Shown: positions 1 through 64,000 of the stretch, piece by piece
How positions within the stretch are numbered: the first letter of the stretch is position 1
How the letters are laid out: each line of letters starts with the position of its first letter
Assembly (NCBI GenBank): GCA_964567755.1
Contig: CAZMNW010000020.1
Coordinates: 110,434 to 174,433 of the forward strand
From: an uncultured bacterium
GTDB taxonomy: Bacteria > Krumholzibacteriota > Krumholzibacteriia > G020349025
DNA: 64,000 nucleotides
Direction: 5' to 3'
Program-made: the position numbers and the translations under genes
Notes under the pieces: model-generated
Database searches by the model: none
The model's input: the letters and a program-made list of their open reading frames with translations, nothing else
What the model was told of the DNA's origin: nothing

Positions 1-600
1 GCTCGTTGGGCCCGGCTGCCCGGCGTAGAGGTGCTTGTGCGTCCGCAAGGAGAACACCAGGCTCAGGAGATAGGTGGCAAAGAGCACGATGGCGATCTCG
101 AGCGAAAGCTCTTTCTCGTGGGCGTTGGCATGGCCCGCCACCATGCGGTGAAAAATGGCGGGCACGACGAGACCGATGGCGGAAAGCGCCAGCAATGTGC
201 CGCCCGTGCTCGCCGCCGTGGCGTTGAAACGCAAGCGGTCGAAGCGCAAACCCCCGGCAACGATCGCGAGGCCGAGGACGAGCAGGATGTTGCCGATGAT
301 CGATCCGGTGATGGAGGCCTTGACCACTTCGGGGAGCCCGCGCTGCAGCGCCACCAGCGCGATGATGAGCTCTGCGGCGTTGCCAAAAGAGGCGTTGAGC
401 AGGCCGCCGAGCCCCGGCCCCATGCGCTCGGAGAGCGATTCCGTCGCGCGCCCCATGAGGCCTGCGAGCGGGATGATCGAGAGCGCCGAGGCCGCGAATA
501 CCAGCGGCGGGTCGGCGTGCGTAAACTCGAGCACCGCGGCCACGGGCAGGAAGACGAACATCAGCATCAGGAGTGGGATATGAAAGCGTCCGATGCGCAT
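1..600 (-). CDS. CaCA-family Ca2+/H+ (cation/proton) antiporter, N-terminal part; gene runs off the window edge
   Basis: Reverse-strand translation from ATG (complement of 598-600) gives [26 protein letters not shown]...[52 protein letters not shown], containing the GNAxELIIA and GSxxxNxLLVLG signature helices of Ca2+/H+ exchangers. No stop before position 1. Not in the ORF track because it is open at the edge. Confidence 0.85.
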
Positions 601-693
601 ACTAGGATCTCCTCGGTCTGCGGATCCCAGGGGCGAGTCTGCGATTGCGGCACCGCTGTTTCGGCCGCGATATGGTGCCCGCCGGAGGCAACC

Positions 694-1152
694 ATGCGGG
701 TGTCGATAACACGCCTCGGACCCCGGCCGCAAGCCAGGAGTCTGCGCTCCTGGGCGGTGTTCGCCCTCCTCACGGCCGCGTCCTGCAGCGCCAGCACCCG
801 CACGGAAACGAGCGATTTCGACGAGACCGGCCGCAGGGCCGACGGTTACAAGGTGAGCGCGACGATCGTCGGCAAGGACAAAGCGCAGTTGGATCGTGCC
901 CGCAGCCTCGCTCGCGAGGGCGACTATGACGGTGCAATCGCGATCGCCGAGTCGCTGCTCCAGGCCCCAGACACCGATGTCGAGCTCAAACCAGAGATCC
1001 TGCTCGTCTTGGGAGAGTTGTACGGCGCACCGCTCAATCCCGATCGGGACCTCGACGCCGCAACCCAGCTGCTACGCCAATTGCTGGCGGAGTATCCGGA
1101 CTCGAAGCAGGCAGAATCGGCGCGCCAAATCCTCGAGCCTTCCAAGCGTTGA
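694..1152 (+). CDS. small secreted/lipoprotein-like protein, possible TPR-like fold
   Basis: ATG at 694 preceded by GGAGG; N-terminus [34 protein letters not shown] looks like a signal peptide with lipobox-like cysteine. The upstream part of track ORF 31..1152 overlaps the antiporter on the other strand and is judged non-coding. Confidence 0.5.
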
Positions 1153-1380
1153 TTTTCTCGACATCCCCGTTCGATTTCGTGACGGTGGCGCACCTCGCGT
1201 TACGGCAATGATTTCGACGCTTTTCTCCGCTCGTGCGCTCATGCGGCGTTGAATTATTCGACGCCGAGATCGCGCGTCCAGCGCGCGCATGCTTGCACCG
1301 CCTGGCGCGCGTGCCGCGTAACTCGAGTCCCGCGCTGCAGTTCCTTCCTGCGCATGCGAATGCCCGATCCCGCCCCGCGC

Positions 1381-1396
1381 TGGCTCGTGTCTTGCG
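1381..1396 (+). promoter_or_regulatory. sigma-54 (-24/-12)-like promoter motif TGGCTCGTGTCTTGCG, followed by perfect palindrome GCGATG-caagt-CATCGC (1394-1410)
   Basis: GG and GC elements at the canonical 10-nt spacing (consensus TGGCAC-N5-TTGCW), about 55 bp upstream of the start of the GcvH-like/FeS/NrfD operon. A sigma-54 activator is encoded in the window. Confidence 0.3.
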
Positions 1397-1449
1397 ATGC
1401 AAGTCATCGCGGCGGTTCTTGAATCCGCCGCGGACAATCACCCGAGGAG

Positions 1450-2127
1450 GTGAGTCTTGTGACAGCGATTCTGGTCTTCTGCACCATCGCACTGTTCTTG
1501 ATCGTGGATTCGGTGCGAACACACAGACGCGGCGCGGTCGTGGCGCCGTACGTCCCGCTGCGACTCGAACCGGTGGGGGGCGATTTCCCCGTTCCGGCGG
1601 GGATCTTCGTCGGCGCCGGTCACACCTGGGCGAGGCTCGAAACCGACGGCTCGATCAAGGTCGGCGTGGACGATTTCGCCTCGCGTCTGTTGGGTCGGCT
1701 CGACCGCCTCGAGGTCGCCGCAGCGGGCGCCGAGCTCGCGCACGAGGATGCCGCCTTCGTGCTGCATCAAGGGACCAAGAGTGTCGCGTTCGCGTCGCCG
1801 CTCACCGGCACGGTGACCGACGTGAACACCACGCTCTTGCACGAACCGGAACGCCTGCGCGACGCACCCTACGACGCCGGCTGGCTGCTGCGCATCCGGC
1901 CGCACCATCTAGCGCGCGAGCTCCGGCGTCTGCGCATCGGGGACGAAGCAGAGCGATGGCTGCGGCATGAAGCTGCGCGTCTCGGCGATTTCCTCGGTCG
2001 CACACTCCCGAGCGCACCCGTCGGTGCGACGCTCCAAGACGGTGGCCTTGCCGTGACTGGAGTGATGGAGACGCTCGACGCCAACGCGTGGGAGCGTTTC
2101 GAATCCGAATTCCTTGCCGGTCGCTGA
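1450..2127 (+). CDS. membrane-anchored glycine-cleavage-H-like (lipoyl-domain) protein
   Basis: GTG start after GAGGAGG; N-terminal hydrophobic helix SLVTAILVFCTIALFLIV; core GHTWARLETDGSIKVGVDDFA...LHQGTKSVAFASPLTGTVTDVN aligns with the GcvH fold, including a Lys at the lipoyl-lysine position (TKSV vs ESVKA). Confidence 0.65.
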   Translation: MSLVTAILVFCTIALFLIVDSVRTHRRGAVVAPYVPLRLEPVGGDFPVPAGIFVGAGHTWARLETDGSIKVGVDDFASRLLGRLDRLEVAAAGAELAHEDAAFVLHQGTKSVAFASPLTGTVTDVNTTLLHEPERLRDAPYDAGWLLRIRPHHLARELRRLRIGDEAERWLRHEAARLGDFLGRTLPSAPVGATLQDGGLAVTGVMETLDANAWERFESEFLAGR

Positions 2128-2199
2128 GGTTGCAGCGACCGTGCGGTGCATAGGACACCTGCTGCGTGCAAGCGGTCGAATCAGAGGAGGAGGGCGACG

Positions 2200-2985
2200 A
2201 TGACTGCGGCGCTGCTCATCGACACCACGCGCTGCATCGGATGCAACGCTTGTGCGGATGCCTGCAAGGAAGCCAATCATCTGCCGGGGGAGGTGGAAGC
2301 CACGCTCACTGCCCGCACCTGGACGGTGGTCGAGGAGAGGGGGGACGTGTACGTCCGGCGGATGTGCATGCATTGCGAGGAGCCGTCTTGCGCTTCGGTG
2401 TGTCCAGTCGGGGCGTTGCACAAGACTCCCGAGGGACCGGTGGCGTACGAAGAGTCACGCTGCATCGGCTGCCGCTACTGCATGGTGGCCTGTCCCTTCG
2501 GCGTCCCGAAGTACGAATGGGACAAGGCGCTGCCGCGGGTGCAGAAGTGCATTGGCTGCATCGGCCGCGTGCGCGCCGGCCAGAGCACGGCGTGTGCCGC
2601 CGCCTGCCCGGCAGAGGCCACGACGTTCGGTGAGCGCGAGGAACTGCTGGCGGAAGCGCGCCGGCGGATTCGCGAGAATCCCGATTCCTATGTGCACCGC
2701 ATCTATGGGGAACGCGAAGTCGGTGGCACGAACGTGCTGGTGTTGGCGGCGGTTCCCTTCGAGCAGCTCGGGTTCCCGGCCGACCTGCCCGAGAGAGCGA
2801 TGCCGTCCTACACCTGGGAAGCACTGTCGAAGATCCCGAACGTCGTCTCGGTGGGAGGCGTCGGCTTGCTGGGGATCTGGTGGATCATCCGCCGCCGTAT
2901 GCAGCTCGAGCGCTTGGAAGACGTCGACGTCGATACCGGGTCGCTCCTGGAACGGGCCACGAGTCGAGACGGAGGCCGGTCATGA
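2200..2985 (+). CDS. 4Fe-4S ferredoxin-type iron-sulfur subunit (NrfC/PsrB/HybA/DsrO-like) with C-terminal membrane anchor
   Basis: RBS GGAGG then ATG at 2200; four Cys clusters (CIGCNACADAC, CMHCEEPSCASVCP, CIGCRYCMVACP, CIGCIGRVRAGQSTACAAACP); C-terminal hydrophobic helix VVSVGGVGLLGIWWII; no Tat/Sec signal seen. Stop overlaps the next start (ATGA). Confidence 0.85.
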   Translation: MTAALLIDTTRCIGCNACADACKEANHLPGEVEATLTARTWTVVEERGDVYVRRMCMHCEEPSCASVCPVGALHKTPEGPVAYEESRCIGCRYCMVACPFGVPKYEWDKALPRVQKCIGCIGRVRAGQSTACAAACPAEATTFGEREELLAEARRRIRENPDSYVHRIYGEREVGGTNVLVLAAVPFEQLGFPADLPERAMPSYTWEALSKIPNVVSVGGVGLLGIWWIIRRRMQLERLEDVDVDTGSLLERATSRDGGRS

Positions 2986-4172
2986 AGCCACGTATCGCTT
3001 TCCCGCGCATCACGTTCTGGAGGGGTGTGTTCGGGCTCATCGTCGCTGCCGGCCTGGTGGCGACCTGGGTGCGTTTCACCCGGGGATTGGGGGCGAGCAC
3101 GAATCTCTCCGACCAATTTCCGTGGGGACTGTGGATCGGTTTCGATGTGCTCTGTGGCGTCGGGCTGGCGGCGGGAGGCTTCGCCGTCACCGCGATGGTG
3201 CACATCTTCCACATCGAACGCTACAAGCCGATCCTGCGGCCGACGATTCTGACCGCCTTCCTCGGCTACTTGCTGGTGATCGTGGCGCTGCTCTTCGACC
3301 TCGGGCGGCCGTACCGGATCTGGCATCCGCTGGTCATGCGGAACCCGCACTCGGTAATGTTCGAGGTCGCCTGGTGCGTGATGCTCTACACCACGGTGCT
3401 GGCACTCGAGTTCAGCCCCATCGTGTTCGAGAAGCTGCGCATGCAGCGGCCCCGGCGCGTCCTGCACGCCATTTCCGTGCCGCTCGTGATCGTGGGGGTG
3501 TTGCTCTCGACGTTGCACCAATCCTCACTCGGGTCGCTGTTCTTGATCATGCCGCAGAAGTTGCACCCGCTGTGGTACACGCCGATGCTGCCGGTGTTCT
3601 TCTTCATCTCCGCGCTCGGCGTCGGCTTCGCCATGGTCATCTTCGAGTCCTATTTGAGTGGGAAGGCCTTTGGCAAACAGCTCGAGCTGTCGTTGCTCTC
3701 CGATCTGGCACGCGTCGTCGTCGTGGTGCAACTCGTCGCCCTGGTGTGGCGGCTCGAGGACCTGGCGTTCCGTGGCGCCTGGGAGCACCTCTGGGCCACG
3801 ACGTTGCCGGCCGCCGCGTTCGCCGCCGAGATGATCGTGGGTGCCATCGTTCCCATCGTGCTCTTCGCCGTGCCGCGCTGGCGCCAGAATCCGCACACCT
3901 TGTTCCTGGGCTCGGCGTGCGTCGTCTCGGGTTTCGTGCTCAATCGGCTGAACGTCGGCATCACCGGACTCGAGCTGGGCACCGGGCAACGTTACTTCCC
4001 GAGCTGGATGGAAGTCGCGGTCACCATGAGCATCGTGGCGATCGGTTTCGCGCTGTTCGGCGTCGCCTGCAGGACCTTACCGATCTTCGAATCGCCCAAG
4101 GCGCAGATCCGGCGGTTGCGTCGCGGCCGGCTGGCCACGACGCCAGCGCAACCGGCTTCAGCGCAGGCATGA
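2982..4172 (+). CDS. NrfD/PsrC-family polytopic membrane subunit (quinone-interacting)
   Basis: MKPRIAFPRITFWRGVFGLIVAAGLVATWVRF...; 8-10 predicted TM helices over about 397 aa; translationally coupled to the preceding Fe-S gene. Confidence 0.85.
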   Translation: MKPRIAFPRITFWRGVFGLIVAAGLVATWVRFTRGLGASTNLSDQFPWGLWIGFDVLCGVGLAAGGFAVTAMVHIFHIERYKPILRPTILTAFLGYLLVIVALLFDLGRPYRIWHPLVMRNPHSVMFEVAWCVMLYTTVLALEFSPIVFEKLRMQRPRRVLHAISVPLVIVGVLLSTLHQSSLGSLFLIMPQKLHPLWYTPMLPVFFFISALGVGFAMVIFESYLSGKAFGKQLELSLLSDLARVVVVVQLVALVWRLEDLAFRGAWEHLWATTLPAAAFAAEMIVGAIVPIVLFAVPRWRQNPHTLFLGSACVVSGFVLNRLNVGITGLELGTGQRYFPSWMEVAVTMSIVAIGFALFGVACRTLPIFESPKAQIRRLRRGRLATTPAQPASAQA

Positions 4173-4212
4173 GGGTCGAGTCACAGGGTCGCAAGGACCC
4201 TCGGGAGGAGCC

Positions 4213-5067
4213 ATGGATGCAATCGGGCGCAGAGAAGCAGGAATGCAGCGCGCGCGCGTCGTTCCCGAAGGCGAGGCGCCCTGCATCTGGATGTTGGCGG
4301 GTGTCTTGAGCTGTTGGATCTGCGATCTGCAGCTGGACTGTGAGCGCTGCCCTCTGGATGCGGCACTCCGACACGAGACGCGGCGTTTGCTGAAGCCGCC
4401 GGTGGATGCGGTGCTGGACCGCGCAGCCAACGCGCGGCCAGCCTCCGAGTCCGCGGCGCCGGAGAATCCGAGTCGAGAGCAAGGCGTGCATGATCTCGAG
4501 ATGCGAGATCTCCCCGCGCTCGACCCGGACGCCCTCTACTCGCGCGGCCACCTTTGGGTGCGATTCGAGGCCGATGGCAGGGCGCGCGTCGGCCTCGATG
4601 CATTCGCCGCCCGAATCGTCGGGCGGCTGCGTTGTGTTGTGCTGCCACTCGTCGGCTCACGCCTGCAGCGGGGGCGGCCTTGCACTTGGCTGGACCAACC
4701 CGGGGGAACCTTGACGTTGCTGGCACCAATCACGGGTCAGGTGTTGGAATGCAACGAGAAATTGGCTTGCGGCACTGATTTCGAGCTGCACGATTCGATG
4801 GCAGACGCGTGGCTGTTCGTGCTGCAACCTCACCGTCCACGCAAGGAGTCGGCAGCCCTGCTGCACGCCGAGACCTTTTCCGCCATGGTGCAAAGAGATG
4901 TCGAATCATGGCACCAGGCTCTGGTCCAAGCGCTCGACGTCGTGACTATGTCCGGGGGTGAAACGATGGCGGACGGGGGAGTGCCCGTGCACAGCACCAT
5001 CGAGCTCCTCGGATCGCGCGGGATGCATCGACTGGCAGCTCGATATCTGCATCCGTCTCGCGCTTGA
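4213..5067 (+). CDS. GcvH-like protein 2, Cys-rich N-terminus, lipoyl-lysine position not conserved
   Basis: RBS GGGAGGAG then ATG; YSRGHLWVRFEADGRARVGLDAFAARIVG matches the GcvH N-terminal beta-strands; the lipoyl position reads GGTLTLLAPITGQVLECN (no Lys); N-terminal CWICDLQLDCERCP. Confidence 0.55.
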   Translation: MDAIGRREAGMQRARVVPEGEAPCIWMLAGVLSCWICDLQLDCERCPLDAALRHETRRLLKPPVDAVLDRAANARPASESAAPENPSREQGVHDLEMRDLPALDPDALYSRGHLWVRFEADGRARVGLDAFAARIVGRLRCVVLPLVGSRLQRGRPCTWLDQPGGTLTLLAPITGQVLECNEKLACGTDFELHDSMADAWLFVLQPHRPRKESAALLHAETFSAMVQRDVESWHQALVQALDVVTMSGGETMADGGVPVHSTIELLGSRGMHRLAARYLHPSRA

Positions 5068-5215
5068 AGCGGCACGGCAACCTCTGGGACAAGGCGTGCG
5101 GCGAGCAAGGACAAAAGAGTCCAGCGATCGCCTGACTGACGACACCTTGCCGTAGTGAATCTAGACGGTTACATACAAAACAGGAAGACTCGATCGCCAA
5201 CCGCGGAGATGCGGC

Positions 5216-6967
5216 ATGGATGCGGACAAGCGCGATGCCAGCCAGCCGGACAGCAAGACAGGAGGAGCTGAGGCCGAGGCGGCCGGGGGCCTGTCTCCCG
5301 CTTCACAGCGGCGCTCGAGATTCTTCCATCACCTGAGTATTCGTCTCTTTTTACTCTTGTTTGGCTCCATCGTGGTGCTCTTGGCGCTCTTCACCGGGCT
5401 TGTGGTGCGTGAGCATCGCCGGCACCTCATGGCCACGGTGAGTCTGAGCGCTGGCCGCGCCAGCGACATCATCCGGCACACGACACGTGCCAGCATGCTG
5501 CGCAGCCAACGCACCGAGCTGCACGAGATCATGCAGAATCTCGGCACCCAGCCAGGGATCGACCTCGTGCGCGTCTACAACAAGCAGGGTGTCATCATGT
5601 TCTCCACCCGCGCCGACGAGCTGCGGCACCAAGTCGACCTGCAAGCCGAAGCCTGCCACCGTTGCCACGCGCAGGAATCGCCCCGTCAGGTTCTTGCGGG
5701 TGGCGATGCCGCGCGCATTTTCGCCAACGGTGACCACCGCGTCTTGGGTTGGATCAGTGCCATCCCCAACGCACCCGATTGCTTCACGGCTCCCTGTCAT
5801 GCTCATCCGCGCGAACAAACTGTTCTCGGTGTGCTCGACGTTTGGATGTCGCTCGACACACTGGATGCGCAGATGCAGGCGAGCAGCCGCCACATGAGTC
5901 TGATGGCGGTGGCGGTGGCCGCGATGGTCGCCCTGGCTTTTGCCTGGCTCATCTTGCATCTGGTGCAACGGCCCGTGGAGCGTCTGATCGGGGCCACACG
6001 CGATGTCGCGGCCGGCAACTTGGAGCACACGATCGAGCACGGCGCAGACGACGATCTCGGCGACTTGGCGCAGTCGTTCAACACGATGACGCGACGGCTG
6101 CAGCATGCGCGTGCCGAGAACCGCCATTGGGCGCAGACGCTCGAGGAGCGCGTGGCCGAAAAGACGCGTGAGCTGCAGCGTGCGCATGCGCACCTGGGGC
6201 AGATGGACCGCATGGCGTCGCTCGGCAAGCTCTCGGCCACCGTCGCGCACGAAATCAACAATCCGTTGTCGGGGATCTTGGTGTCGGCGCGGTTGGTGGA
6301 GCGCACGCTGGAGGGTGGCGATTTTTCGCCACAAAGCCAGGAGTCCATGCACCGTTCGCTGCAAATGATCGGTTCCGAATCGCGCCGTTGCGGCGAGATC
6401 GCCCGCAACCTGCTGGCGTTCGCGCGCACTGCCGCGCCGCGGACAGAATCGGTGTCGCTAACGGCGTTGCTGGCGCGCTGCCTCGAGCTGGTGCGCCATC
6501 ATCTCGAATTGGCCAACATCACGGCGCGCCAGGAGCGAAGCGGCGAGGATGATTTCGCCGACTGCTCCGCGGGCGAGATCCAGCAAGCCGTCTTGGGATT
6601 GTTGGTGAACGCGGTCGAAGCCATGCCGAGCGGAGGCATGCTCACCTTGCACCTGCGTCTCGAACCGGACGTGATCCGGATCGCGGTGCAGGACACGGGT
6701 GTGGGGATCGCCGCCGAGATCCTGCCGCGCATTTTCGAGCCCTTCTTCACCACGAAATCGGACACGAGTGGGGTCGGACTGGGACTGGCGGTAGTCTACG
6801 GCATCATGCAACGCCATGGGGGCAAGGTGGAAGTGGAATCGAAGGTGGACGCCGGCAGCACATTCACCCTGGTGTGGCCGCGCCGCGCCGCGGGGCCGGA
6901 AGTGCCGGGCCCCGGCATGTGCGGCGACTCGCGTTTGACGGAGGCCCCCGAGGAGATGCGCTCATGA
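5216..6967 (+). CDS. sensor histidine kinase (two TM helices, periplasmic domain with CxxCH motif, HAMP, HisKA, HATPase)
   Basis: TM1 FLLLFGSIVVLLALFTGLVV; periplasmic segment with EACHRCH (CxxCH) and DCFTAPCH; TM2 LMAVAVAAMVALAFAWLILHL; HAMP; H-box ATVAHEINNPL; C-terminal G-boxes (DTGVGI, GVGLGLAVVYGIM). Confidence 0.85.
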   Translation: MDADKRDASQPDSKTGGAEAEAAGGLSPASQRRSRFFHHLSIRLFLLLFGSIVVLLALFTGLVVREHRRHLMATVSLSAGRASDIIRHTTRASMLRSQRTELHEIMQNLGTQPGIDLVRVYNKQGVIMFSTRADELRHQVDLQAEACHRCHAQESPRQVLAGGDAARIFANGDHRVLGWISAIPNAPDCFTAPCHAHPREQTVLGVLDVWMSLDTLDAQMQASSRHMSLMAVAVAAMVALAFAWLILHLVQRPVERLIGATRDVAAGNLEHTIEHGADDDLGDLAQSFNTMTRRLQHARAENRHWAQTLEERVAEKTRELQRAHAHLGQMDRMASLGKLSATVAHEINNPLSGILVSARLVERTLEGGDFSPQSQESMHRSLQMIGSESRRCGEIARNLLAFARTAAPRTESVSLTALLARCLELVRHHLELANITARQERSGEDDFADCSAGEIQQAVLGLLVNAVEAMPSGGMLTLHLRLEPDVIRIAVQDTGVGIAAEILPRIFEPFFTTKSDTSGVGLGLAVVYGIMQRHGGKVEVESKVDAGSTFTLVWPRRAAGPEVPGPGMCGDSRLTEAPEEMRS

Positions 6968-8316
6968 ACCGAGCATGCGGCAAGATTCTGGTCGTGGACG
7001 ACGAGAACGCTGTGCGCGAGTCGTTGCACGAGTGGTTCGTCAAGGACGGGCACGAGGTTGCGATCGCGGCCAACGCCAAGGAAGCGCTGCAGCGGCTGCA
7101 AGAACACCCCGGAACGTGGGATGTCGTGCTGCTCGACATTAAAATGCCGGGGATGGACGGCATGGAGCTGCAGCGGCGGATTCATGCCCTCGATGCCAGC
7201 ATCGTCGTCGTCATGATCACGGCGTACGCAGCGGTCGACACGGCGGTCGCGGCGCTCAAGTCGGGTGCCTACGACTACGTTACCAAGCCCTTCGACCCCG
7301 ATCACTTGAGTGCGCTCATTCGCAAAGCTCTCCAGCATCGGCAGCTGCAACGCGAGAATGTGCGCCTGCGCGACCAGATCACCGAGCAAGAGCGCGGCGA
7401 CGAAATCATCGGCCAGAGCAAACAGATGCAAGAGACCTTCGAGCTGGTACGCGTCGTGGCCCCGACCGATTCCACGGTCATCATTCGCGGTGAAAGCGGC
7501 ACGGGCAAAGAGCTCATCGCGCGCGCCATTCACGCCCACAGCCGCAGGCGTTACTTCCCGCTGATTCCCGTCAACTGCGGCGCGTTGGCCGAGGGCATCC
7601 TGGAAAGCGAGCTCTTCGGCCACGAACGCGGCGCCTTCACCGGCGCGCACTACCGCCGCAAAGGCAAGCTCGAGATGGCCGATGGCGGCACATTGTTCCT
7701 CGATGAAATCGGCAACATCGCCATGAAGACGCAGATGGACCTGTTGCGCGTGCTCGAGACCAAGCAGTTCACGCGGCTCGGCGGCAACGAGGTCGTGAGC
7801 GTCGACTTTCGCGTCATCTGCGCCACGAACCGCAGCCTGGAACAGGCGCTGCAGACTGGCGAGTTCCTCGAAGAGCTCTATTATCGGATCAATGTGTTCG
7901 CCATCCATTTGGCGCCGCTGCGCGAGCGCAAGAGCGATGTCCCCGCGCTGGTGGAGCACTTCGTGCGCAAATTCAGCTTGGCCATGGGCAAACGTGTCGA
8001 AGGCTTGATGCCCGAGGCGTTGGACCGGCTCATGCACCATACGTGGCCGGGCAACGTGCGCGAGTTGGAGAATGCCGTCGAGCGCGCCATGGTGGTCGGC
8101 CGGCCGCCGCTGTTGCGGCTCGAAGATTTCTCGCTGCACTTCGACAATGGCTTGCACCCGGCGGAAGGCGACTCGCTCGAGGAGGTGGAGCTCGCCCACA
8201 TCCGTCACGTGTTGGAACAGCAGAACTGGAACATCACGCGCACGGCCGACGTTCTTGGCATCAATCGCGTCACCCTGTACAACAAAATCAAGAAGTTCGG
8301 TCTGCGGAAGGAATGA
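6964..8316 (+). CDS. sigma-54-dependent response regulator (NtrC family: REC + AAA+ + HTH)
   Basis: REC domain KILVVDDE...DVVLLDIKMPGMDG; AAA+ Walker A GESGTGKE; GAFTGA motif; ELFGHERGAFTGA; C-terminal HTH NITRTADVLGINRVTLYNKIKKFGL. Start overlaps the kinase stop (ATGA). Confidence 0.9.
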   Translation: MNRACGKILVVDDENAVRESLHEWFVKDGHEVAIAANAKEALQRLQEHPGTWDVVLLDIKMPGMDGMELQRRIHALDASIVVVMITAYAAVDTAVAALKSGAYDYVTKPFDPDHLSALIRKALQHRQLQRENVRLRDQITEQERGDEIIGQSKQMQETFELVRVVAPTDSTVIIRGESGTGKELIARAIHAHSRRRYFPLIPVNCGALAEGILESELFGHERGAFTGAHYRRKGKLEMADGGTLFLDEIGNIAMKTQMDLLRVLETKQFTRLGGNEVVSVDFRVICATNRSLEQALQTGEFLEELYYRINVFAIHLAPLRERKSDVPALVEHFVRKFSLAMGKRVEGLMPEALDRLMHHTWPGNVRELENAVERAMVVGRPPLLRLEDFSLHFDNGLHPAEGDSLEEVELAHIRHVLEQQNWNITRTADVLGINRVTLYNKIKKFGLRKE

Positions 8317-8317
8317 G

Positions 8318-8857
8318 ATGCAGGAGATCTGGATCCTGCCGCTCCCCGGGGCCGAGAGCGTCGAAATTGCGCGTGTCGCCTTGGAGGTCGAAGAGCAGCT
8401 GCATCGGCCGGTCGTGGTCGGCGAGGCGCGGCAGAGCGTCGATGCAGCTTACGATCCGATGCGCGACCAGTTCAATTCGCGGATTCTGCTGCAGTGGCTA
8501 GTGGAGGTGCGCCCCCGCCAGGCCGAGCGCGTTCTCGGCATCACCGGGCTCGATCTCTTCATCCCCGTCCTCACCTTCGTCTTTGGTGAGGCGCAGCTCG
8601 GCGGTTGCGCGGCCGTGGTGTCCTGGTCGCGTTTGGACAATCGTTACTACGGCTTGGGCGCGGATGCGAGCCTGCGACACGATCGCCTGGTGAAGGAAGC
8701 GATTCACGAGCTCGGTCATACTTATGGCCTGTTGCATTGTTTGGACACGCAATGTGTCATGCGCCGTTCGACCTATGTCGAGCAGATCGATCTCAAGCTG
8801 CGCCGGTTCTGCATGTCCTGCGCGCGGGCGATGCAGGTCGGGGCCACGGACAGCTGA
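8318..8857 (+). CDS. archaemetzincin-like zinc peptidase
   Basis: HELGHTYGLLHCLDTQCVMRRSTY...CMSCARA = HExxHxxGxxxC...C...CxxC zinc/cysteine pattern typical of archaemetzincins; ATG 2 bp after the regulator stop. Confidence 0.75.
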   Translation: MQEIWILPLPGAESVEIARVALEVEEQLHRPVVVGEARQSVDAAYDPMRDQFNSRILLQWLVEVRPRQAERVLGITGLDLFIPVLTFVFGEAQLGGCAAVVSWSRLDNRYYGLGADASLRHDRLVKEAIHELGHTYGLLHCLDTQCVMRRSTYVEQIDLKLRRFCMSCARAMQVGATDS

Positions 8858-9219
8858 TCCAGGCTCAAGGACCGAAATCGATGCTGCAACTCGCGGTGTT
8901 CGGCATCGCTTTCTGGTGAGTCGGCGCGCTGCCGCGGATCCAATCCACCGTCCAGAACCTCCAACTGCAGCGTGCTGCGGCGATCCCGAATATGATTGGC
9001 GAGCAGATTGCGCGCGGTTCGGAACACGTATGCGCGCGCTTTGTCGGGCTCCCGGAGCAGCGGCGCCTGCGCCACGAAACGCGTCAGCGTTTCCTGACAC
9101 AGATCCTCGGCCGCGTCGGCGTCGCGCAGCCGCCGGCGCAACCACGCCAACAACTCGGGGCGCAGGCGCTCGAGCCATACGGCGTCGTACGCGAATCTCG
9201 GGTCGTGCTCCTTGTCCAT
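8773..9219 (-). CDS. sigma-70 region-2-only ECF-like protein (possibly truncated or degenerate sigma factor)
   Basis: MDKEHDPRFAYDAVWLERLRPELLAWLRRRL...CQETLTRFVAQAP...AYVFRTARNLLANHIRDRR resembles ECF region 2; no recognisable region 4 in any frame downstream; 85-bp convergent overlap with the archaemetzincin gene end. Confidence 0.4.
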   Translation of the reverse strand: MDKEHDPRFAYDAVWLERLRPELLAWLRRRLRDADAAEDLCQETLTRFVAQAPLLREPDKARAYVFRTARNLLANHIRDRRSTLQLEVLDGGLDPRQRADSPESDAEHRELQHRFRSLSLDQLSVAPTCIARAQDMQNRRSLRSICST

Positions 9220-9283
9220 GGCCTCCGGATCCGTCCCGGAACGTCCCCGCTCCAGTTCTGAAGACACGCGAGCGAGTGAAAGG

Positions 9284-11128
9284 TTACGGAGACCGTCCCG
9301 GTGTCGGTGCCTGGAGCACGTGAGACAGACTGTCGGCAGCCGCTGACCGCCCGGTCGTTCGGTACAGGCTTCCCAGTGCACCCAAGGTCGCCGCGAGATC
9401 TGGGTGCAGGATGTCCAGCTGCTGCCGCTGAATGGCGAGCGCCTCGGCGAGCGCGGCTTCCCCATCCGCATATCGCCCCAGATCGATGAGAATCGTTCCG
9501 AGGTCGGTCAGGCTGGCTGCGACTTCAGGGCTCTGGTCGCCGAAAGTCGCACGCTGCGCATCCACCCCCATCTCGTACATGGCCCGTGCGCGATCGAGGA
9601 CACCGATCTCGCGATAACCGCGCCCGAGAGCCTGATACAGACGTCCCCCCAACTCGGGTGAGTCGATCGCCGTCCGAACGCGCTCGGCACGTTCGTCCAA
9701 GACCTGTCGAGTGAGAGTCGGGTTCTCGCGCTCGTGCTCCGAATCGGAGCCGGCAAGAATCTCGAGCACGAGGGCGCTCGCGCTGCGGGCCTTCTCAAGC
9801 GCGACCAGGGCCTCATCACGCTCTTGTCGTGCACTTCCGGCTTGCCTCGCCGTCCCGACCAGCCCGGCGCCGAAGACGAAGACGACGATCGCGACGGCGG
9901 TGATGGCCGCGCGACGGCGAGAACTCGTGCTCCCGAGGCGGTCGATGAAATTCTGCCGCCTCGGCCCCACAAGCTGGCCCGCCTGGGAACGTTCGAGATC
10001 CTCGAGTAGCGTTTGCACGGAGGGGTAGCGGTCGGCGGGATTCTTTCCCAGCGCCTTGAGCGCGATATGGTCGAGGTCTCGCACCAACTGCTTACGCCAG
10101 CCACGCTGGCGCGCAGGCGTCTCCGCTCGCGCGAGCGCCATGCTCGGGGCCACGGCTTGCGCATGAATGACCGCCCGGGAGACCTCTCCCGGCGCCGAAG
10201 CGCGCGGGCCATGCGGCCATTGGCCAGTCAACAGTTCGTAGAGTACGACCCCGAGAGAGAAGACGTCCGTGGCCGTCGTGACCGGCTCGCCGAGGATCTG
10301 TTCGGGAGCGGCGTAGTCGAGGGTGAGTCGCGGTCGAGACGAAACCGACGTTGCATGCTCGGGGTCCAGGAGCTTGGCGATGCCGAAGTCGAGGAGCTTC
10401 ACCTCTCCGTGATTGGACACGAAGATGTTGCTTGGTTTCAGATCCCGATGCACGATCAGGTTCTGGTGCGCGTACGCCACGGCACGGCAGGCCTGTTGGA
10501 ACAGGCGCAGTACGGAAGCTAGGTCCTCGCTGCGCCGCACGCAGTAGTCGGTGATCGGCTCGCCCTCCACGTACTCCATGGCGAAGTAAGGCAGACCATC
10601 CTCGGTGGTGCCTCCGTCCACGAGTCGAGCAATGTGCGGGTGATCGAGTCGAGCCACGATGCGGCGTTCCAGGACGAAGCGCGGCAAGACTTCGTCGGGG
10701 TCGAGGCTCCCCTTCATCAATTTGATCGCCACGCGTTGTTCGAACTCGCCGTCGGCGCGCTCTGCCAAGTACACCACGGCCATGCCGCCGCGACCGATCT
10801 CGCGCACGATGCGCCAGGGGCCAATCCGGTGTCCTGGCCCCACGGGTTCTGGATCGCGGCCGCCGCGTCGCGGCTCTCGTGCGCTCGTCAACGCTTCGGG
10901 AACGAGCTCCAGCGCCGGGCGCGCGAGGAAGTCCTCGGCGCGTTTGTCGGCGGCAAGCAGCTGCTTGACACGATCGCGCAGGTCCTGGTCTGTGCCACAG
11001 GCACGATCCAGGCAGCCCTCGAGCTCCGACGCCGGAAGTTCGAGAGCCTCGTCGAGCACTTGGGCGATGCGCTGCCAGCGTGCCGAGTCGACGGCGCTGA
11101 GCTCCGCTCTGAAGCGCGGAGGTCTCAT
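9284..11128 (-). CDS. Ser/Thr protein kinase with transmembrane segment and C-terminal TPR-like repeats
   Basis: Kinase subdomains: GRGGMAVVYLAE, VAIK, HRDLKPSNIF, DFGIA, APE; TM AAITAVAIVVFVFGAGLV; TPR-like C-terminus. Confidence 0.85.
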   Translation of the reverse strand: MRPPRFRAELSAVDSARWQRIAQVLDEALELPASELEGCLDRACGTDQDLRDRVKQLLAADKRAEDFLARPALELVPEALTSAREPRRGGRDPEPVGPGHRIGPWRIVREIGRGGMAVVYLAERADGEFEQRVAIKLMKGSLDPDEVLPRFVLERRIVARLDHPHIARLVDGGTTEDGLPYFAMEYVEGEPITDYCVRRSEDLASVLRLFQQACRAVAYAHQNLIVHRDLKPSNIFVSNHGEVKLLDFGIAKLLDPEHATSVSSRPRLTLDYAAPEQILGEPVTTATDVFSLGVVLYELLTGQWPHGPRASAPGEVSRAVIHAQAVAPSMALARAETPARQRGWRKQLVRDLDHIALKALGKNPADRYPSVQTLLEDLERSQAGQLVGPRRQNFIDRLGSTSSRRRAAITAVAIVVFVFGAGLVGTARQAGSARQERDEALVALEKARSASALVLEILAGSDSEHERENPTLTRQVLDERAERVRTAIDSPELGGRLYQALGRGYREIGVLDRARAMYEMGVDAQRATFGDQSPEVAASLTDLGTILIDLGRYADGEAALAEALAIQRQQLDILHPDLAATLGALGSLYRTTGRSAAADSLSHVLQAPTPGRSP

Positions 11129-11694
11129 AGTTCCTCGGTTGCGCTCAGGCTCTCGTAGAGAAGGGCGCGGGCTTTGCGCCAGTCGCGTTTCACCGTGCGT
11201 GGGGCGACATCCATGACGTCCGCGGTCTCCTCCACCGAGAGGCCGGCGAAGAAACGCAGCTCGACCACACGCGCGAGCCTCTCGTCCAACATGTACAAAC
11301 GGGCGAGCGCTTGGTCGAGGGCCAAAATTTCTTCGAGTCGGTCTTCGGAAGCCAACTGCACATCGTCGAGCGCGACGCGTGTGAGGTTCCCACCGCGTTT
11401 GTGTGCCAGGCGGCGGCGGGCGTAGTCCACCACGATCTGACGCATGGCGATGGCCACGACCGAGAAAAAGTGCCGGCGGTCGTTGAAGTCGAGCCGGCTC
11501 TGATCGAAGAGCCGGAGGAAGGCCTCGTGCACGAGAACGGTGGGACTGAGGGTTTGGGCGGAGGTGCCGACGTACAGCTTGGCGCGCGCCATGGCATGAA
11601 GCTCATCGTAGACCAGCGGCAACAGCTCGCCGAGCGCCTCGCGGCGCCCGTTGCGCAGGTCCACGAGCAGTGTCGTGATTCCGTTGTCCGGCAT
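11125..11694 (-). CDS. ECF-type RNA polymerase sigma factor (SigK/ECF-STK-associated type)
   Basis: Region 2 (LVYDELHAMARAKL...VHEAFLRLF) and region 4 (ELRFFAGLSVEETADVMDVAPRTVKRDWRKAR); 4-bp overlap with the downstream kinase gene. Confidence 0.85.
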   Translation of the reverse strand: MPDNGITTLLVDLRNGRREALGELLPLVYDELHAMARAKLYVGTSAQTLSPTVLVHEAFLRLFDQSRLDFNDRRHFFSVVAIAMRQIVVDYARRRLAHKRGGNLTRVALDDVQLASEDRLEEILALDQALARLYMLDERLARVVELRFFAGLSVEETADVMDVAPRTVKRDWRKARALLYESLSATEEL

Positions 11695-11909
11695 CGATCA
11701 CCCGTTCCCGAACCGAAGGATCGAGGCGCCGCGGATCAAGTCAGTGGTGCCGGCATTGTACTCGACGCGGAGAAGGCGAAAAAGACCAGTAGCCCTCCCC
11801 TCGGACGCCTGCGGACCCCCTGTCCCCATTCCGGTCGGTCTCGCGTTCTTCAGCATGGAATCCATCGCGCTGTGGCGTCTGGCTTCAGCGTCAACGAAGG
11901 AGGTCTTGC

Positions 11910-12551
11910 ATGTGGAGGTTCTCAGGAATCACTGGCGCATCTGGCCGTCGAGTCGGTCTCAGCGCGGTCGCCTGGGTTTCGGCGGCTACGCTCGCGGTTG
12001 CGCTCGCCACGGCCTTGGATGATGTCGCGATCGAACCGAAGGAGCTCGCCACCCCCGCGAACGATTTGAGCTGGTTCGCGATTGGCAGGAGCGGGACGGA
12101 AAGTGCGAGCGGCGGATACGTTCTCTCGGGCTCGATCGGCCAGGCCGATGCAAGCATGCAGGCAGCAGGCGGTTACGAGTTGATCGGCGGCTTCTGGGCC
12201 AATCGCGCCCTCGGGTCCGGAGCGACCGACGTCGGCCCGGGTACTGGCGAGCCAGCTGGGCAAACACTCCCGTTGCGCTTCCAGATGCACCCCATCCGCC
12301 CGAACCCGTTCAATCCCGCCACCTTGATCGATTTCGACCTCCCCGGGCCGCGGAGAGTCGTCATTCGTCTCTACAACGTGCGTGGCGAGCGCGTCTGCAA
12401 CCTGCTGGATGCGATGCGCCCGGGTGGGCGGCACAGCGTGCAGTGGCATGGCCGTGACGATCGCGGCGTTCAGGTCGGAAGCGGTGTCTACATCGTGACA
12501 ATCGAGGCAGGCGCAGATCGCGCTCGGCAGAAGCTCACGCTCCTGCGTTAG
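11910..12551 (+). CDS. small secreted protein with FlgD-Ig-like / T9SS-type-A-like C-terminal domain
   Basis: N-terminal signal-like AVAWVSAATLAVALATA; C-terminus IRPNPFNPATLIDFDLPGPRRVVIRLYNVRGERVCNLLDAMRPGGRHSVQWHGRDDRGVQVGSGVYIVTIEAG...KLTLLR. Confidence 0.6.
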   Translation: MWRFSGITGASGRRVGLSAVAWVSAATLAVALATALDDVAIEPKELATPANDLSWFAIGRSGTESASGGYVLSGSIGQADASMQAAGGYELIGGFWANRALGSGATDVGPGTGEPAGQTLPLRFQMHPIRPNPFNPATLIDFDLPGPRRVVIRLYNVRGERVCNLLDAMRPGGRHSVQWHGRDDRGVQVGSGVYIVTIEAGADRARQKLTLLR

Positions 12552-12594
12552 CGATGCCTCGTCGTTCGGCAAGAACAGCTTTTCAAACCAAGGA

Positions 12595-14001
12595 GTGCAG
12601 GAAATGAACCCCAATCGGTTTTGGTTCGGAGCAGCGGGCCTTGCCTTGGCGCTGCAGTTGCCGGTGCCACGTGTGCAGGCCCAGTTGCCGCTCGGTTCCA
12701 CCTTCACATATCAGGGTCAACTGAAGCTGAATGGCGCTCTGGTGGATGGTTCCACAGACATGATCTTCACGCTCTACGACCGGAATCCCGGTGGGAACAT
12801 CATCGGGGCCCCGGTGACGTTTCCCGATGACGGAAGAGTCATCCCACCTGTCGACGTCACCGCCGGTATCTTCAAGGTGGAACTGGACTTCGGTGTGACG
12901 AGCTTCAACGGCTCGCGCCGCTGGCTGGAGATTCAAGTGCGTCCTCACTCGATTGGCTCCTACACTCTCTTCGAGCGCCAAGAGGTGACGGTGGCGCCCT
13001 ACGCCCTGCAGACACGTGGAATCTACGTCGATGAATTCCAGCGTGTGGGCATCGGCACCACGGCGCCCGGATGGCCCCTCGATATTGCTGCGAACCAAGC
13101 AGTCGTCCGTATGGTGTCCAGTGTGAACACCTTTGGATCGGTGCTCGAGCTGCGCAACAACGCGCTGACGCCGACCTTTATCGGGGCCGTCAACTTCGTC
13201 AACAACGCGGGGGCCTTTCGCGGTCAGATCGCCTACACGCCGAACGACGAAATGCAGTTCCGAATCGGGGGAACGCAGTCGATCGATTTCCGCAGCCATG
13301 GTCTCGAGGTTACCGGAAACGGTCAGACGTTCAACAACGCGACCATGCGTGCGATCAACACTCAGCCAAACCAAGGAATCGCCGGCTACTTCGAAAGCAA
13401 CAGCAATTACTCCACCACGTTCATGCAGAACTCCGGTGCTGGAGAATTGCTTCTCCTGAAGCACAATGGTTCTGGGAGCTACATCAACGCTGTCGACGCA
13501 GACTTCAACCTCATGTTCTCGGTGGACAATGCCGGCGTTACCCGCACCCGAGTGCTGGAAATCATGGGGGGATCCGATCTTTCGGAGCGTTTCGATGTGA
13601 GCAGCGACGGGCTCATGGATCTTGCTCCGGAGCCAGGCATGGTCGTGTGCATCGACGCCGAGAACGAGGGCAATCTCGTCGTCAGCCGTGACGCCTACGA
13701 TCGCCGCGTCGCAGGCATCATCAGCGGCGCGGGCGGCGTGAGCCCCGGAATGCTGATGGGCCAAGCCGGCACCGCCGCGAGCGGCGACCAGCCCGTGGCG
13801 CTGACTGGCCGAGTCTACTGTCGCGCCACGACGGCCAATGGACCGATCACGCCCGGGGATCTGCTGACGACATCGTCCGTCGCAGGCCACGCGATGCGCG
13901 TGGAGGATCATTCACGGGCCCAGGGCGCGGTTCTCGGCAAGGCGTTGGGAGGGCTCGCGCAAGGTGACGGCCTGGTTCTCGTCCTCGTGGGGTTGCAGTG
14001 A
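12595..14001 (+). CDS. secreted tail-fiber-like / adhesin-like protein
   Basis: Signal peptide FWFGAAGLALALQLPVPRVQAQ; N-terminal STFTYQGQLKLNGALVDGSTDMIFTLYD motif typical of bacterial tail-fiber-like proteins; IYVD...VGIGTTAP; C-terminal conserved block VAGIISGAGG...VALTGRVYC...PGDLLTTSSVAGHAM. Confidence 0.6.
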   Translation: MQEMNPNRFWFGAAGLALALQLPVPRVQAQLPLGSTFTYQGQLKLNGALVDGSTDMIFTLYDRNPGGNIIGAPVTFPDDGRVIPPVDVTAGIFKVELDFGVTSFNGSRRWLEIQVRPHSIGSYTLFERQEVTVAPYALQTRGIYVDEFQRVGIGTTAPGWPLDIAANQAVVRMVSSVNTFGSVLELRNNALTPTFIGAVNFVNNAGAFRGQIAYTPNDEMQFRIGGTQSIDFRSHGLEVTGNGQTFNNATMRAINTQPNQGIAGYFESNSNYSTTFMQNSGAGELLLLKHNGSGSYINAVDADFNLMFSVDNAGVTRTRVLEIMGGSDLSERFDVSSDGLMDLAPEPGMVVCIDAENEGNLVVSRDAYDRRVAGIISGAGGVSPGMLMGQAGTAASGDQPVALTGRVYCRATTANGPITPGDLLTTSSVAGHAMRVEDHSRAQGAVLGKALGGLAQGDGLVLVLVGLQ

Positions 14002-15083
14002 TGCCCCCCCACTCCTTGTGTGCGCTCCAGGCCTTGCGGGGAGTCACGTTCGTGGTGCTGGCCGTGGCGGCGAGCGCGCTCGTGATCCTGCCGGCGAACG
14101 CCTCTCCGTACATCGAAATGCGCGTTTCGATCAAGCTCATCCGCAACCCGGTGGACGGCTCGTTGCCGCCGAATGCGACGAGCACGAACTTCGACTCGAT
14201 GTTCACCCGTGCCAACGAGCTGCTCGCATCGTACTGGCGTGGCTACCGTTTCGTGCGCTTCGAAACGATCGCGATCGGCGGCATCTGCACCCCCTGCGAC
14301 GATTCCAGCGACGGGCCGAGTTACTGGTACGACAAGGAGATCCGGGGAACGACGAAGGTCGCCTTCGACAATCTGGCGACGAACGACCCTGCTTACGCGT
14401 GGAGCGGCTCCGCAATCAACGTGTACTTCAACAGTGGCCAGGTCGGAGGCGAGTGCGCTTTCCCTCCTGGCCAGCCGATCGTCATCGACGAGGAGATCGC
14501 TTGGGAAGGCTTCGTCCTCATCCACGAGATCGGCCACTATTTCGACTTGGCGCATACGCATGATGGGTGCGACTGCGTCGATTGCCAAGCGCAATCCTGC
14601 CCAACGCAGCCGTGCGAAGGGGATGGATTCTCTGACACGCTCGCAGACCATCCCTGCTGGTCCTTGGATGATCTCGCCATGCATCATTTCCAAGGCCGGC
14701 AATACAGCCAACTTTCCCAGGGCGAGATGGATTTGGTGGATCATGTCTACTACAACGTGATGTCTTATCACGAGCCGCCGCTCCGAAACCTGGTGGAGGA
14801 CTACATGACCGAGTTGCAGGTCGACCACTGGGCGGACACTTCACGAAGACATCGCCCTCAGGTCATGACCGGGTTCACCGGCTTCGTGGACTGGCGCAAC
14901 AACGCGGCGCCATTCAGCGGCTACAGCACGGATCCGTTTGCGACGGTGGGGGCTGCGGTCGCCGCGCCGGAGGCGTTCGATATCCTGCTCATCCGCCCGG
15001 GAACCTACTCGGAGACCTTGTACTTGAACAGCCCCGTCACCTTGAGGGTGCCGACGGGTGGGAGTGCAATCATCGGCCCATGA
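13998..15083 (+). CDS. secreted zinc metalloprotease (zincin; HExxHxxDxxH variant)
   Basis: Signal-like VTFVVLAVAASALVILPANA; FVLIHEIGHYFDLAHTHDGCDC; Cys-rich region; 4-bp overlap with the upstream gene. Confidence 0.7.
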   Translation: MMPPHSLCALQALRGVTFVVLAVAASALVILPANASPYIEMRVSIKLIRNPVDGSLPPNATSTNFDSMFTRANELLASYWRGYRFVRFETIAIGGICTPCDDSSDGPSYWYDKEIRGTTKVAFDNLATNDPAYAWSGSAINVYFNSGQVGGECAFPPGQPIVIDEEIAWEGFVLIHEIGHYFDLAHTHDGCDCVDCQAQSCPTQPCEGDGFSDTLADHPCWSLDDLAMHHFQGRQYSQLSQGEMDLVDHVYYNVMSYHEPPLRNLVEDYMTELQVDHWADTSRRHRPQVMTGFTGFVDWRNNAAPFSGYSTDPFATVGAAVAAPEAFDILLIRPGTYSETLYLNSPVTLRVPTGGSAIIGP

Positions 15084-16210
15084 TGGAGGCGAGGATGAAA
15101 ACCAGGCGTGGAGCGTTGAGATCGCCGCGCACGCTGGCGCTGAACGGTTTGGCACTTTTGTTCGTGGCACCCGTGACGGCACAGGAGATCGACGTGCGGC
15201 TCTCGATCAAGTACATCCTCGGCGCGGATGGGGTGCGGCCAACGGGATTCTACGGCACCGAGCAGAACGTACGCGATGTGATCACGGCCACAAACCGCGC
15301 CATGCAGCGTTGGGGTCGAGGGTATCGATTCGTGATCACGGAGTTTCAAGACGTGACCGTGAGTGGGGCGCCGGGCTCGGCGGCTTTCTCGACGATCTCG
15401 CCGCTCGACGAAATCGGGATGCTCGAAGATGCTGCCGAGATGGATCCGGTCGGCTACCACTGGAGAACGAATGCGACCAACATTTATATCGCCGATTGCT
15501 GCGCGGCGGCCGCGGCCATTCCCGAGGACGATGTCGGGCGGGAGATCGTCTACTTCTCGGCCGACGTGAACCTGTCGTCCACCGATCCGGGCCAGAACGC
15601 GCGCCAGACCATCTGGGCGCACGAAATCGGGCACCACTTCGATCTGATTCACCCCTGGGCCGACGACCGGGTCGCGGACACCCAATCCGAGCCGACGCCG
15701 TCCCAGTGCACGGGGCCGATCCCGCCACAAGGCACCTTTCCCTGCGCGCTCGGCGGCAGCGACGAGTGCTGCTGCTCCAGCAAAGTCGCGAACCTGCTCG
15801 CCGCCGCGCAGAGCAACGGTTGGTCGCAGCAAGAGCATGACGATCTGCGCTACAACGTCATGGGCTACATGGGGGCGGTGGACTGCGCGCTGCTCGGGGA
15901 AGACGTCATTACGATCGACACCATGCGACTCACGGACGGGCAGCTCGATCGCTGGACGGATGCCAGCCGCAGACACCATGCCGACGACACGACCGGCCTG
16001 ACGCACTTCGTCGACGAGCAGGCCACTTCGCCGTTCAACGGCTACAGCGGTGACCCCTACCTCACGGTGAGCGACGGGCTCGGCGCCGCCGATTCCCTCG
16101 GCGGCGACATCGTGTTGATCCGGGCGGGAACCTATGTCGAGAACCTGATCCTCGACCACCCGGTGACGTTGCGTGCGAGTCGTGGCGCGGTGATCCTCGC
16201 GAAACCCTGA
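15080..16210 (+). CDS. secreted zinc metalloprotease, tandem paralog of 13998..15083
   Basis: TIWAHEIGHHFDLIHPWAD; shared C-terminal block (TDASRRHH...TGLTHFVD...FNGYSGDPY...IRAGTYVENL...HPVTLRA) with the upstream paralog. Confidence 0.7.
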   Translation: MMEARMKTRRGALRSPRTLALNGLALLFVAPVTAQEIDVRLSIKYILGADGVRPTGFYGTEQNVRDVITATNRAMQRWGRGYRFVITEFQDVTVSGAPGSAAFSTISPLDEIGMLEDAAEMDPVGYHWRTNATNIYIADCCAAAAAIPEDDVGREIVYFSADVNLSSTDPGQNARQTIWAHEIGHHFDLIHPWADDRVADTQSEPTPSQCTGPIPPQGTFPCALGGSDECCCSSKVANLLAAAQSNGWSQQEHDDLRYNVMGYMGAVDCALLGEDVITIDTMRLTDGQLDRWTDASRRHHADDTTGLTHFVDEQATSPFNGYSGDPYLTVSDGLGAADSLGGDIVLIRAGTYVENLILDHPVTLRASRGAVILAKP

Positions 16211-16275
16211 CGAATGGAGAAGAGCCCGACAGCCGGTGGCAAAGCTGGTACTCTCTTGCAAAGGGAACCATCCTC

Positions 16276-18987
16276 ATGCGTACGAGCGGGCGAATGTCGA
16301 AGGATCGGCGCCTCGCGGCAGTGAGACGCCGATGCGGCGGCGTTGTCTCCATGCTCTGCGTGCTCGCGTCTTGGAACAGCACTCGCGCTTGGGCGGCCCA
16401 GGGCGACGAGCATTGGTGGGACGGGTTCGCGTGGCCGGGGGCGGGGCTCGACGGCCCGGTTTCGTGCATGGCGGTACACGGTGGCGAGCTGATCATTGGC
16501 GGCCGCTTCACGCTCGCCGGCGGCGTCGCAGTCGATCATCTGGCGCGCTGGGATGGCTCGGCGTGGAGTCGGCTCGGCGATCGCGTCCTCAGCCATCTCA
16601 GCCGGGCGTACATCGGCCACATTGCGTCTTACGGGAACGAGCTGTTCGTCGCCGGGAACTTCGATCACATCGGAGACATCCCGGCCGCGAACCTCGCGGT
16701 GTGGAACGGGGTCGAGCTCCGGCCATGGGCGGTCGAGTTGCCTTCGGGCGCCAGATTGCAAACGGTCACCCAATTCGCCGTCGTCGACGGCAAGCTCTTC
16801 GTCTGCGGTTGGTTCGATCAGGACTCGACGACGTTCTATGGACTCGCGCAGTGGGACGGCATGAGCTGGACGCTCTTACCGACCTCCGAGCTCCCGATCG
16901 GCCAACAAATCTGGGCGCTCACCAGTTACGAGGGCCGGCTCGTGGTCGGTGGTGGCTTCACCAGCATTGGTGGGCAGTCCATCCGGCGAATCGCTGCATG
17001 GGACGGGAGCCGCTGGAGCCCGGTAGGAGGTGGAATCGGCAGCGACACCGACAGCGGCGAACTGGTGCTCGCGCTAACGGTGCATGACGGCAAGCTCGTG
17101 GCCGGTGGTCGGTTCCTGATGGCAGGCGGAGTTGCGGTGGACAACATCGCGCAGTGGGACGGCGCGATCTGGAAATCCGTCGCGGGGGGAATGAACGGAT
17201 CGGTGGATAGACTCGCCGAATACGATGGGAGGCTGATCGCTGCGGGGCTTTTCTCTCGCGCCGGGTCGGGCGAGGCGTATCGGATCGCGCAGTGGGATGG
17301 AGCGGCCTGGAGTCCGGTGGGCGAATGGCTCGCGGACCAGCACATATACGGCTTCGCCGTGTTCGAGAGCGAGCTTGTAGTGGGTGGCGAGTTTCGCGCT
17401 GCTGGGTCCAACGCGGCGAGCAACGTCGCAGCTTGGGACGGGAATGTCTGGCGGGCAGTGGACCCGCGGGCACGGATCTCCGGGTTGGGCCTGAACGGGA
17501 TCGTCGAGGCGTTCGCGGTTCACGGCTCGGATCTCCTGGTCGGTGGACAGTTCACCGTGGCGGGAACACTCGAGGTTGCCGCCCTAGCACGATGGGACGG
17601 GGACTCGTGGGCCTCGTTCGGCTTGCAGGCTGAGTACGTCCGGGACATCGCGGTGGATGGAGAGCGGGTGTTCGTGTCCGGATCGCTCCGTGATCCTCTG
17701 AATGGAACTGCGCACCAGATTGCGGAGTGGGATGGGAGCACGTGGCGGTTCCTTCCACCCCCGCCGATGAGCTATCTCGCGACACTCCTCCATGTGGAGG
17801 GGACACTGTACGCCGGTGGCAGGGAAGGTGTGCTGCGGTGGGATGGAACTTCCTGGCACGATCTCGGAGCGATCGTCGGGAACTGGGTCGTTGCGCTCTC
17901 GGTGTACCAAGGGAAGCTCGTCGCAGGGGGACGTTTCACCTCGATCGGAGGAGTCTCTGCGAATCGAATCGCGATCTGGGACGGAACGTCCTGGAGTCCG
18001 CTCGGAGGGGGCATGAGTGGTGTCCAGCCCTACTCCGACGCCGACATCCAAGATCTCACGGTGCTGGATGGGAAGCTGATCGCCGGCGGACATTTCTTAT
18101 TCGCAGGGAACACGCCAGCGAGCTTCATCGCCCAGTGGGACGGCAGCGACTGGAGTGCGCTCCCGGGATTGAATGACGAGGTCCATGCGGTGGCTATCCA
18201 CGAAGGTCAAGTGATCGCAGGGGGAAGGTTCGGGCCGGCAGCCGAAACGGACGCGAGTCGCATCGCGCGGTGGGATGGAGCGCGCTGGCAGGCGATGGGT
18301 TCGGGTTGCAACTGGATCCCCTACGCCTTCGCTTCCTACGACGATGACTTGTACGTCGGCGGCGGATTCACGCGCATGGGAGGCAAGGCCTCACATTACA
18401 TCGCGCGCTGGGATGACACGCCGGTTGCGCTCAGCGTGTCGGAGCTGTGGGCCGAACGAGTCGATGGGGACGTGATTGTAAGGTGGCATGCTGCGGTAGG
18501 CGTGGAGGATCTATTGGGATTCCAAGTCTACCGAGAAGTCGATGACGGCGTGCGGATGCGTGTCACGCCAACGCTCCTTCGTGGGAACAAGTTCTACGAG
18601 CACCGCGATCTCGAGGTGCCGGCTGGATCGCTGCGCTATTGGCTGGTCGCCGTCGATCGATCGGGTGCATCGACCTGGCACGGGCCGGTGGAAGTGCAAA
18701 CGCTAGGCGCAGAGACGGCGTTTCTCCGTGTCTGGCCGAACCCGTTCAGGTCGAGCACGCGAATCGATTTCGGGTTGTCCACATTGGGACCTGCGGCACT
18801 CGATGTTTACGACGTGCGAGGGCGACTTGTGACCCGCCTGATGGCACGGACGATCGGCGCCGGCCGCCATGAGCTGATGTGGGATGGACGGGAAGCCTCG
18901 TCGCGCGCAGTGGCCCCGGGAGTCTATTGGGTTCGGCTCGCGACTCCAGTGGGATTTCATTCCGCGAAGCTGATCAAATCCCAATAG
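16276..18987 (+). CDS. beta-propeller-like repeat protein (WDGxxW repeats) with FlgD-Ig-like C-terminal domain, paralog 1
   Basis: About 14 repeats of roughly 50 aa with recurring (A/I)(A/Q)xWDG(S/T)xW(S/T)xLGxG; C-terminus LRVWPNPFRSSTRIDFGLSTLGPAALDVYDVRGRLVTRLMARTIGAGRHELMWDGREASSRAVAPGVYWVRLATP...KLIKSQ. Confidence 0.75.
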   Translation: MRTSGRMSKDRRLAAVRRRCGGVVSMLCVLASWNSTRAWAAQGDEHWWDGFAWPGAGLDGPVSCMAVHGGELIIGGRFTLAGGVAVDHLARWDGSAWSRLGDRVLSHLSRAYIGHIASYGNELFVAGNFDHIGDIPAANLAVWNGVELRPWAVELPSGARLQTVTQFAVVDGKLFVCGWFDQDSTTFYGLAQWDGMSWTLLPTSELPIGQQIWALTSYEGRLVVGGGFTSIGGQSIRRIAAWDGSRWSPVGGGIGSDTDSGELVLALTVHDGKLVAGGRFLMAGGVAVDNIAQWDGAIWKSVAGGMNGSVDRLAEYDGRLIAAGLFSRAGSGEAYRIAQWDGAAWSPVGEWLADQHIYGFAVFESELVVGGEFRAAGSNAASNVAAWDGNVWRAVDPRARISGLGLNGIVEAFAVHGSDLLVGGQFTVAGTLEVAALARWDGDSWASFGLQAEYVRDIAVDGERVFVSGSLRDPLNGTAHQIAEWDGSTWRFLPPPPMSYLATLLHVEGTLYAGGREGVLRWDGTSWHDLGAIVGNWVVALSVYQGKLVAGGRFTSIGGVSANRIAIWDGTSWSPLGGGMSGVQPYSDADIQDLTVLDGKLIAGGHFLFAGNTPASFIAQWDGSDWSALPGLNDEVHAVAIHEGQVIAGGRFGPAAETDASRIARWDGARWQAMGSGCNWIPYAFASYDDDLYVGGGFTRMGGKASHYIARWDDTPVALSVSELWAERVDGDVIVRWHAAVGVEDLLGFQVYREVDDGVRMRVTPTLLRGNKFYEHRDLEVPAGSLRYWLVAVDRSGASTWHGPVEVQTLGAETAFLRVWPNPFRSSTRIDFGLSTLGPAALDVYDVRGRLVTRLMARTIGAGRHELMWDGREASSRAVAPGVYWVRLATPVGFHSAKLIKSQ

Positions 18988-19022
18988 AGCCAAGGGCGAT
19001 CTCTGCAAGCGCGATGAACTCA

Positions 19023-19103
19023 GTGCGGCCCCTCACGAGGCCCGAATGCGTTTCCTGGTTGGAGAGGTCCCGGGGGAGATGGTACCCTCCCTCAGGAATC
19101 ATC
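19023..19103 (+). promoter_or_regulatory. conserved 5-prime leader element with hairpin (GGGGGAG...CTCCCTC) preceding paralog 2
   Basis: About 80 bp nearly identical to 24486-24565 upstream of paralog 4; stem-loop ends about 14 nt before the ATG. Confidence 0.4.
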
Positions 19104-21770
19104 ATGACTTGCTACTGCCGATGGGCACGCCGCGGGCGAAACGCTGTCCAGGACGGACTGCGTACTTTGGTGTGCACGGCCACTTTTCTCCTCTTGTCGT
19201 GGAATGGCATTGAGGCTGGTGCCGTCGAAGGCGACGAGCACTGGCGGGGCGGCTTCGTTTGGCCGGGACCCGGGCTCAATGCGGCAGCCTCGGCAATGAT
19301 CGTCTACCAGGGGAAGCTCATCGTCGGCGGCGGATTCACGCTCGCCGGGGGCATCGAAGTCGGTCGCATCGCTCAATGGGACGGGACGACCTGGAGTAGT
19401 CTAGGTTCCGGAGTGACGATCTACCCAGGCCGCGCCGGGGTCCGCGCACTCACGGTCCACGGCGACACCCTCTACGCCTTCGGAACCTTCGACCATGCCG
19501 GAGGAGTTCCTGCAGCGAACTTCGCGGCCTGGGACGGAGTGCATTGGAGTCCAAGGAGCTTCGCGTTTCCTCAAGGAGTGCAACTCGTGACCCGATACCT
19601 GGTGGCTGGCTTGGATGACAAGGTCTACGTGTCGGGCGAGTTCAGACAGGGAACCGAGCTATTCCAAGGGTTGGCGGAATGGGACGGGGTGAACTCGAGG
19701 TTCCTGGCCACGGCGAATCCATCGAGGGAGCAGCTTGGTGTTTTTGCCCTCGCCGCGTATCAAGGCAAGCTCGTCGCCGGAGGACAATTCGTCACGATCG
19801 GCGGCGTTGCTGCGAAGAACATCGCCACCTGGGATGGGACGGGTTGGAGCGAGCTCGGAGGCGGCGTCGGCGGCACCGGCTCGGTCAGCAGGTTGCTGGT
19901 ATACGACGGTCGCCTCATCGTGGCGGGACAACTCACGGTGGCCGGCATTGTGAACAACATCGCGGCATGGGATGGTGTGTCGTGGCATCGGCTCGGCGCG
20001 GGAACGAACGGCTTCATCAGCAATCTCGTCGAAGTCGACGGGAAGTTGGTCGTTTCCGGCAGCTTCACGCGGGCGGGTGGAGTCGAGACCTCGCTTGCGC
20101 AGTGGGACGGTGCTGCGTGGAGCGCGGTCGAGGGCTGGCCGCTTGGAAGTACCGCAACCCGCCTCGCGGCCTTCGGTGGAGAACTCGTGGTCGCCGGGTT
20201 GGTCTTCCGTGTGGGCGATCTGGAAGCGACCTACATCGCAGCATGGGATGGAAACACATGGCGGGTCTTGGATGGACGCGACACACGAGTAGGGATGGGT
20301 CTCAATCGGGCTGCGACGAGTTTCGCCACCTACGGCGAAGACCTGTTGGTCGGCGGGCCATTCGAGTATGCGGGAAGCGTCGCCGCGAAGGGCCTCGCGC
20401 TCTGGGATGGAGTCAAGTGGAGCTCCCTCGGGCTCGATGCGGACAATGTGAACGACATCGTGGTGGATGGCGACCGGATCTTCTTGTCCGGGCAGTTCGT
20501 TGATCCTTCCAACAGTGCGCGCTATAACCTCGCCATCTGGGACGGGGGCTCGTGGCGGTACATGAACGCACCCATGGCATTCCCCAATGAGCTGATCATT
20601 CACGAAGAGAAGCTGATCGTATCCGGATCCTCCAGTATCTCAGAGTGGGATGGAAGCTTCTGGCGTTCCCTCGGACCGGTGAGCGGTGACATTTTCAGTC
20701 TCCTCCAATACGACGGCAGGCTGATCGCCTCTGGCTCTTTCATATCGATCGGGGGTGTCGAGGCCGGGAGCATCGCGCAGTGGGATGGAACGGCCTGGCA
20801 TCCCCTCGGGAGTGGGCTGGCAGACGCGAATTCGATTTCTTCACTCGAGGTTCATTCTGGGAAACTGGTCGCGGCTGTGAGATCTAACGACAACTTTCCG
20901 GCAGTATACGTGGCAGTCTGGGACGGCGAGAGTTGGACCTCTCTTCCGAGCGTGAATAATGGGATCTTTGCCTTGAAATCGCACGAAGGCGGGCTCTTCG
21001 TCGGCGGTCTCTTCACCGAGGCAGGCGGCGTGGTGGCCTCGTCCGTCGCGCGCTGGGATGGCACGAGGTGGAGCCCGATGGGATCCGGCTGCGATTGGGC
21101 GGTCCTGGGGTTTGGGTCATGGAAAGGCGAGCTCTATGTCGGCGGAGAATTCAATCTCGCCGGCGGACGATCTGCGGATGGCCTCGCACGCTGGGACGAC
21201 ACGCCGGTAGCGCTCACAGTGTCGGATCTGCAGGCGGTGCCAATCGACGACGATGTGCTCGTACGTTGGCGTACGGCTGGAGACGTGGAAGATCTTTTGG
21301 GATTCCATGTCTTCCGCGAGGTCGACGGCGGCGAGCGTGTGCGCGTCACACCAACGCTTCTACACGGGAACACGTTCTACGAGCACCGCGATCTCGACGC
21401 GCCTGCTGGATCCCTACGTTATTGGCTTGCCGCAGTCGATCGATCGGGTACATCGACCTGGTATGGACCGATGGAGGTACGGGGGGCGATCGGATCGACA
21501 GCGCTCCTCGGCAGCTGGCCGAGCCCATTCGTGTCAGGCACGCGAGTCCATTTCAGGTTGTCCACTTCGGGACCTGCGGCACTCGATGTTTACGACGTAC
21601 GAGGGCGTCTGGTGTCACGTCTGCTGCAGGAGGAGTTCCCCGCCGGAAGACACGTGGTGCAATGGGATGGCCGTGACCAGGCGGGGCGTCCGTTGTCGCC
21701 AGGCATCTATTTCATTCGGCTCGGCACGCACGACGGGGTCCTTGCACACAAGCTCACGAAGGGGCGATGA
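19104..21770 (+). CDS. beta-propeller-like repeat protein with FlgD-Ig-like C-terminal domain, paralog 2
   Basis: N-terminus MTCYCRWARRGRNAVQ...; same repeat architecture and C-terminal domain as paralog 1; stop overlaps the start of paralog 3 (ATGA). Confidence 0.8.
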   Translation: MTCYCRWARRGRNAVQDGLRTLVCTATFLLLSWNGIEAGAVEGDEHWRGGFVWPGPGLNAAASAMIVYQGKLIVGGGFTLAGGIEVGRIAQWDGTTWSSLGSGVTIYPGRAGVRALTVHGDTLYAFGTFDHAGGVPAANFAAWDGVHWSPRSFAFPQGVQLVTRYLVAGLDDKVYVSGEFRQGTELFQGLAEWDGVNSRFLATANPSREQLGVFALAAYQGKLVAGGQFVTIGGVAAKNIATWDGTGWSELGGGVGGTGSVSRLLVYDGRLIVAGQLTVAGIVNNIAAWDGVSWHRLGAGTNGFISNLVEVDGKLVVSGSFTRAGGVETSLAQWDGAAWSAVEGWPLGSTATRLAAFGGELVVAGLVFRVGDLEATYIAAWDGNTWRVLDGRDTRVGMGLNRAATSFATYGEDLLVGGPFEYAGSVAAKGLALWDGVKWSSLGLDADNVNDIVVDGDRIFLSGQFVDPSNSARYNLAIWDGGSWRYMNAPMAFPNELIIHEEKLIVSGSSSISEWDGSFWRSLGPVSGDIFSLLQYDGRLIASGSFISIGGVEAGSIAQWDGTAWHPLGSGLADANSISSLEVHSGKLVAAVRSNDNFPAVYVAVWDGESWTSLPSVNNGIFALKSHEGGLFVGGLFTEAGGVVASSVARWDGTRWSPMGSGCDWAVLGFGSWKGELYVGGEFNLAGGRSADGLARWDDTPVALTVSDLQAVPIDDDVLVRWRTAGDVEDLLGFHVFREVDGGERVRVTPTLLHGNTFYEHRDLDAPAGSLRYWLAAVDRSGTSTWYGPMEVRGAIGSTALLGSWPSPFVSGTRVHFRLSTSGPAALDVYDVRGRLVSRLLQEEFPAGRHVVQWDGRDQAGRPLSPGIYFIRLGTHDGVLAHKLTKGR

Positions 21771-24427
21771 GACTCAACTGCCGATGGGCACGCCGCGGGC
21801 GAACCACTGTCCAGGACAGACCGCGTGCGTTGGTGTGCGGCGTCATGATCGTCGCTCTTTCGCTCACCTCGAGTGGCTGGCAGGCGAGCGCTCTCGAAGG
21901 TGACGAACACTGGCGGAGCAACTTCCTTTGGCCGGGACCCGGAGTCAACGGCATTCCCTCGGCAGCGATCGTTCACGACGGGAAGCTCGTCGTCGGCGGT
22001 GCGCTCACGCTCGCGGGAGGCACCGAAGTCGGCCGCATCGCACAATGGGACGGCACGAACTGGAGCGGTCTTGGTTCCGGGATGACCTACTATCCAGGCA
22101 GCTGCTTCGTCAACGCACTCGCCATCTACCGGGACACGCTCTACGCCTACGGTAACTTCGACCGCGCCGGAGGAGTGCCTGCAACGGACTTCGCCGCCTG
22201 GGACGGAATGCAATGGACCCCTCGGGAGTTCGCATTTCCCCCCGGGGTTCAACTCGTGAACCAGTATCTGATCGCTGGCTTGGACGACAAACTCTACGTG
22301 TCGGGCACGTTCGAGCAAGGGGGCATGAGCTTCCAAGGTTTGGCGGAATGGAACGGAGCGAGCTGGAGATTCATTGCCACGGCGAGGGTGGGGGACCTTT
22401 ACATTCTTGATCTCGCCTTGTACCAGGGCAAGCTCGTTGCCGGGGGACAGTTCACGACGATCGGCGGCGTGGTTGCGAGGCATATCGCCGCATGGGATGG
22501 AATGATCTGGAGCGAGCTCGGAGGCGGGCTCGACGCGGGCTCGAATGATGTCAGCAAGCTGGTGGTGTACGAAGGCGAACTCGTCGTGGCTGGGGAATTC
22601 ACGGTGGCTGGGGTCGTCGTCAACATCGCGGCATGGGACGGTACGACTTGGAAGCGACTCGGTGCCGGAACCAACGGCTGGGTGAATAATCTCGTGGCTT
22701 TCGACGGGAAGTTGATTGCTTCCGGCGGTTTCACGCGAGCGGGAGGCGTCGAGACGTCGTTCGCACAGTGGGACGGTACAACATGGAGCGCGGTCGCGGG
22801 CTGGCCCCTCGGACAGGTCGTCCACCACTTGGTCGTCTTCGGTGGGGATCTTGTTGTGACTGGGTCTTTCCTTACCATCGGCGATCTAGAGGCGAGCTAC
22901 ATCATAGCTTGGGACGGCAACACGTGGCGTGCCTTGGATGGTCGCGGCGTGCGTGAGGGGTTGGGTCTCGATCGGGGGGCGACCAGTTTCGTTCCCTACG
23001 GCGAGGATCTTCTGGTCGGAGGGGCGTTCGAGTTTGCGGGAAGCATTGCCGCGAAGGGTCTCGCACGCTGGAATGGAGCCAAATGGAGCTCCTTCGGGCT
23101 CGAGGCGGACAACGTGAACGGGATCGCGGTGGACGGCGACCGGATCTTCGTGTGCGGGGGGTTCGTCGATCCTTCCAACGGCGCACGCTACAACGTTGCC
23201 ACCTGGGACGGGGGCTCGTGGCGATACTCCAATGCACCCCCATACTTCCTCTACGAGCTGATCATTCACGAAGGGAAGCTGGTGGTCATGGGTACTTCCG
23301 GCATCCACGAGTGGGATGGAAGCTCCTGGCGGGTTGTCGGCACGACATACGGCGGCATCTACAGTCTCTTTCAGTACGACGGCAAGCTGATCGCCTCTGG
23401 TGGTTTCACGACGATCGGGGGTGTCGAGGCCCAGAAGATCGCGCAGTGGGATGGAACGGCCTGGACTCCGCTCGGGGGTGGTTTTGCAGATGCACGGTAT
23501 GTCTCTCAGCTCGGGGTTCACGATGGGAAACTCGTCGCGGCCGTGTCTGGGGGACTTGCGCCTGCGTACGTGGCGGTGTGGGATGGCACGAGCTGGAGCT
23601 CTCTTCCGGGCATGAACGATCGAATCCTCGCATTGACATCGCACGAAGGCAGTCTCTTCGCCGGCGGTCTGTTCACCGAAGCAGGTGGCGTAGTGACCTC
23701 GCGCATCGCGCGCTGGGATGGCGTGAGCTGGAACCCAATGGGATCCGGCTGCGATTGGGCGGTCACGGGGTTTGGATCGTGGAAAGGCGTGCTCTATGTC
23801 GGCGGAGAATTCAATCTCGCCGGCGGACGCCCCGCGGATTGCCTGGCGCTTTGGGATGACACGCCGGTCGCGCTTGCGGTGTCAGACCTGCGGGCCGAAC
23901 GAGTCGATGCAGATGTGCTCGTGACATGGCGTGCGGGCGGAGACCTGGAGGATCTCGTGGGGTTCCATGTCTACCGCGAAGACGATGACGGCGTGCGGAA
24001 GCGCCTCACCTCGACGCTTCTGCATGGAAACACAGTCTACGAGCACCGCGATCTCGCCGCGCCTGCAGGATCGCTGCGCTATTGGCTGGTCGCAGTCGAC
24101 CGATCGGGTGCGTCGACCTGGCACGGACCGGTGAACGTGCAGGGGACTATCGGAACGACGGCGCTCCTCGGCATCTGGCCGAACCCGTTCGTGTCGAGCA
24201 CGCGAATCGGTTTCGAATTGTCCTCCCCGGGACCTGCGGCGCTCGATGTTTACGACGTACGCGGACGACTGGTGACCCGCCTGATGACACGGACGGTCGG
24301 CACCGGCCGCCACGAGGCGATGTGGGATGGATGCGCCTCGTCACGCGCGGTGGCGCCCGGCGTCTATTGGGTTCGGCTCGCGACGCCGACGGGATTGCAT
24401 TCCGCCAAGCTGATCAAGTCGAAATAG
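21767..24427 (+). CDS. beta-propeller-like repeat protein with FlgD-Ig-like C-terminal domain, paralog 3
   Basis: N-terminus MRLNCRWARRGRTTVQ...; same repeats; C-terminus IWPNPFVSSTRIGFELSSPGPAALDVYDVRGRLVTRLM...VYWVRLATP. Confidence 0.8.
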   Translation: MRLNCRWARRGRTTVQDRPRALVCGVMIVALSLTSSGWQASALEGDEHWRSNFLWPGPGVNGIPSAAIVHDGKLVVGGALTLAGGTEVGRIAQWDGTNWSGLGSGMTYYPGSCFVNALAIYRDTLYAYGNFDRAGGVPATDFAAWDGMQWTPREFAFPPGVQLVNQYLIAGLDDKLYVSGTFEQGGMSFQGLAEWNGASWRFIATARVGDLYILDLALYQGKLVAGGQFTTIGGVVARHIAAWDGMIWSELGGGLDAGSNDVSKLVVYEGELVVAGEFTVAGVVVNIAAWDGTTWKRLGAGTNGWVNNLVAFDGKLIASGGFTRAGGVETSFAQWDGTTWSAVAGWPLGQVVHHLVVFGGDLVVTGSFLTIGDLEASYIIAWDGNTWRALDGRGVREGLGLDRGATSFVPYGEDLLVGGAFEFAGSIAAKGLARWNGAKWSSFGLEADNVNGIAVDGDRIFVCGGFVDPSNGARYNVATWDGGSWRYSNAPPYFLYELIIHEGKLVVMGTSGIHEWDGSSWRVVGTTYGGIYSLFQYDGKLIASGGFTTIGGVEAQKIAQWDGTAWTPLGGGFADARYVSQLGVHDGKLVAAVSGGLAPAYVAVWDGTSWSSLPGMNDRILALTSHEGSLFAGGLFTEAGGVVTSRIARWDGVSWNPMGSGCDWAVTGFGSWKGVLYVGGEFNLAGGRPADCLALWDDTPVALAVSDLRAERVDADVLVTWRAGGDLEDLVGFHVYREDDDGVRKRLTSTLLHGNTVYEHRDLAAPAGSLRYWLVAVDRSGASTWHGPVNVQGTIGTTALLGIWPNPFVSSTRIGFELSSPGPAALDVYDVRGRLVTRLMTRTVGTGRHEAMWDGCASSRAVAPGVYWVRLATPTGLHSAKLIKSK

Positions 24428-24485
24428 AGCCCCGTTGTGAAGGCGCCTGCGACGAGGCGAGCCGTAAACGGACCTTGAAACCAAT

Positions 24486-24565
24486 GTGGCCCCTCTCGAG
24501 GCCCGAATGCGTTCCCTGGTTTGGAGAGGTCTCGGGGGAGATGGTAGTCTCCCTCTGGAATCATC
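24486..24565 (+). promoter_or_regulatory. conserved 5-prime leader element with hairpin GGGGGAGA-tggtag-TCTCCCTC (24534-24555) preceding paralog 4
   Basis: Near-identical to 19023-19103; 8-bp stem with one G-U wobble. Confidence 0.4.
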
Positions 24566-27236
24566 ATGACTTGCTACTGCCGATGGGCGCGCCGCTCGCG
24601 AACCGCTGTCCTGGATAGGCAGCGGGCTTTTTGCACGGCAACTCTTCTCCTCTTCTTCTTCTCGTGGAACGGCATGACGGCTGGCGCCCTCGAGGGCGAC
24701 GAGCACTGGCGGGGCCGCTTCGTTTGGCCCGGGGCCGGGTTCAATAGCGGACCCTCGACGATGATCGTCTACCAGGGGAAGCTCATCGTCGGCGGCGGTT
24801 TCACGCTTGCGGGGGGGAACCGAAGTTGGTCGCATCGCGCAATGGGACGGCATGACCTGGAGCGGCCTTAGTTCGGGGATGACGGTCTACCCGGGAAGTG
24901 CCCTAGTCAACAAACGCGCTGTCTACCGTGACACGCTCTGCGCCTCCGGCGTCTTCGATCACGCAGGTGGAGTTCCTGCAGAGAACTTTGCTGCCTGGGA
25001 TGGAGTGCAATGGAGTCCGGGGAGCTTCGCATCGACTGCCGGGGTGCAACTGGTGACTCCTCGTCTAGTGGTTGGCGTGGAGAACAATCTCTACGTGTTG
25101 GGCGGTTTCAAGCAGGGAACCACGTCCCTCGCAGGCCTGGCGGAATGGAATGGCGTGAACTGGAGATTCCTGCCCACGAAAAATCCGTCGGCAGGGACGT
25201 TTTCCATTAGTGACCTCGCCGTGTATCAGGGCAAGCTCGTCGTCGGAGGGCAATTCACCATGATCGGCGGCGTTGCCGCGAGGAACATCGCCACCTGGGA
25301 CGGGATTGGTTGGAACGAGCTCGGAGGCGGCGTCGGGGACACCGGTTACGTCAGCAAGTTGCTGGTGTACGACGGTCGCCTCATCGTGGCTGGACGATTC
25401 ACGCTGGCTGATGCCGTGAACAACATCGCAGCATGGGACGGTGTGGCATGGCATCGGCTCGGCGCGGGAACGAACGACTCCATCGGCGAGCTCGTCGAAG
25501 TCGGCGGAAATCTCATCGCTTCCGGCAGCTTCACGCGGGCGGGCGGAGTCGAGGCCTCGCTGGCCCTGTGGGACGGTGCCGCGTGGAGCGCGGTCGCCGG
25601 CTGGCCGCTTGGGCAGGACGCTTACCGCATGATCACCTTCGGTGACGAACTCGTGGTGGTCGGGTCGTTTTTCCGTATCGGCGACCTGGAAGTAGCCAAC
25701 ATCGCAGCATGGGATGGGAACACGTGGCGTGTCCTGGATGGACGCAGCATGCGAGCAGGGCTGGGTCTCGATGCGGCGCCGACCAGTTTCGTTCCCTACG
25801 GCGAGGACCTTTTAGTCCGCGGGGACTTCGAGTTTGCAGGGAACATGGCCGCGAATGGCCTCGCGCGCTGGGATGGAGCCAAATGGAGCTCCTTCGGGCT
25901 CGATGCGGACCGAGTGAGCGAACCCGTGGTGGATGGCGACCGGGTCTTCGTGTGCGGGTCGTTCGTCGATCCTTCCAATGGCGCACGCTACAACCTCGCC
26001 ACATGGGACGGGGGCTCGTGGCGATACGCGAATGCACCCATAGCATCCCCTGGTAGACTGATCATTCACGAAGGGAAGCTGGTCGTATCAGGTTTCTCCG
26101 ATATCGAAGAGTGGGATGGAAGCTCCTGGCGTTCCCTAGGACCGGTGAGCGGCAACATTTCCAGTCTCCTCCAATACGACGGCAGGCTGATCGCCTCTGG
26201 CGATTTCACGACGATCGGCGGTGTCGAGGCGCAGAACATTGCGCAGTGGGATGGAACGGCCTGGACTCCGCTCGGGAGTGGACTGGCAAACGCCCGGAAT
26301 GTCTCAGATCTCGGGGTTCACGATGGGGAACTCGTCGCGGCCGTGCTTGGGGGATTCCCGCTTGGGTACGTGGCGGTCTGGGATGGTGTGAGCTGGAGCT
26401 TTCTTCCTCGTATGAACGATCGTATTCTGGCCCTGAAATCACACGAAGGTAGTCTTTTCGCCGGCGGTCTCTTCACCGAAGCGGGCGGCGTGGTGGCGTC
26501 GCGCATCGCACGCTGGGATGGCTCGAGCTGGAACCCGATGGGATCCGGCTGCGATTGGGCGGTCATGGGGTTCGGATCGTGGAAAGGCGTGCTCTATGTC
26601 GGCGGGAACTTCAATCTCGCCGGTGGACGCCCCGCGGACTGCTTGGCGCTTTGGGACGACACCCCGGTGCCGGTCGCGGTGTCGGAACTGCGGGCCGAAC
26701 GAGTCGATGCAGATGTGCTCGTAACTTGGCGTGCGGGCGGAGACCTGGGGGATCTCGTGGGGTTCCATGTCCTCCGCGAAGGCGATGATGGCGTACGGAA
26801 GCGCCTCACGTCGACACTTCTGCATGGAAGCACAGTCTACGGGCACCGCGATCTCAGCGTGCCTGCAGGATCGCTGCGCTATTGGCTGGCGGCAGTCGAC
26901 CGATCGGGCGACTCGACCTGGTACGGGCCGGTGAACGTGCAGGGGACGATCGGAACAACAGCGCTCCTCGGCATCCGGCCGAACCCATTCGTGTCGAGCA
27001 CGCGAATCGATTTCGAGTTGTCCACCCCGGGACCTGCGGCGCTCGATGTTTACGACGTACGTGGACGACTGGTGATCCGACTGATGGCACGCACGATCGG
27101 CGCCGGCCGCCACGAGGCGATGTGGGACGGACGCGGGAGCCCGACCCATGCGGCGGCCCATGGGATCTATTTTGTTCGCCTGGCAACTCCCAAGGGATTG
27201 CTATCCATCAAGCTCATCAAGTCGCCTTCGAAGTAG
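24566..27236 (+). pseudogene. beta-propeller-like repeat protein paralog 4, disrupted by +1 frameshift in a G7 homopolymer (24814-24820)
   Basis: Track ORF 24566..24871 (MTCYCRWARRSR...FTLAGGNRSWSH) and ORF 24807..27236 (...GGTEVGRIAQWDG...) are the same gene in two frames; the junction lies at gcGGGGGGGaacc, where paralogs 2 and 3 read gcgggaggcacc (one base fewer). Confidence 0.7.
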
Positions 27237-27246
27237 TTCCGGACCG

Positions 27247-27607
27247 CCGGACCTCCGTAGATTTACGGATGGCTCTTGCTCCTGTGTGGCTCTCCCTCGC
27301 CGTCGTGCCACCGACTTGGACTTCCGCCGACCCGTATTGCCACTCGATTGCGTTTCCCTTGAGTGAGAGGTCTTGCGTGAAGGTGGTACCCTCTTGCTGG
27401 AATCAGACAAGGTTTGGTACGGGCGGATGGTGCGCCTTCGGCGCACCCATGCTCGCGATGGAACATGCGCCGTTTTGGGCTCGGTCACGCTCTTCGCCTT
27501 TTCCCCTCTCCAGAAGCGGCATGCAGGCTGAGGCTGCCGAGGGCGACGAGTCTTGGTGGGGTGGCTTCGTTTGGCTGGGGCCCAGGGTAAACGCTCACGA
27601 CGCGTGA
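27247..27607 (+). pseudogene. remnant of a fifth beta-propeller paralog (leader plus first ~60 codons only)
   Basis: 27380-27600 is homologous to the leader and N-terminal coding region of paralogs 2 and 4 (ggtaccctcttgctggaatcag...; MQAEAAEGDESWWGGFVWLGP vs AGALEGDEHWRGRFVWPGAG); homology stops at about 27600 with an in-frame TGA. Confidence 0.5.
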
Positions 27608-27645
27608 CGAGTGGATGGTCCGGAAGCTCGCGAAAGGACGAGAGA

Positions 27646-30600
27646 GTGGTGAACCAACCAGATTCTCGCCAGCGCGCGCGCGCGTTCCTTCGCATGTGCG
27701 ATCGAAGCGGGCGCGTGTGGGCGTGCGTCTATCTGTTCTTGCACATGGGCTTGCTTCTCCCCGCCACGGCTCACGCCCAGCCACCGCTCTTGAGCGCGGA
27801 TCCTGTGTGGGTCTCGCCTTCCCACGCGACTCGCGGCCTCGCTCTCGGCGACGTGGACATGGATGGCGATTTGGATCTCGTGCTCGGCAACTTCCGCGAG
27901 GCAACGACGCTGCATCTCAACCAGGGCGGGCGTTTCGATCCTGCACCGGCGTGGTCGTCACCGGTTCAGCCGACGACGAGCGTGGCGCTCGGCGACGTGA
28001 ACGGAGATGGCGCCATCGATCTCGTGTGTGGCAATGTGAATCAAAGCTCACGATTGTACCTCAACGTGGGGGGCCGGTTCGGAGATACGCACAACTGGCT
28101 TTCCGAAGGCCATGCCACAGAGGACGTCGCGCTGCTGGACGTGGAGGGCGACGGTGATCTCGATCTCATCTGCGCCAACCAAGACCGAAGCGTGCTCTAC
28201 CTGAACGAAAATGACCAACTCGGCAATGTTCCGCACTGGAATTTCCTCACCAGTGCATCGGCAACAGCATGTGGCGACTTGGATGGAGATGGGGATCTCG
28301 ACGTGGTGTTCGGCACATCTCCGAAAGCATCGTTCCATCGCAATGAAGGCGAGATTTTCTCGAGCGCCATCAACTTCTCGCAAGACCAGTCGACTTCGGG
28401 CATCGCCTTGGGAGACGTGAATGGAGATGGCGATCTCGATGTCGTCCTCGGAGGCAGCAGCACGACGACGCTCTATCTGGGCCAGGGAAGTTCCTTCAAA
28501 GTTTTCCCGGATTGGATTCTCCAAGCCCCGAACACCACGGACATTGCGCTAGGAGACGTGGACGGAGATGGAGATCCAGATCTCGTCTGCGGCCATGCTG
28601 ATCAAAGCACGAAGTTTTACCTCAATGAATCCGGGACGTTCACCAACACTCCGTCGTGGACGTCGCAAGTGCACGCGACGCAGAACATTGTGTTGGGCGA
28701 CGTGGACGGCGACGGCTGGATCGATCTCGTGTGCGGCAACGAGGATGAAGGCACGGTGCTCTATACCAATACGGCTGGACGTTTCGACGCAACCCCTGTT
28801 TGGTCGTCCTCGGAGTTCCGCACGTTCGATGTGGTGCTCGAAGACGTGGATGGGGATCACGACTTGGACGTGTTCCTCGGCAACTCTGGCCAGAGCACCA
28901 TGCTCTATCTCAACGCCGGGGGGACGCTGAGCGCTTCGCCCATCGACGTGTCGCGAGCACACTTCACGCAGGGGATCGCCGTCGGCGATGTGGATGGCGA
29001 CGGTGACCCAGATCTAGTCTGCGGCAACGGGCTCTTCGGCAACACTCTCTATCTCAATGTCGGAGGTGTGTTCGGTCCCGACCCGGTGTGGACTTCGCGG
29101 CCGCATGGAACGCTCGACGTGGCACTTGGAGATGTCGATGGGGACGGTGACTCGGACCTCGTGTGCGGCAATCCATTCCAGCCAACTGTGCTGTATCGCA
29201 ACGAAGGCGGACGCTTCGGCAGTGAACCCGCTTGGATGTCGCAACTTCACGATACCCGCAGCGTCGCGCTGGGCGACGTGGATGTCGACGGAGATCTGGA
29301 TCTAGTCTGTGGCAACATCAATCAGCGCACGACGCTCTATCGCAACGAGAACGGAATTCTCGGGACTGTGCCATTTTGGTTTTCGCAGGCGCATGCGACT
29401 GCGGACGTCGCGCTGGGCGATATCGACGGCGATCGCAGACCCGATCTTGTCTGTGCCAACACCAACCAGGAAAGCGTCGTTTATCGTAACGAGGGGGCGG
29501 GTTTCGGCGACGCTCCCCATTGGCTGTCCAAGACTCAGGCGACAGCCGCGGTCACGCTGGGCGACGTGGACGCCGACGGCAGGCTCGATCTCCTTTTCGC
29601 CAATCACGCCGAGCCGGCGACGATTTACCTCAACGGGGAGTCCGGTCTCGCGGCCGCTCCCGCATGGTCGTCACCAGTGCAAACGGCGAGCAGCATCGCC
29701 GCAGGGGACCTGGATTTGGATGGTGATCTCGACTTCCTCTGTGGAGGCAACATGCAGAGCTCGAGGTTGTACACTGGAACCTCGAGCCGTCCTTTCCGAG
29801 GCAATCCTCAGACGCCCGTACATCACTTGCCCAATCAGGATGCCGCACTGCGCTACGCGCACGTCGAGGTGCAGGGCGCGAATTGGGCTGCAGTGCGCTT
29901 GTTGGCGGTCGACCTCGAGTCGGATCCAGTGTGGATCCTGGCGGAGTATCAGTTCCGTGGCGAGCCCGAATGGCATCCTGTGGATTCGGCTGACACTTCA
30001 GGGCTTTTCGGACCGTTCGACACCTCGCCTCTCGGTGCCGCGCACGTGCTGTCATGGAAGTTGGATCGCATCCCCGTCGATCCCCGCCCGGTCGTCCTGC
30101 GGTTGAAGGCGATCTCTCACCCGCGCCGCACGGGTGAGATTCGCCACATTGGCGCTTCTCTCGTGGATGTGGGTGTGGTCGACGTGCGGCGACCGGTCAT
30201 CGCCGCATCCGTTTCCACTCTGGAGTTTTCCACCGTTACCGTGGGCGACACGGTGACGGCAATGGTCACGATCTCCAATCGTGGCAACGAGCTGCTCACG
30301 TTGAATCAGGTCGTAACTGCCTCGCCGGAGCTACGCGTCGCGCAATCTACGCCTTTCGCCATCGACCCAGCGGGACACGTCGACCTGGAGGTATTCCTCG
30401 AGCCGCTCGCTCCACGCCTCGACTGGGGAGATCTCTCGATCGAGAGCAACGACCCGTCCACGCCACTGCTCACCATCGATATCGCGACGGATGTGCGCGA
30501 CTTGTCGTTCACCGCACGGCTGCTCACAGCGACACCGGAGGTCCCCGTGGGCCAAGCGCTCACGGCCGTGCTCACGCCCGCGGCTCTGGTCCGGATCGAA

Positions 30601-32481
30601 ACCGCCGCGGTGCACTATCGCGCCGCAGGCAGCAATCTTGGTTTTGCCAGTGCGCCGCTTCTGCCTCTGGCTGGCGATTTCATCGGCGCGATTCCGAACG
30701 CAGGAATCACCGAAGGGGGGGTGGAGTACTTCTTCGAGGTAGAAAACAGCAGCGTGGTCGCAACGGAACCACGTTCCGGTGGCTATTACACCCAAGCGGT
30801 TCGAGCTCCCGAGGCCATCGCGGCCGAACCCTTGCCGAATTCGGGGGCAGAGTTCCTCGTGGGGCGTGATGTGACCGTCCAAGTCGCGCTTCCCGAAGGG
30901 ACGGAGTTCGTTCGCGGCGCCGTTCACTTTCGGCGTGGGGGCGAAGGAGACTACGCCATCGACAGCTTGCGGAGCGCGAGCCCTTTCCCGTTGGCCACGA
31001 TCGGTCAAGGTTTCGTGACCGCGCGGGGGATCGAGTTCTGGGTCGATGTACAGACGCGAACGCGCACATTGACGCAGCCGCCAATCGATCCAATGGCCAA
31101 CCCGCAAGTGGTGCAGACGCTGGTGCGGGATTTGGAAGAGCCCACGGTGCACCCAGGTCGTCGCTTCCGGCTGATTTCGGTGCCGCTCGATTTCGGCGCG
31201 GCGACGAACCGGACGCTCGAGGCCCTGTTGTCCGGTGAAAGCGAGTTCGGTCCCTACGATCCGTTCCGGTGGCGTTTATTCCGCTATCTGCCGGAGTCGA
31301 ACACCAACGAGGAGCTGTCAGCCGGCAACGTCGCGTTCCAGCTCGGGCTCGCGCGCGCGTTCTGGCTGGTGAGCCGCGACGATCACAGGATCGACACATC
31401 TCCCGTGGATGCGCTGTCGACGCCGACGGGTGCGCCGTTCCCGATCGTGCTCGGGTCGGGTTGGAACCAGATCGGCAATCCGTTCGCGTTCCCGGTTTCG
31501 TGGGAGTCGGTGCAGGTTCCAGCCGGTGTCGGGTCGCTGACGGCATTCGATCCGGGTCTTGGAACGATTGGAGACTTCGTCGATGCGTCGGGGATCCTCC
31601 AACCATTCGAGGGCTACTTCGTCCACAACAGTTCGGCGGAGCAAGAGACGTTGTGGGTACCGCCTGTGGAGTCGCCGTCTATGGTGCCGGCGAAGTCGAT
31701 GCCGCGCACGATGTCCCTGGATTCGTGGTCTGTGCGTTTGCAGGCCAGGACGCGAGTGGGGTTCGACGGAGCCAACACCTTCGGTGTAAGTGCTGCAGCA
31801 ACGGATGGTGCGGATGCATTGGATCGGGTGAAGCCGCCGCAAGTGCCGGGTCCGTGGGTGCGAGCGAATTTCGTGCTACGGAACGCAAGCCAGGAGCTTT
31901 ATCGGTCGGACGTGCGCAGCGCTGCACACGAGGGCAACTTGTGGGAGCTGGAGGTGCGCAGCGAAGCCGAATCGGAGGCGGTGACGCTAGAGCTGGTCGC
32001 TACGTCTCGATTGCCGGCTGATCTCGGCATTCGGCTGTTGGACGAGGAGCAGGGGACGACGGTGGATCTTTTGCAGCCCGGTGGTGAGCTCGGCCGCTAC
32101 ACCATCGTGGGGCGCGGGCCCGTGCATGCATACCGGTTGAAGATTCTCGCGGGCACTGCGGAATACCTGGAGACGGCCGGCGGTGCGATCGTCGAGCTTC
32201 CGGCGCGTGTGGTTCTGGATCTCGGGCCGAATCCATTCAAGGAGGCAGCGCGGATCCGATTCGGCTTGCCGCGCGCCACGCAGGCGAGTCTCTCGATCTA
32301 CGACGTGCGCGGCCAACGAGTGGCCGAGTTGCGTCGGGGAGAGAAGCTCGCTCCCGGTTACTACGTGTCGGTGTGGCATGGGACGGACACGGCGGGCCGG
32401 GAGCTCGCGAGCGGTGTGTACTTCTGCCGCATCGAGGCCAGCGCCACCACGCTCACCAAGCGCATCGTGCTCTTGAGATGA
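27646..32481 (+). CDS. giant secreted FG-GAP/VCBS-repeat protein with FlgD-Ig-like C-terminal domain, paralog A
   Basis: Start uncertain (GTG 27646 or ATG 27694); signal peptide VWACVYLFLHMGLLLPATAHAQ; 13 or more FG-GAP-type repeats (GDVDGDGDLDLVxGN...LYxN); conserved middle region; C-terminus LDLGPNPFKEAARIRFGLPRATQASLSIYDVRGQRVAEL...VYFCRIEASATTLTKRIVLLR. Confidence 0.8.
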   Translation: MVNQPDSRQRARAFLRMCDRSGRVWACVYLFLHMGLLLPATAHAQPPLLSADPVWVSPSHATRGLALGDVDMDGDLDLVLGNFREATTLHLNQGGRFDPAPAWSSPVQPTTSVALGDVNGDGAIDLVCGNVNQSSRLYLNVGGRFGDTHNWLSEGHATEDVALLDVEGDGDLDLICANQDRSVLYLNENDQLGNVPHWNFLTSASATACGDLDGDGDLDVVFGTSPKASFHRNEGEIFSSAINFSQDQSTSGIALGDVNGDGDLDVVLGGSSTTTLYLGQGSSFKVFPDWILQAPNTTDIALGDVDGDGDPDLVCGHADQSTKFYLNESGTFTNTPSWTSQVHATQNIVLGDVDGDGWIDLVCGNEDEGTVLYTNTAGRFDATPVWSSSEFRTFDVVLEDVDGDHDLDVFLGNSGQSTMLYLNAGGTLSASPIDVSRAHFTQGIAVGDVDGDGDPDLVCGNGLFGNTLYLNVGGVFGPDPVWTSRPHGTLDVALGDVDGDGDSDLVCGNPFQPTVLYRNEGGRFGSEPAWMSQLHDTRSVALGDVDVDGDLDLVCGNINQRTTLYRNENGILGTVPFWFSQAHATADVALGDIDGDRRPDLVCANTNQESVVYRNEGAGFGDAPHWLSKTQATAAVTLGDVDADGRLDLLFANHAEPATIYLNGESGLAAAPAWSSPVQTASSIAAGDLDLDGDLDFLCGGNMQSSRLYTGTSSRPFRGNPQTPVHHLPNQDAALRYAHVEVQGANWAAVRLLAVDLESDPVWILAEYQFRGEPEWHPVDSADTSGLFGPFDTSPLGAAHVLSWKLDRIPVDPRPVVLRLKAISHPRRTGEIRHIGASLVDVGVVDVRRPVIAASVSTLEFSTVTVGDTVTAMVTISNRGNELLTLNQVVTASPELRVAQSTPFAIDPAGHVDLEVFLEPLAPRLDWGDLSIESNDPSTPLLTIDIATDVRDLSFTARLLTATPEVPVGQALTAVLTPAALVRIETAAVHYRAAGSNLGFASAPLLPLAGDFIGAIPNAGITEGGVEYFFEVENSSVVATEPRSGGYYTQAVRAPEAIAAEPLPNSGAEFLVGRDVTVQVALPEGTEFVRGAVHFRRGGEGDYAIDSLRSASPFPLATIGQGFVTARGIEFWVDVQTRTRTLTQPPIDPMANPQVVQTLVRDLEEPTVHPGRRFRLISVPLDFGAATNRTLEALLSGESEFGPYDPFRWRLFRYLPESNTNEELSAGNVAFQLGLARAFWLVSRDDHRIDTSPVDALSTPTGAPFPIVLGSGWNQIGNPFAFPVSWESVQVPAGVGSLTAFDPGLGTIGDFVDASGILQPFEGYFVHNSSAEQETLWVPPVESPSMVPAKSMPRTMSLDSWSVRLQARTRVGFDGANTFGVSAAATDGADALDRVKPPQVPGPWVRANFVLRNASQELYRSDVRSAAHEGNLWELEVRSEAESEAVTLELVATSRLPADLGIRLLDEEQGTTVDLLQPGGELGRYTIVGRGPVHAYRLKILAGTAEYLETAGGAIVELPARVVLDLGPNPFKEAARIRFGLPRATQASLSIYDVRGQRVAELRRGEKLAPGYYVSVWHGTDTAGRELASGVYFCRIEASATTLTKRIVLLR

Positions 32482-32527
32482 TTCTTTTTTCGGCGAGCCC
32501 AGTCCGAAGGCCCGGACGAGGACGAAA

Positions 32528-35500
32528 ATGAAACGTTGGCAGAGCCTGTTTCCACGCCACACTTTTCAAAGCCTCTTCGTAGCGTTCTTCGTCATGGTCA
32601 CGCTGAGCCGACCGATCGGGGCGGAGGAACCCACTTTTGGTCAGACGCCCGCGTGGGCTGGCACTGTGGAGTTCACTCGCAGCGTTGCGTTCGGTGACAT
32701 GGATGGCGATGGCGACCTCGACCTCGTCCGCGGCAACGCTGACCGGCCGATGACCCTGTACCTCAACATCGGCGGCACGTTCGCTGAATCTTGGACACCG
32801 ATCGGAAACGCGGGCCACGTCGCAAGTGTCGCCTTGGGCGATATGGACGGCGATGGTGACCTCGACATCGTCGTTGGTGGGGACGGGGGGACAAGACTTT
32901 TCCATAATGCAGGACTCCAATTCGCCCGTGTATGGGCGCAAGAAGGCGAACCGACACACACCGTGGCCCTGGGCGACGTGGATAGTGATGGTGCGCTGGA
33001 CCTCGTTCGTGGCGGCACCAGCACCACCACTCTTCACCTCAACGCCGGCGGCGTCTTCACCGACACGCCCGCCTGGACCGGACCGGCCGGGATTACTTAC
33101 AGCGTTGCCCTTGGCGACGTGAACAATGACGGCGACCTCGATCTCGTCGCAGGCGGAAACCCCTCCATGCTCTACCTCAATCTCGGCGGCACCTTCGTCA
33201 ACCAGACCTTGTGGGGATCTTATGCAGAGAGTGTTGCTCTTGGTGACGTGGACGGCGATGACGATCTCGACCTGGTTTACGGCTCCGACCCGCAATCAGC
33301 GCGACTGCATCTCAACGTTGGGGGGACCTTCAACAGGGATCCAGCGTGGACGGGGCCGGCCGGCACCTCGGCGGGCAGCGTGGCACTTGCTGATGTGGAC
33401 GGCGATGGCGACCTCGACCTGGTCCGTGGGGGTGGAATGGGCTCGCAAGAGCAAAGAACAGCGCTCCATCTCAACTCCGGCGGGACATTCGTCTCCGCGC
33501 ACGCTTGGAGCGTGGCGCAGGGCTCATTGGACATCGCCCTGGGAGACGTGGATGGTGATGGGGATCTCGACCTTGCACAGACGAACGGAGGGACGGCTGC
33601 CCTTTACCTCAACGACAGCCCCAGCATTGCCTCCACACCTGCATGGAGGGGGCCGGTCGATGAAACCCAAAGCGTGGCTCTGGGCGACGTGAACAGCGAC
33701 GGCGCCCTCGATCTTGTATGTGGAAACCGGCTTCCTGGAGGTCCAGGCCCGATGCCAGCCACGCTCTACCTCAACACCGGTGGCACGTTTGCGGCCGTAC
33801 CGGCGTGGAGTGGACCTCCCGAGGAAACCCTGAGCGTGGTCCTGGGGGATGTGGACGGCGATGGCGACCTCGATCTCGTTCGAGGCAACAACAATGCAGG
33901 CACCACGCTGTACCTGAACATCGGAAGTACTTTCGCCCCCACACCGGCCTGGACGGGGCCCAGCGCGCAAACCTGGAGCGTGAGGTTGGGAGACGTGAAC
34001 GGTGACGGCGATCTCGACCTCGTCCGCGGGAACTATGATGGGGGAGTGACTTTGAATCTCAATACCGGCGGCACTTTCGCCGATACGATGAATTGGAAGA
34101 GTCCGCTCTTTGAGAGCACTCAAGGTATCGCGCTGGGCGACATCGACAGCGATCAGGACCTGGATCTCGTTGCTGGAAATTACAACCACCCATCCAGTCT
34201 GTATCTCAACTTCGGTGGGAAGTTCCGTCTGGACACCCGTTGGAGCGGACGCCACGAGTGGACCAAGAGTGTAGGGTTGGGGGACGTGGACGGCGACGGC
34301 GACCTCGACCTCGTCCGCGGAAACTACAACGTGGGCTCCACGCTTTATCTCAACGCCGCCGGCACGTTTGCGAGCACACCGGCTTGGACCGGGCCCGAGG
34401 AGGGTACCAGAAGTGTGGACCTGGGATGTAGACGGGGACGGTGACCTCGACCTCGTACAAAGCGTCACCGTGGGAGTATCGCTGTTCCTGAACACTGGGG
34501 GAACGTTTGCCGCTGAGCCCACCTGGCAAGGATTGGAGGGCAACGGCATCAGCGTTGCGCTCGGCGATGTGAACGGTGATGGAGCGCTCGACGTCGTCCG
34601 AGGAGGTCGAGATGCAATTCTTTTCTTGAACAGGAGTCCGTGGATCAAGGACGGCGCCGCGGTCACGCACCTGCCCAACAATGACGCCCATCTGCGCTGG
34701 GTCCGCGCTACCCGAGTCGACTCCACCCGCTACCAAATCTCCTTTTTCGCGGTGGATGCCGAATCCGATCCGCTCTGGCTCGTCGGCGAGTACCAACGCG
34801 AGGGAACCCCGATCTGGTACGCCATGGACATCGAGGGCTCCTCACCCCGCGCTGGCCCCTTCGAATCGTCCCCTGCTGGAATCAGGCAGGAAGTGTCATG
34901 GGACGTGACCCAGCTTCCGTTCCATCGCGGCAACATCGTGATCCGGTTGCGAGTGGTTTCCTTGCCGCGGCGTGTCGGCGTCGTCCAGTTTGTTCCCTCC
35001 TATGTCGCAAACGTGGGACTGATCACGCCCGTCAGGCCGGCGATCGCGGTCGCACCGGAGACGCTCGTTTACCCCACTTTGACCGTCGGGGATTCGGCAT
35101 TGGCGACGCTCCAAATCTCGAATCCTGGGAACCGCGATCTAGTCATCGATCAGATCGAGTCCCCACACGCGGAAGTTCACGTCGACGCCGAGCTGCCTCT
35201 CGTCGTGGCACCAGGCCAGACACTGTCCGTCGACGTCCTCCTCGCGCCCACATCGCTGATCGTGGGCCTCGATCCCGTTCGAATACATACCAACGACCCA
35301 ACGCGCCCGATGCTAGACATCCCTGTCGTCACGGATGTCCGGCCGCTTCAAGTCACGACCGATCTGGTCACGGCACTACCGGAGCTTCCACTTGGCGAGG
35401 CAACGAGTGTGATCGTGACTCCGGCGCCACAAGTACACGTGGAGAAGGGATTTCTGCACTACCGCGGTCGCGCGCCGGGCGTCGCATTCTCCGACAGCGT

Positions 35501-37340
35501 CGCCCTCGTGCCACGCGGAACTGGTTTCATCGCGCTCGTACCCGGCGAGGACGTGAGCGAAGCCGGGCTCGAGTACTACGTCCGCGTGGAGAACAGCAGC
35601 GTCTTCGCTTTCGATCCGCCGGGAGCCCCGAATTCGACATTCTTCTACCCGGTAGCAGCGCCGGCCGGGATCTCGAGCGCGGCCCAGGCCGATCCGTCGG
35701 GCAACTTCCCGATGGGTCGACCCACACCCATCGAGGTGTCCATGCCACAGGGTTCGATCTTCCAATCCGGAATCGTCTACTACCGGCCCGGCGGCGCGGC
35801 GACCTACGACAGCCTCGATCTTGCGCTCGCAGAGGTGACGCCTGGCGTTTTCTCGCCGGCGGGCACCATTCCGGGTGCGGCGGTTGGACCACGTGGCCTG
35901 GAGTATCGGGTGCGGGTGCTGACGTTGACGCGCCCATTGACGGATCCTCCTTGTTCAGACTGCAGCAACGCACGAGTCGTGCGGACGAGCGTGAGCAACC
36001 TAGAAGAAGGCCGATCGTACCCCGGCCGGCGCTTCCGCTTGGTCTCGGTGCCTGTCGATCTGGGCTCGAGCCGGACGTTGGACGCGCTGCTCACCGACGA
36101 AGGTGAGTTCGGTGCGTACGATCCGGTGCGTTGGCGGCTATTCCGCTACGTGGGTGAGACGCACACGAACGCGGAGTTCGCTTCGGGGTCGGAAGTGTTC
36201 CACGTCGAGCCGGGGCGGGCATTCTGGCTCATCAATCGGGATGGTCATCGGATCGATACATCGCCTGTGGATGCGCTGTCGACACCAACAGGTGCGCCGT
36301 TCCAAATCGTGCTCACGCCGGGCTGGAACCAGTTCGGCAATCCGTTCGCGTTCTCGGTTTCGTGGGAGTCGGTGCAGGTTTCAGCCGGTGTCGGCTCGCT
36401 CACGGCATTCGATCCGGCTCAAGGGACGATCGGAGACTTTGCCGAGGCGTCGGGGATTCTCCAACCCTTCGAGGGCTACTTCGTCCACAACAGTTCGGCG
36501 GAGCAAGAGACGTTGTGGGTGCCGCCTGTGGAATCGCCGTCCGCGGTGCCGGCGAAGTCGATGTCCCGCACGATGTCCCTGAATTCGTGGTTTGTGCGTT
36601 TGCAAGCCAGGACGCGTGAGGGATTCGACGGGGCAAACGCCTTTGGCGTGGATCCCGCTGCCGCTGACGGACGAGATCCTCTCGATCGGGATGAGCCGCC
36701 CTCGCCGCCGGGTCCGTGGGTGCGGATCGCTTTTGTGCATGGAGACGAGGAGAACGGGTATCGCCGAGACATGCGCACGGCAGGGAAGGATGGCAACATC
36801 TGGGAGCTGGAGGTGCGAAGCGAGAAGGAGTCGGAGCCGGTGACGTTGGCGCTGCTGTCGGACTCGGAGTTGCCTGCAGAGCTCGCAGTCCGTCTCGTGG
36901 ATCTGGAGCAGGGCGCGTCGCTGGATCTGCTCCGTCCCGGCGGAGAGCCGAGTCGGTACGAGATCGTGTCCTATGGACCCGACCACCCTTACCGTTTGGC
37001 GCTGCTCGCCGGCACAGAGGACTACCTGGAGAGGGAGGACGGATCGCTCGTCGAGCTGCCGACACGACTCGTGCTGGAGCACGGGTTGAATCCATTCCAC
37101 GAGGCGACGACGATTCGCTTCGGATTGCCGCGCGCGAGTGCGGTGACGCTGGCCATCTACAACGTGCGCGGTGAGCGGGTGGCGGTGTTGCGGGAGGGCG
37201 ACTTGGCGCCGGCTGGATATCACGTGTCGCTGTGGAGGGGAATGGATGGAACGGGAAGGCCCGTGGCGAGCGGCGTGTACTTCTGCCGATTGGAAGTCGG
37301 GGTGACGCAATTGACTCGTCGAATGGTTCTTCTGAGGTAG
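32528..37340 (+). pseudogene. giant FG-GAP/VCBS-repeat protein paralog B, disrupted by a frameshift near 34420-34430
   Basis: Track ORFs 32528..34444 and 34368..37340 are one gene in two frames; the junction ...SVDLGCRRGR* vs ...WTWDVDGDGDLDLV implies a 2-nt deletion within a GDVDGDGDLD repeat codon block. Confidence 0.7.
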
Positions 37341-37345
37341 ACGCC

Positions 37346-37867
37346 ATGGGTGCGCATCGAATCGCAAATGCACGCGATCGGGATGAGCAGCGGAGGCTCT
37401 ATCGGGGAATCCATGCCAAAGCGCGGCTGAACCCCGTTCGCTCGAGCGGCGGTGCGATCTTGGTCTTTGCGTTGCTGACCGTGCCGGCAAGCTTACTTGT
37501 CTTGCCGCGGCAAGTGTGGAGCCAAGTGGACTTTTTCCAACCGCCTTCCTTGATCTCGAGTCAGGACCGCAATACGCAGGGCGTCGCTCTGGGGGACGTC
37601 GATCGCGACGGCGACCTCGACCTCGTGCTCGGGAACTACAGGCAAAGCGCGACGCTCCATCTCAACTCCGCAGGGACTCTCGGTTCGATGCCGGCTTGGT
37701 CCTCCGACCTTCCGCATCGGACGACGAGCGTCGTTCTAGGAGACACTGACGGCGACGGCGATCTCGACCTCGTTTGTGAGAACTTCGCGCAGAGAACGAC
37801 GCTGTATTTGAACGAAAACGGCAGCTTCGGCGTCGAACCGGCTTGGTTTGCAGGCCGGTGCGCTTGA
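37346..37867 (+). pseudogene. internal-deletion remnant of an FG-GAP paralog (N-terminal ~165 codons joined to the extreme 3-prime end)
   Basis: N-terminal signal-like sequence and two or three FG-GAP repeats; its last ~30 nt plus the downstream spacer (gcgcttgaaatgaatcggttttttt...cgaaggcc...gaaaATG) match the 3-prime end and junction of paralog A (cgtgctcttgagatgattctttttt...cgaaggcc...gaaaATG). Confidence 0.45.
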
Positions 37868-37922
37868 AATGAATCGGTTTTTTTGTGGTGAAGCCAGTTC
37901 GAAGGCCAGGTGCGAGGCTGAA

Positions 37923-40900
37923 ATGAAGACGAGTTGTCGAATACCCCAGCACAGGTTCGCCCTCAGGGCTCCGCTCCTTGCATTGGCGATCGTCGGTTTC
38001 CACTCGTCCGCTTGGAGTCAAACGCCCCTGTCATCTGCGCCTGTGTGGTCGTCGCAGGTGCATTGGACGCGGGGTATCGCCGTCGGGGACGTGGACGGCG
38101 ACGGCGCTCTCGATCTGCTACTCGGCAACCAAAGCGAGAGCAGCACACTGTACCGCAACGTGGCGGGCATTCTCGGCGCCGACCCCGTCTGGTCCTCTCA
38201 GGTCGACAAGACGAGCAACGTGGCATTCGGTGACGTGGACGGCGATGGCGACCTCGACCTGGTGTGCGCGGAGTCGGAGGATTTCACCGGAAACAAGACG
38301 ACACTGTACCTCAACGAAAATGGAGTGCTGGCCGACACACCGGTTTGGTCGTCACGGCTCGACCAGACGCACGACGTCGCGCTCGGGGATGTGGATGGAG
38401 ATGGCGATCTCGACCTCGTCTGCGGCAACGACAGCCTGAGCACCTTGTACCGCAACGACGGCGGCAGGTTCGGGGACGATCCCGTCTGGTTTTCACAGCC
38501 CCACGAAACGTACGGCGTCGTCCTCGGAGACGTGAACGGCGACGGAGATCTCGACCTCGTCTGCGGAAACGCGGTTCAGGGCACGACGCTCTATCTCAAC
38601 GCAGAAGGTGTCTTCGGCGCGGCTCCCGTTTGGGTGTCGCAGGTGCACGGGACGTACAGCGTCGACCTTGGGGATGTGGACGGCGATGGCGATCTCGATC
38701 TGGTGGTCGGGAATGGCTTCAACCTCGTCGTACAGGGACGGACCAAAACCTTGCTCTATCGCAACGACAACGGGAGGTTCGGCGATGTGCCGGTGTGGAG
38801 TTCTGCCTCCGAAGCGTTCACCACCGCTGTCGTTCTTGGCGACGTGGACGGCGATGGCGACCTCGATCTGGTCCTCGGCAACCGCGAGGCGAGGACGGAG
38901 CTCTATCTCAACGATGGCGGCGATTTTGGCAGTGCTCCCGCTTGGTACTCACAGGATCACGAGACGCAAGATGTGGTCCTGGCGGACGTGAACGGTGACG
39001 GTGGGCTCGATCTCGTGTGCGGCAACCGGCTCCAGAGCGCGACGCTGTATCTCAACACCGGTACGAGTTTCGGTGCCACGCCCGACTGGTCGTCTCCAGT
39101 GCCCTCGACGCTGGTGACGTTGGCTGCGGCCCTCTGTGACATCGAGGGGGACTCGGACCTCGACCTGGTGCTCGGTCTGAGCCGAGGCCTCATGCTCCAT
39201 CACAACACGAACGGCAACTTCGGAGAAGCGACTGGGAGCTTCGGGTCGGGCGCGACGCGGGCCATCGCTCTCGGAGACGTGGACCAGGACGGCGACACCG
39301 ACATGGTGGTTGGCATCAAGACGGGGACCACTCTGGCGGTGCTCCTGTACGCCAACCATTCTGGTTCGTTCACCTACGTGTGGTCGTCGCTGGTCGATAC
39401 GTCGCAGTTCTACGACCCGGACGTCGCGCTCGGGGACGTGAACGCCGACGGGAGGCTCGACTTGGTGGTCGGGACTCCGAACCAGGGCGCCCTGCTCCAC
39501 CTGAACGAGGGTGGTCGTTTCAGTGACGAGCCGATCTGGTCCTCGCCAGCGCCGTACAAGTTCGCTCGCCACGTTGCATTGGGCGATGTGGATGGCGATG
39601 GATGGCTCGATCTGGTTTGTGTGCTCGGCTCAGGTCTCGGTGTCGCGGTCTTTCGCAATGATGGCATTGCGTTCGAAAACACGCCCATGTGGTCTTGGAG
39701 TGTAAGCACCGCGGTCGGGCACGTGGTGCTGGGCGACGTGAACGGTGACGGCTGGATCGATCTAGTTTGTGGCACCATTCTCGATAGTGTGACGCTTTTC
39801 ATCAACTCCGGCGGCACGTTCGCGGACAGCCCGGTTTGGGCATCCCCGACCGCCCATGAGTGGCCTCGTGTCGCCTTGGTGGACGTGAATGGGGATGGCT
39901 GGCTCGATCTCGTCGTGAGCACCAGGGAAAACAAGAACACTCTGCTGTATCTCAACGAAGGTGGCGGGTTCGGTGATGCTCCGGCTTGGCGCTCGCAATC
40001 GGCCGACACCCCTGGCATCGCTGTGGGCGACGTAGATCGAGATGGAGATCCAGACCTCGTTTGCGCCAACTACGATCAGCACACGACACTCTATCGCGGC
40101 AGGTCCAGCTACCGGTTTCTGGGCGACACCCGCGCGCCGGCGAACCAGCTGCCGAACAACGACGCCTTCGTATCGGGGACATTCATCACCGAGACGGGCG
40201 AGAATCGTTACGGGATCGGCTTCGTCGCCGCCGACATCGAAGCGGATCCGGTGTGGATCGTGGCGGATTATCAATTCCGTGGCGACCCGAGGTGGGCTCC
40301 GGTCCAGGTTCTGGGAGCGACTGGCAGGCTGGGACCGTTCGCGACCACGCCAACCGGGAACACGCATCGTTTGACCTGGGACACCTCTCGTCTTCCCGTC
40401 GACTCCCGGCCCGTCGTGCTGCGGCTGCGTGCGCTCTCGAACCCAGGCAAAGTCGGCGTCGTGCAGCGCGTCCCCAGCTACCGCTACGAGCTCGGGCCGA
40501 TCGACGTTCGGCGGCCGATGATTTCGCTATCGCGGCCCGCTCTCGATTTCCCGAGCGTCACCGTGGGGGACACTGTCGAAGCCTCGACTCGGATCGAGAA
40601 TCGTGGCAACGAAATGTTGACGATCGAACGTCTCGCGGTTCCCGCGTTCACTCGGGTTGTGGGGGAGTTGCAGACAGACATTGCGCCCGGAGACGGCGTG
40701 GATCTGCTGCTTTTCTTCGAGCCGCTCTCCGCGCTCGCCGCCGCCGAAACTCTCTGGATCGACAGCAACGATCCAGCGACGCCTCGGCTCGCCGTGCGGT
40801 TGCAGAGGGACGTGCGCGAGATCGAATTCACCGCACGTCTGCTCGCGCCCGTGCCCGAGGTTCCCGTCGGACAGGCGTTGACCGCGGTGCTGACCCCGGC

Positions 40901-42899
40901 AGCGGATGTTCGCATCGAGAAGGCCGATATTCGCTACCGGGAATCGGGGAGCGACGCAGCCTTCGTGACCCGACCCCTGCAGAAGGTCGGCGGCGACTTC
41001 ATTGGCACGATTCCGAACGAGGGTGTGACCGAGGGGGGTGTCGAGTACTACTTCTCGGTCGAAAACAGTAACGTCATCCGAACTCATCCACCTGACGGTA
41101 GCTGGCTCACCCAAGCCGTGCACGCCCCGGACGGGGTCACGTCACGCGCGTTGCAGAACTCGAGCAACGGGTTCCTCGCCGGACGCAGTGTCAGCGTCGA
41201 AGTGCGCCTGCCGGAAGGCGCGCGATTCGTCCAGGGGATGGTGCATTACCGCCGAGGCGGCGAATCCACTTTCCGGTCTGCGATGCTGCAGGGGGAACCA
41301 TCTGCTCTCGCCGCCACCATCCCGGACAGCGCTGTGACCGAGCGTGGGCTCGAGTATTGGGTCGAGGCGCAGACGCTGACGAGCATTCTCACTGACCCGG
41401 CGTCCGATCCCGCGCTCGCCCCCCACACCCTGCGTCTCACCGTGCAACGGATGGAAGAACCACTTGCGCACGCCGGTGCGGTTTACCGCATGGTCTCGAT
41501 CCCATTGGACTTCGGCGAAGGTTTCTCCGGCACGCTCGAAGCGCTCCTGGCCGAGCTGCCGGTTTTCGGTTCCTACGATCCGTTGCGCTGGCGATCGTTC
41601 CGTTGGCTTCCCGAGCGCCAATGCACTCAGGATGCGTACGCCTGCTACGTCGAGCTCGGCGACGACGAAGCGTCCATGGTGCGCCCGGGTCGCGCCTTCT
41701 GGCTGGTGACGAAGGAGTCGCATCGAGTCCAATTCCAAGTGCCGGGGCAGTCCGCCTCGACAAAGGAGCGATTCGCGGTGCAGCTTCAGCCAGGATGGAA
41801 CCAAATCGGGAACCCATTCGCTTTCCCCGTCGCATGGCAAACGATCGCAATCGATTCGTTGTCCGATGGCAGTGCCGCCAGAGTCGAGCCTCCCTGGCTA
41901 TGGATCGTGTCGGCTGACGGCCGGGGCGCGTACGAGAATGCGGCAGTGTTGGCGCCATTCGAGGGCTACTTCGTGGTCAACAACAGCCCCGAACCGGCGG
42001 CGTTGCGGATTCCAGCACTCGAGGCGGCGATGCTCGTAAGCGGAATCGCGGGCAAGGCAACTTCGGGGGCCACAGGCAGGGTTGCATCGGACTTCGACAT
42101 CGTCATCCGAGTTGACGCTGCCGGTTTTTCGGATGCGGCACACGCCGGACTCGTCGAAGAAGCCGCGCGAGGCTGGGACGCGCGCGACCGTTCGGATCCC
42201 CCTGGAGCTCCTGGCGGGGCGGTGTCCATCTACTTCCCGCACGAGGATTGGGACACCGTGGCGCATGCATTCTGCTGGGATACGCGTCCCCTCGCGTATT
42301 CGGGCGGAGTCGCCCCCACGCCGGTCCTGCTCGGAGGCGGTGAGGCATGGAGACTCGACGTCGCGCGCGCCGGGTTCGCGCCCGGAACCGAGCTCGACGC
42401 CGTACTCACAGTCGAGGGCATTGCGAACCTGCCACCGTCTCTGGATGCGGTGTTGCTGGACCATGTGCTGGGAAGCGAAATCGATCTGCGCCGCGAATCG
42501 CAGTGGCGCTTCGTGCTGGGGGACCGCGGGGTGGTCGGCGAAGCGGCCGCACGTTTCGAGCTCGTGATCGGGGATGCGGAGTTCCTTGGTTTGCATCGGG
42601 AGGCTTTGCTCGCATTGCCGCTCCGAACGCGCCTGCTGCCGAACCAGCCCAATCCATTCCACAGCGGCACCACGATTCGCTACGAGATCGCGACCGGGGC
42701 CGAGGCAGCGCTGCGCATCTACGACGTGCGCGGGCGTCTGGTGCGGACGCTCGCCCAGGGGCCGGCACGGCCGGGACGCTACGAGCTGATGTGGGATGGC
42801 ACCGACGCGCGTGCGAACGTCCTGCCGGGTGGGGTGTACTTCACGCGCCTCGAGACCCCGGGTGCAGTGCAAACGCGAAAGATCCTGTTCGTGCGATAA
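37923..42899 (+). CDS. giant secreted FG-GAP/VCBS-repeat protein with FlgD-Ig-like C-terminal domain, paralog D
   Basis: MKTSCRIPQHRFALRAPLLALAIVGFHSSAWSQ signal; more than 15 FG-GAP repeats; C-terminus LLPNQPNPFHSGTTIRYEIATGAEAALRIYDVRGRLVRTLAQGPARPGRYELMWDGTDARANVLPGGVYFTRLETP...KILFVR. Confidence 0.8.
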   Translation: MKTSCRIPQHRFALRAPLLALAIVGFHSSAWSQTPLSSAPVWSSQVHWTRGIAVGDVDGDGALDLLLGNQSESSTLYRNVAGILGADPVWSSQVDKTSNVAFGDVDGDGDLDLVCAESEDFTGNKTTLYLNENGVLADTPVWSSRLDQTHDVALGDVDGDGDLDLVCGNDSLSTLYRNDGGRFGDDPVWFSQPHETYGVVLGDVNGDGDLDLVCGNAVQGTTLYLNAEGVFGAAPVWVSQVHGTYSVDLGDVDGDGDLDLVVGNGFNLVVQGRTKTLLYRNDNGRFGDVPVWSSASEAFTTAVVLGDVDGDGDLDLVLGNREARTELYLNDGGDFGSAPAWYSQDHETQDVVLADVNGDGGLDLVCGNRLQSATLYLNTGTSFGATPDWSSPVPSTLVTLAAALCDIEGDSDLDLVLGLSRGLMLHHNTNGNFGEATGSFGSGATRAIALGDVDQDGDTDMVVGIKTGTTLAVLLYANHSGSFTYVWSSLVDTSQFYDPDVALGDVNADGRLDLVVGTPNQGALLHLNEGGRFSDEPIWSSPAPYKFARHVALGDVDGDGWLDLVCVLGSGLGVAVFRNDGIAFENTPMWSWSVSTAVGHVVLGDVNGDGWIDLVCGTILDSVTLFINSGGTFADSPVWASPTAHEWPRVALVDVNGDGWLDLVVSTRENKNTLLYLNEGGGFGDAPAWRSQSADTPGIAVGDVDRDGDPDLVCANYDQHTTLYRGRSSYRFLGDTRAPANQLPNNDAFVSGTFITETGENRYGIGFVAADIEADPVWIVADYQFRGDPRWAPVQVLGATGRLGPFATTPTGNTHRLTWDTSRLPVDSRPVVLRLRALSNPGKVGVVQRVPSYRYELGPIDVRRPMISLSRPALDFPSVTVGDTVEASTRIENRGNEMLTIERLAVPAFTRVVGELQTDIAPGDGVDLLLFFEPLSALAAAETLWIDSNDPATPRLAVRLQRDVREIEFTARLLAPVPEVPVGQALTAVLTPAADVRIEKADIRYRESGSDAAFVTRPLQKVGGDFIGTIPNEGVTEGGVEYYFSVENSNVIRTHPPDGSWLTQAVHAPDGVTSRALQNSSNGFLAGRSVSVEVRLPEGARFVQGMVHYRRGGESTFRSAMLQGEPSALAATIPDSAVTERGLEYWVEAQTLTSILTDPASDPALAPHTLRLTVQRMEEPLAHAGAVYRMVSIPLDFGEGFSGTLEALLAELPVFGSYDPLRWRSFRWLPERQCTQDAYACYVELGDDEASMVRPGRAFWLVTKESHRVQFQVPGQSASTKERFAVQLQPGWNQIGNPFAFPVAWQTIAIDSLSDGSAARVEPPWLWIVSADGRGAYENAAVLAPFEGYFVVNNSPEPAALRIPALEAAMLVSGIAGKATSGATGRVASDFDIVIRVDAAGFSDAAHAGLVEEAARGWDARDRSDPPGAPGGAVSIYFPHEDWDTVAHAFCWDTRPLAYSGGVAPTPVLLGGGEAWRLDVARAGFAPGTELDAVLTVEGIANLPPSLDAVLLDHVLGSEIDLRRESQWRFVLGDRGVVGEAAARFELVIGDAEFLGLHREALLALPLRTRLLPNQPNPFHSGTTIRYEIATGAEAALRIYDVRGRLVRTLAQGPARPGRYELMWDGTDARANVLPGGVYFTRLETPGAVQTRKILFVR

Positions 42900-42911
42900 T
42901 GCCATGAAGGA

Positions 42912-43790
42912 GTGAGCATGAAACCCAAGTTCGTCTTGCATCGGGCGCGTGCCGATTCGCCCTTTGTCTCATGGAGGGCGTGGGCGCTCGCGATCTGGTC
43001 TTTGACGATCTGCGCGCGGGGTCTGCACGCGCAGAGCCAAGAAGACTCACTGTCTGCTTCAGGGGAAGAACAACCGACGGCAGCGTCTTCTCTCGATGTC
43101 GATTCGTCCCTGGAGCAAGCGCGTGTGTTCATGACCTCCCTCGAATACGAGAAGGCAATCGCGGTTCTCGAGCCCGTGCTCGAAGAGACCCGTTTCAACC
43201 CCGATCGGTTGCGGGAGACGTATCTCCTGCTCATCGAGGCGCACGTCTATGGCGGCAACCGCAGTGCGATCGGCAGCAAGGAACAGCAGCTCTGGTACGA
43301 CGAGGCGCGCGATCTCATCCGCGAGTGCCTGGGCGTGCGCGAGCTGCGTCACACGCTGCCGGACCCGCCGGAACGTTACCCGAGCGAAATGCTCGGGCTC
43401 TTCGAGTCGGTACGGCGCGAAACCTTCGGGGCTTTCGAGATCACCCAGCTTGAGCCACGAGATGCCGAGGTGGTCTTCGACGGCGAGACACTCGTTCCCG
43501 GTGACGACGGCGTTTGGCGCGTGGCGAACGTCCCAGTGGGTGTCCGCATGCTGGTGATCCGGAAGTCGGGTTACGAGGATTTCACCGAGGATGTCGAGAT
43601 CGCGCCCGCGACGCTGGTCTCGCGCCCGTATGAGTTGCGTAAGAGAAAGGGTTTCGGGTGGTACGCGACGCGCGTCGCGGCTCCTGTCATGGTCGCCGTC
43701 GGTGTCGTGGTGGGACTGACCGCGGGTGGGTCGGAAACCCCTGCCGCGGAGGAACCCCTGCCCGTCCCGCCGTTGCCGCCCGGGAAGTAG
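42912..43790 (+). CDS. secreted PEGA-domain protein with C-terminal TM helix
   Basis: Signal-like SWRAWALAIWSLTICARGLHAQ; PEGA-like AEVVFDGETLVPGDDGVWRVANVPVGVRMLVIRKSGYEDF; C-terminal hydrophobic VAAPVMVAVGVVVGLTAGG. Confidence 0.6.
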   Translation: MSMKPKFVLHRARADSPFVSWRAWALAIWSLTICARGLHAQSQEDSLSASGEEQPTAASSLDVDSSLEQARVFMTSLEYEKAIAVLEPVLEETRFNPDRLRETYLLLIEAHVYGGNRSAIGSKEQQLWYDEARDLIRECLGVRELRHTLPDPPERYPSEMLGLFESVRRETFGAFEITQLEPRDAEVVFDGETLVPGDDGVWRVANVPVGVRMLVIRKSGYEDFTEDVEIAPATLVSRPYELRKRKGFGWYATRVAAPVMVAVGVVVGLTAGGSETPAAEEPLPVPPLPPGK

Positions 43791-43863
43791 GCATCGCTCG
43801 GCATCGCGAGTCGGTGGCGATCGGGCTGCGTGAGGGTTGCAGTGCGATGGGGCAACGTCCGGA

Positions 43864-45807
43864 TCAGTCGCGGCGGCCGCCCTGCAGGAGCCGGCGCAGC
43901 CACGGTTGCCGATCGCGAGTGGAGATCTCGGTTTCCACGAATCCCCTGAAGCAGCGCGAAAACAGCTCCGATTCCCCGTTCTGAGTTTCCAAATAATGCT
44001 TGCGACGCAGGTTCTCGCACACATGGTGCAGCGAGGCCGGGATCTTGCGTCCCTCCGCGACACGGAGTATCGCGCTGCGCTCGTGCGGATCGAAGGCATC
44101 CCACATGAAACGGTAGTGGAAGCGCGCTTCCTCGTAGAAGCGGCGCCGGATCTCGTCGAAATCGGGGTCGCCGCCATGGCCTTCCTCGAGATACTCGAGG
44201 CTGTGGCTGCAGGCGATCTGCAGGAAGAACGGGAACAGGCCCGCCATCTCCAGGATCTGACGCTCGTGAGACAGAAGCGGCCGTTGCACGTCGGCAGAGG
44301 GTACCTCTATGAGCTCGCGCGCTTCGTCGGGGCGGAGCACGCTGAGTGGCAGTGGCGTGAAGATGTTGAAGAATGGCGAGTCACGAATCTCCTGGGTATG
44401 GCAGAGCTGTTGCAGGTCACGCGCCGAAGAAGTGATGTAGGCGACATTGTAGTGATTGGCGAGATAGCGCAAGAAAGAAAAGAACTCCAAATCGAAGTTC
44501 GCATTCGTGGTGATGGCTTCGAACTCGTCCATGAGCAAGACCAAGCGCAAATCGCCGCCGTGCAAACGGTCGACCAAATCCTTGATGCCGCTCAAGTCGC
44601 GACTGCAGTCCGAGACGTCCAAGCGTCCACGTAGCTCGAGATTGGCGATGCCGAGCACCGTATTCACGAACGTATCGAGCGCCATGTTCTTTTGCTGTTG
44701 CAAATCGACGTAGACCATGATGGTCGATTCGTGGTCCTCCAGATGCTGCTCGCGGTTGCGTTTCGTGTAGATGAAATTAAGCAGCGACGATTTGCCGATC
44801 TTGCGGTCCCCGACCACCGAAACCGAACCTGGCGGTGTGGCATTCAAACGCGAGAAGATGCGGTTGACCTCTTGCTTGCGCCCGAAGAAATCCGCGGAGC
44901 TCTTGATCATGACCCGGTTCAAGTACGGATTCTTGAGCTTGGGCGCAGGGCGGGGAAGGGCCTTGGGCAAAGTCATCGTGCGGCTGGTGCTCTGCACATC
45001 CGACGAGACCAGAATCCCTTGCAGTCGCTCGGCGAGCGCCCCCGCTTCGACCGGACGCTGACCCGGCTGTTTGCGCAGACATTGATCGATCAGGCTCACC
45101 AGGGCTTCGGGCGCCTGTGGCGCGGCTTGCTGCACGGGCGGATGCGGGCGGTCGACGATGTTGTAGAGCGTGGACATGAAGTGCTCGGCCTCGAAGGGAT
45201 GCAACCCCGTCACCATCTCGTAAAGAATGACACCGAAGCTGAAAATGTCGCTGGCAGGGGTCGCTTTGTGGCCGTCGATCACCTCGGGAGCCATGTATTT
45301 GAGCGTGCCGGCGATGCCGTGACTGACGGTGACGGACATCCGGTTGATGTCGCGTGCCATGCCGAGATCCAGGATCTTGGCGCGGTCGCTGTCGTCGACC
45401 ATGACGTTGTTGGTCGACAGATCGCGGTGCACGATCTGCAAGCTGTGCAGCGCCTGGAGCCCGCGCGCGACCTGGATCAAAATGCGAAGACTGCGCTCCA
45501 GAGCCAGCGGCGGCTGCTTGGGAATGTCGCGCAGGGTGCGTCCGGGGAAATACTCCATGACCATGTAGGGGACGGACTCGTCCATGTCGTAGACCTGGAC
45601 CACGTTCTCGTGGTTCAGGCTGGCGAGACGGCGGGCCTCGGCCAAAAAGCGTTTCATCTCCTTTTCTTCGGCGATCTCGGGCTTGAGCATCTTGAGCGCG
45701 ACGCGGCGATCCAGTTTCTTGTCGTGACAGAGGTAGACCAGACCGAAAGACCCGTGGCCGAGCGTTTCGAGAACGACGTAATTGTTGCCGAAAATTTGTT
45801 CCGTCAT
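43864..45807 (-). CDS. Ser/Thr protein kinase fused to a C-terminal P-loop NTPase (AAA-like/STAND-like) domain
   Basis: Kinase motifs GHGSFGLVYL, VALK, HRDLSTNNVMV, DLGMA, APE; then NPYLNRVMIKSSADFFGRKQE...VSVVGDRKIGKSSLLNFI (Walker A) ...LVLLMDEFE (Walker B). Confidence 0.85.
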   Translation of the reverse strand: MTEQIFGNNYVVLETLGHGSFGLVYLCHDKKLDRRVALKMLKPEIAEEKEMKRFLAEARRLASLNHENVVQVYDMDESVPYMVMEYFPGRTLRDIPKQPPLALERSLRILIQVARGLQALHSLQIVHRDLSTNNVMVDDSDRAKILDLGMARDINRMSVTVSHGIAGTLKYMAPEVIDGHKATPASDIFSFGVILYEMVTGLHPFEAEHFMSTLYNIVDRPHPPVQQAAPQAPEALVSLIDQCLRKQPGQRPVEAGALAERLQGILVSSDVQSTSRTMTLPKALPRPAPKLKNPYLNRVMIKSSADFFGRKQEVNRIFSRLNATPPGSVSVVGDRKIGKSSLLNFIYTKRNREQHLEDHESTIMVYVDLQQQKNMALDTFVNTVLGIANLELRGRLDVSDCSRDLSGIKDLVDRLHGGDLRLVLLMDEFEAITTNANFDLEFFSFLRYLANHYNVAYITSSARDLQQLCHTQEIRDSPFFNIFTPLPLSVLRPDEARELIEVPSADVQRPLLSHERQILEMAGLFPFFLQIACSHSLEYLEEGHGGDPDFDEIRRRFYEEARFHYRFMWDAFDPHERSAILRVAEGRKIPASLHHVCENLRRKHYLETQNGESELFSRCFRGFVETEISTRDRQPWLRRLLQGGRRD

Positions 45808-45809
45808 GT

Positions 45810-48020
45810 CTACCCTTCCTCGCGCAGCACACGCAGCTTCTGTGCTTCCCAGACCAGCTCGAGGCGCTGGCCTGGCTGAATATCCACCGCGAGCTTGTCG
45901 CTCTTGCCGTCACGGAAAACGACTTCGATCGTATGCCGACCGGCCGAGATCTCTTGTTCCCCAGAGCTCGGCAGCTCGCCCGAGCCCACCTGACGCTCGT
46001 CGATGTAGATACGCGCTGGGCGGTCACCGCGGACGAGCAACATTCCCGCGGGCACCGAGCTCAGGCGCAGACGCAGGTGCTTGGTGGAGTGATCCACGAC
46101 CAAGGTCGTGTCCACCATGACGTACCCGGCCATCTCGGCGCGGAAGAGATGCGAGCCGAATGCGAGCGCCGCGATCACGAGCGGGGCGACACCGCGTTTC
46201 TGGCCGTCGACATGGATCTCTGCCCCGTCAGGGATGGTGACGATGTTCAGGCTCAGTGTGATGGGTTCGAGCCGGACACGGATCGCGATCGTCGTATCGG
46301 GCAGCACGCGTACCGATCGTGCCAGAGTTTGGAAGCCGTCTTGTCGCACCTCGATCGCATGCTCGATGGGGACCCCCAAGCGGGTGATTTCAGCCGTCCC
46401 GGTGCCTATCTCGTTGCCGTCGATCCAGATACGAGCCGTCGCGGGATCGGCCTCGATGCGCAGCGCACCGTGTTGGGGTTGCAAAGCCACCCGAACCGAA
46501 GCGGAATCGGTTGCAGCAACCCGGGTCACGAGCGTCGAATCGTGAAAACCGGGCGCGCTGAGCACGAAACTCACATCGCGGTTCGCAGCAACGGCACGTT
46601 CGAACCGCCCCATGGCGACCGGTTGGCCGTCGAGGAGGATTCTCGCTTCAGGCGGCTCGACGACGAGACGAAGAAAGCCGCTCCTCGAGGCCACGAGGGC
46701 GGGCGGATCGATGCCCGCCGCGTCAGCTCCGTCGTCCGCCGGTTGTGATCGTGGCCAGAGGGCCCAGCTCCCCACCACGAGACCGGCGACGCCTGCGGCC
46801 GCGAGCGCCACCCATCGGGCCCGCCGCGACGGCGGCGAACGGAACGCGAGCCCCTCTTCGTGCATCACCTGCCAGACGGAATGCATGCGCCGGATCCACA
46901 GGCGCCAGAGGTCCATGCGAAACGCGAATTCAGGCGGTCGCACGTCGCTCTTGGTCAGCAGCTCTTGCTTGAAGAGAGTTTCCAGAGCCGTGGAAATCTC
47001 GGGACGCGTGAGACGTAGAGGGTAGTTTCCATTCTTGAGCGTGATGGTGAGATGTTCGGCGCTGGCGTGGCCGCTGGCGGTCTCGATGCTTTCCGCCAAC
47101 AACGCGAGCGTCAGTTTTTGCTCTCGCTGCAGCGTGTCCCACAAGAACGTCATCTGCGGGAATGGATGCTCCACGATCATCTCGACGACCACGTCCAGGA
47201 TGGCGGCGGTGACCGTGTTCGTGCGGTCTTCGTTCAAGGCGTCGACGAGGTACTGGCACACCGCCTGAGTGAAGAAGGGGTGCCCGGCGGTGAGACGCAG
47301 GATCGATTGCACGGTGTCGTCGGCGTACGTCACCCGACCGCTCACGGGTTGCTGGATGAGACGCAGGGAATCCGCCGGTTGCAAGTAGCTGATGCGACGG
47401 TATTCGTGCGCTTTCTCGAGAATGCCCCAGTACTCTGTGCGCCGCTCTTCCAGGTGCTGCGAACCGGTGAAGATGAGGAACATCGGCAAGTTCTCCATGA
47501 GATTGGCGAGGATGAGAAGAACGTCTTTCGTGAGTACGCCGTTGTCGAGTTTGTCTTCGAACAACTCGTACTCGTCGAAGAGCAGCAGGAGCTTGCGATG
47601 CGGACAATGCTCGAGTACGGATTCGATGAAGGAGCGGAACACGGCCGAAGGATTGCCGCGGGCGAAGTCCGGGATCTCCAGACTGCGACCTTCCTCCGCG
47701 AGCTGTTCGACGACTTCCTTGGCGATGAGTGACAGGAACTCCGTTTCGTCCTCCACCGCCATGGCTTGCATGTCGATGAGAACGGGGATGAACTCGCTGC
47801 CGAGTCGTCCCTGCTGGATCTGCAGCAGGATCGAGGTCTTGCCGCTACGGCGCTCGCCGCAGAAGACCATGAGGGAGCCACGGCCGGCCTGCTTGAAACG
47901 TTTCTGCACCAGCTCGAACTCGGACTCGCGGCCGAAGAACATCTCCGGATTGCGCACGGGATTGCCGACGATGAAGGGATTCGGAGAGATGGGTACGAAC
48001 TCGGGAGGCGTCGGGCTCAT
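45810..48020 (-). CDS. P-loop NTPase (same family as the kinase-fused domain) + TM helix + tandem PEGA domains
   Basis: NPFIVGNPVRNPEMFFGRESE...LMVFCGERRSGKTSILLQI (Walker A) ...LLLLFDEYE (Walker B); TM WVALAAAGVAGLVVGSWALW; C-terminal repeated PEGA-like segments (ARILLDGQPV..., ARIWIDGNEIG..., AEIHVDGQKRG..., ARIYIDERQVG...). Starts 3 bp after the upstream kinase-NTPase stop. Confidence 0.8.
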   Translation of the reverse strand: MSPTPPEFVPISPNPFIVGNPVRNPEMFFGRESEFELVQKRFKQAGRGSLMVFCGERRSGKTSILLQIQQGRLGSEFIPVLIDMQAMAVEDETEFLSLIAKEVVEQLAEEGRSLEIPDFARGNPSAVFRSFIESVLEHCPHRKLLLLFDEYELFEDKLDNGVLTKDVLLILANLMENLPMFLIFTGSQHLEERRTEYWGILEKAHEYRRISYLQPADSLRLIQQPVSGRVTYADDTVQSILRLTAGHPFFTQAVCQYLVDALNEDRTNTVTAAILDVVVEMIVEHPFPQMTFLWDTLQREQKLTLALLAESIETASGHASAEHLTITLKNGNYPLRLTRPEISTALETLFKQELLTKSDVRPPEFAFRMDLWRLWIRRMHSVWQVMHEEGLAFRSPPSRRARWVALAAAGVAGLVVGSWALWPRSQPADDGADAAGIDPPALVASRSGFLRLVVEPPEARILLDGQPVAMGRFERAVAANRDVSFVLSAPGFHDSTLVTRVAATDSASVRVALQPQHGALRIEADPATARIWIDGNEIGTGTAEITRLGVPIEHAIEVRQDGFQTLARSVRVLPDTTIAIRVRLEPITLSLNIVTIPDGAEIHVDGQKRGVAPLVIAALAFGSHLFRAEMAGYVMVDTTLVVDHSTKHLRLRLSSVPAGMLLVRGDRPARIYIDERQVGSGELPSSGEQEISAGRHTIEVVFRDGKSDKLAVDIQPGQRLELVWEAQKLRVLREEG

Positions 48021-48364
48021 GATCCTTCTCGCGCCGGGGGAGTCGTCCGCAGAAGGTGCCGTCGTTGCCGTCGCAATGGTCCCAATACCTTATAACGTAG
48101 CACAGGACTGAAAGGGGTCCCATGCCGTGTCCAGCCTTGAGAATTGCAGGATCGCAACTCCCGTTTCGCCGCTGATGCTGAATGAGACGCCATCGATGGG
48201 GGAGCGGACGCCGGACACCAGGCACTTCCATGGCCCCTCCACGCACATTCCTACGTTCTCCATGTAGCCGATCGAGCGGTGGCCATGACCACAGGGGCGC
48301 AAGCCCTAGCGACGGTGTGGGTTGCAGGAAAAACGGTTGTCGACCGATCGTTGGAGGGCGGGCG

Positions 48365-50245
48365 ATGAAGAAGACTCTCATTTCGGCCTTTTTGGCGACG
48401 CTCGTGATCATGAGCTTCACGGCCCGGGACGCACGCAGTGCCGGTCCATCGCCGGACCGGGTTTCCGCGCTTCTGAACAGCCTGCGCCTCGATCCGGGGC
48501 GATCCTCTTCCGGCACCCTCGGGCAGCCACGTTTCGGCTACGACAAGGACGGTTGGATTCAGTATCTCGGGGCTCCTGCCGGCTACGCGTTCCCGGCTAC
48601 CTCCAGTCAGACCACGCCCGAGGTGGTTGCCCAGACTTTTCTGGACGACAATCGTGACCTCTTCGGAGTCACCACCTCCGCGGTGAAGTTCTCGGTCAAG
48701 CGCACCAAGAATCTCGAGAATCGCCGTTTTGTCCGATTCGAACAAACCTACGCCGGGATCCCTGTCTTCGCTGCCGGGATCCTCGTGCAGTTGGACACGG
48801 CGAACGGAATCCAAGCGGTTTTCAGCGACTTGCTCACGGATACTGCGCGCATCGATCGCAACGAGATTTCGCTGTCGCCAAGTCTCACCGCCGAGCAAAT
48901 CATAGATCTCGTCGGCGAGCGCCTGGAGCCTAAGACCGCGGCGATGCCGGTCGAGGTCAAGGCGCTCGGCCTCCTGCTCTTCGCCCCGCCGGTTCTGGAT
49001 CTGAAGGGCGACATCCAGCTAGTGTGGCTGGTCGAGACCCAAAGCGAAGACGTCCTTGAAGCGAACCGTCGCCTGCTCGTGGACGCCCACGATGGATCGG
49101 TCGCCCGCGATTACCCGCGCTACTACTCCCTCGATCGATTGATCCACGACGCTGGCAACATGGACCAGGATGGCCCTCTCGTGCGCGCCGAAGGCCAGGC
49201 CCCCATTGGGCTTGCCGACGCGAACCAAGCCTACGATGCTATCGGAGACACGTACTCTTTCTACTTGGAGAATCACGGACGCGTCGGAATCGGAGTTCTT
49301 CCACTTTTCCCTCCCTTTTGTGGATATCTCACCGAATGCGCGACCGTACGATACTGCGACCCTGATGACCCTTGCCCATGGCAGAATGCGCGCTGGAGTG
49401 AAGGATCTCGCCGCATGTACTTCGGCTCCGGGTGGGCAGTGGACGACGTTGTCGCCCACGAGTACACGCACGGCGTGACCGACGCAGAATCCGATCTGAT
49501 CTACGAGAACACCCCGGGGGCGATCAACGAATCTTTCTCCGATATCTGGGGTGAGTACGTCGACCTGACGAACGGGCGCGGCAACGACGCAGCCATCGTG
49601 CGTTGGGTCATTGGCGAAGACCTCGTTCGATCCCTCCGCGACATGGAGGACCCCCCTTTTCGCGGCGACCCGGATCGCTTGAGCAGCCCCTTCTATGCCC
49701 CGTCCGTGAGCAATCCGGACGATACAAACGACTTCGGCGGCGTCCACAGAAATAGCGGCGTCAGCAACAAGCTGTGCTTTCTCCTCACCGATGGCGACAC
49801 TCTCGGCTTCAACGGGCAGACTGTCTATGGCATGGGAATCCCAGTTGTGGCGGATCTTTTTTATGAGGTGAATGCAAACCTCTTCACAGGTACAGCGCCC
49901 AACTGGTTCAATTACTACCACGCTTTGCAGCAGGCGGCGATCAACCTCGGCTGGAGCGACGCCGACCAGAACAATGTCTACGCCGCTTGCCTGGCGGTCG
50001 AGATCGTCGATGTGGGGCGGACCGTCGTCGTGGATGGGAGCTCGACGTGTCCGGCGGTGATTTACAATCCAGTCTGCATCCTCGGTGCAGGTCCGTACAC
50101 CACCGTGACCGCAGGCTCGAACGCTGTGCGCCCGGGCGAAACGCTCTCGATCCGCGCCGGCAACTACGACGAGCTGGTCACGTTTGGCAAGCGCAACGTC
50201 ATCGTTCGGAGCGAGGGAGGAATCGTGCGGATCGGACCTCCATGA
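48365..50245 (+). CDS. secreted M4-family (thermolysin-like) zinc metallopeptidase with propeptide
   Basis: Signal MKKTLISAFLATLVIMSFTARDARSA; VVAHEYTHGVT (HExxH) and GAINESFSDIWGE (third zinc ligand Glu) typical of M4; RBS GGAGGG upstream. Confidence 0.85.
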   Translation: MKKTLISAFLATLVIMSFTARDARSAGPSPDRVSALLNSLRLDPGRSSSGTLGQPRFGYDKDGWIQYLGAPAGYAFPATSSQTTPEVVAQTFLDDNRDLFGVTTSAVKFSVKRTKNLENRRFVRFEQTYAGIPVFAAGILVQLDTANGIQAVFSDLLTDTARIDRNEISLSPSLTAEQIIDLVGERLEPKTAAMPVEVKALGLLLFAPPVLDLKGDIQLVWLVETQSEDVLEANRRLLVDAHDGSVARDYPRYYSLDRLIHDAGNMDQDGPLVRAEGQAPIGLADANQAYDAIGDTYSFYLENHGRVGIGVLPLFPPFCGYLTECATVRYCDPDDPCPWQNARWSEGSRRMYFGSGWAVDDVVAHEYTHGVTDAESDLIYENTPGAINESFSDIWGEYVDLTNGRGNDAAIVRWVIGEDLVRSLRDMEDPPFRGDPDRLSSPFYAPSVSNPDDTNDFGGVHRNSGVSNKLCFLLTDGDTLGFNGQTVYGMGIPVVADLFYEVNANLFTGTAPNWFNYYHALQQAAINLGWSDADQNNVYAACLAVEIVDVGRTVVVDGSSTCPAVIYNPVCILGAGPYTTVTAGSNAVRPGETLSIRAGNYDELVTFGKRNVIVRSEGGIVRIGPP

Positions 50246-50332
50246 AGGTCGGCCGGCGCGAGAACGTCCCGATCGCTTCAAGATCACGCCGCCGCGAGTG
50301 CTTGTTTCTCGTCTGAACGCCCACCCAGGGGT

Positions 50333-50380
50333 GGCCGAAGGATGGCCGCCGGCGAAGTCCGGGATCTCGAAACTGCGATC
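50333..50380. repeat. 48-bp imperfect copy (43/48 identical) of an internal segment of the NTPase-PEGA gene (47643-47690)
   Basis: ggccgaaggatGgccgcCggcgaagtccgggatctcGaAactgcgaTc vs ggccgaaggatTgccgcGggcgaagtccgggatctcCaGactgcgaCc; the copy lies in the convergent intergenic region 50246-50456. Confidence 0.6.
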
Positions 50381-50456
50381 CCGCGCAGGACCAGGACGCG
50401 CGGCCGGGTCAAGAGATGCCCCCGACGACCCGGACCGCACGCCTGGTGCCCCTCCA

Positions 50457-53400
50457 TCAGCGTTGGACGACGACTTTCTGCTTCCACGTGCGCGCTCCGA
50501 ACGAGGCACGGAAGAAGTAGACCCCCGCCGGAACGCGGGTGCCGCCATCGTCGTGGATGTCCCATTGCAACCGGTGTCGACCCGCCGGCTGCAGGCCGCG
50601 CACGAGCGTGCGCACACGCTGTCCACGGGCGTTGAAGATGGAAACCTCCACGAGGGCGCTGCTTTGGAGATCGAAGACGACGCTTGTCCACTGCGTCGCC
50701 GGATTGGGATGGATGCGCTCGATGGCGACAACGGCCGCGGGTTCGCCGGCCAGAGGCCCGAGTTTGGTGGCGGCGCCGGAGCGAACTTCGACCGCGACGG
50801 CGGCCCAGTCGCCGGTGCTCTCAAAGCTCCCGTCGAACACGGTTGACGGCGAAGTGGCGCTGCGGTCCGCGACCGCGAGGCCGGCGACGCCGCCGCCCGA
50901 GCCCTGGTGCAGCTCGATGCGCTCCGACCACCCGGGACCTGGTGTGTTGACGCGGCCGCGCATGGCGACACCCCCGAACACGGCGGATCCGCTCTGTGTC
51001 GCGAGCGTGAGCGAATACGCCGGGCCATCGATGCCGTTGCTGCAGCTCCCATCCACACCGTTGGTATTGCCGGAAACGATGCTGCCGATCGGCGTGGTCG
51101 CATGCGCGCCGGAGTAACGCGCCACAGCGATCAACGCGTTTTCTACCGGCGACGCCAAGGTGGCGCTCACGCTGCCGGGACCGGGTGTGCCGCGCGCCAT
51201 CCAGATCTCGATGCCGGTCTGGCCGCGGCCGGCGCACTGGGCGCGGACACGCGTCCACACGAGCCCCAATCCGGTGACGGCGGTCACGTTGCGAATCGGT
51301 TTGCTGGCAATGCTGGCGAGAAAGAGATCGCCTTGGGCGCCGCTCGGCGCTGCCGTGGTCGCCACGCTGGCGATGGCCGAGGACGCGCCGGACTGCACCT
51401 CGACGAAGGTGACACTGCCCGCGGTCGTGCCGCCGACGTTCAAAGTCACCGTCGTCTCGGCGCTCTGCAGGTTGCCGTCGCTGGCACGATACGTGAAGCT
51501 GTCCGCGCCGCTCCATCCGCTCGCGGGCATGTAGGTGAACGATCCATTGGATTGGAGCACCAGCGTGCCGTGATCGACGTCGTTCTGCAGCACGGCGCTC
51601 AAGCCCTCACCATCGGCGTCGCTGTCGTTGCCGAGAACACCGGGAGCCGCGACGGCGAGCGTCGCGCCCGCTTGCACGGAGTAACTTTCCGTGGCCGCTA
51701 CGGGCGCATCCGGCGCCGGCGTCACCGTGATCGTGACGACGGCGGTGTCGGAACCACCGTTGCCGTCGCTGGCGCGGTAGGTGAAGGCGTCGGTGCCGTG
51801 GAAGTTGGCCTGCGGCGTGTAGGTGAACGCACCGCTCGATTGCAGTGACAGCGTGCCGTGTGTGGGCTGCACCGTGACCTGTGCCATGAGCGGATGGTTT
51901 TCGGCATCGGTATCGTTGGCGAGAACGCCGGGTGCCGCGACTGCAAGAGTCACATCCTCGGCGACCGTGTAACCGTCGTCGACGGCCACGGGGGCGGTGT
52001 TGCCGGGCCCGGGTCCCGCCGGTAGCTGCAGCACGAGCTGCGGTTTGTTGGCGCTCTCCTTCGAGCCGTAGCGGCCGCTGTTGGACGACGTGCTCTGCAA
52101 CGCGAAGCTGTAGGTGCCGTCGCCGGTGATCGCAGAAGTGACGTCGAACTCGATCCACGTGCCGCTCGAGACACTGCCAATCGTGGTGAGCGCTGGCGCC
52201 GTGATCGCCGGCGCGTTGTTCGCGTGGATGCCGGTTTCGACCCAGGGTGTCGTCGTGCCCACGTAGTTATTCGAAACTGCATGCATCGTGCCGGCGATGG
52301 GGGTGCCATCGATGACGTAGAGCCGCAGCTTGGCGACATCGAATGTGCTCACCCCAGAGAGCGTGAACTTGAGATAACTCTTGTACGTGCTGCTGCCAGA
52401 CTTCACCCGCATCTCGGTGGCAGCGCCGAAGTTGCTGGTGGATCCGGAGCGGATATACGCATCCGCCACGGGGTTGAAGACCAAGGTCGCCGGTGTCCCG
52501 GCGCTGTCGTTGTCACGGATGGTGCCTTGTCCACGCGCGTCGGCGAGCGTGGCGTTGCTCGCGTTCGAAAGATCGACGAAGAAAGTTTCGTCAGGCTCGT
52601 CGCCGGTGTCCCCGAGCACCGGCACGGAGATCGTGCGCGACGTGGTGGAACCACTGAAGCTCAAAGTTCCCGACGAGGTGGTGTAGTCCGCGCCGGACTG
52701 GGCGGAACCGTTCGTGGTCGCGTACTGGACGCTCACCGTTTGGCCGTCGGGGTTGGCAAGCGTGACGGTGAAGACGGCGGTGACCGAGCCAGTGTCGCCT
52801 TCGTCGATGCTCGCATCCGAGATGGCGAGCGAGGGCGTCGTCGACCCGCCGCAAGGTGGACGGCTCACGGGCTGCGAGTTGTTGTCCCACGGGTTGCGCA
52901 CGAACTGAAACATGTTGGAGGCGTCGAGCGTGGCGGTGACCTGAACGGGGAGCTCCTGGCCGCCCTGCTCCACCTGCACACGCGTGACGTTGGTGGCCGA
53001 AAAGGGTTTGTCCAGCATCCAGCTGTGGCCATCGCCGTGGATGTAGAGGATCGGCTTGGCGAAGCTCTGTGCTGCCGCGTCGAACGGGCTGAAGAAGGTG
53101 GAGCGATTGCCGCCCGGGCCGGCTTGGGCGAAGACGACTGCGCCGCGCACTTGCGACGCCTGCTGTTGCAGGTGCTGGCTCACCCAGGCGGCGTCGTCTT
53201 GCATGATGCCGCTGTCATTCGAGCCGCCGACGAGGTTGATGCCGAGGAACAGCACACCCTTGTAGACGAACGAGAAGTTCTCCTGTCGCCCGCTCTGGCG
53301 CGACGTGGATGGCGAGCAGGTCCAGTTCGATTCCAGCCCCAGTAGGTACTGCACCCAGTATTGCCAGCCCTGGGAAGGACTCGAGCAGTCCGTGGTTTCG

Positions 53401-53808
53401 TTGTCCCCCGGGACGATGTAGGCGGGCACCAGCGAAGATTTCAGGATGTCACGCACGGTCCGGTAACGGTCCTCGGCGCAGCTCTCGCTGCCCGATTTGA
53501 TGTCGCCGACGTGGATGAAGAACTCCGAGGGACTGTACAGGTCGTGCTCGTCGATCTGTTGTTGGAAAGGCGCGACCTCGCTGCTGCCGTAGGGCACGTC
53601 GCCGGTGACCGAGAACGTCACCGGGCTGTTGGCGATTTGGTCGGGAGTGTTGGCATCCGCGGAGCTGCTGCTCCACGTGATTTGTGGCGCGAGCAAGCTC
53701 GCAATGGTCAGGGCGAAGATGAATGGACGAACGCAGGCTGGCTGCGGACAGCGAGAGCGTGCGCTCGAGCCATAAGTCGGAGGCACTCGGTGGTTCATGG
53801 CTGAGCTG
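50457..53808 (-). CDS. secreted multidomain protein: calcineurin-like metallophosphoesterase + Calx-beta + two cadherin-like/bacterial Ig-like domains + FlgD-Ig-like C-terminal domain
   Basis: Start uncertain (ATG 53808 or upstream to 53945); phosphoesterase motifs HVGDIKSG, VPGDNETTDC, IHGDGHSW; Calx-beta segment (SDASIDEGDTGSVTAVFTVTL...YATTNGSAQSGADYT); PVAVDDGYTVAEDVTLAVAAPGVLANDTDAENHPL repeats; C-terminus ERIHPNPATQWTSVVFDLQSSALVEVSIFNARGQRVRTLV...GVYFFRASF. Confidence 0.8.
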
Positions 53809-53945
53809 AAGCTCACCCGGCGATTAACGGGGCGCGCGATCGCGGGTCTATGTCCTGGCTTCGACCCTCCTTCCGGGGCGTTAAGGGTGCAGAAGCAGGT
53901 CCCCTTGCGGGACCTGTAAATGAGAACGAGATCATCGTGCATCAA

Positions 53946-54085
53946 TAGGTTTAGAGTGTTTCTTCAGAACTTACAAGTGAATTGTGATGTAAATAGTTCA
54001 AACTGTGTAGTTTCTATCAATTACTGTTCGTATATTCACTGTTCAAATGTTCACAAAATCGTCAAGGAGAGGCCATGCCACGCAA
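53946..54085. promoter_or_regulatory. AT-rich island in a GC-rich background with TTCAC direct repeats; divergent promoter region
   Basis: About 140 bp of clearly lower GC (aatagttcaaactgtgtagtttctatcaattactgttcgtatattcactgttcaaatgttcacaaaa) between the 5-prime end of the minus-strand phosphoesterase gene and the plus-strand genes; repeats TTCAC-N2-TTCAA-N3-TTCAC at 54055-54074. Confidence 0.35.
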
Positions 54086-54213
54086 AATCTGCGCAGTCTG
54101 TCCGTCGTCCGACGCTCCGCTGGCCGCTCGGCGCGACCCGGCGCGGCGGCCGCAGGCCACGGGCGCGCGCTGGATGCGCGGCCGATGTCTCCGGCCAACT
54201 GTTGACGAAAAAT

Positions 54214-54229
54214 GTGAAAATGCTTTCAC
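54214..54229 (+). promoter_or_regulatory. perfect palindrome GTGAAA-atgc-TTTCAC preceded by a TTGACG -35-like hexamer (54202-54207)
   Basis: Inverted repeat with 6-bp arms about 60 bp upstream of the DUF2461 gene start; resembles a dimeric regulator operator. Confidence 0.3.
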
Positions 54230-54291
54230 TTGTGCGCCGGGCGGTATCGGCTGCGCGACGGACGGCAAGTGACCAGGGTGGGGAGAGCGGG

Positions 54292-54981
54292 ATGGCAAAG
54301 CAAGCTCATTTCATCCCGGCATTGTTCGCTTTTCTGCGCGACCTGGAAGCGCACAACGAGCGCGCGTGGTTCGATGCCAACAAAGACCGCTATCTACGCG
54401 ATGTTCGCACGCCGCTGCAAGCGTTCGTCAGCGATTTTGGACCACGTTTGGCGCGAATCAGCTCGCGTTTCGTGGCCGACCCACGTCCCACGGGTGGGTC
54501 GATCTTTCGTATCCACCGCGACACGCGTTTTTCCAAGGACAAGTCTCCCTACAAGACGATGGCGGCGGCACAATTTCGCCACGAGCAGGGCAAGACCGTG
54601 CATGCCCCTGGTTTCTACTTACATCTCGAGCCGGGGCAGGTGTTCGCGGGCGCCGGGCTCTGGCACCCCGAGCGCGACAGCCTCGACAAGGTGCGTCGCG
54701 TGCTCGTCGCCCATCCAGAGCGTTGGAAGCGTATGGTGCGTGCCCCCGCGTTCCGGCGAGTGCTGACCTTGGCTGGGGACTCGTTGGCGCGCGCGCCACG
54801 GGGCTTTCCCGCCGATCACGAGCTCGCTCGTGACCTCAAGCGCACCGACTTCGTCGTCGTAGCGCAATTCTCCGAGCGCGATGCCTGTGCGTTGGGCTTC
54901 ATGAACGAGTTCGCGAAGGTGTGCCGCACGAGCGCGCCCTTCATGGAGCTACTGACGCGGGCCCTCGGCCTACGCTGGTAA
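54292..54981 (+). CDS. DUF2461 / TIGR02453-family conserved hypothetical protein
   Basis: MAKQAHFIPALFAFLRDLEAHNERAWFDANKDRYLRDVRTPLQAF...FRIHRDTRFSKDKSPYKT matches the conserved N-terminal motifs of this family as I recall them. Confidence 0.65.
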   Translation: MAKQAHFIPALFAFLRDLEAHNERAWFDANKDRYLRDVRTPLQAFVSDFGPRLARISSRFVADPRPTGGSIFRIHRDTRFSKDKSPYKTMAAAQFRHEQGKTVHAPGFYLHLEPGQVFAGAGLWHPERDSLDKVRRVLVAHPERWKRMVRAPAFRRVLTLAGDSLARAPRGFPADHELARDLKRTDFVVVAQFSERDACALGFMNEFAKVCRTSAPFMELLTRALGLRW

Positions 54982-55158
54982 GCGCTCTCATCCGACTGCG
55001 AGCACTCCTCACTGTATCCATTTTCAGCGGCCCCGGCGCGACTGGTTCCTTTGGAAACACAAACGGCCGGACCGCTGGAGCCGATCCGGAGCACGGCTCT
55101 AACTAATTATTGAATAGATACTTACACTATCCAAAGGAAAGGGGAAACTTCCCCAACC

Positions 55159-55174
55159 CGGCACGTTCCTGGCA
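55159..55174 (+). promoter_or_regulatory. sigma-54 (-24/-12)-like promoter motif CGGCACGTTCCTGGCA, preceded by palindrome GGGGAAACTTCCCC (55141-55154) and an AT-rich tract
   Basis: GG and GC at canonical spacing, about 30 bp upstream of the ImcH-like cytochrome start codon; GAGGAAGGGAG RBS follows. Confidence 0.35.
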
Positions 55175-55204
55175 GATCAGCCTGATCGAGGAAGGGAGAC
55201 CACA

Positions 55205-56623
55205 ATGCTGCGAGGTCTGGTCAACTTCATCGGGCGCGCCAGCGGAGATGCCCTCGGTCTGATCGCAATCACCCTCTTGGGTGTGACTGGGGTGACCTTC
55301 CTGGGGCTCATGGCTGTTCAGCTCACGAGCCGGGAGCTGTCGCCGTACCTCGGAATCGTCATGTATCTCGTGCTCCCGGCCGCATTCGCCACCGGGCTCG
55401 GGCTCCTCGGGCTGTCGCGCTGGCGCGTGCGGCGAGCGCAGAGGAGCGGCCGGCCGGTCCCGTGGCAGCTCGACCTGACGAACCCGGCGCATCGCGAGCG
55501 TCTCGGTGTCTTCGCCTTCGTCGCGCTGGCCAGCATCATCATCTTGGCGCTCAGCGCCTACCACGGCGTGCATTACATGGACTCGACCAGTTTTTGCGGC
55601 GAAGTGTGTCATGTGGTGATGGAACCCGAGTTCGCGGCGTATCAGAACTCGCCGCATGCACGCGTCAACTGCACGGACTGCCACATTGGGCCGGGCGCCA
55701 GCTGGTTCGTGAAGTCGAAGCTTTCCGGCTCGCGGCAACTCCTGGCGGTGGCGCTCAAGACCTACCCGCGTCCCGTGCCGGCTCCGATCGAGAATCTACG
55801 TCCGGCACGCGAAACGTGCGAGCAGTGCCACTGGCCCGCGAAGTTCCACGGCGATCGCATGAAGGTCCACCTGCGTTTCCAAGAAGACGAAGCCAATACG
55901 GCGCTCAAGACGGTTCTCCTGCTCAAGGTCGGTGGCGGCAGTCTCGAGTCGGGGTTTGCGGAAGGCATCCACTGGCACATGAACCTCGCCAATCGCATCG
56001 ACTACCGCGCCGACGAGAACCGCGAGAAGATCTACTGGATCAGGGTCGAGGACCGGGATGGCCACGTGCGCGAGTACTGGAAGGAGGATGGCCTCGAACG
56101 GCAGGCGATTCTGGCGCTGCCGGCGCGCCGGATGGATTGCATGGATTGCCACAACCGTCCCACGCACGAGTTCGACCGGCCGAGCGAAGCGCTGGACGAG
56201 GCGCTGCAGACCCGACAGATCGCTCCCGATCTGCCGTTCCTCAAGCGCGAGGGGCTCCGATTGTTGCAGTCACCGCACGCGACCAAGGCGGAGGGCGTGC
56301 AGAGCTTTGCGCCAGGGCTCGTCGACTATTACGCGCGCGAGTATCCAGAGCTCGCAGCGGCACGACGAATCGACATCGAGGCTGCCGCCGCCGTGCTGCA
56401 GTCGATCTACGCGCGCAACATCTTCCCGGCGATGAACGTGACCTGGGGTACGTACCCGAATCACATCGGACACCAGGACGACGGCGGCTGTTTCCGCTGC
56501 CATGACGAAGGACATACGACCGATGACGGGCAGACGATCAGCCAAGATTGCTCGACCTGTCACGTGCTCCTGGCTCACGAGGAGGCGGATCCAGAGGTGC
56601 TGCGGGTCCTGCGTGGCGAATAG
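55205..56623 (+). CDS. inner-membrane multiheme c-type cytochrome, NapC/NirT-superfamily, ImcH-like
   Basis: Three N-terminal TM helices, then CGEVCH...CTDCHIG (NapC/NirT-like spacing) plus CEQCH, CMDCH, CFRCH, CSTCH (six CxxCH). Confidence 0.8.
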   Translation: MLRGLVNFIGRASGDALGLIAITLLGVTGVTFLGLMAVQLTSRELSPYLGIVMYLVLPAAFATGLGLLGLSRWRVRRAQRSGRPVPWQLDLTNPAHRERLGVFAFVALASIIILALSAYHGVHYMDSTSFCGEVCHVVMEPEFAAYQNSPHARVNCTDCHIGPGASWFVKSKLSGSRQLLAVALKTYPRPVPAPIENLRPARETCEQCHWPAKFHGDRMKVHLRFQEDEANTALKTVLLLKVGGGSLESGFAEGIHWHMNLANRIDYRADENREKIYWIRVEDRDGHVREYWKEDGLERQAILALPARRMDCMDCHNRPTHEFDRPSEALDEALQTRQIAPDLPFLKREGLRLLQSPHATKAEGVQSFAPGLVDYYAREYPELAAARRIDIEAAAAVLQSIYARNIFPAMNVTWGTYPNHIGHQDDGGCFRCHDEGHTTDDGQTISQDCSTCHVLLAHEEADPEVLRVLRGE

Positions 56624-56700
56624 GGTCTGAACACTCGTGCTGTGCGAGCCTGTCGCATGACCGAGTTGTCAGCCGGAATCGCGAGGAAGGAGATCAGCGA

Positions 56701-58731
56701 ATGCGAGCCTGCCTCGTCACCCTGATCTCGATGTTGTGCATGGGCGTGCTGACCGCGAGCGGTTCACTGCGGGCGCAGGAGGCGCCTGTGACCAACGCTT
56801 GTCTCGAGTGTCATGGTACGGACGGCGTGCGCGATGCGACGCAGCCGCTCGACGGGATGAGCGTATTCCGGGGAGACTGGGAAGCCAGCGTCCATGCTGG
56901 GTTGGAATGCACGGATTGCCACACCAGTCTGCAAGCGCTGCCGCATGATGTGCCGTTGCCGCGCGCCGAGTGCTCTGCCTGCCATCCGGATGAAACACGA
57001 GCTTACGCGCAAAGCACGCACGGGCGGCTCTGGGCCGCGGGTGACAGCCTGGCGCCTTCCTGTGCCCAGTGTCACGACCCGCACGCGGTGCGCCCCTCCG
57101 ACGATCCTACGAGCGTCTTGCATCGCACCCATTTGGCCGCTGTTTGCATCGTCTGCCATGGAGATGCCAACGGGGTGGGTGCGCGTCCGACCGCCGTACC
57201 CCGACCGGCCCAAACGTACGCTCGCGGCGCGCATGCGCAAGCGATGGCTGCGGGCAACCAAAAGGCAGCGACATGCAAGGATTGTCACGATAGCCATGCG
57301 GTTCTCGGCGCCAGCGATCCGGCATCGCCGATCTACTACAGCAATGTTCCGCACACCTGCGGGCGTTGCCACGTGCAGGAATTCGAGGCTTACCACACCA
57401 GCGTGCACAGCGCCGGTGCCGAACAGGGAGCGACGGGATCACCCGTGTGCAACACCTGCCATGGCGAGCATGCGGTGGTGGATTTGGGCGAGGCCGGGCA
57501 GTCCGCCGTCGTCGCCAGCGAGACCTGCGAGAGCTGCCACCAAAGCCCGGCCTTGGCACGGCGCTACGATTTGCCGGCGGGAGCGGTGGCTTCGTACGAG
57601 GACAGCTACCATGGACGCGCGGCGCGCGGGGGGCTGGCGCGGGCTGCGGGTTGCACCAGCTGCCATGGAGTGCACCGAATCCTGGCGGCCGCGGATTCCG
57701 CCTCGTCCATTCATCCGGCAAACCTGACGGTCACGTGCCGCCGCTGCCACGAACAGGCGAGCGCGGAATTCGCCACTTCCTACGCCCATGCGCCGCGCGC
57801 CGCGTCGGCGGCCGACCGCGGCACGGCGACCGTACGCAACATCTATGGATGGCTCATCGGGATCGTCATTGGCGGAATGTTGCTGCACAATCTGGTGCTC
57901 TTCGCACACGACATGCGCCGGCGCTGGGCGCATCATCGCGCGCACGCGACGCACGTGCGGCTCGTAGGCAGCGAGCTGCGGCAACACGCGGTGCTCCTCG
58001 TCACCTTTTCGGTCTTGGTGTTCACCGGTTTCGCCTTGAAGTACGACCACACCTTCTGGGCCCGCTGGCTCGAGGCGATCGGCATGACCGAGGAGGTGCG
58101 GCGAATCGTGCACCGAGTCGCCGCGGTCGGCATGATCTTGGTGTCGATCGCGCACATGGTCTACCTGTTCGGCCGGCGCGGGCGCGAACAGCTCGGTCAC
58201 ATGACCCCGCGGATGCTCGACTTGCACGAGCTGGGGCAAAACCTGTCGTACCACTTGGGGCGGCGGTCGATGCCGCCTGCATTCTCCCGCTTCCGTTACA
58301 TCGAGAAGGCAGAGTACTGGGCACTGCTGTGGGGCACGATGGTCATGGTGGCGACGGGTCTCGTGCTCTGGTTTCCCGACCAGCTGCGGGGACCGAGTTG
58401 GCTGGTGCGCGTGGCCGAGGCGGTGCATCTCTACGAAGCCTGGCTCGCTTTCCTCGCCATCGTCGTCTGGCACTTCTTCTTCGTCATGCTGCGGCCGGGA
58501 ACCTTCCCGCTCTCCTTCACCGTCTTCACGGGCCGCATGGAACCGGAGGAGCTCGAGCACGAGCACCCCCAAGAGTTCCACGCGCTGGCACCGCGTCGCC
58601 TGCACCGGCCACCACCCGGGACACCGGAGCCGCCCGCATCGGCAGGCTCGGGCGCACCGATCGAGCCGGCCGGTGGCGACGAGACACCGCCGCTTCCGGG
58701 GGCGGACCACGAGCCGGGACCGCGATCGTGA
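56701..58731 (+). CDS. CbcL-like fusion: periplasmic multiheme cytochrome c (11 CxxCH) + C-terminal diheme cytochrome b-type membrane domain
   Basis: Signal MRACLVTLISMLCMGVLTASGSLRA; 11 CxxCH motifs; C-terminal 4-5 TM helices with conserved His (LHNLVLFAHDMRRRWAHH..., VAEAVHLYEAWLAFLAIVVWHFFF) as in HydC/FdnI-type b cytochromes. Confidence 0.85.
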   Translation: MRACLVTLISMLCMGVLTASGSLRAQEAPVTNACLECHGTDGVRDATQPLDGMSVFRGDWEASVHAGLECTDCHTSLQALPHDVPLPRAECSACHPDETRAYAQSTHGRLWAAGDSLAPSCAQCHDPHAVRPSDDPTSVLHRTHLAAVCIVCHGDANGVGARPTAVPRPAQTYARGAHAQAMAAGNQKAATCKDCHDSHAVLGASDPASPIYYSNVPHTCGRCHVQEFEAYHTSVHSAGAEQGATGSPVCNTCHGEHAVVDLGEAGQSAVVASETCESCHQSPALARRYDLPAGAVASYEDSYHGRAARGGLARAAGCTSCHGVHRILAAADSASSIHPANLTVTCRRCHEQASAEFATSYAHAPRAASAADRGTATVRNIYGWLIGIVIGGMLLHNLVLFAHDMRRRWAHHRAHATHVRLVGSELRQHAVLLVTFSVLVFTGFALKYDHTFWARWLEAIGMTEEVRRIVHRVAAVGMILVSIAHMVYLFGRRGREQLGHMTPRMLDLHELGQNLSYHLGRRSMPPAFSRFRYIEKAEYWALLWGTMVMVATGLVLWFPDQLRGPSWLVRVAEAVHLYEAWLAFLAIVVWHFFFVMLRPGTFPLSFTVFTGRMEPEELEHEHPQEFHALAPRRLHRPPPGTPEPPASAGSGAPIEPAGGDETPPLPGADHEPGPRS

Positions 58732-61517
58732 ACGCACACCGGTCGCGCATCGTCGGGCTCTGGATCGCGATGCAGATCCTCGCCTTGGCGCCGGCAGTCG
58801 GCGCAGCCCCCGTTTCGGTTTGCCTCGAATGCCATTCCGACGCCGATCTCGCCACGGAGCGTCAGGGGCAGACGGTGTCGCTGTTCGTCGACCCCGCGAT
58901 CCTGCAGCAGAGCGTGCACCGGGGGCTCGAGTGCGATGATTGCCACCTGGACGTGGATGTGGAGAACCTGCCGCATCCCGAGCGTTTGCAGCCGGTGCAC
59001 TGCGCGACTTGCCACGACGATGCGCAGGTGGATTTCGACGCCAGCATTCACGGACAAGCGCTGAACCGCAATGCACCCTTCGCGCCTTCGTGCCGCGAGT
59101 GCCACGGCACCCACGACATTCGCTCGGCCGCAGATCCGACGGCCCCGACCTACAAGATGAACGTGCCCTTCCTCTGCGGGCGCTGCCACCGGGAAGGCGC
59201 GCCCGTGTCGCGTTATTACGACATCTCGGAGCACAACATCCTGGAGAATTACAGCGAGAGCGTCCATGGGGAGGCTTTGTTCAAGAAGGGGCTCATCGTC
59301 ACGGCCACCTGCACGGACTGCCACGAGGCGCATCGGATTCTGCCACACACCAATCCGCTTGCATCCATCGCGCCGCGCAACATCGCCAAAGCCTGCATGA
59401 AGTGCCACACTCGCATCGAGCAGGTTCACGTGCAGGTGATTCGCGGCGAGTTGTGGGAGAAGCAGCCCGGCGCCATCCCGGCCTGCTCCGACTGCCACGT
59501 GCCGCACAAGGTACGCAAGGAATCGATGGAGCTGCTCCTGTCGGATCGGGATTGCATGAAGTGCCATGCCGCTTCCGACGTGCACAAGGTCGTGGACGGC
59601 GAGAGGGTCCCGCTCACCGTGAGCGTGGAGGACATTGCCACCTCGGTGCATCAGAACATCGCCTGCGTCAAGTGCCACTCCGACGTGGACCCGCGCCGCC
59701 GGCGGCCGTGCGAGACGGCGGGCGCGGCCAATTGTTCGAATTGCCACGTGCGCATGCAAGACGAATACCGTGAGAGCGGCCACGGCAAGGCCTTCGCCGC
59801 CGGCGTCAAGCAAGCACCGACGTGCACGACCTGTCACGGCACTCATCGCGTGCTCGGACACCAGGACGAGGCCGCTCCGGTCTATCGCGCCTCGGTGCCA
59901 GAGCTGTGCGGCAAGTGTCATCGTGCCAATGGCGCCGCAGGGGAAGTGGCGCAACTGTCGCAGACGACGGCGCTGGCGGACTATTCGTCCAGCGTGCATG
60001 GGCGTGCACTGACGGAGAAGGGGCTGCTGCCGAGCGCCGTCTGCATCGACTGCCACGGATCGCATCTGATTCTCGGTCACGCGGACGAGCGCTCGAGCGT
60101 CTTCAGCCGCAATGTGCCGGGAACGTGCGCCAGCTGCCATCGCGGCATCTACAAGCAGTACGCCAAGAGCATTCACTTCGGCGCGCGCAATGAAAAAGGC
60201 GAGAAGTTGCCGAACTGCACCGACTGCCACTCGGCGCACACCATCCAGCAGGTCGAGAAGGACCAGTTCATGCGCGAGGTGACCGATCAATGCGGTTCCT
60301 GCCACCGGGATCTCGCCGCGACCTATCTGGAAACGATGCATGGCAAGGCCTACCGGCTCGGCTACACGGGGTCGGCGAAGTGTTCCGACTGCCATGGAGC
60401 GCACGAGATCCTGGGCACGGACAATCCACTCTCGACCGTCGGCATGCGCCACATCGTCGACACTTGTAAACAGTGTCATGCGGACGCGACGATGCGGTTC
60501 ACCGGTTATCTCACCCATGCGACGCATCACGATCCGGTCAAGTATCCGGCGCTCTACTACACGTACTGGGCCATGACCTTGTTGCTGGTCGGAGTGTTCG
60601 GGTTTTTCGGTCTGCACACTCTGATGTGGCTGCCGCGGTCGTTCCGCGCCCTGCGCGAGCGGCGCGCCCATGCCGCCGCCGGCGAGCCACGGCACTACAT
60701 CCAGCGCTTCACCCGCATCCAGCGGCTGACGCACCTGTTCGTCATCCTGAGTTTTCTGACGCTCGCGCTCACCGGGATGATGCTCAAGTTCTCGTCCATG
60801 CCGTGGGCCGGCTTCATTGCCGGGGCGCTCGGCGGCGTGCGTGGAGCCGGCATCATTCATCGCATCGCGGCCTGCGTCACCTTCGGCTACTTCATCCTGC
60901 ACTTGGGAACCCTGCTGGCGATGAAACGCCGGCGGCGCATGAGCGTGAAGCAGCTCGTGTTCGGCGCGAACTCGCTGATGTTCAATCGGCGGGACCTGAG
61001 CGAGTTCTTGGCGACCTTGCGCTGGTTCTTCCACCGCGGGCCACGCCCGGCCTACGGCCGTTGGACGTACTGGGAGAAGTTCGACTATCTGGCGGTGTTC
61101 TGGGGCGTGGCGATCATCGGCGCCTCGGGTCTGCTGCTGTGGTTCCCCGAGTTCTTCACCCGCGTGCTCCCGGGCGCCTTGATCAATGTCGCGACGATCA
61201 TCCACAGCGACGAGGCGTTGCTCGCCGTCGGCTTCATCTTCACCATCCACTTCTTCAACACGCACCTGCGGCCCGAGGTCTTCCCGATGGACACGGTGAT
61301 TTTCACCGGTCTCGTGCCACTGGCAGAATATCGCAAGGACCGCCCGGCGGAATACGAGGCGATGAAAGCAAGTGGCGAGCTGGCCAAGCGCGTGCGCCGG
61401 CAGACGATCTCGAAGCGGGCCGAAATCATGGTCCGCATCTTCGGTTACACGTTTCTCGGCATCGGCATCGTCCTCATCGGCCTCATCCTCTATTCGGTGC
61501 TGCGCGGCTACAAGTAG
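58728..61517 (+). CDS. CbcL-like fusion paralog: about 19-heme cytochrome c domain + C-terminal cytochrome b-type membrane domain
   Basis: Start uncertain (GTG 58728 overlapping the upstream stop, or ATG 58770); about 19 CxxCH motifs; C-terminal TM helices with His ligands (THHDPVKY, IIHRIAACVTFGYFILHLG, IIHSDEALLAVGFIFTIHFFNTHL). Confidence 0.85.
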   Translation: MNAHRSRIVGLWIAMQILALAPAVGAAPVSVCLECHSDADLATERQGQTVSLFVDPAILQQSVHRGLECDDCHLDVDVENLPHPERLQPVHCATCHDDAQVDFDASIHGQALNRNAPFAPSCRECHGTHDIRSAADPTAPTYKMNVPFLCGRCHREGAPVSRYYDISEHNILENYSESVHGEALFKKGLIVTATCTDCHEAHRILPHTNPLASIAPRNIAKACMKCHTRIEQVHVQVIRGELWEKQPGAIPACSDCHVPHKVRKESMELLLSDRDCMKCHAASDVHKVVDGERVPLTVSVEDIATSVHQNIACVKCHSDVDPRRRRPCETAGAANCSNCHVRMQDEYRESGHGKAFAAGVKQAPTCTTCHGTHRVLGHQDEAAPVYRASVPELCGKCHRANGAAGEVAQLSQTTALADYSSSVHGRALTEKGLLPSAVCIDCHGSHLILGHADERSSVFSRNVPGTCASCHRGIYKQYAKSIHFGARNEKGEKLPNCTDCHSAHTIQQVEKDQFMREVTDQCGSCHRDLAATYLETMHGKAYRLGYTGSAKCSDCHGAHEILGTDNPLSTVGMRHIVDTCKQCHADATMRFTGYLTHATHHDPVKYPALYYTYWAMTLLLVGVFGFFGLHTLMWLPRSFRALRERRAHAAAGEPRHYIQRFTRIQRLTHLFVILSFLTLALTGMMLKFSSMPWAGFIAGALGGVRGAGIIHRIAACVTFGYFILHLGTLLAMKRRRRMSVKQLVFGANSLMFNRRDLSEFLATLRWFFHRGPRPAYGRWTYWEKFDYLAVFWGVAIIGASGLLLWFPEFFTRVLPGALINVATIIHSDEALLAVGFIFTIHFFNTHLRPEVFPMDTVIFTGLVPLAEYRKDRPAEYEAMKASGELAKRVRRQTISKRAEIMVRIFGYTFLGIGIVLIGLILYSVLRGYK

Positions 61518-61602
61518 TCGGGACGCGATCCTGGCGATTCGTGGTGCTCGCGCGCGTCGTTGGCACCGGGAAGGCGTCCAAGAGTTCGGGAACCGCCGCG
61601 GA

Positions 61603-63384
61603 TCAGGCAGGCAGCTTGCGGATGCGAAGAGCGAGGCCGACGAGGACGACGAGCACGAACACGAGCGACAAGGCCAAGCCGCGCCGGCGGAGTTGCAGCT
61701 CGCGCACGCCCTTCTGTGCCGCCGCGAGTGCGGCGTTGGCGTGCGCGAGTCCTTCCTCGTGCTTGCTCGCGAGATTGGCGGCTGCATCGGTGCCGCCGAA
61801 CGCGTGCACGAGCACCTGCATCTCGATCTGAGAGTCCACGGCGCGATCGAGGGCGAGGAGCGCTTCACGCACCTCGACGCCGCCGCGCCGCGCGCGCAGC
61901 AACATGCGCTCGGCTCGGGCCGTCGCGCCGGTCACCTCCTGAACGCGCTGCAGGTGGTTGCGCGCTGTGTCGAGGCCGATGGCGCCGGCGGCGAGCTTCG
62001 GTTCGGCGGCATGGCAATCGCTGCAGCGCTTCACGCGGTCGGTGACGGTGCTGCCCGTGGCCGGATCGACGAAGCTGTAGTGGATCTTGCCAATGCGGAA
62101 CTTCTCGAACAGCCGGGCAAATTCGGGCCGCAGGGGGACCGACCCTGCTTCGTCGGACATCTGCGTGTGCGTGGGCAGCTCCAACGCACGGTCCACGAGC
62201 CAGTCGAAGAGATGCTCGTCGTCGAGGCCGCGGGCTTCCGGACGCTCCAGGAGCGCCGCCAAGGTCTCGGCATAGCGGGCGCGCGTGGCCTCGGGTTCCG
62301 GGACGATGTCGGACAACAAGGACTCGTGGCAGAAAGCGCAGGGTGTCGCGGGGAGGGGGGCGAGCAACGCCACGGTTGGTCGCACGATGGAGTGATTGCC
62401 ATGGCACGTCGCGCACTCCGAGAACGAACGGAGGTTCCGTTGCGCCGCCGGCTCGCTCGTGTCGTGGCAGGCGGCGCAGCCTTCGCGACCGGCGTCCTGC
62501 AGCAGGGCATTGTGCTCGACCAGCCCCGCATGTTTGGCGCTGGCCCGAAACAATCCCGCCTCGCGACCATGGCATTGGCCGCAGACGAATGAAACATCGT
62601 CGAGCCCGGGCGGTGCGGCGCCATGATTCCCATGACAGTCATTGCACGTCGGCGCCGACAAGTCCCCCTTCTGGTGCATGGCATGGGCGTGCACGCTCTG
62701 CTGCCAGCGAGCGTACTGATCGACCGGGAGTGGCGTGCCATCGGGCTTCGAGGACCCGCGCATGTGGTTGGCGTTGCCGTGGCAGCCATTGCAGGTCTCG
62801 GCGACGCGCTTGGGGTAGACGCGGGAATCCGGCTCGCTCGGCCGGCGGATGCCGTGCACACCATGACAATCGACGCAGGTCGCCACGCGCAAGTCTCCCT
62901 CGCGCAGCCGCCGTCCATGGTGGCTGGTGGCGTACTCTTGCTCCTGGTCCACGCGCGCATCGGGTTTGAAGCGCCTCATGAAGACGGGATCGGAGTGGCA
63001 ACGGCCGCAGAAGGCCGGCACGCCGGCCCGGCCCGGTGCCCCGCGGTACGGGTTGGCCGCGTACTGCGACTGCATTGATGCTTCCATGTCGGTCGCGAGC
63101 GCCGCATCGGGGTTGCCGCCGTGACAGTCGTGGCAAGAAAGTCCAACCTGCGCGTGGACATCGGCGGCGAAGGCCTCGACGATGTCGCGCACGGTGTTGG
63201 CGTCGAAGAGATCGGTGTTGCTGTGACACGCCACGCAAGAGGTGGCCGGGAGCCGGGTGGCTGGCGTCGCTGCGGGGTTCGCCGCAGCGGGCGGATTTTC
63301 CTGTGCAGACGCAAGCGAGACCCAGCACGCGCCGAGCGCGGCGAGGGTGACTCGCGACGTTCGTTTTCGGGTGGGGAATCGCAT
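61603..63384 (-). CDS. membrane-anchored multiheme c-type cytochrome (11 CxxCH, C-terminal TM helix), CbcA-like
   Basis: Signal VTLAALGACWVSLASAQE; CVACH, CHDCH, CGRCH, CVDCH, CNGCH, CNDCH, CGQCH, CAACH, CATCH, CAFCH, CSDCH; C-terminal LALSLVFVLVVLVGLAL. Confidence 0.85.
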   Translation of the reverse strand: MRFPTRKRTSRVTLAALGACWVSLASAQENPPAAANPAATPATRLPATSCVACHSNTDLFDANTVRDIVEAFAADVHAQVGLSCHDCHGGNPDAALATDMEASMQSQYAANPYRGAPGRAGVPAFCGRCHSDPVFMRRFKPDARVDQEQEYATSHHGRRLREGDLRVATCVDCHGVHGIRRPSEPDSRVYPKRVAETCNGCHGNANHMRGSSKPDGTPLPVDQYARWQQSVHAHAMHQKGDLSAPTCNDCHGNHGAAPPGLDDVSFVCGQCHGREAGLFRASAKHAGLVEHNALLQDAGREGCAACHDTSEPAAQRNLRSFSECATCHGNHSIVRPTVALLAPLPATPCAFCHESLLSDIVPEPEATRARYAETLAALLERPEARGLDDEHLFDWLVDRALELPTHTQMSDEAGSVPLRPEFARLFEKFRIGKIHYSFVDPATGSTVTDRVKRCSDCHAAEPKLAAGAIGLDTARNHLQRVQEVTGATARAERMLLRARRGGVEVREALLALDRAVDSQIEMQVLVHAFGGTDAAANLASKHEEGLAHANAALAAAQKGVRELQLRRRGLALSLVFVLVVLVGLALRIRKLPA

Positions 63385-63394
63385 GCACTCCCTT

Positions 63395-64000
63395 TCAATC
63401 GCGGTGCATGCCGCGACCGAGAACGACGACGACGAGACCGGTGCCCAACACGACGGCCACCGGAACCCACGAACGGTAGCCCCAGGTGGTCATGCCGACG
63501 ACATAGGCCAGACCCAGCACGCCGATGGCGGTGAACAGCGGGCTTCGCCCGTCGCGGACGATGCGCCGATCGAGGAAAGGCACGAGCAGCATCCCGACCC
63601 CAGCGACGCCGAACAGCAGGATCGGAATCGCCTCGTATTCGATCCCTAAGATCTCGCCACCGGGCACCAGCTTCAGGGTCTGGAACATGAACATGAAGTA
63701 CCACTCGGGCTTGATGTTCTTGTAGGCCGGTGCGAATGGATCCGCCTTCTCGCCGAGCTCCCACGGGAACAACGCGGCAAGACTGGCTAGCGCCGCCAGC
63801 GCCAAGATCCAGCCGAAGAGGTCGCGCAGGAGAAAATCGGGCATGAACTTCATGTGGCGACTGGGCCGCGATGCGTATCGCGGCGGCACACTCATCCCGT
63901 GCACCTGCACCAGGACGACGTGCAGTCCGAGGAGGAGCAAGGTCAGCGCCGGCAGGATCGCCACGTGCCAGCCATAGAAACGCGACAGAGTGCCACCGCT
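63395..64000 (-). CDS. cytochrome b (bc-complex type) C-terminal / subunit-IV-like region; 5-prime end beyond window
   Basis: KPEWYFMFMFQTLKLVPGGEILGIEYEAIPILLFGVAGVGMLLVPFLDRR matches the PEWY quinol-site motif region of cytochrome b/PetD; the frame stays open to the window edge; ends 10 bp upstream of the 11-heme cytochrome gene. Confidence 0.6.
   Translation of the reverse strand, partial: SGGTLSRFYGWHVAILPALTLLLLGLHVVLVQVHGMSVPPRYASRPSRHMKFMPDFLLRDLFGWILALAALASLAALFPWELGEKADPFAPAYKNIKPEWYFMFMFQTLKLVPGGEILGIEYEAIPILLFGVAGVGMLLVPFLDRRIVRDGRSPLFTAIGVLGLAYVVGMTTWGYRSWVPVAVVLGTGLVVVVLGRGMHRD

Follow-up and report, generated by a model that had tools for sequence, protein, structure and literature searches.

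Putative parallel menaquinol-to-periplasm electron exits formed by four quinone-pool modules in a multiheme cytochrome cluster of Krumholzibacteriota

Five neighboring genes (A to E) at the end of the 64-kb stretch of DNA that was analyzed (hereafter the window) encode four modules that would couple chains of periplasmic hemes to the quinone pool of the membrane through three different quinone-site chemistries. Our preferred reading, to which we assign a probability of roughly 55%, is that they act as parallel, co-produced electron exits from menaquinol to the periplasm that are graded by redox potential. The original prediction had suggested an exit from, or an entry into, the quinone pool, and this is the natural reading of the locus. 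All modules come from families already described, and many related genomes show this layout again; the locus thus illustrates a known kind of system well but does not represent a new one. An ORF analysis of the window recovers all five reading frames at the positions given below, with a GC3 between 0.73 and 0.84, the coding pattern expected in a genome of 64% GC. The four cytochrome c ORFs (A to D) hold 46 CxxCH motifs compared to only two in the remaining 55 kb of the window (any frame, ORFs of at least 60 aa), a clustering far beyond chance. Gaps of 77 bp (A/B) and 2 bp (B/C) make it almost certain that A, B and C form a single transcription unit. D and E, separated by 10 bp, form an operon on the opposite strand that is convergent to A-B-C. 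E is truncated by the end of the window, with only its C-terminal part inside.

Judged by its sequence, gene A (55205-56623, plus strand; 472 aa) encodes an ImcH-family inner-membrane cytochrome, in agreement with the original prediction. This family is defined by three transmembrane helices and a first CX3CH motif followed by five to nine CX2CH motifs, and was previously reported from Acidobacteria and Gemmatimonadetes (Zhong & Shi 2018, PMC6295460). A further criterion of the family is a phylogenetic position with Geobacter ImcH or 31-49% identity to it; the assignment of A is based on the published features and on residue positions. Hydrophobic segments at residues 20-38, 49-67 and 100-118 correspond to three N-terminal transmembrane helices, and the AF2 model (pLDDT 82) contains long helices at residues 16-42, 49-81 and 94-125. 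The first heme motif (C131-GEV-C135-H136) is a CX3CH adjacent to the membrane domain, and five CX2CH motifs follow at residues 156, 205, 312, 429 and 449. Profile matches to PF03264 (NapC/NirT; E 1.2e-8, residues 99-185) and to NrfH (2j7a_C; E 9.5e-6, residues 107-211) delineate a NapC/NirT/NrfH-like quinol-site region that spans the third helix and the first hemes, as in ImcH of Geobacter sulfurreducens (GSU3259), which also shares the three N-terminal helices and the CX3CH next to the third one. Across an alignment of 118 A-like sequences, each with exactly one CX3CH, C131, C135, H136, K172 and Q178 are invariant. K172 and Q178 lie 36 and 42 residues past the first-heme histidine H136, offsets equal to those of K173 and Q179 after H137 in Geobacter ImcH, a match by position alone; in the Geobacter protein, Q179 is the conserved distal ligand of heme 1, with the conserved K173 nearby. 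Members of the family have a length of about 470-520 aa, as does A. Compared to Geobacter ImcH, A contains five instead of six CX2CH motifs, or six instead of seven hemes in total, which is inside the published range of 5-9. Whereas imcH is monocistronic in Geobacter, its counterpart is located directly upstream of a CbcL-type gene here and in relatives.

Genes B (56701-58731, plus strand; 676 aa) and C (58734-61517, plus strand; 927 aa) are assigned by their architecture and published features to the CbcL/MtrH/MtoC-type fusions, in which a periplasmic multiheme cytochrome c is joined to an FdnI/HydC-type diheme cytochrome b; both had been correctly anticipated as CbcL-like. Further criteria of this family are an identity of at least about 29% to its named members or a phylogenetic position among them. 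Its membrane domain, an FdnI/HydC-type cytochrome b, comprises four to six transmembrane helices, of which helices 1-3 contribute one b-heme histidine each and helix 5 contributes two. B carries a signal peptide, 11 CX2CH motifs (one eight-heme module and a three-heme unit), five hydrophobic helices with FdnI-like histidines, and a Pro-rich tail. It matches PF01292 (Ni_hydr_CYTB; E 2.7e-9, residues 429-597), while its match to formate dehydrogenase gamma is below threshold. We take the ATG at 56701 as the start of B because the signal peptide directly follows it. In C, a signal peptide is followed by 19 CX2CH motifs, arranged as two eight-heme modules in tandem and a three-heme unit, and by a C-terminal six-helix cytochrome b domain of the FdnI fold. 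The open frame from 57294 to 61517 overlaps B, and all 19 motifs are located downstream of a GTG at 58734; this GTG, 2 bp past the stop of B, is most likely the real start of C. No database gene with exactly the product from this GTG was found. In the alignment of C, histidines H628, H667, H709/H723 and H824/H839/H844 are invariant, and the corresponding b-heme histidines are visible in B.

The 19 hemes of C stem from a duplication of the eight-heme module. This number, which had been put forward as far above that of Geobacter CbcL, is correct but not exceptional: it falls within the published range of the family (3-23 hemes), and exactly 19 motifs are present in 117 of 120 aligned sequences. 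Like CbcL (GSU0274), MtrH and MtoC, both proteins combine an N-terminal multiheme cytochrome c with a C-terminal diheme cytochrome b of five to six helices, with histidines in helices 1-3, a pair in helix 5 and a presumed reactivity with quinol or quinone. They differ from CbcL in their heme numbers (11 and 19 compared to 9), in the tandem duplicated module of C, in the five helices and Pro-rich tail of B, and in occurring as two tandem paralogues. The duplication into two paralogues must be old, as their membrane domains are only 32% identical.

Genes D (61603-63384, minus strand; 593 aa) and E (63395 to beyond 64000, minus strand; 201 aa visible) had been predicted to be a CbcBA-like pair, an identification that has to be abandoned. 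The visible 201 aa of E contain no c-heme motif and match the cytochrome b profiles PF13631 (E 5.6e-14) and PF00032 (E 6.3e-8) as well as PDB chains of bc1 cytochrome b and b6f subunit IV. They include the sequence KPEWYF, corresponding to the PEWY Qo motif. These matches identify E as a bc1/b6f-type cytochrome b in which b6 and subunit IV are fused. Its full-length relatives are cytochromes b of 381-398 aa with seven to eight helices and no CxGG (heme ci) motif, preceded directly by a Rieske gene (box CTHLDC...CNCH), for instance in loci L092 (with an E protein that is 74% identical), L018 and L012. By analogy with these relatives, the N-terminal half of E and a Rieske gene are expected beyond the end of the window. 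D starts with a signal peptide and carries 11 CX2CH motifs, and its C-terminal part comprises a helical region and a single transmembrane anchor (residues 570-588). It is presumed to be the c subunit of the complex. An identical protein is encoded on two short Logan contigs with unchanged neighbors. Because E is of the bc1/b6f type and a Rieske gene accompanies it in relatives, D and E are best described as part of a Rieske/cytochrome b complex that includes an undecaheme subunit.

The CbcBA pair (GSU0593-0594) does resemble D/E in placing a b-type membrane cytochrome beside a multiheme cytochrome c with a single C-terminal helix, and in its presumed quinol-oxidizing role. Yet, CbcB, annotated as 'thiosulfate reductase'-like, has four helices and is one of the type-I diheme cytochromes b that resemble the anchors of hydrogenase and thiosulfate reductase, whereas E belongs to the bc1/b6f family that works with a Rieske protein. 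CbcA, which ends in a C-terminal transmembrane helix, has seven hemes compared to 11 in D. CbcBA is accompanied by the sigma-54 regulator BccR; neither in the window nor in L092 does a BccR-like regulator adjoin D/E. A pair of sigma-54 regulators is located at 5165-8313, 47 kb from D/E. With Rieske/cytochrome b complexes, D/E shares the fused b6 and subunit IV with PEWY and a c-type cytochrome encoded immediately downstream; relatives also carry a Rieske 2Fe-2S gene upstream of the cytochrome b. One difference lies in D, a protein of 593 aa with 11 hemes and a C-terminal anchor, compared to the monoheme c1 or f of the usual complexes. The nearest Geobacter analogue of this complex may be Cbc3 (CbcVWX).

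In the mechanism that we propose, A would be a NapC/NirT-related, ImcH-type quinol dehydrogenase that oxidizes menaquinol at the periplasmic face, beside its unusual first heme, and passes the electrons along its six hemes. In B and C, the FdnI-like diheme cytochrome b would move electrons across the membrane into a wire of 11 or 19 hemes similar to MtrA. D and E would join a Rieske protein, presumably encoded just past the window, in a complex in which the membrane-anchored 11-heme cytochrome replaces c1 or f. These exits would feed periplasmic or outer-membrane multiheme acceptors and, by analogy with the ImcH/CbcL scheme of Geobacter, may work at different potentials and with different energy yields. 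In Geobacter, imcH and cbcL are expressed constitutively and the potential decides which one is used, which fits an operon that co-produces both types.

We analyzed 80 reference-genome loci anchored on the E-type cytochrome b, with a radius of 10 kb for ImcH-like and fusion genes. A D-like undecaheme gene directly follows the cytochrome b in 75 of these loci, while an ImcH-like gene (16 loci) or a cytochrome c/b fusion (17 loci) is present within the radius in only about 20%, so the modules are separable. MtrB/PioB-like porins are found nearby in at least 10 of the 80 loci. Locus L092 repeats the present layout, with B and C followed by the convergent D, cytochrome b and Rieske genes, and L003, L004, L086 and L088 each have an ImcH-like gene immediately ahead of a gene resembling B or C. 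In seven loci from Thermoanaerobaculia and other Acidobacteriota, a C-like gene is located on the same strand downstream of the D-like gene, at a distance of a few hundred bp to about 4.5 kb. Conduit genes adjoin in some cases: an MtrA-like decaheme cytochrome and an MtrB/PioB porin (E 2.9e-37) are encoded next to the ImcH/CbcL-like pair of L019, an arrangement of ImcH-like and MtrAB-like genes that is absent from the 2018 survey (PMC6295460), and a trio of an 11-heme cytochrome, a porin-like protein and a 9-heme lipoprotein adjoins the ImcH-like gene of L004. The statement in the original prediction that such architectures normally occupy separate loci is thus valid for Geobacter but not for this lineage, as co-location recurs in genomes of Acidobacteriota, Krumholzibacteria, Latescibacterota and Eisenbacteria.

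Rieske/cytochrome b complexes are ordinary components of aerobic or denitrifying chains and do not require an extracellular acceptor. It is conceivable, though on balance unlikely, that the locus serves ordinary periplasmic respiration, with the D/E complex acting as a complex III that feeds oxidases or denitrification enzymes, and the ImcH- and CbcL-like proteins feeding soluble periplasmic reductases of nitrite, N-oxides, sulfur or selenium compounds. Within the 64 kb of the window, we found neither an outer-membrane conduit nor a terminal reductase or soluble periplasmic cytochrome, and the site syntenic to the porin-cytochrome trio of L004 is empty in this genome; an extracellular acceptor is therefore something that we infer. 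The quinol-site region that A has in common with NrfH is consistent with ordinary periplasmic respiration, as are the neighboring 479-aa cytochrome in L004, which matches PF02335 (NrfA family), and the Latescibacterota locus L088, where a 4Fe-4S/NrfD pair is encoded upstream and conduit-like genes are absent. Moreover, the undecaheme gene is retained in 75 of the 80 loci, most of them with no ImcH, CbcL or porin gene nearby, as in a housekeeping complex. However, A scores far below the equivalog cut-offs of NrfH (55 compared to 134 bits) and TorC (27 compared to 455), and also below that of NapC, and A-B-C has no neighboring gene for NrfA, NapA or any other catalytic partner. Wires with 11 to 19 hemes exceed the length needed to reach a soluble partner, and MtrAB-like conduits are found next to these genes in several relatives.

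An inward flow appears improbable to us. Electrons from Fe(II), a cathode or partner cells would then enter the quinone pool through the CbcL/MtoC-type proteins as quinone reductases, and the Rieske/cytochrome b complex would pass them downhill to an oxidant or run in reverse to provide a low-potential reductant. Homologues of CbcL/MtrH/MtoC occur in Fe(III) reducers and in Fe(II) oxidizers alike, so the family does not fix the direction of electron flow, on which the sequence is silent. In relatives, the porins encoded near these genes belong to the MtrB/PioB type, which operates both ways, and the FdnI fold, found in the cytochrome b domain of C, is a quinone-reducing module in its type enzyme, Fdn-N of Escherichia coli. 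Against this, the only activity linked to ImcH homologues to date is quinol oxidation in reducers, the window is devoid of carbon-fixation and oxidase genes, and nothing in the sequence favors the inward direction. A chance juxtaposition of A-B-C and D-E in a cytochrome-rich genome, devoid of functional meaning, is very improbable: although the two operons are convergent and not co-transcribed, about 80% of the cytochrome b loci have no ImcH-like or fusion gene within 10 kb, and L091 (the closest relative of C) has B and C with no ImcH-like gene directly upstream, the co-occurrence of about 20% compares to roughly 0.4% expected (our own estimate, assuming a random position of a single-copy gene in a genome of 5 Mb) and survives changes in gene order and orientation across several phyla; the same-strand Acidobacteriota loci likewise speak against chance.

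Beyond the parallel menaquinol exits proposed here, a bolder generalization, which we offer as speculation with little expectation that it holds in full, is that ImcH-type and long CbcL-type proteins of Acidobacteriota and of the Krumholzibacteria, Latescibacterota and Eisenbacteria form an obligately co-produced unit linked to the Rieske/cytochrome b-undecaheme complex, unlike in Geobacter, where ImcH and CbcL are alternative enzymes encoded at separate loci. If true, an inner-membrane-anchored wire of 19-21 hemes could span the greater part of the periplasm and contact MtrAB-type conduits directly. Soluble periplasmic carriers would then be unnecessary, and several quinone sites would be wired onto one continuous heme chain.

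The cytochrome cluster at the right-hand end of the window comprises five genes (A to E), which stand out by codon-position GC and motif counts; the high GC content of the window (64%) fills raw ORF lists with spurious frames. Genes A (55205-56623; 472 aa; five CxxCH and one CxxxCH motif), B (56701-58731; 676 aa; 11 CxxCH) and C (58734-61517; 927 aa; 19 CxxCH) lie on the forward strand, while D (61603-63384; 593 aa; 11 CxxCH) and E (63395 to beyond 64000; 201 aa visible) lie on the reverse strand. Gaps are short: 77 bp between A and B, 2 bp between B and C, and 10 bp from the end of E to the start of D. Genes C and D are convergent and 85 bp apart. Among ORFs of at least 60 aa, only two CxxCH motifs occur elsewhere in the whole window, so the heme-motif cluster is real and far from chance; motif counting thereby confirms the predicted cluster, including the 19 motifs of C. 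In simple scans of the cluster, promoter and terminator signals did not rise above background. C, D and E have their best matches, at 65-76% identity, in Krumholzibacteria, Latescibacterota, Eisenbacteria and Thermoanaerobaculia, and no close reference genome was found for the window organism. Exact-match look-ups returned nothing for the C protein and only two contigs of ~2.5 kb (runs SRR9952630 and SRR9952632) for the D protein.

Judged by its sequence features, gene A is an ImcH-family protein, as originally proposed. The published definition of this family comprises three helices, an adjacent atypical CX3CH motif, five to nine CX2CH motifs and NapC/NirT homology (PMC6295460; PMC4251993). 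Gene A fits it with three hydrophobic N-terminal helices, which form long helices in an AlphaFold model (pLDDT 82), followed by C131-GEV-C135-H136 and then five CX2CH motifs. Helix 3 and the first hemes match NapC/NirT (PF03264; E = 1.2e-8), and the same region matches the NrfH structure 2j7a_C (E = 9.5e-6); in a profile search the protein scores far under the curated NrfH, NapC and TorC cut-offs. In Geobacter ImcH, published ligands of heme 1 are H137 and Q179, with K173 conserved nearby. The residues H136, K172 and Q178 of gene A are identically spaced and do not vary in a 118-sequence alignment, in which the 5+1 motif pattern is common to all 118 sequences. The family is large, with at least 7993 database clusters at E < 1e-5, and its named members belong to Gemmatimonadota, Acidobacteriota, Zixibacteria and Eisenbacteria. 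Searching plasmids by tblastn yielded only a short NapC/NirT match for A and no match for B. A metagenome scan with a 20-mer rebuilt from two published imcH primers retrieved two low-GC contigs that are unrelated to cytochromes.

Genes B and C are predicted to encode fusions of the CbcL/MtrH/MtoC type. Their membrane domains carry one histidine in each of helices 1-3 and a histidine pair in helix 5 (in C, H824 and H839, 15 residues apart), which is the pattern published for CbcL and upholds the CbcL-like label. The heme region of C has an internal repeat: hemes 1-8 are spaced like hemes 9-16, and an alignment of the two modules gives 35% identity over 233 aa (E = 1.8e-52). Gene B has a single eight-heme module, 30-31% identical to each module of C, and a related three-heme unit ends the heme region of both proteins. 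The layout of C is thus that of B plus one extra eight-heme module. The membrane domains of B and C share only 32% identity, and both genes have closer relatives elsewhere; they are thus old paralogues, and a recent duplication is ruled out. The original prediction had stressed that the 19 hemes of C far exceed the nine of Geobacter CbcL. The count stands but is not exceptional, since exactly 19 motifs occur in 117 of the 120 aligned sequences (C plus 119 of 120 listed homologues, 61-81% identical, from Krumholzibacteria, Latescibacterota and Eisenbacteria) and the published family range is 3-23 motifs, with lengths up to 1034 aa (2018 survey, PMC6295460). Thermoanaerobaculia relatives of C have 21 motifs.

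The proposed CbcBA-like identity of D and E had to be abandoned. E matches the C-terminal part of cytochrome b and subunit IV of bc1/b6f complexes (PF13631 and PF00032), its PDB matches include cytochrome b chains from mitochondria and bacteria, and it carries the Qo-site motif PEWY; this bc1/b6f-type identity rules out CbcBA. With one genome scanned per species, E has 564 relatives, and in 75 of the best 80 loci, which were inspected, a D-like cytochrome lies directly downstream of cytochrome b. The gene upstream of cytochrome b, in the loci checked, encodes a Rieske iron-sulfur protein with a PetC-type anchor. On L092, a metagenomic contig, counterparts of C, D and E (71%, 66% and 74% identity, respectively) occur in the layout of the window: a B-like gene, a C-like gene and then, convergently, a D-like gene and genes for a cytochrome b (381 aa) and a Rieske protein (206 aa). 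Since this layout is exactly that of the window, the sequence just beyond 64000 almost certainly encodes the remainder of E and a Rieske protein. Gene D, which has a C-terminal anchor helix, would stand in for cytochrome c1 or f.

That such modules normally lie at separate loci, a premise of the original prediction, holds for Geobacter but not for this lineage, where the neighbourhood recurs across relatives. In the closest relatives (L003 and L004), an ImcH-like gene immediately precedes a B-like gene, and in L086 (Krumholzibacteria) and L088 (Latescibacterota) it immediately precedes a C-like gene. Within 10 kb of cytochrome b, an ImcH-like gene occurs in 16 and a cytochrome c/b fusion in 17 of the best 80 of 564 loci, in several orders and orientations. 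By our own estimate, a single-copy gene placed randomly in a 5-Mb genome would do so in ~0.4% of cases, and the linkage is therefore real. In 7 of the 80 loci, the D-like gene is followed on the same strand, after a few hundred bp to ~4.5 kb, by a full-length C-like gene. In L086 (12923-13519) and L088 (13008-13583), the ImcH-like/19-heme pair is followed not by the undecaheme/cytochrome b operon but by a convergent ~195-aa cytochrome matching Cytochrome_C554; in L088, a 4Fe-4S/NrfD pair immediately precedes the ImcH-like gene. In several relatives, a conserved membrane protein (~590-710 aa; 9-13 helices) stands between the cytochrome modules (L019, 12302-14224; L029, 12629-14488; L032, 4289-6067; L036, 15683-17803). 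It has no convincing Pfam match and is absent from the window.

No outer-membrane conduit is present in the 64-kb window. In L019 (18505-20604), a ten-heme cytochrome, MtrA-like in size and heme count, and an MtrB/PioB porin (E = 2.9e-37) lie beside the ImcH-like/CbcL-like pair, as such genes do in L029, L033, L043, L057 and L078; in these six Thermoanaerobaculia genomes, they are also near the Rieske/cytochrome b-undecaheme operon. Related porins occur within 10 kb of cytochrome b in at least 10 loci. A 2018 survey never found mtrAB adjacent to imcH (PMC6295460). In L004 (5630-9619), the interval between the DUF2461 and ImcH-like genes encodes a cytochrome with 11 hemes, a porin-like protein of 528 aa and a probable lipoprotein with nine hemes. 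In the window, the DUF2461 gene (66% identical) is separated from gene A by 226 bp only (54978-55205), so this trio is absent. A candidate outer-membrane conduit has been gained or lost between close relatives (L004 is 71% identical).

The 55 kb upstream of the cluster encode, among others, a peptidase. On the forward strand (1423-5064), a GcvH-like protein (PF01597) and a second GcvH-like protein flank an NrfD/PsrC-like membrane protein (PF03916; 2634-4169); such lipoyl-carrier-like proteins on both sides of a quinone-interacting subunit are a non-standard arrangement. Next come a HAMP histidine kinase and a sigma-54-dependent response regulator (5165-8313, forward); L003, a 77%-identical relative, has the same pair (125-3237) ~7 kb ahead of its ImcH-like gene. 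By analogy with BccR and cbcBA in Geobacter, this pair may regulate the cytochrome cluster. The reverse strand encodes a Ser/Thr kinase with TPR repeats (9287-11602) and a Ser/Thr kinase fused to an nSTAND2 NTPase with an adjoining AAA/PEGA-domain protein (43867-48089). About 11 large secreted proteins (11793-42896 and 50460-53963) nearly all carry a FlgD_ig-type C-terminal domain, and one has a match to the Por_Secre_tail sorting domain as well. Four tandem paralogues (16054-27233) contain DUF5122/Rax2 beta-propellers, four or five FG-GAP giants (27532-42896) reach up to 1695 aa, and the set further includes a cadherin/Big_9/CBM96 adhesin. The abundance of FlgD_ig-type domains fits the Krumholzibacteria/Latescibacterota/Eisenbacteria/Thermoanaerobaculia group.

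Parallel quinol-oxidising exits are the best-supported reading of the cluster. Gene A would release protons and electrons on the periplasmic side and be electroneutral, as published for Geobacter ImcH. In B and C, electrons would cross the membrane via two b hemes. As bc complexes run a Q cycle and need the highest-potential acceptor, the Rieske/cytochrome b complex would do likewise. In Geobacter, imcH and cbcL are reported to be expressed constitutively and selected by potential rather than regulation, which fits the predicted co-transcription of A, B and C. For these exits, we infer both the direction of electron flow and the final acceptor. Electrons might instead flow inward as in iron oxidisers, where the CbcL/MtoC family is also present (2018 survey, PMC6295460), or pass through an aerobic or denitrifying chain, in which a bc-type complex is equally at home; jointly these alternatives fall somewhat short of even odds. 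A closed quinol-to-quinone loop of ImcH and CbcL is thermodynamically impossible, as it would move protons without a net redox reaction.

All four modules belong to described families, whose heme-number range and phylum distribution were published before; the gain is therefore in neighbourhood detail and a corrected annotation, with no new principle. Added here are the corrected CbcBA label, the finding that the 19-heme subfamily is built from a duplicated module, and the recurrent ImcH/CbcL-type adjacency, linked to the Rieske/cytochrome b-undecaheme operon and MtrAB-like genes. If the parallel exits are real, little-known soil and sediment phyla would possess a compact island of three kinds of quinone-coupled cytochromes, which would provide a marker set to predict which uncultured bacteria exchange electrons with minerals or partner cells. 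The cluster would also offer a natural test of how heme-wire length (11 versus 19) and quinone-site type affect working potential and energy yield.
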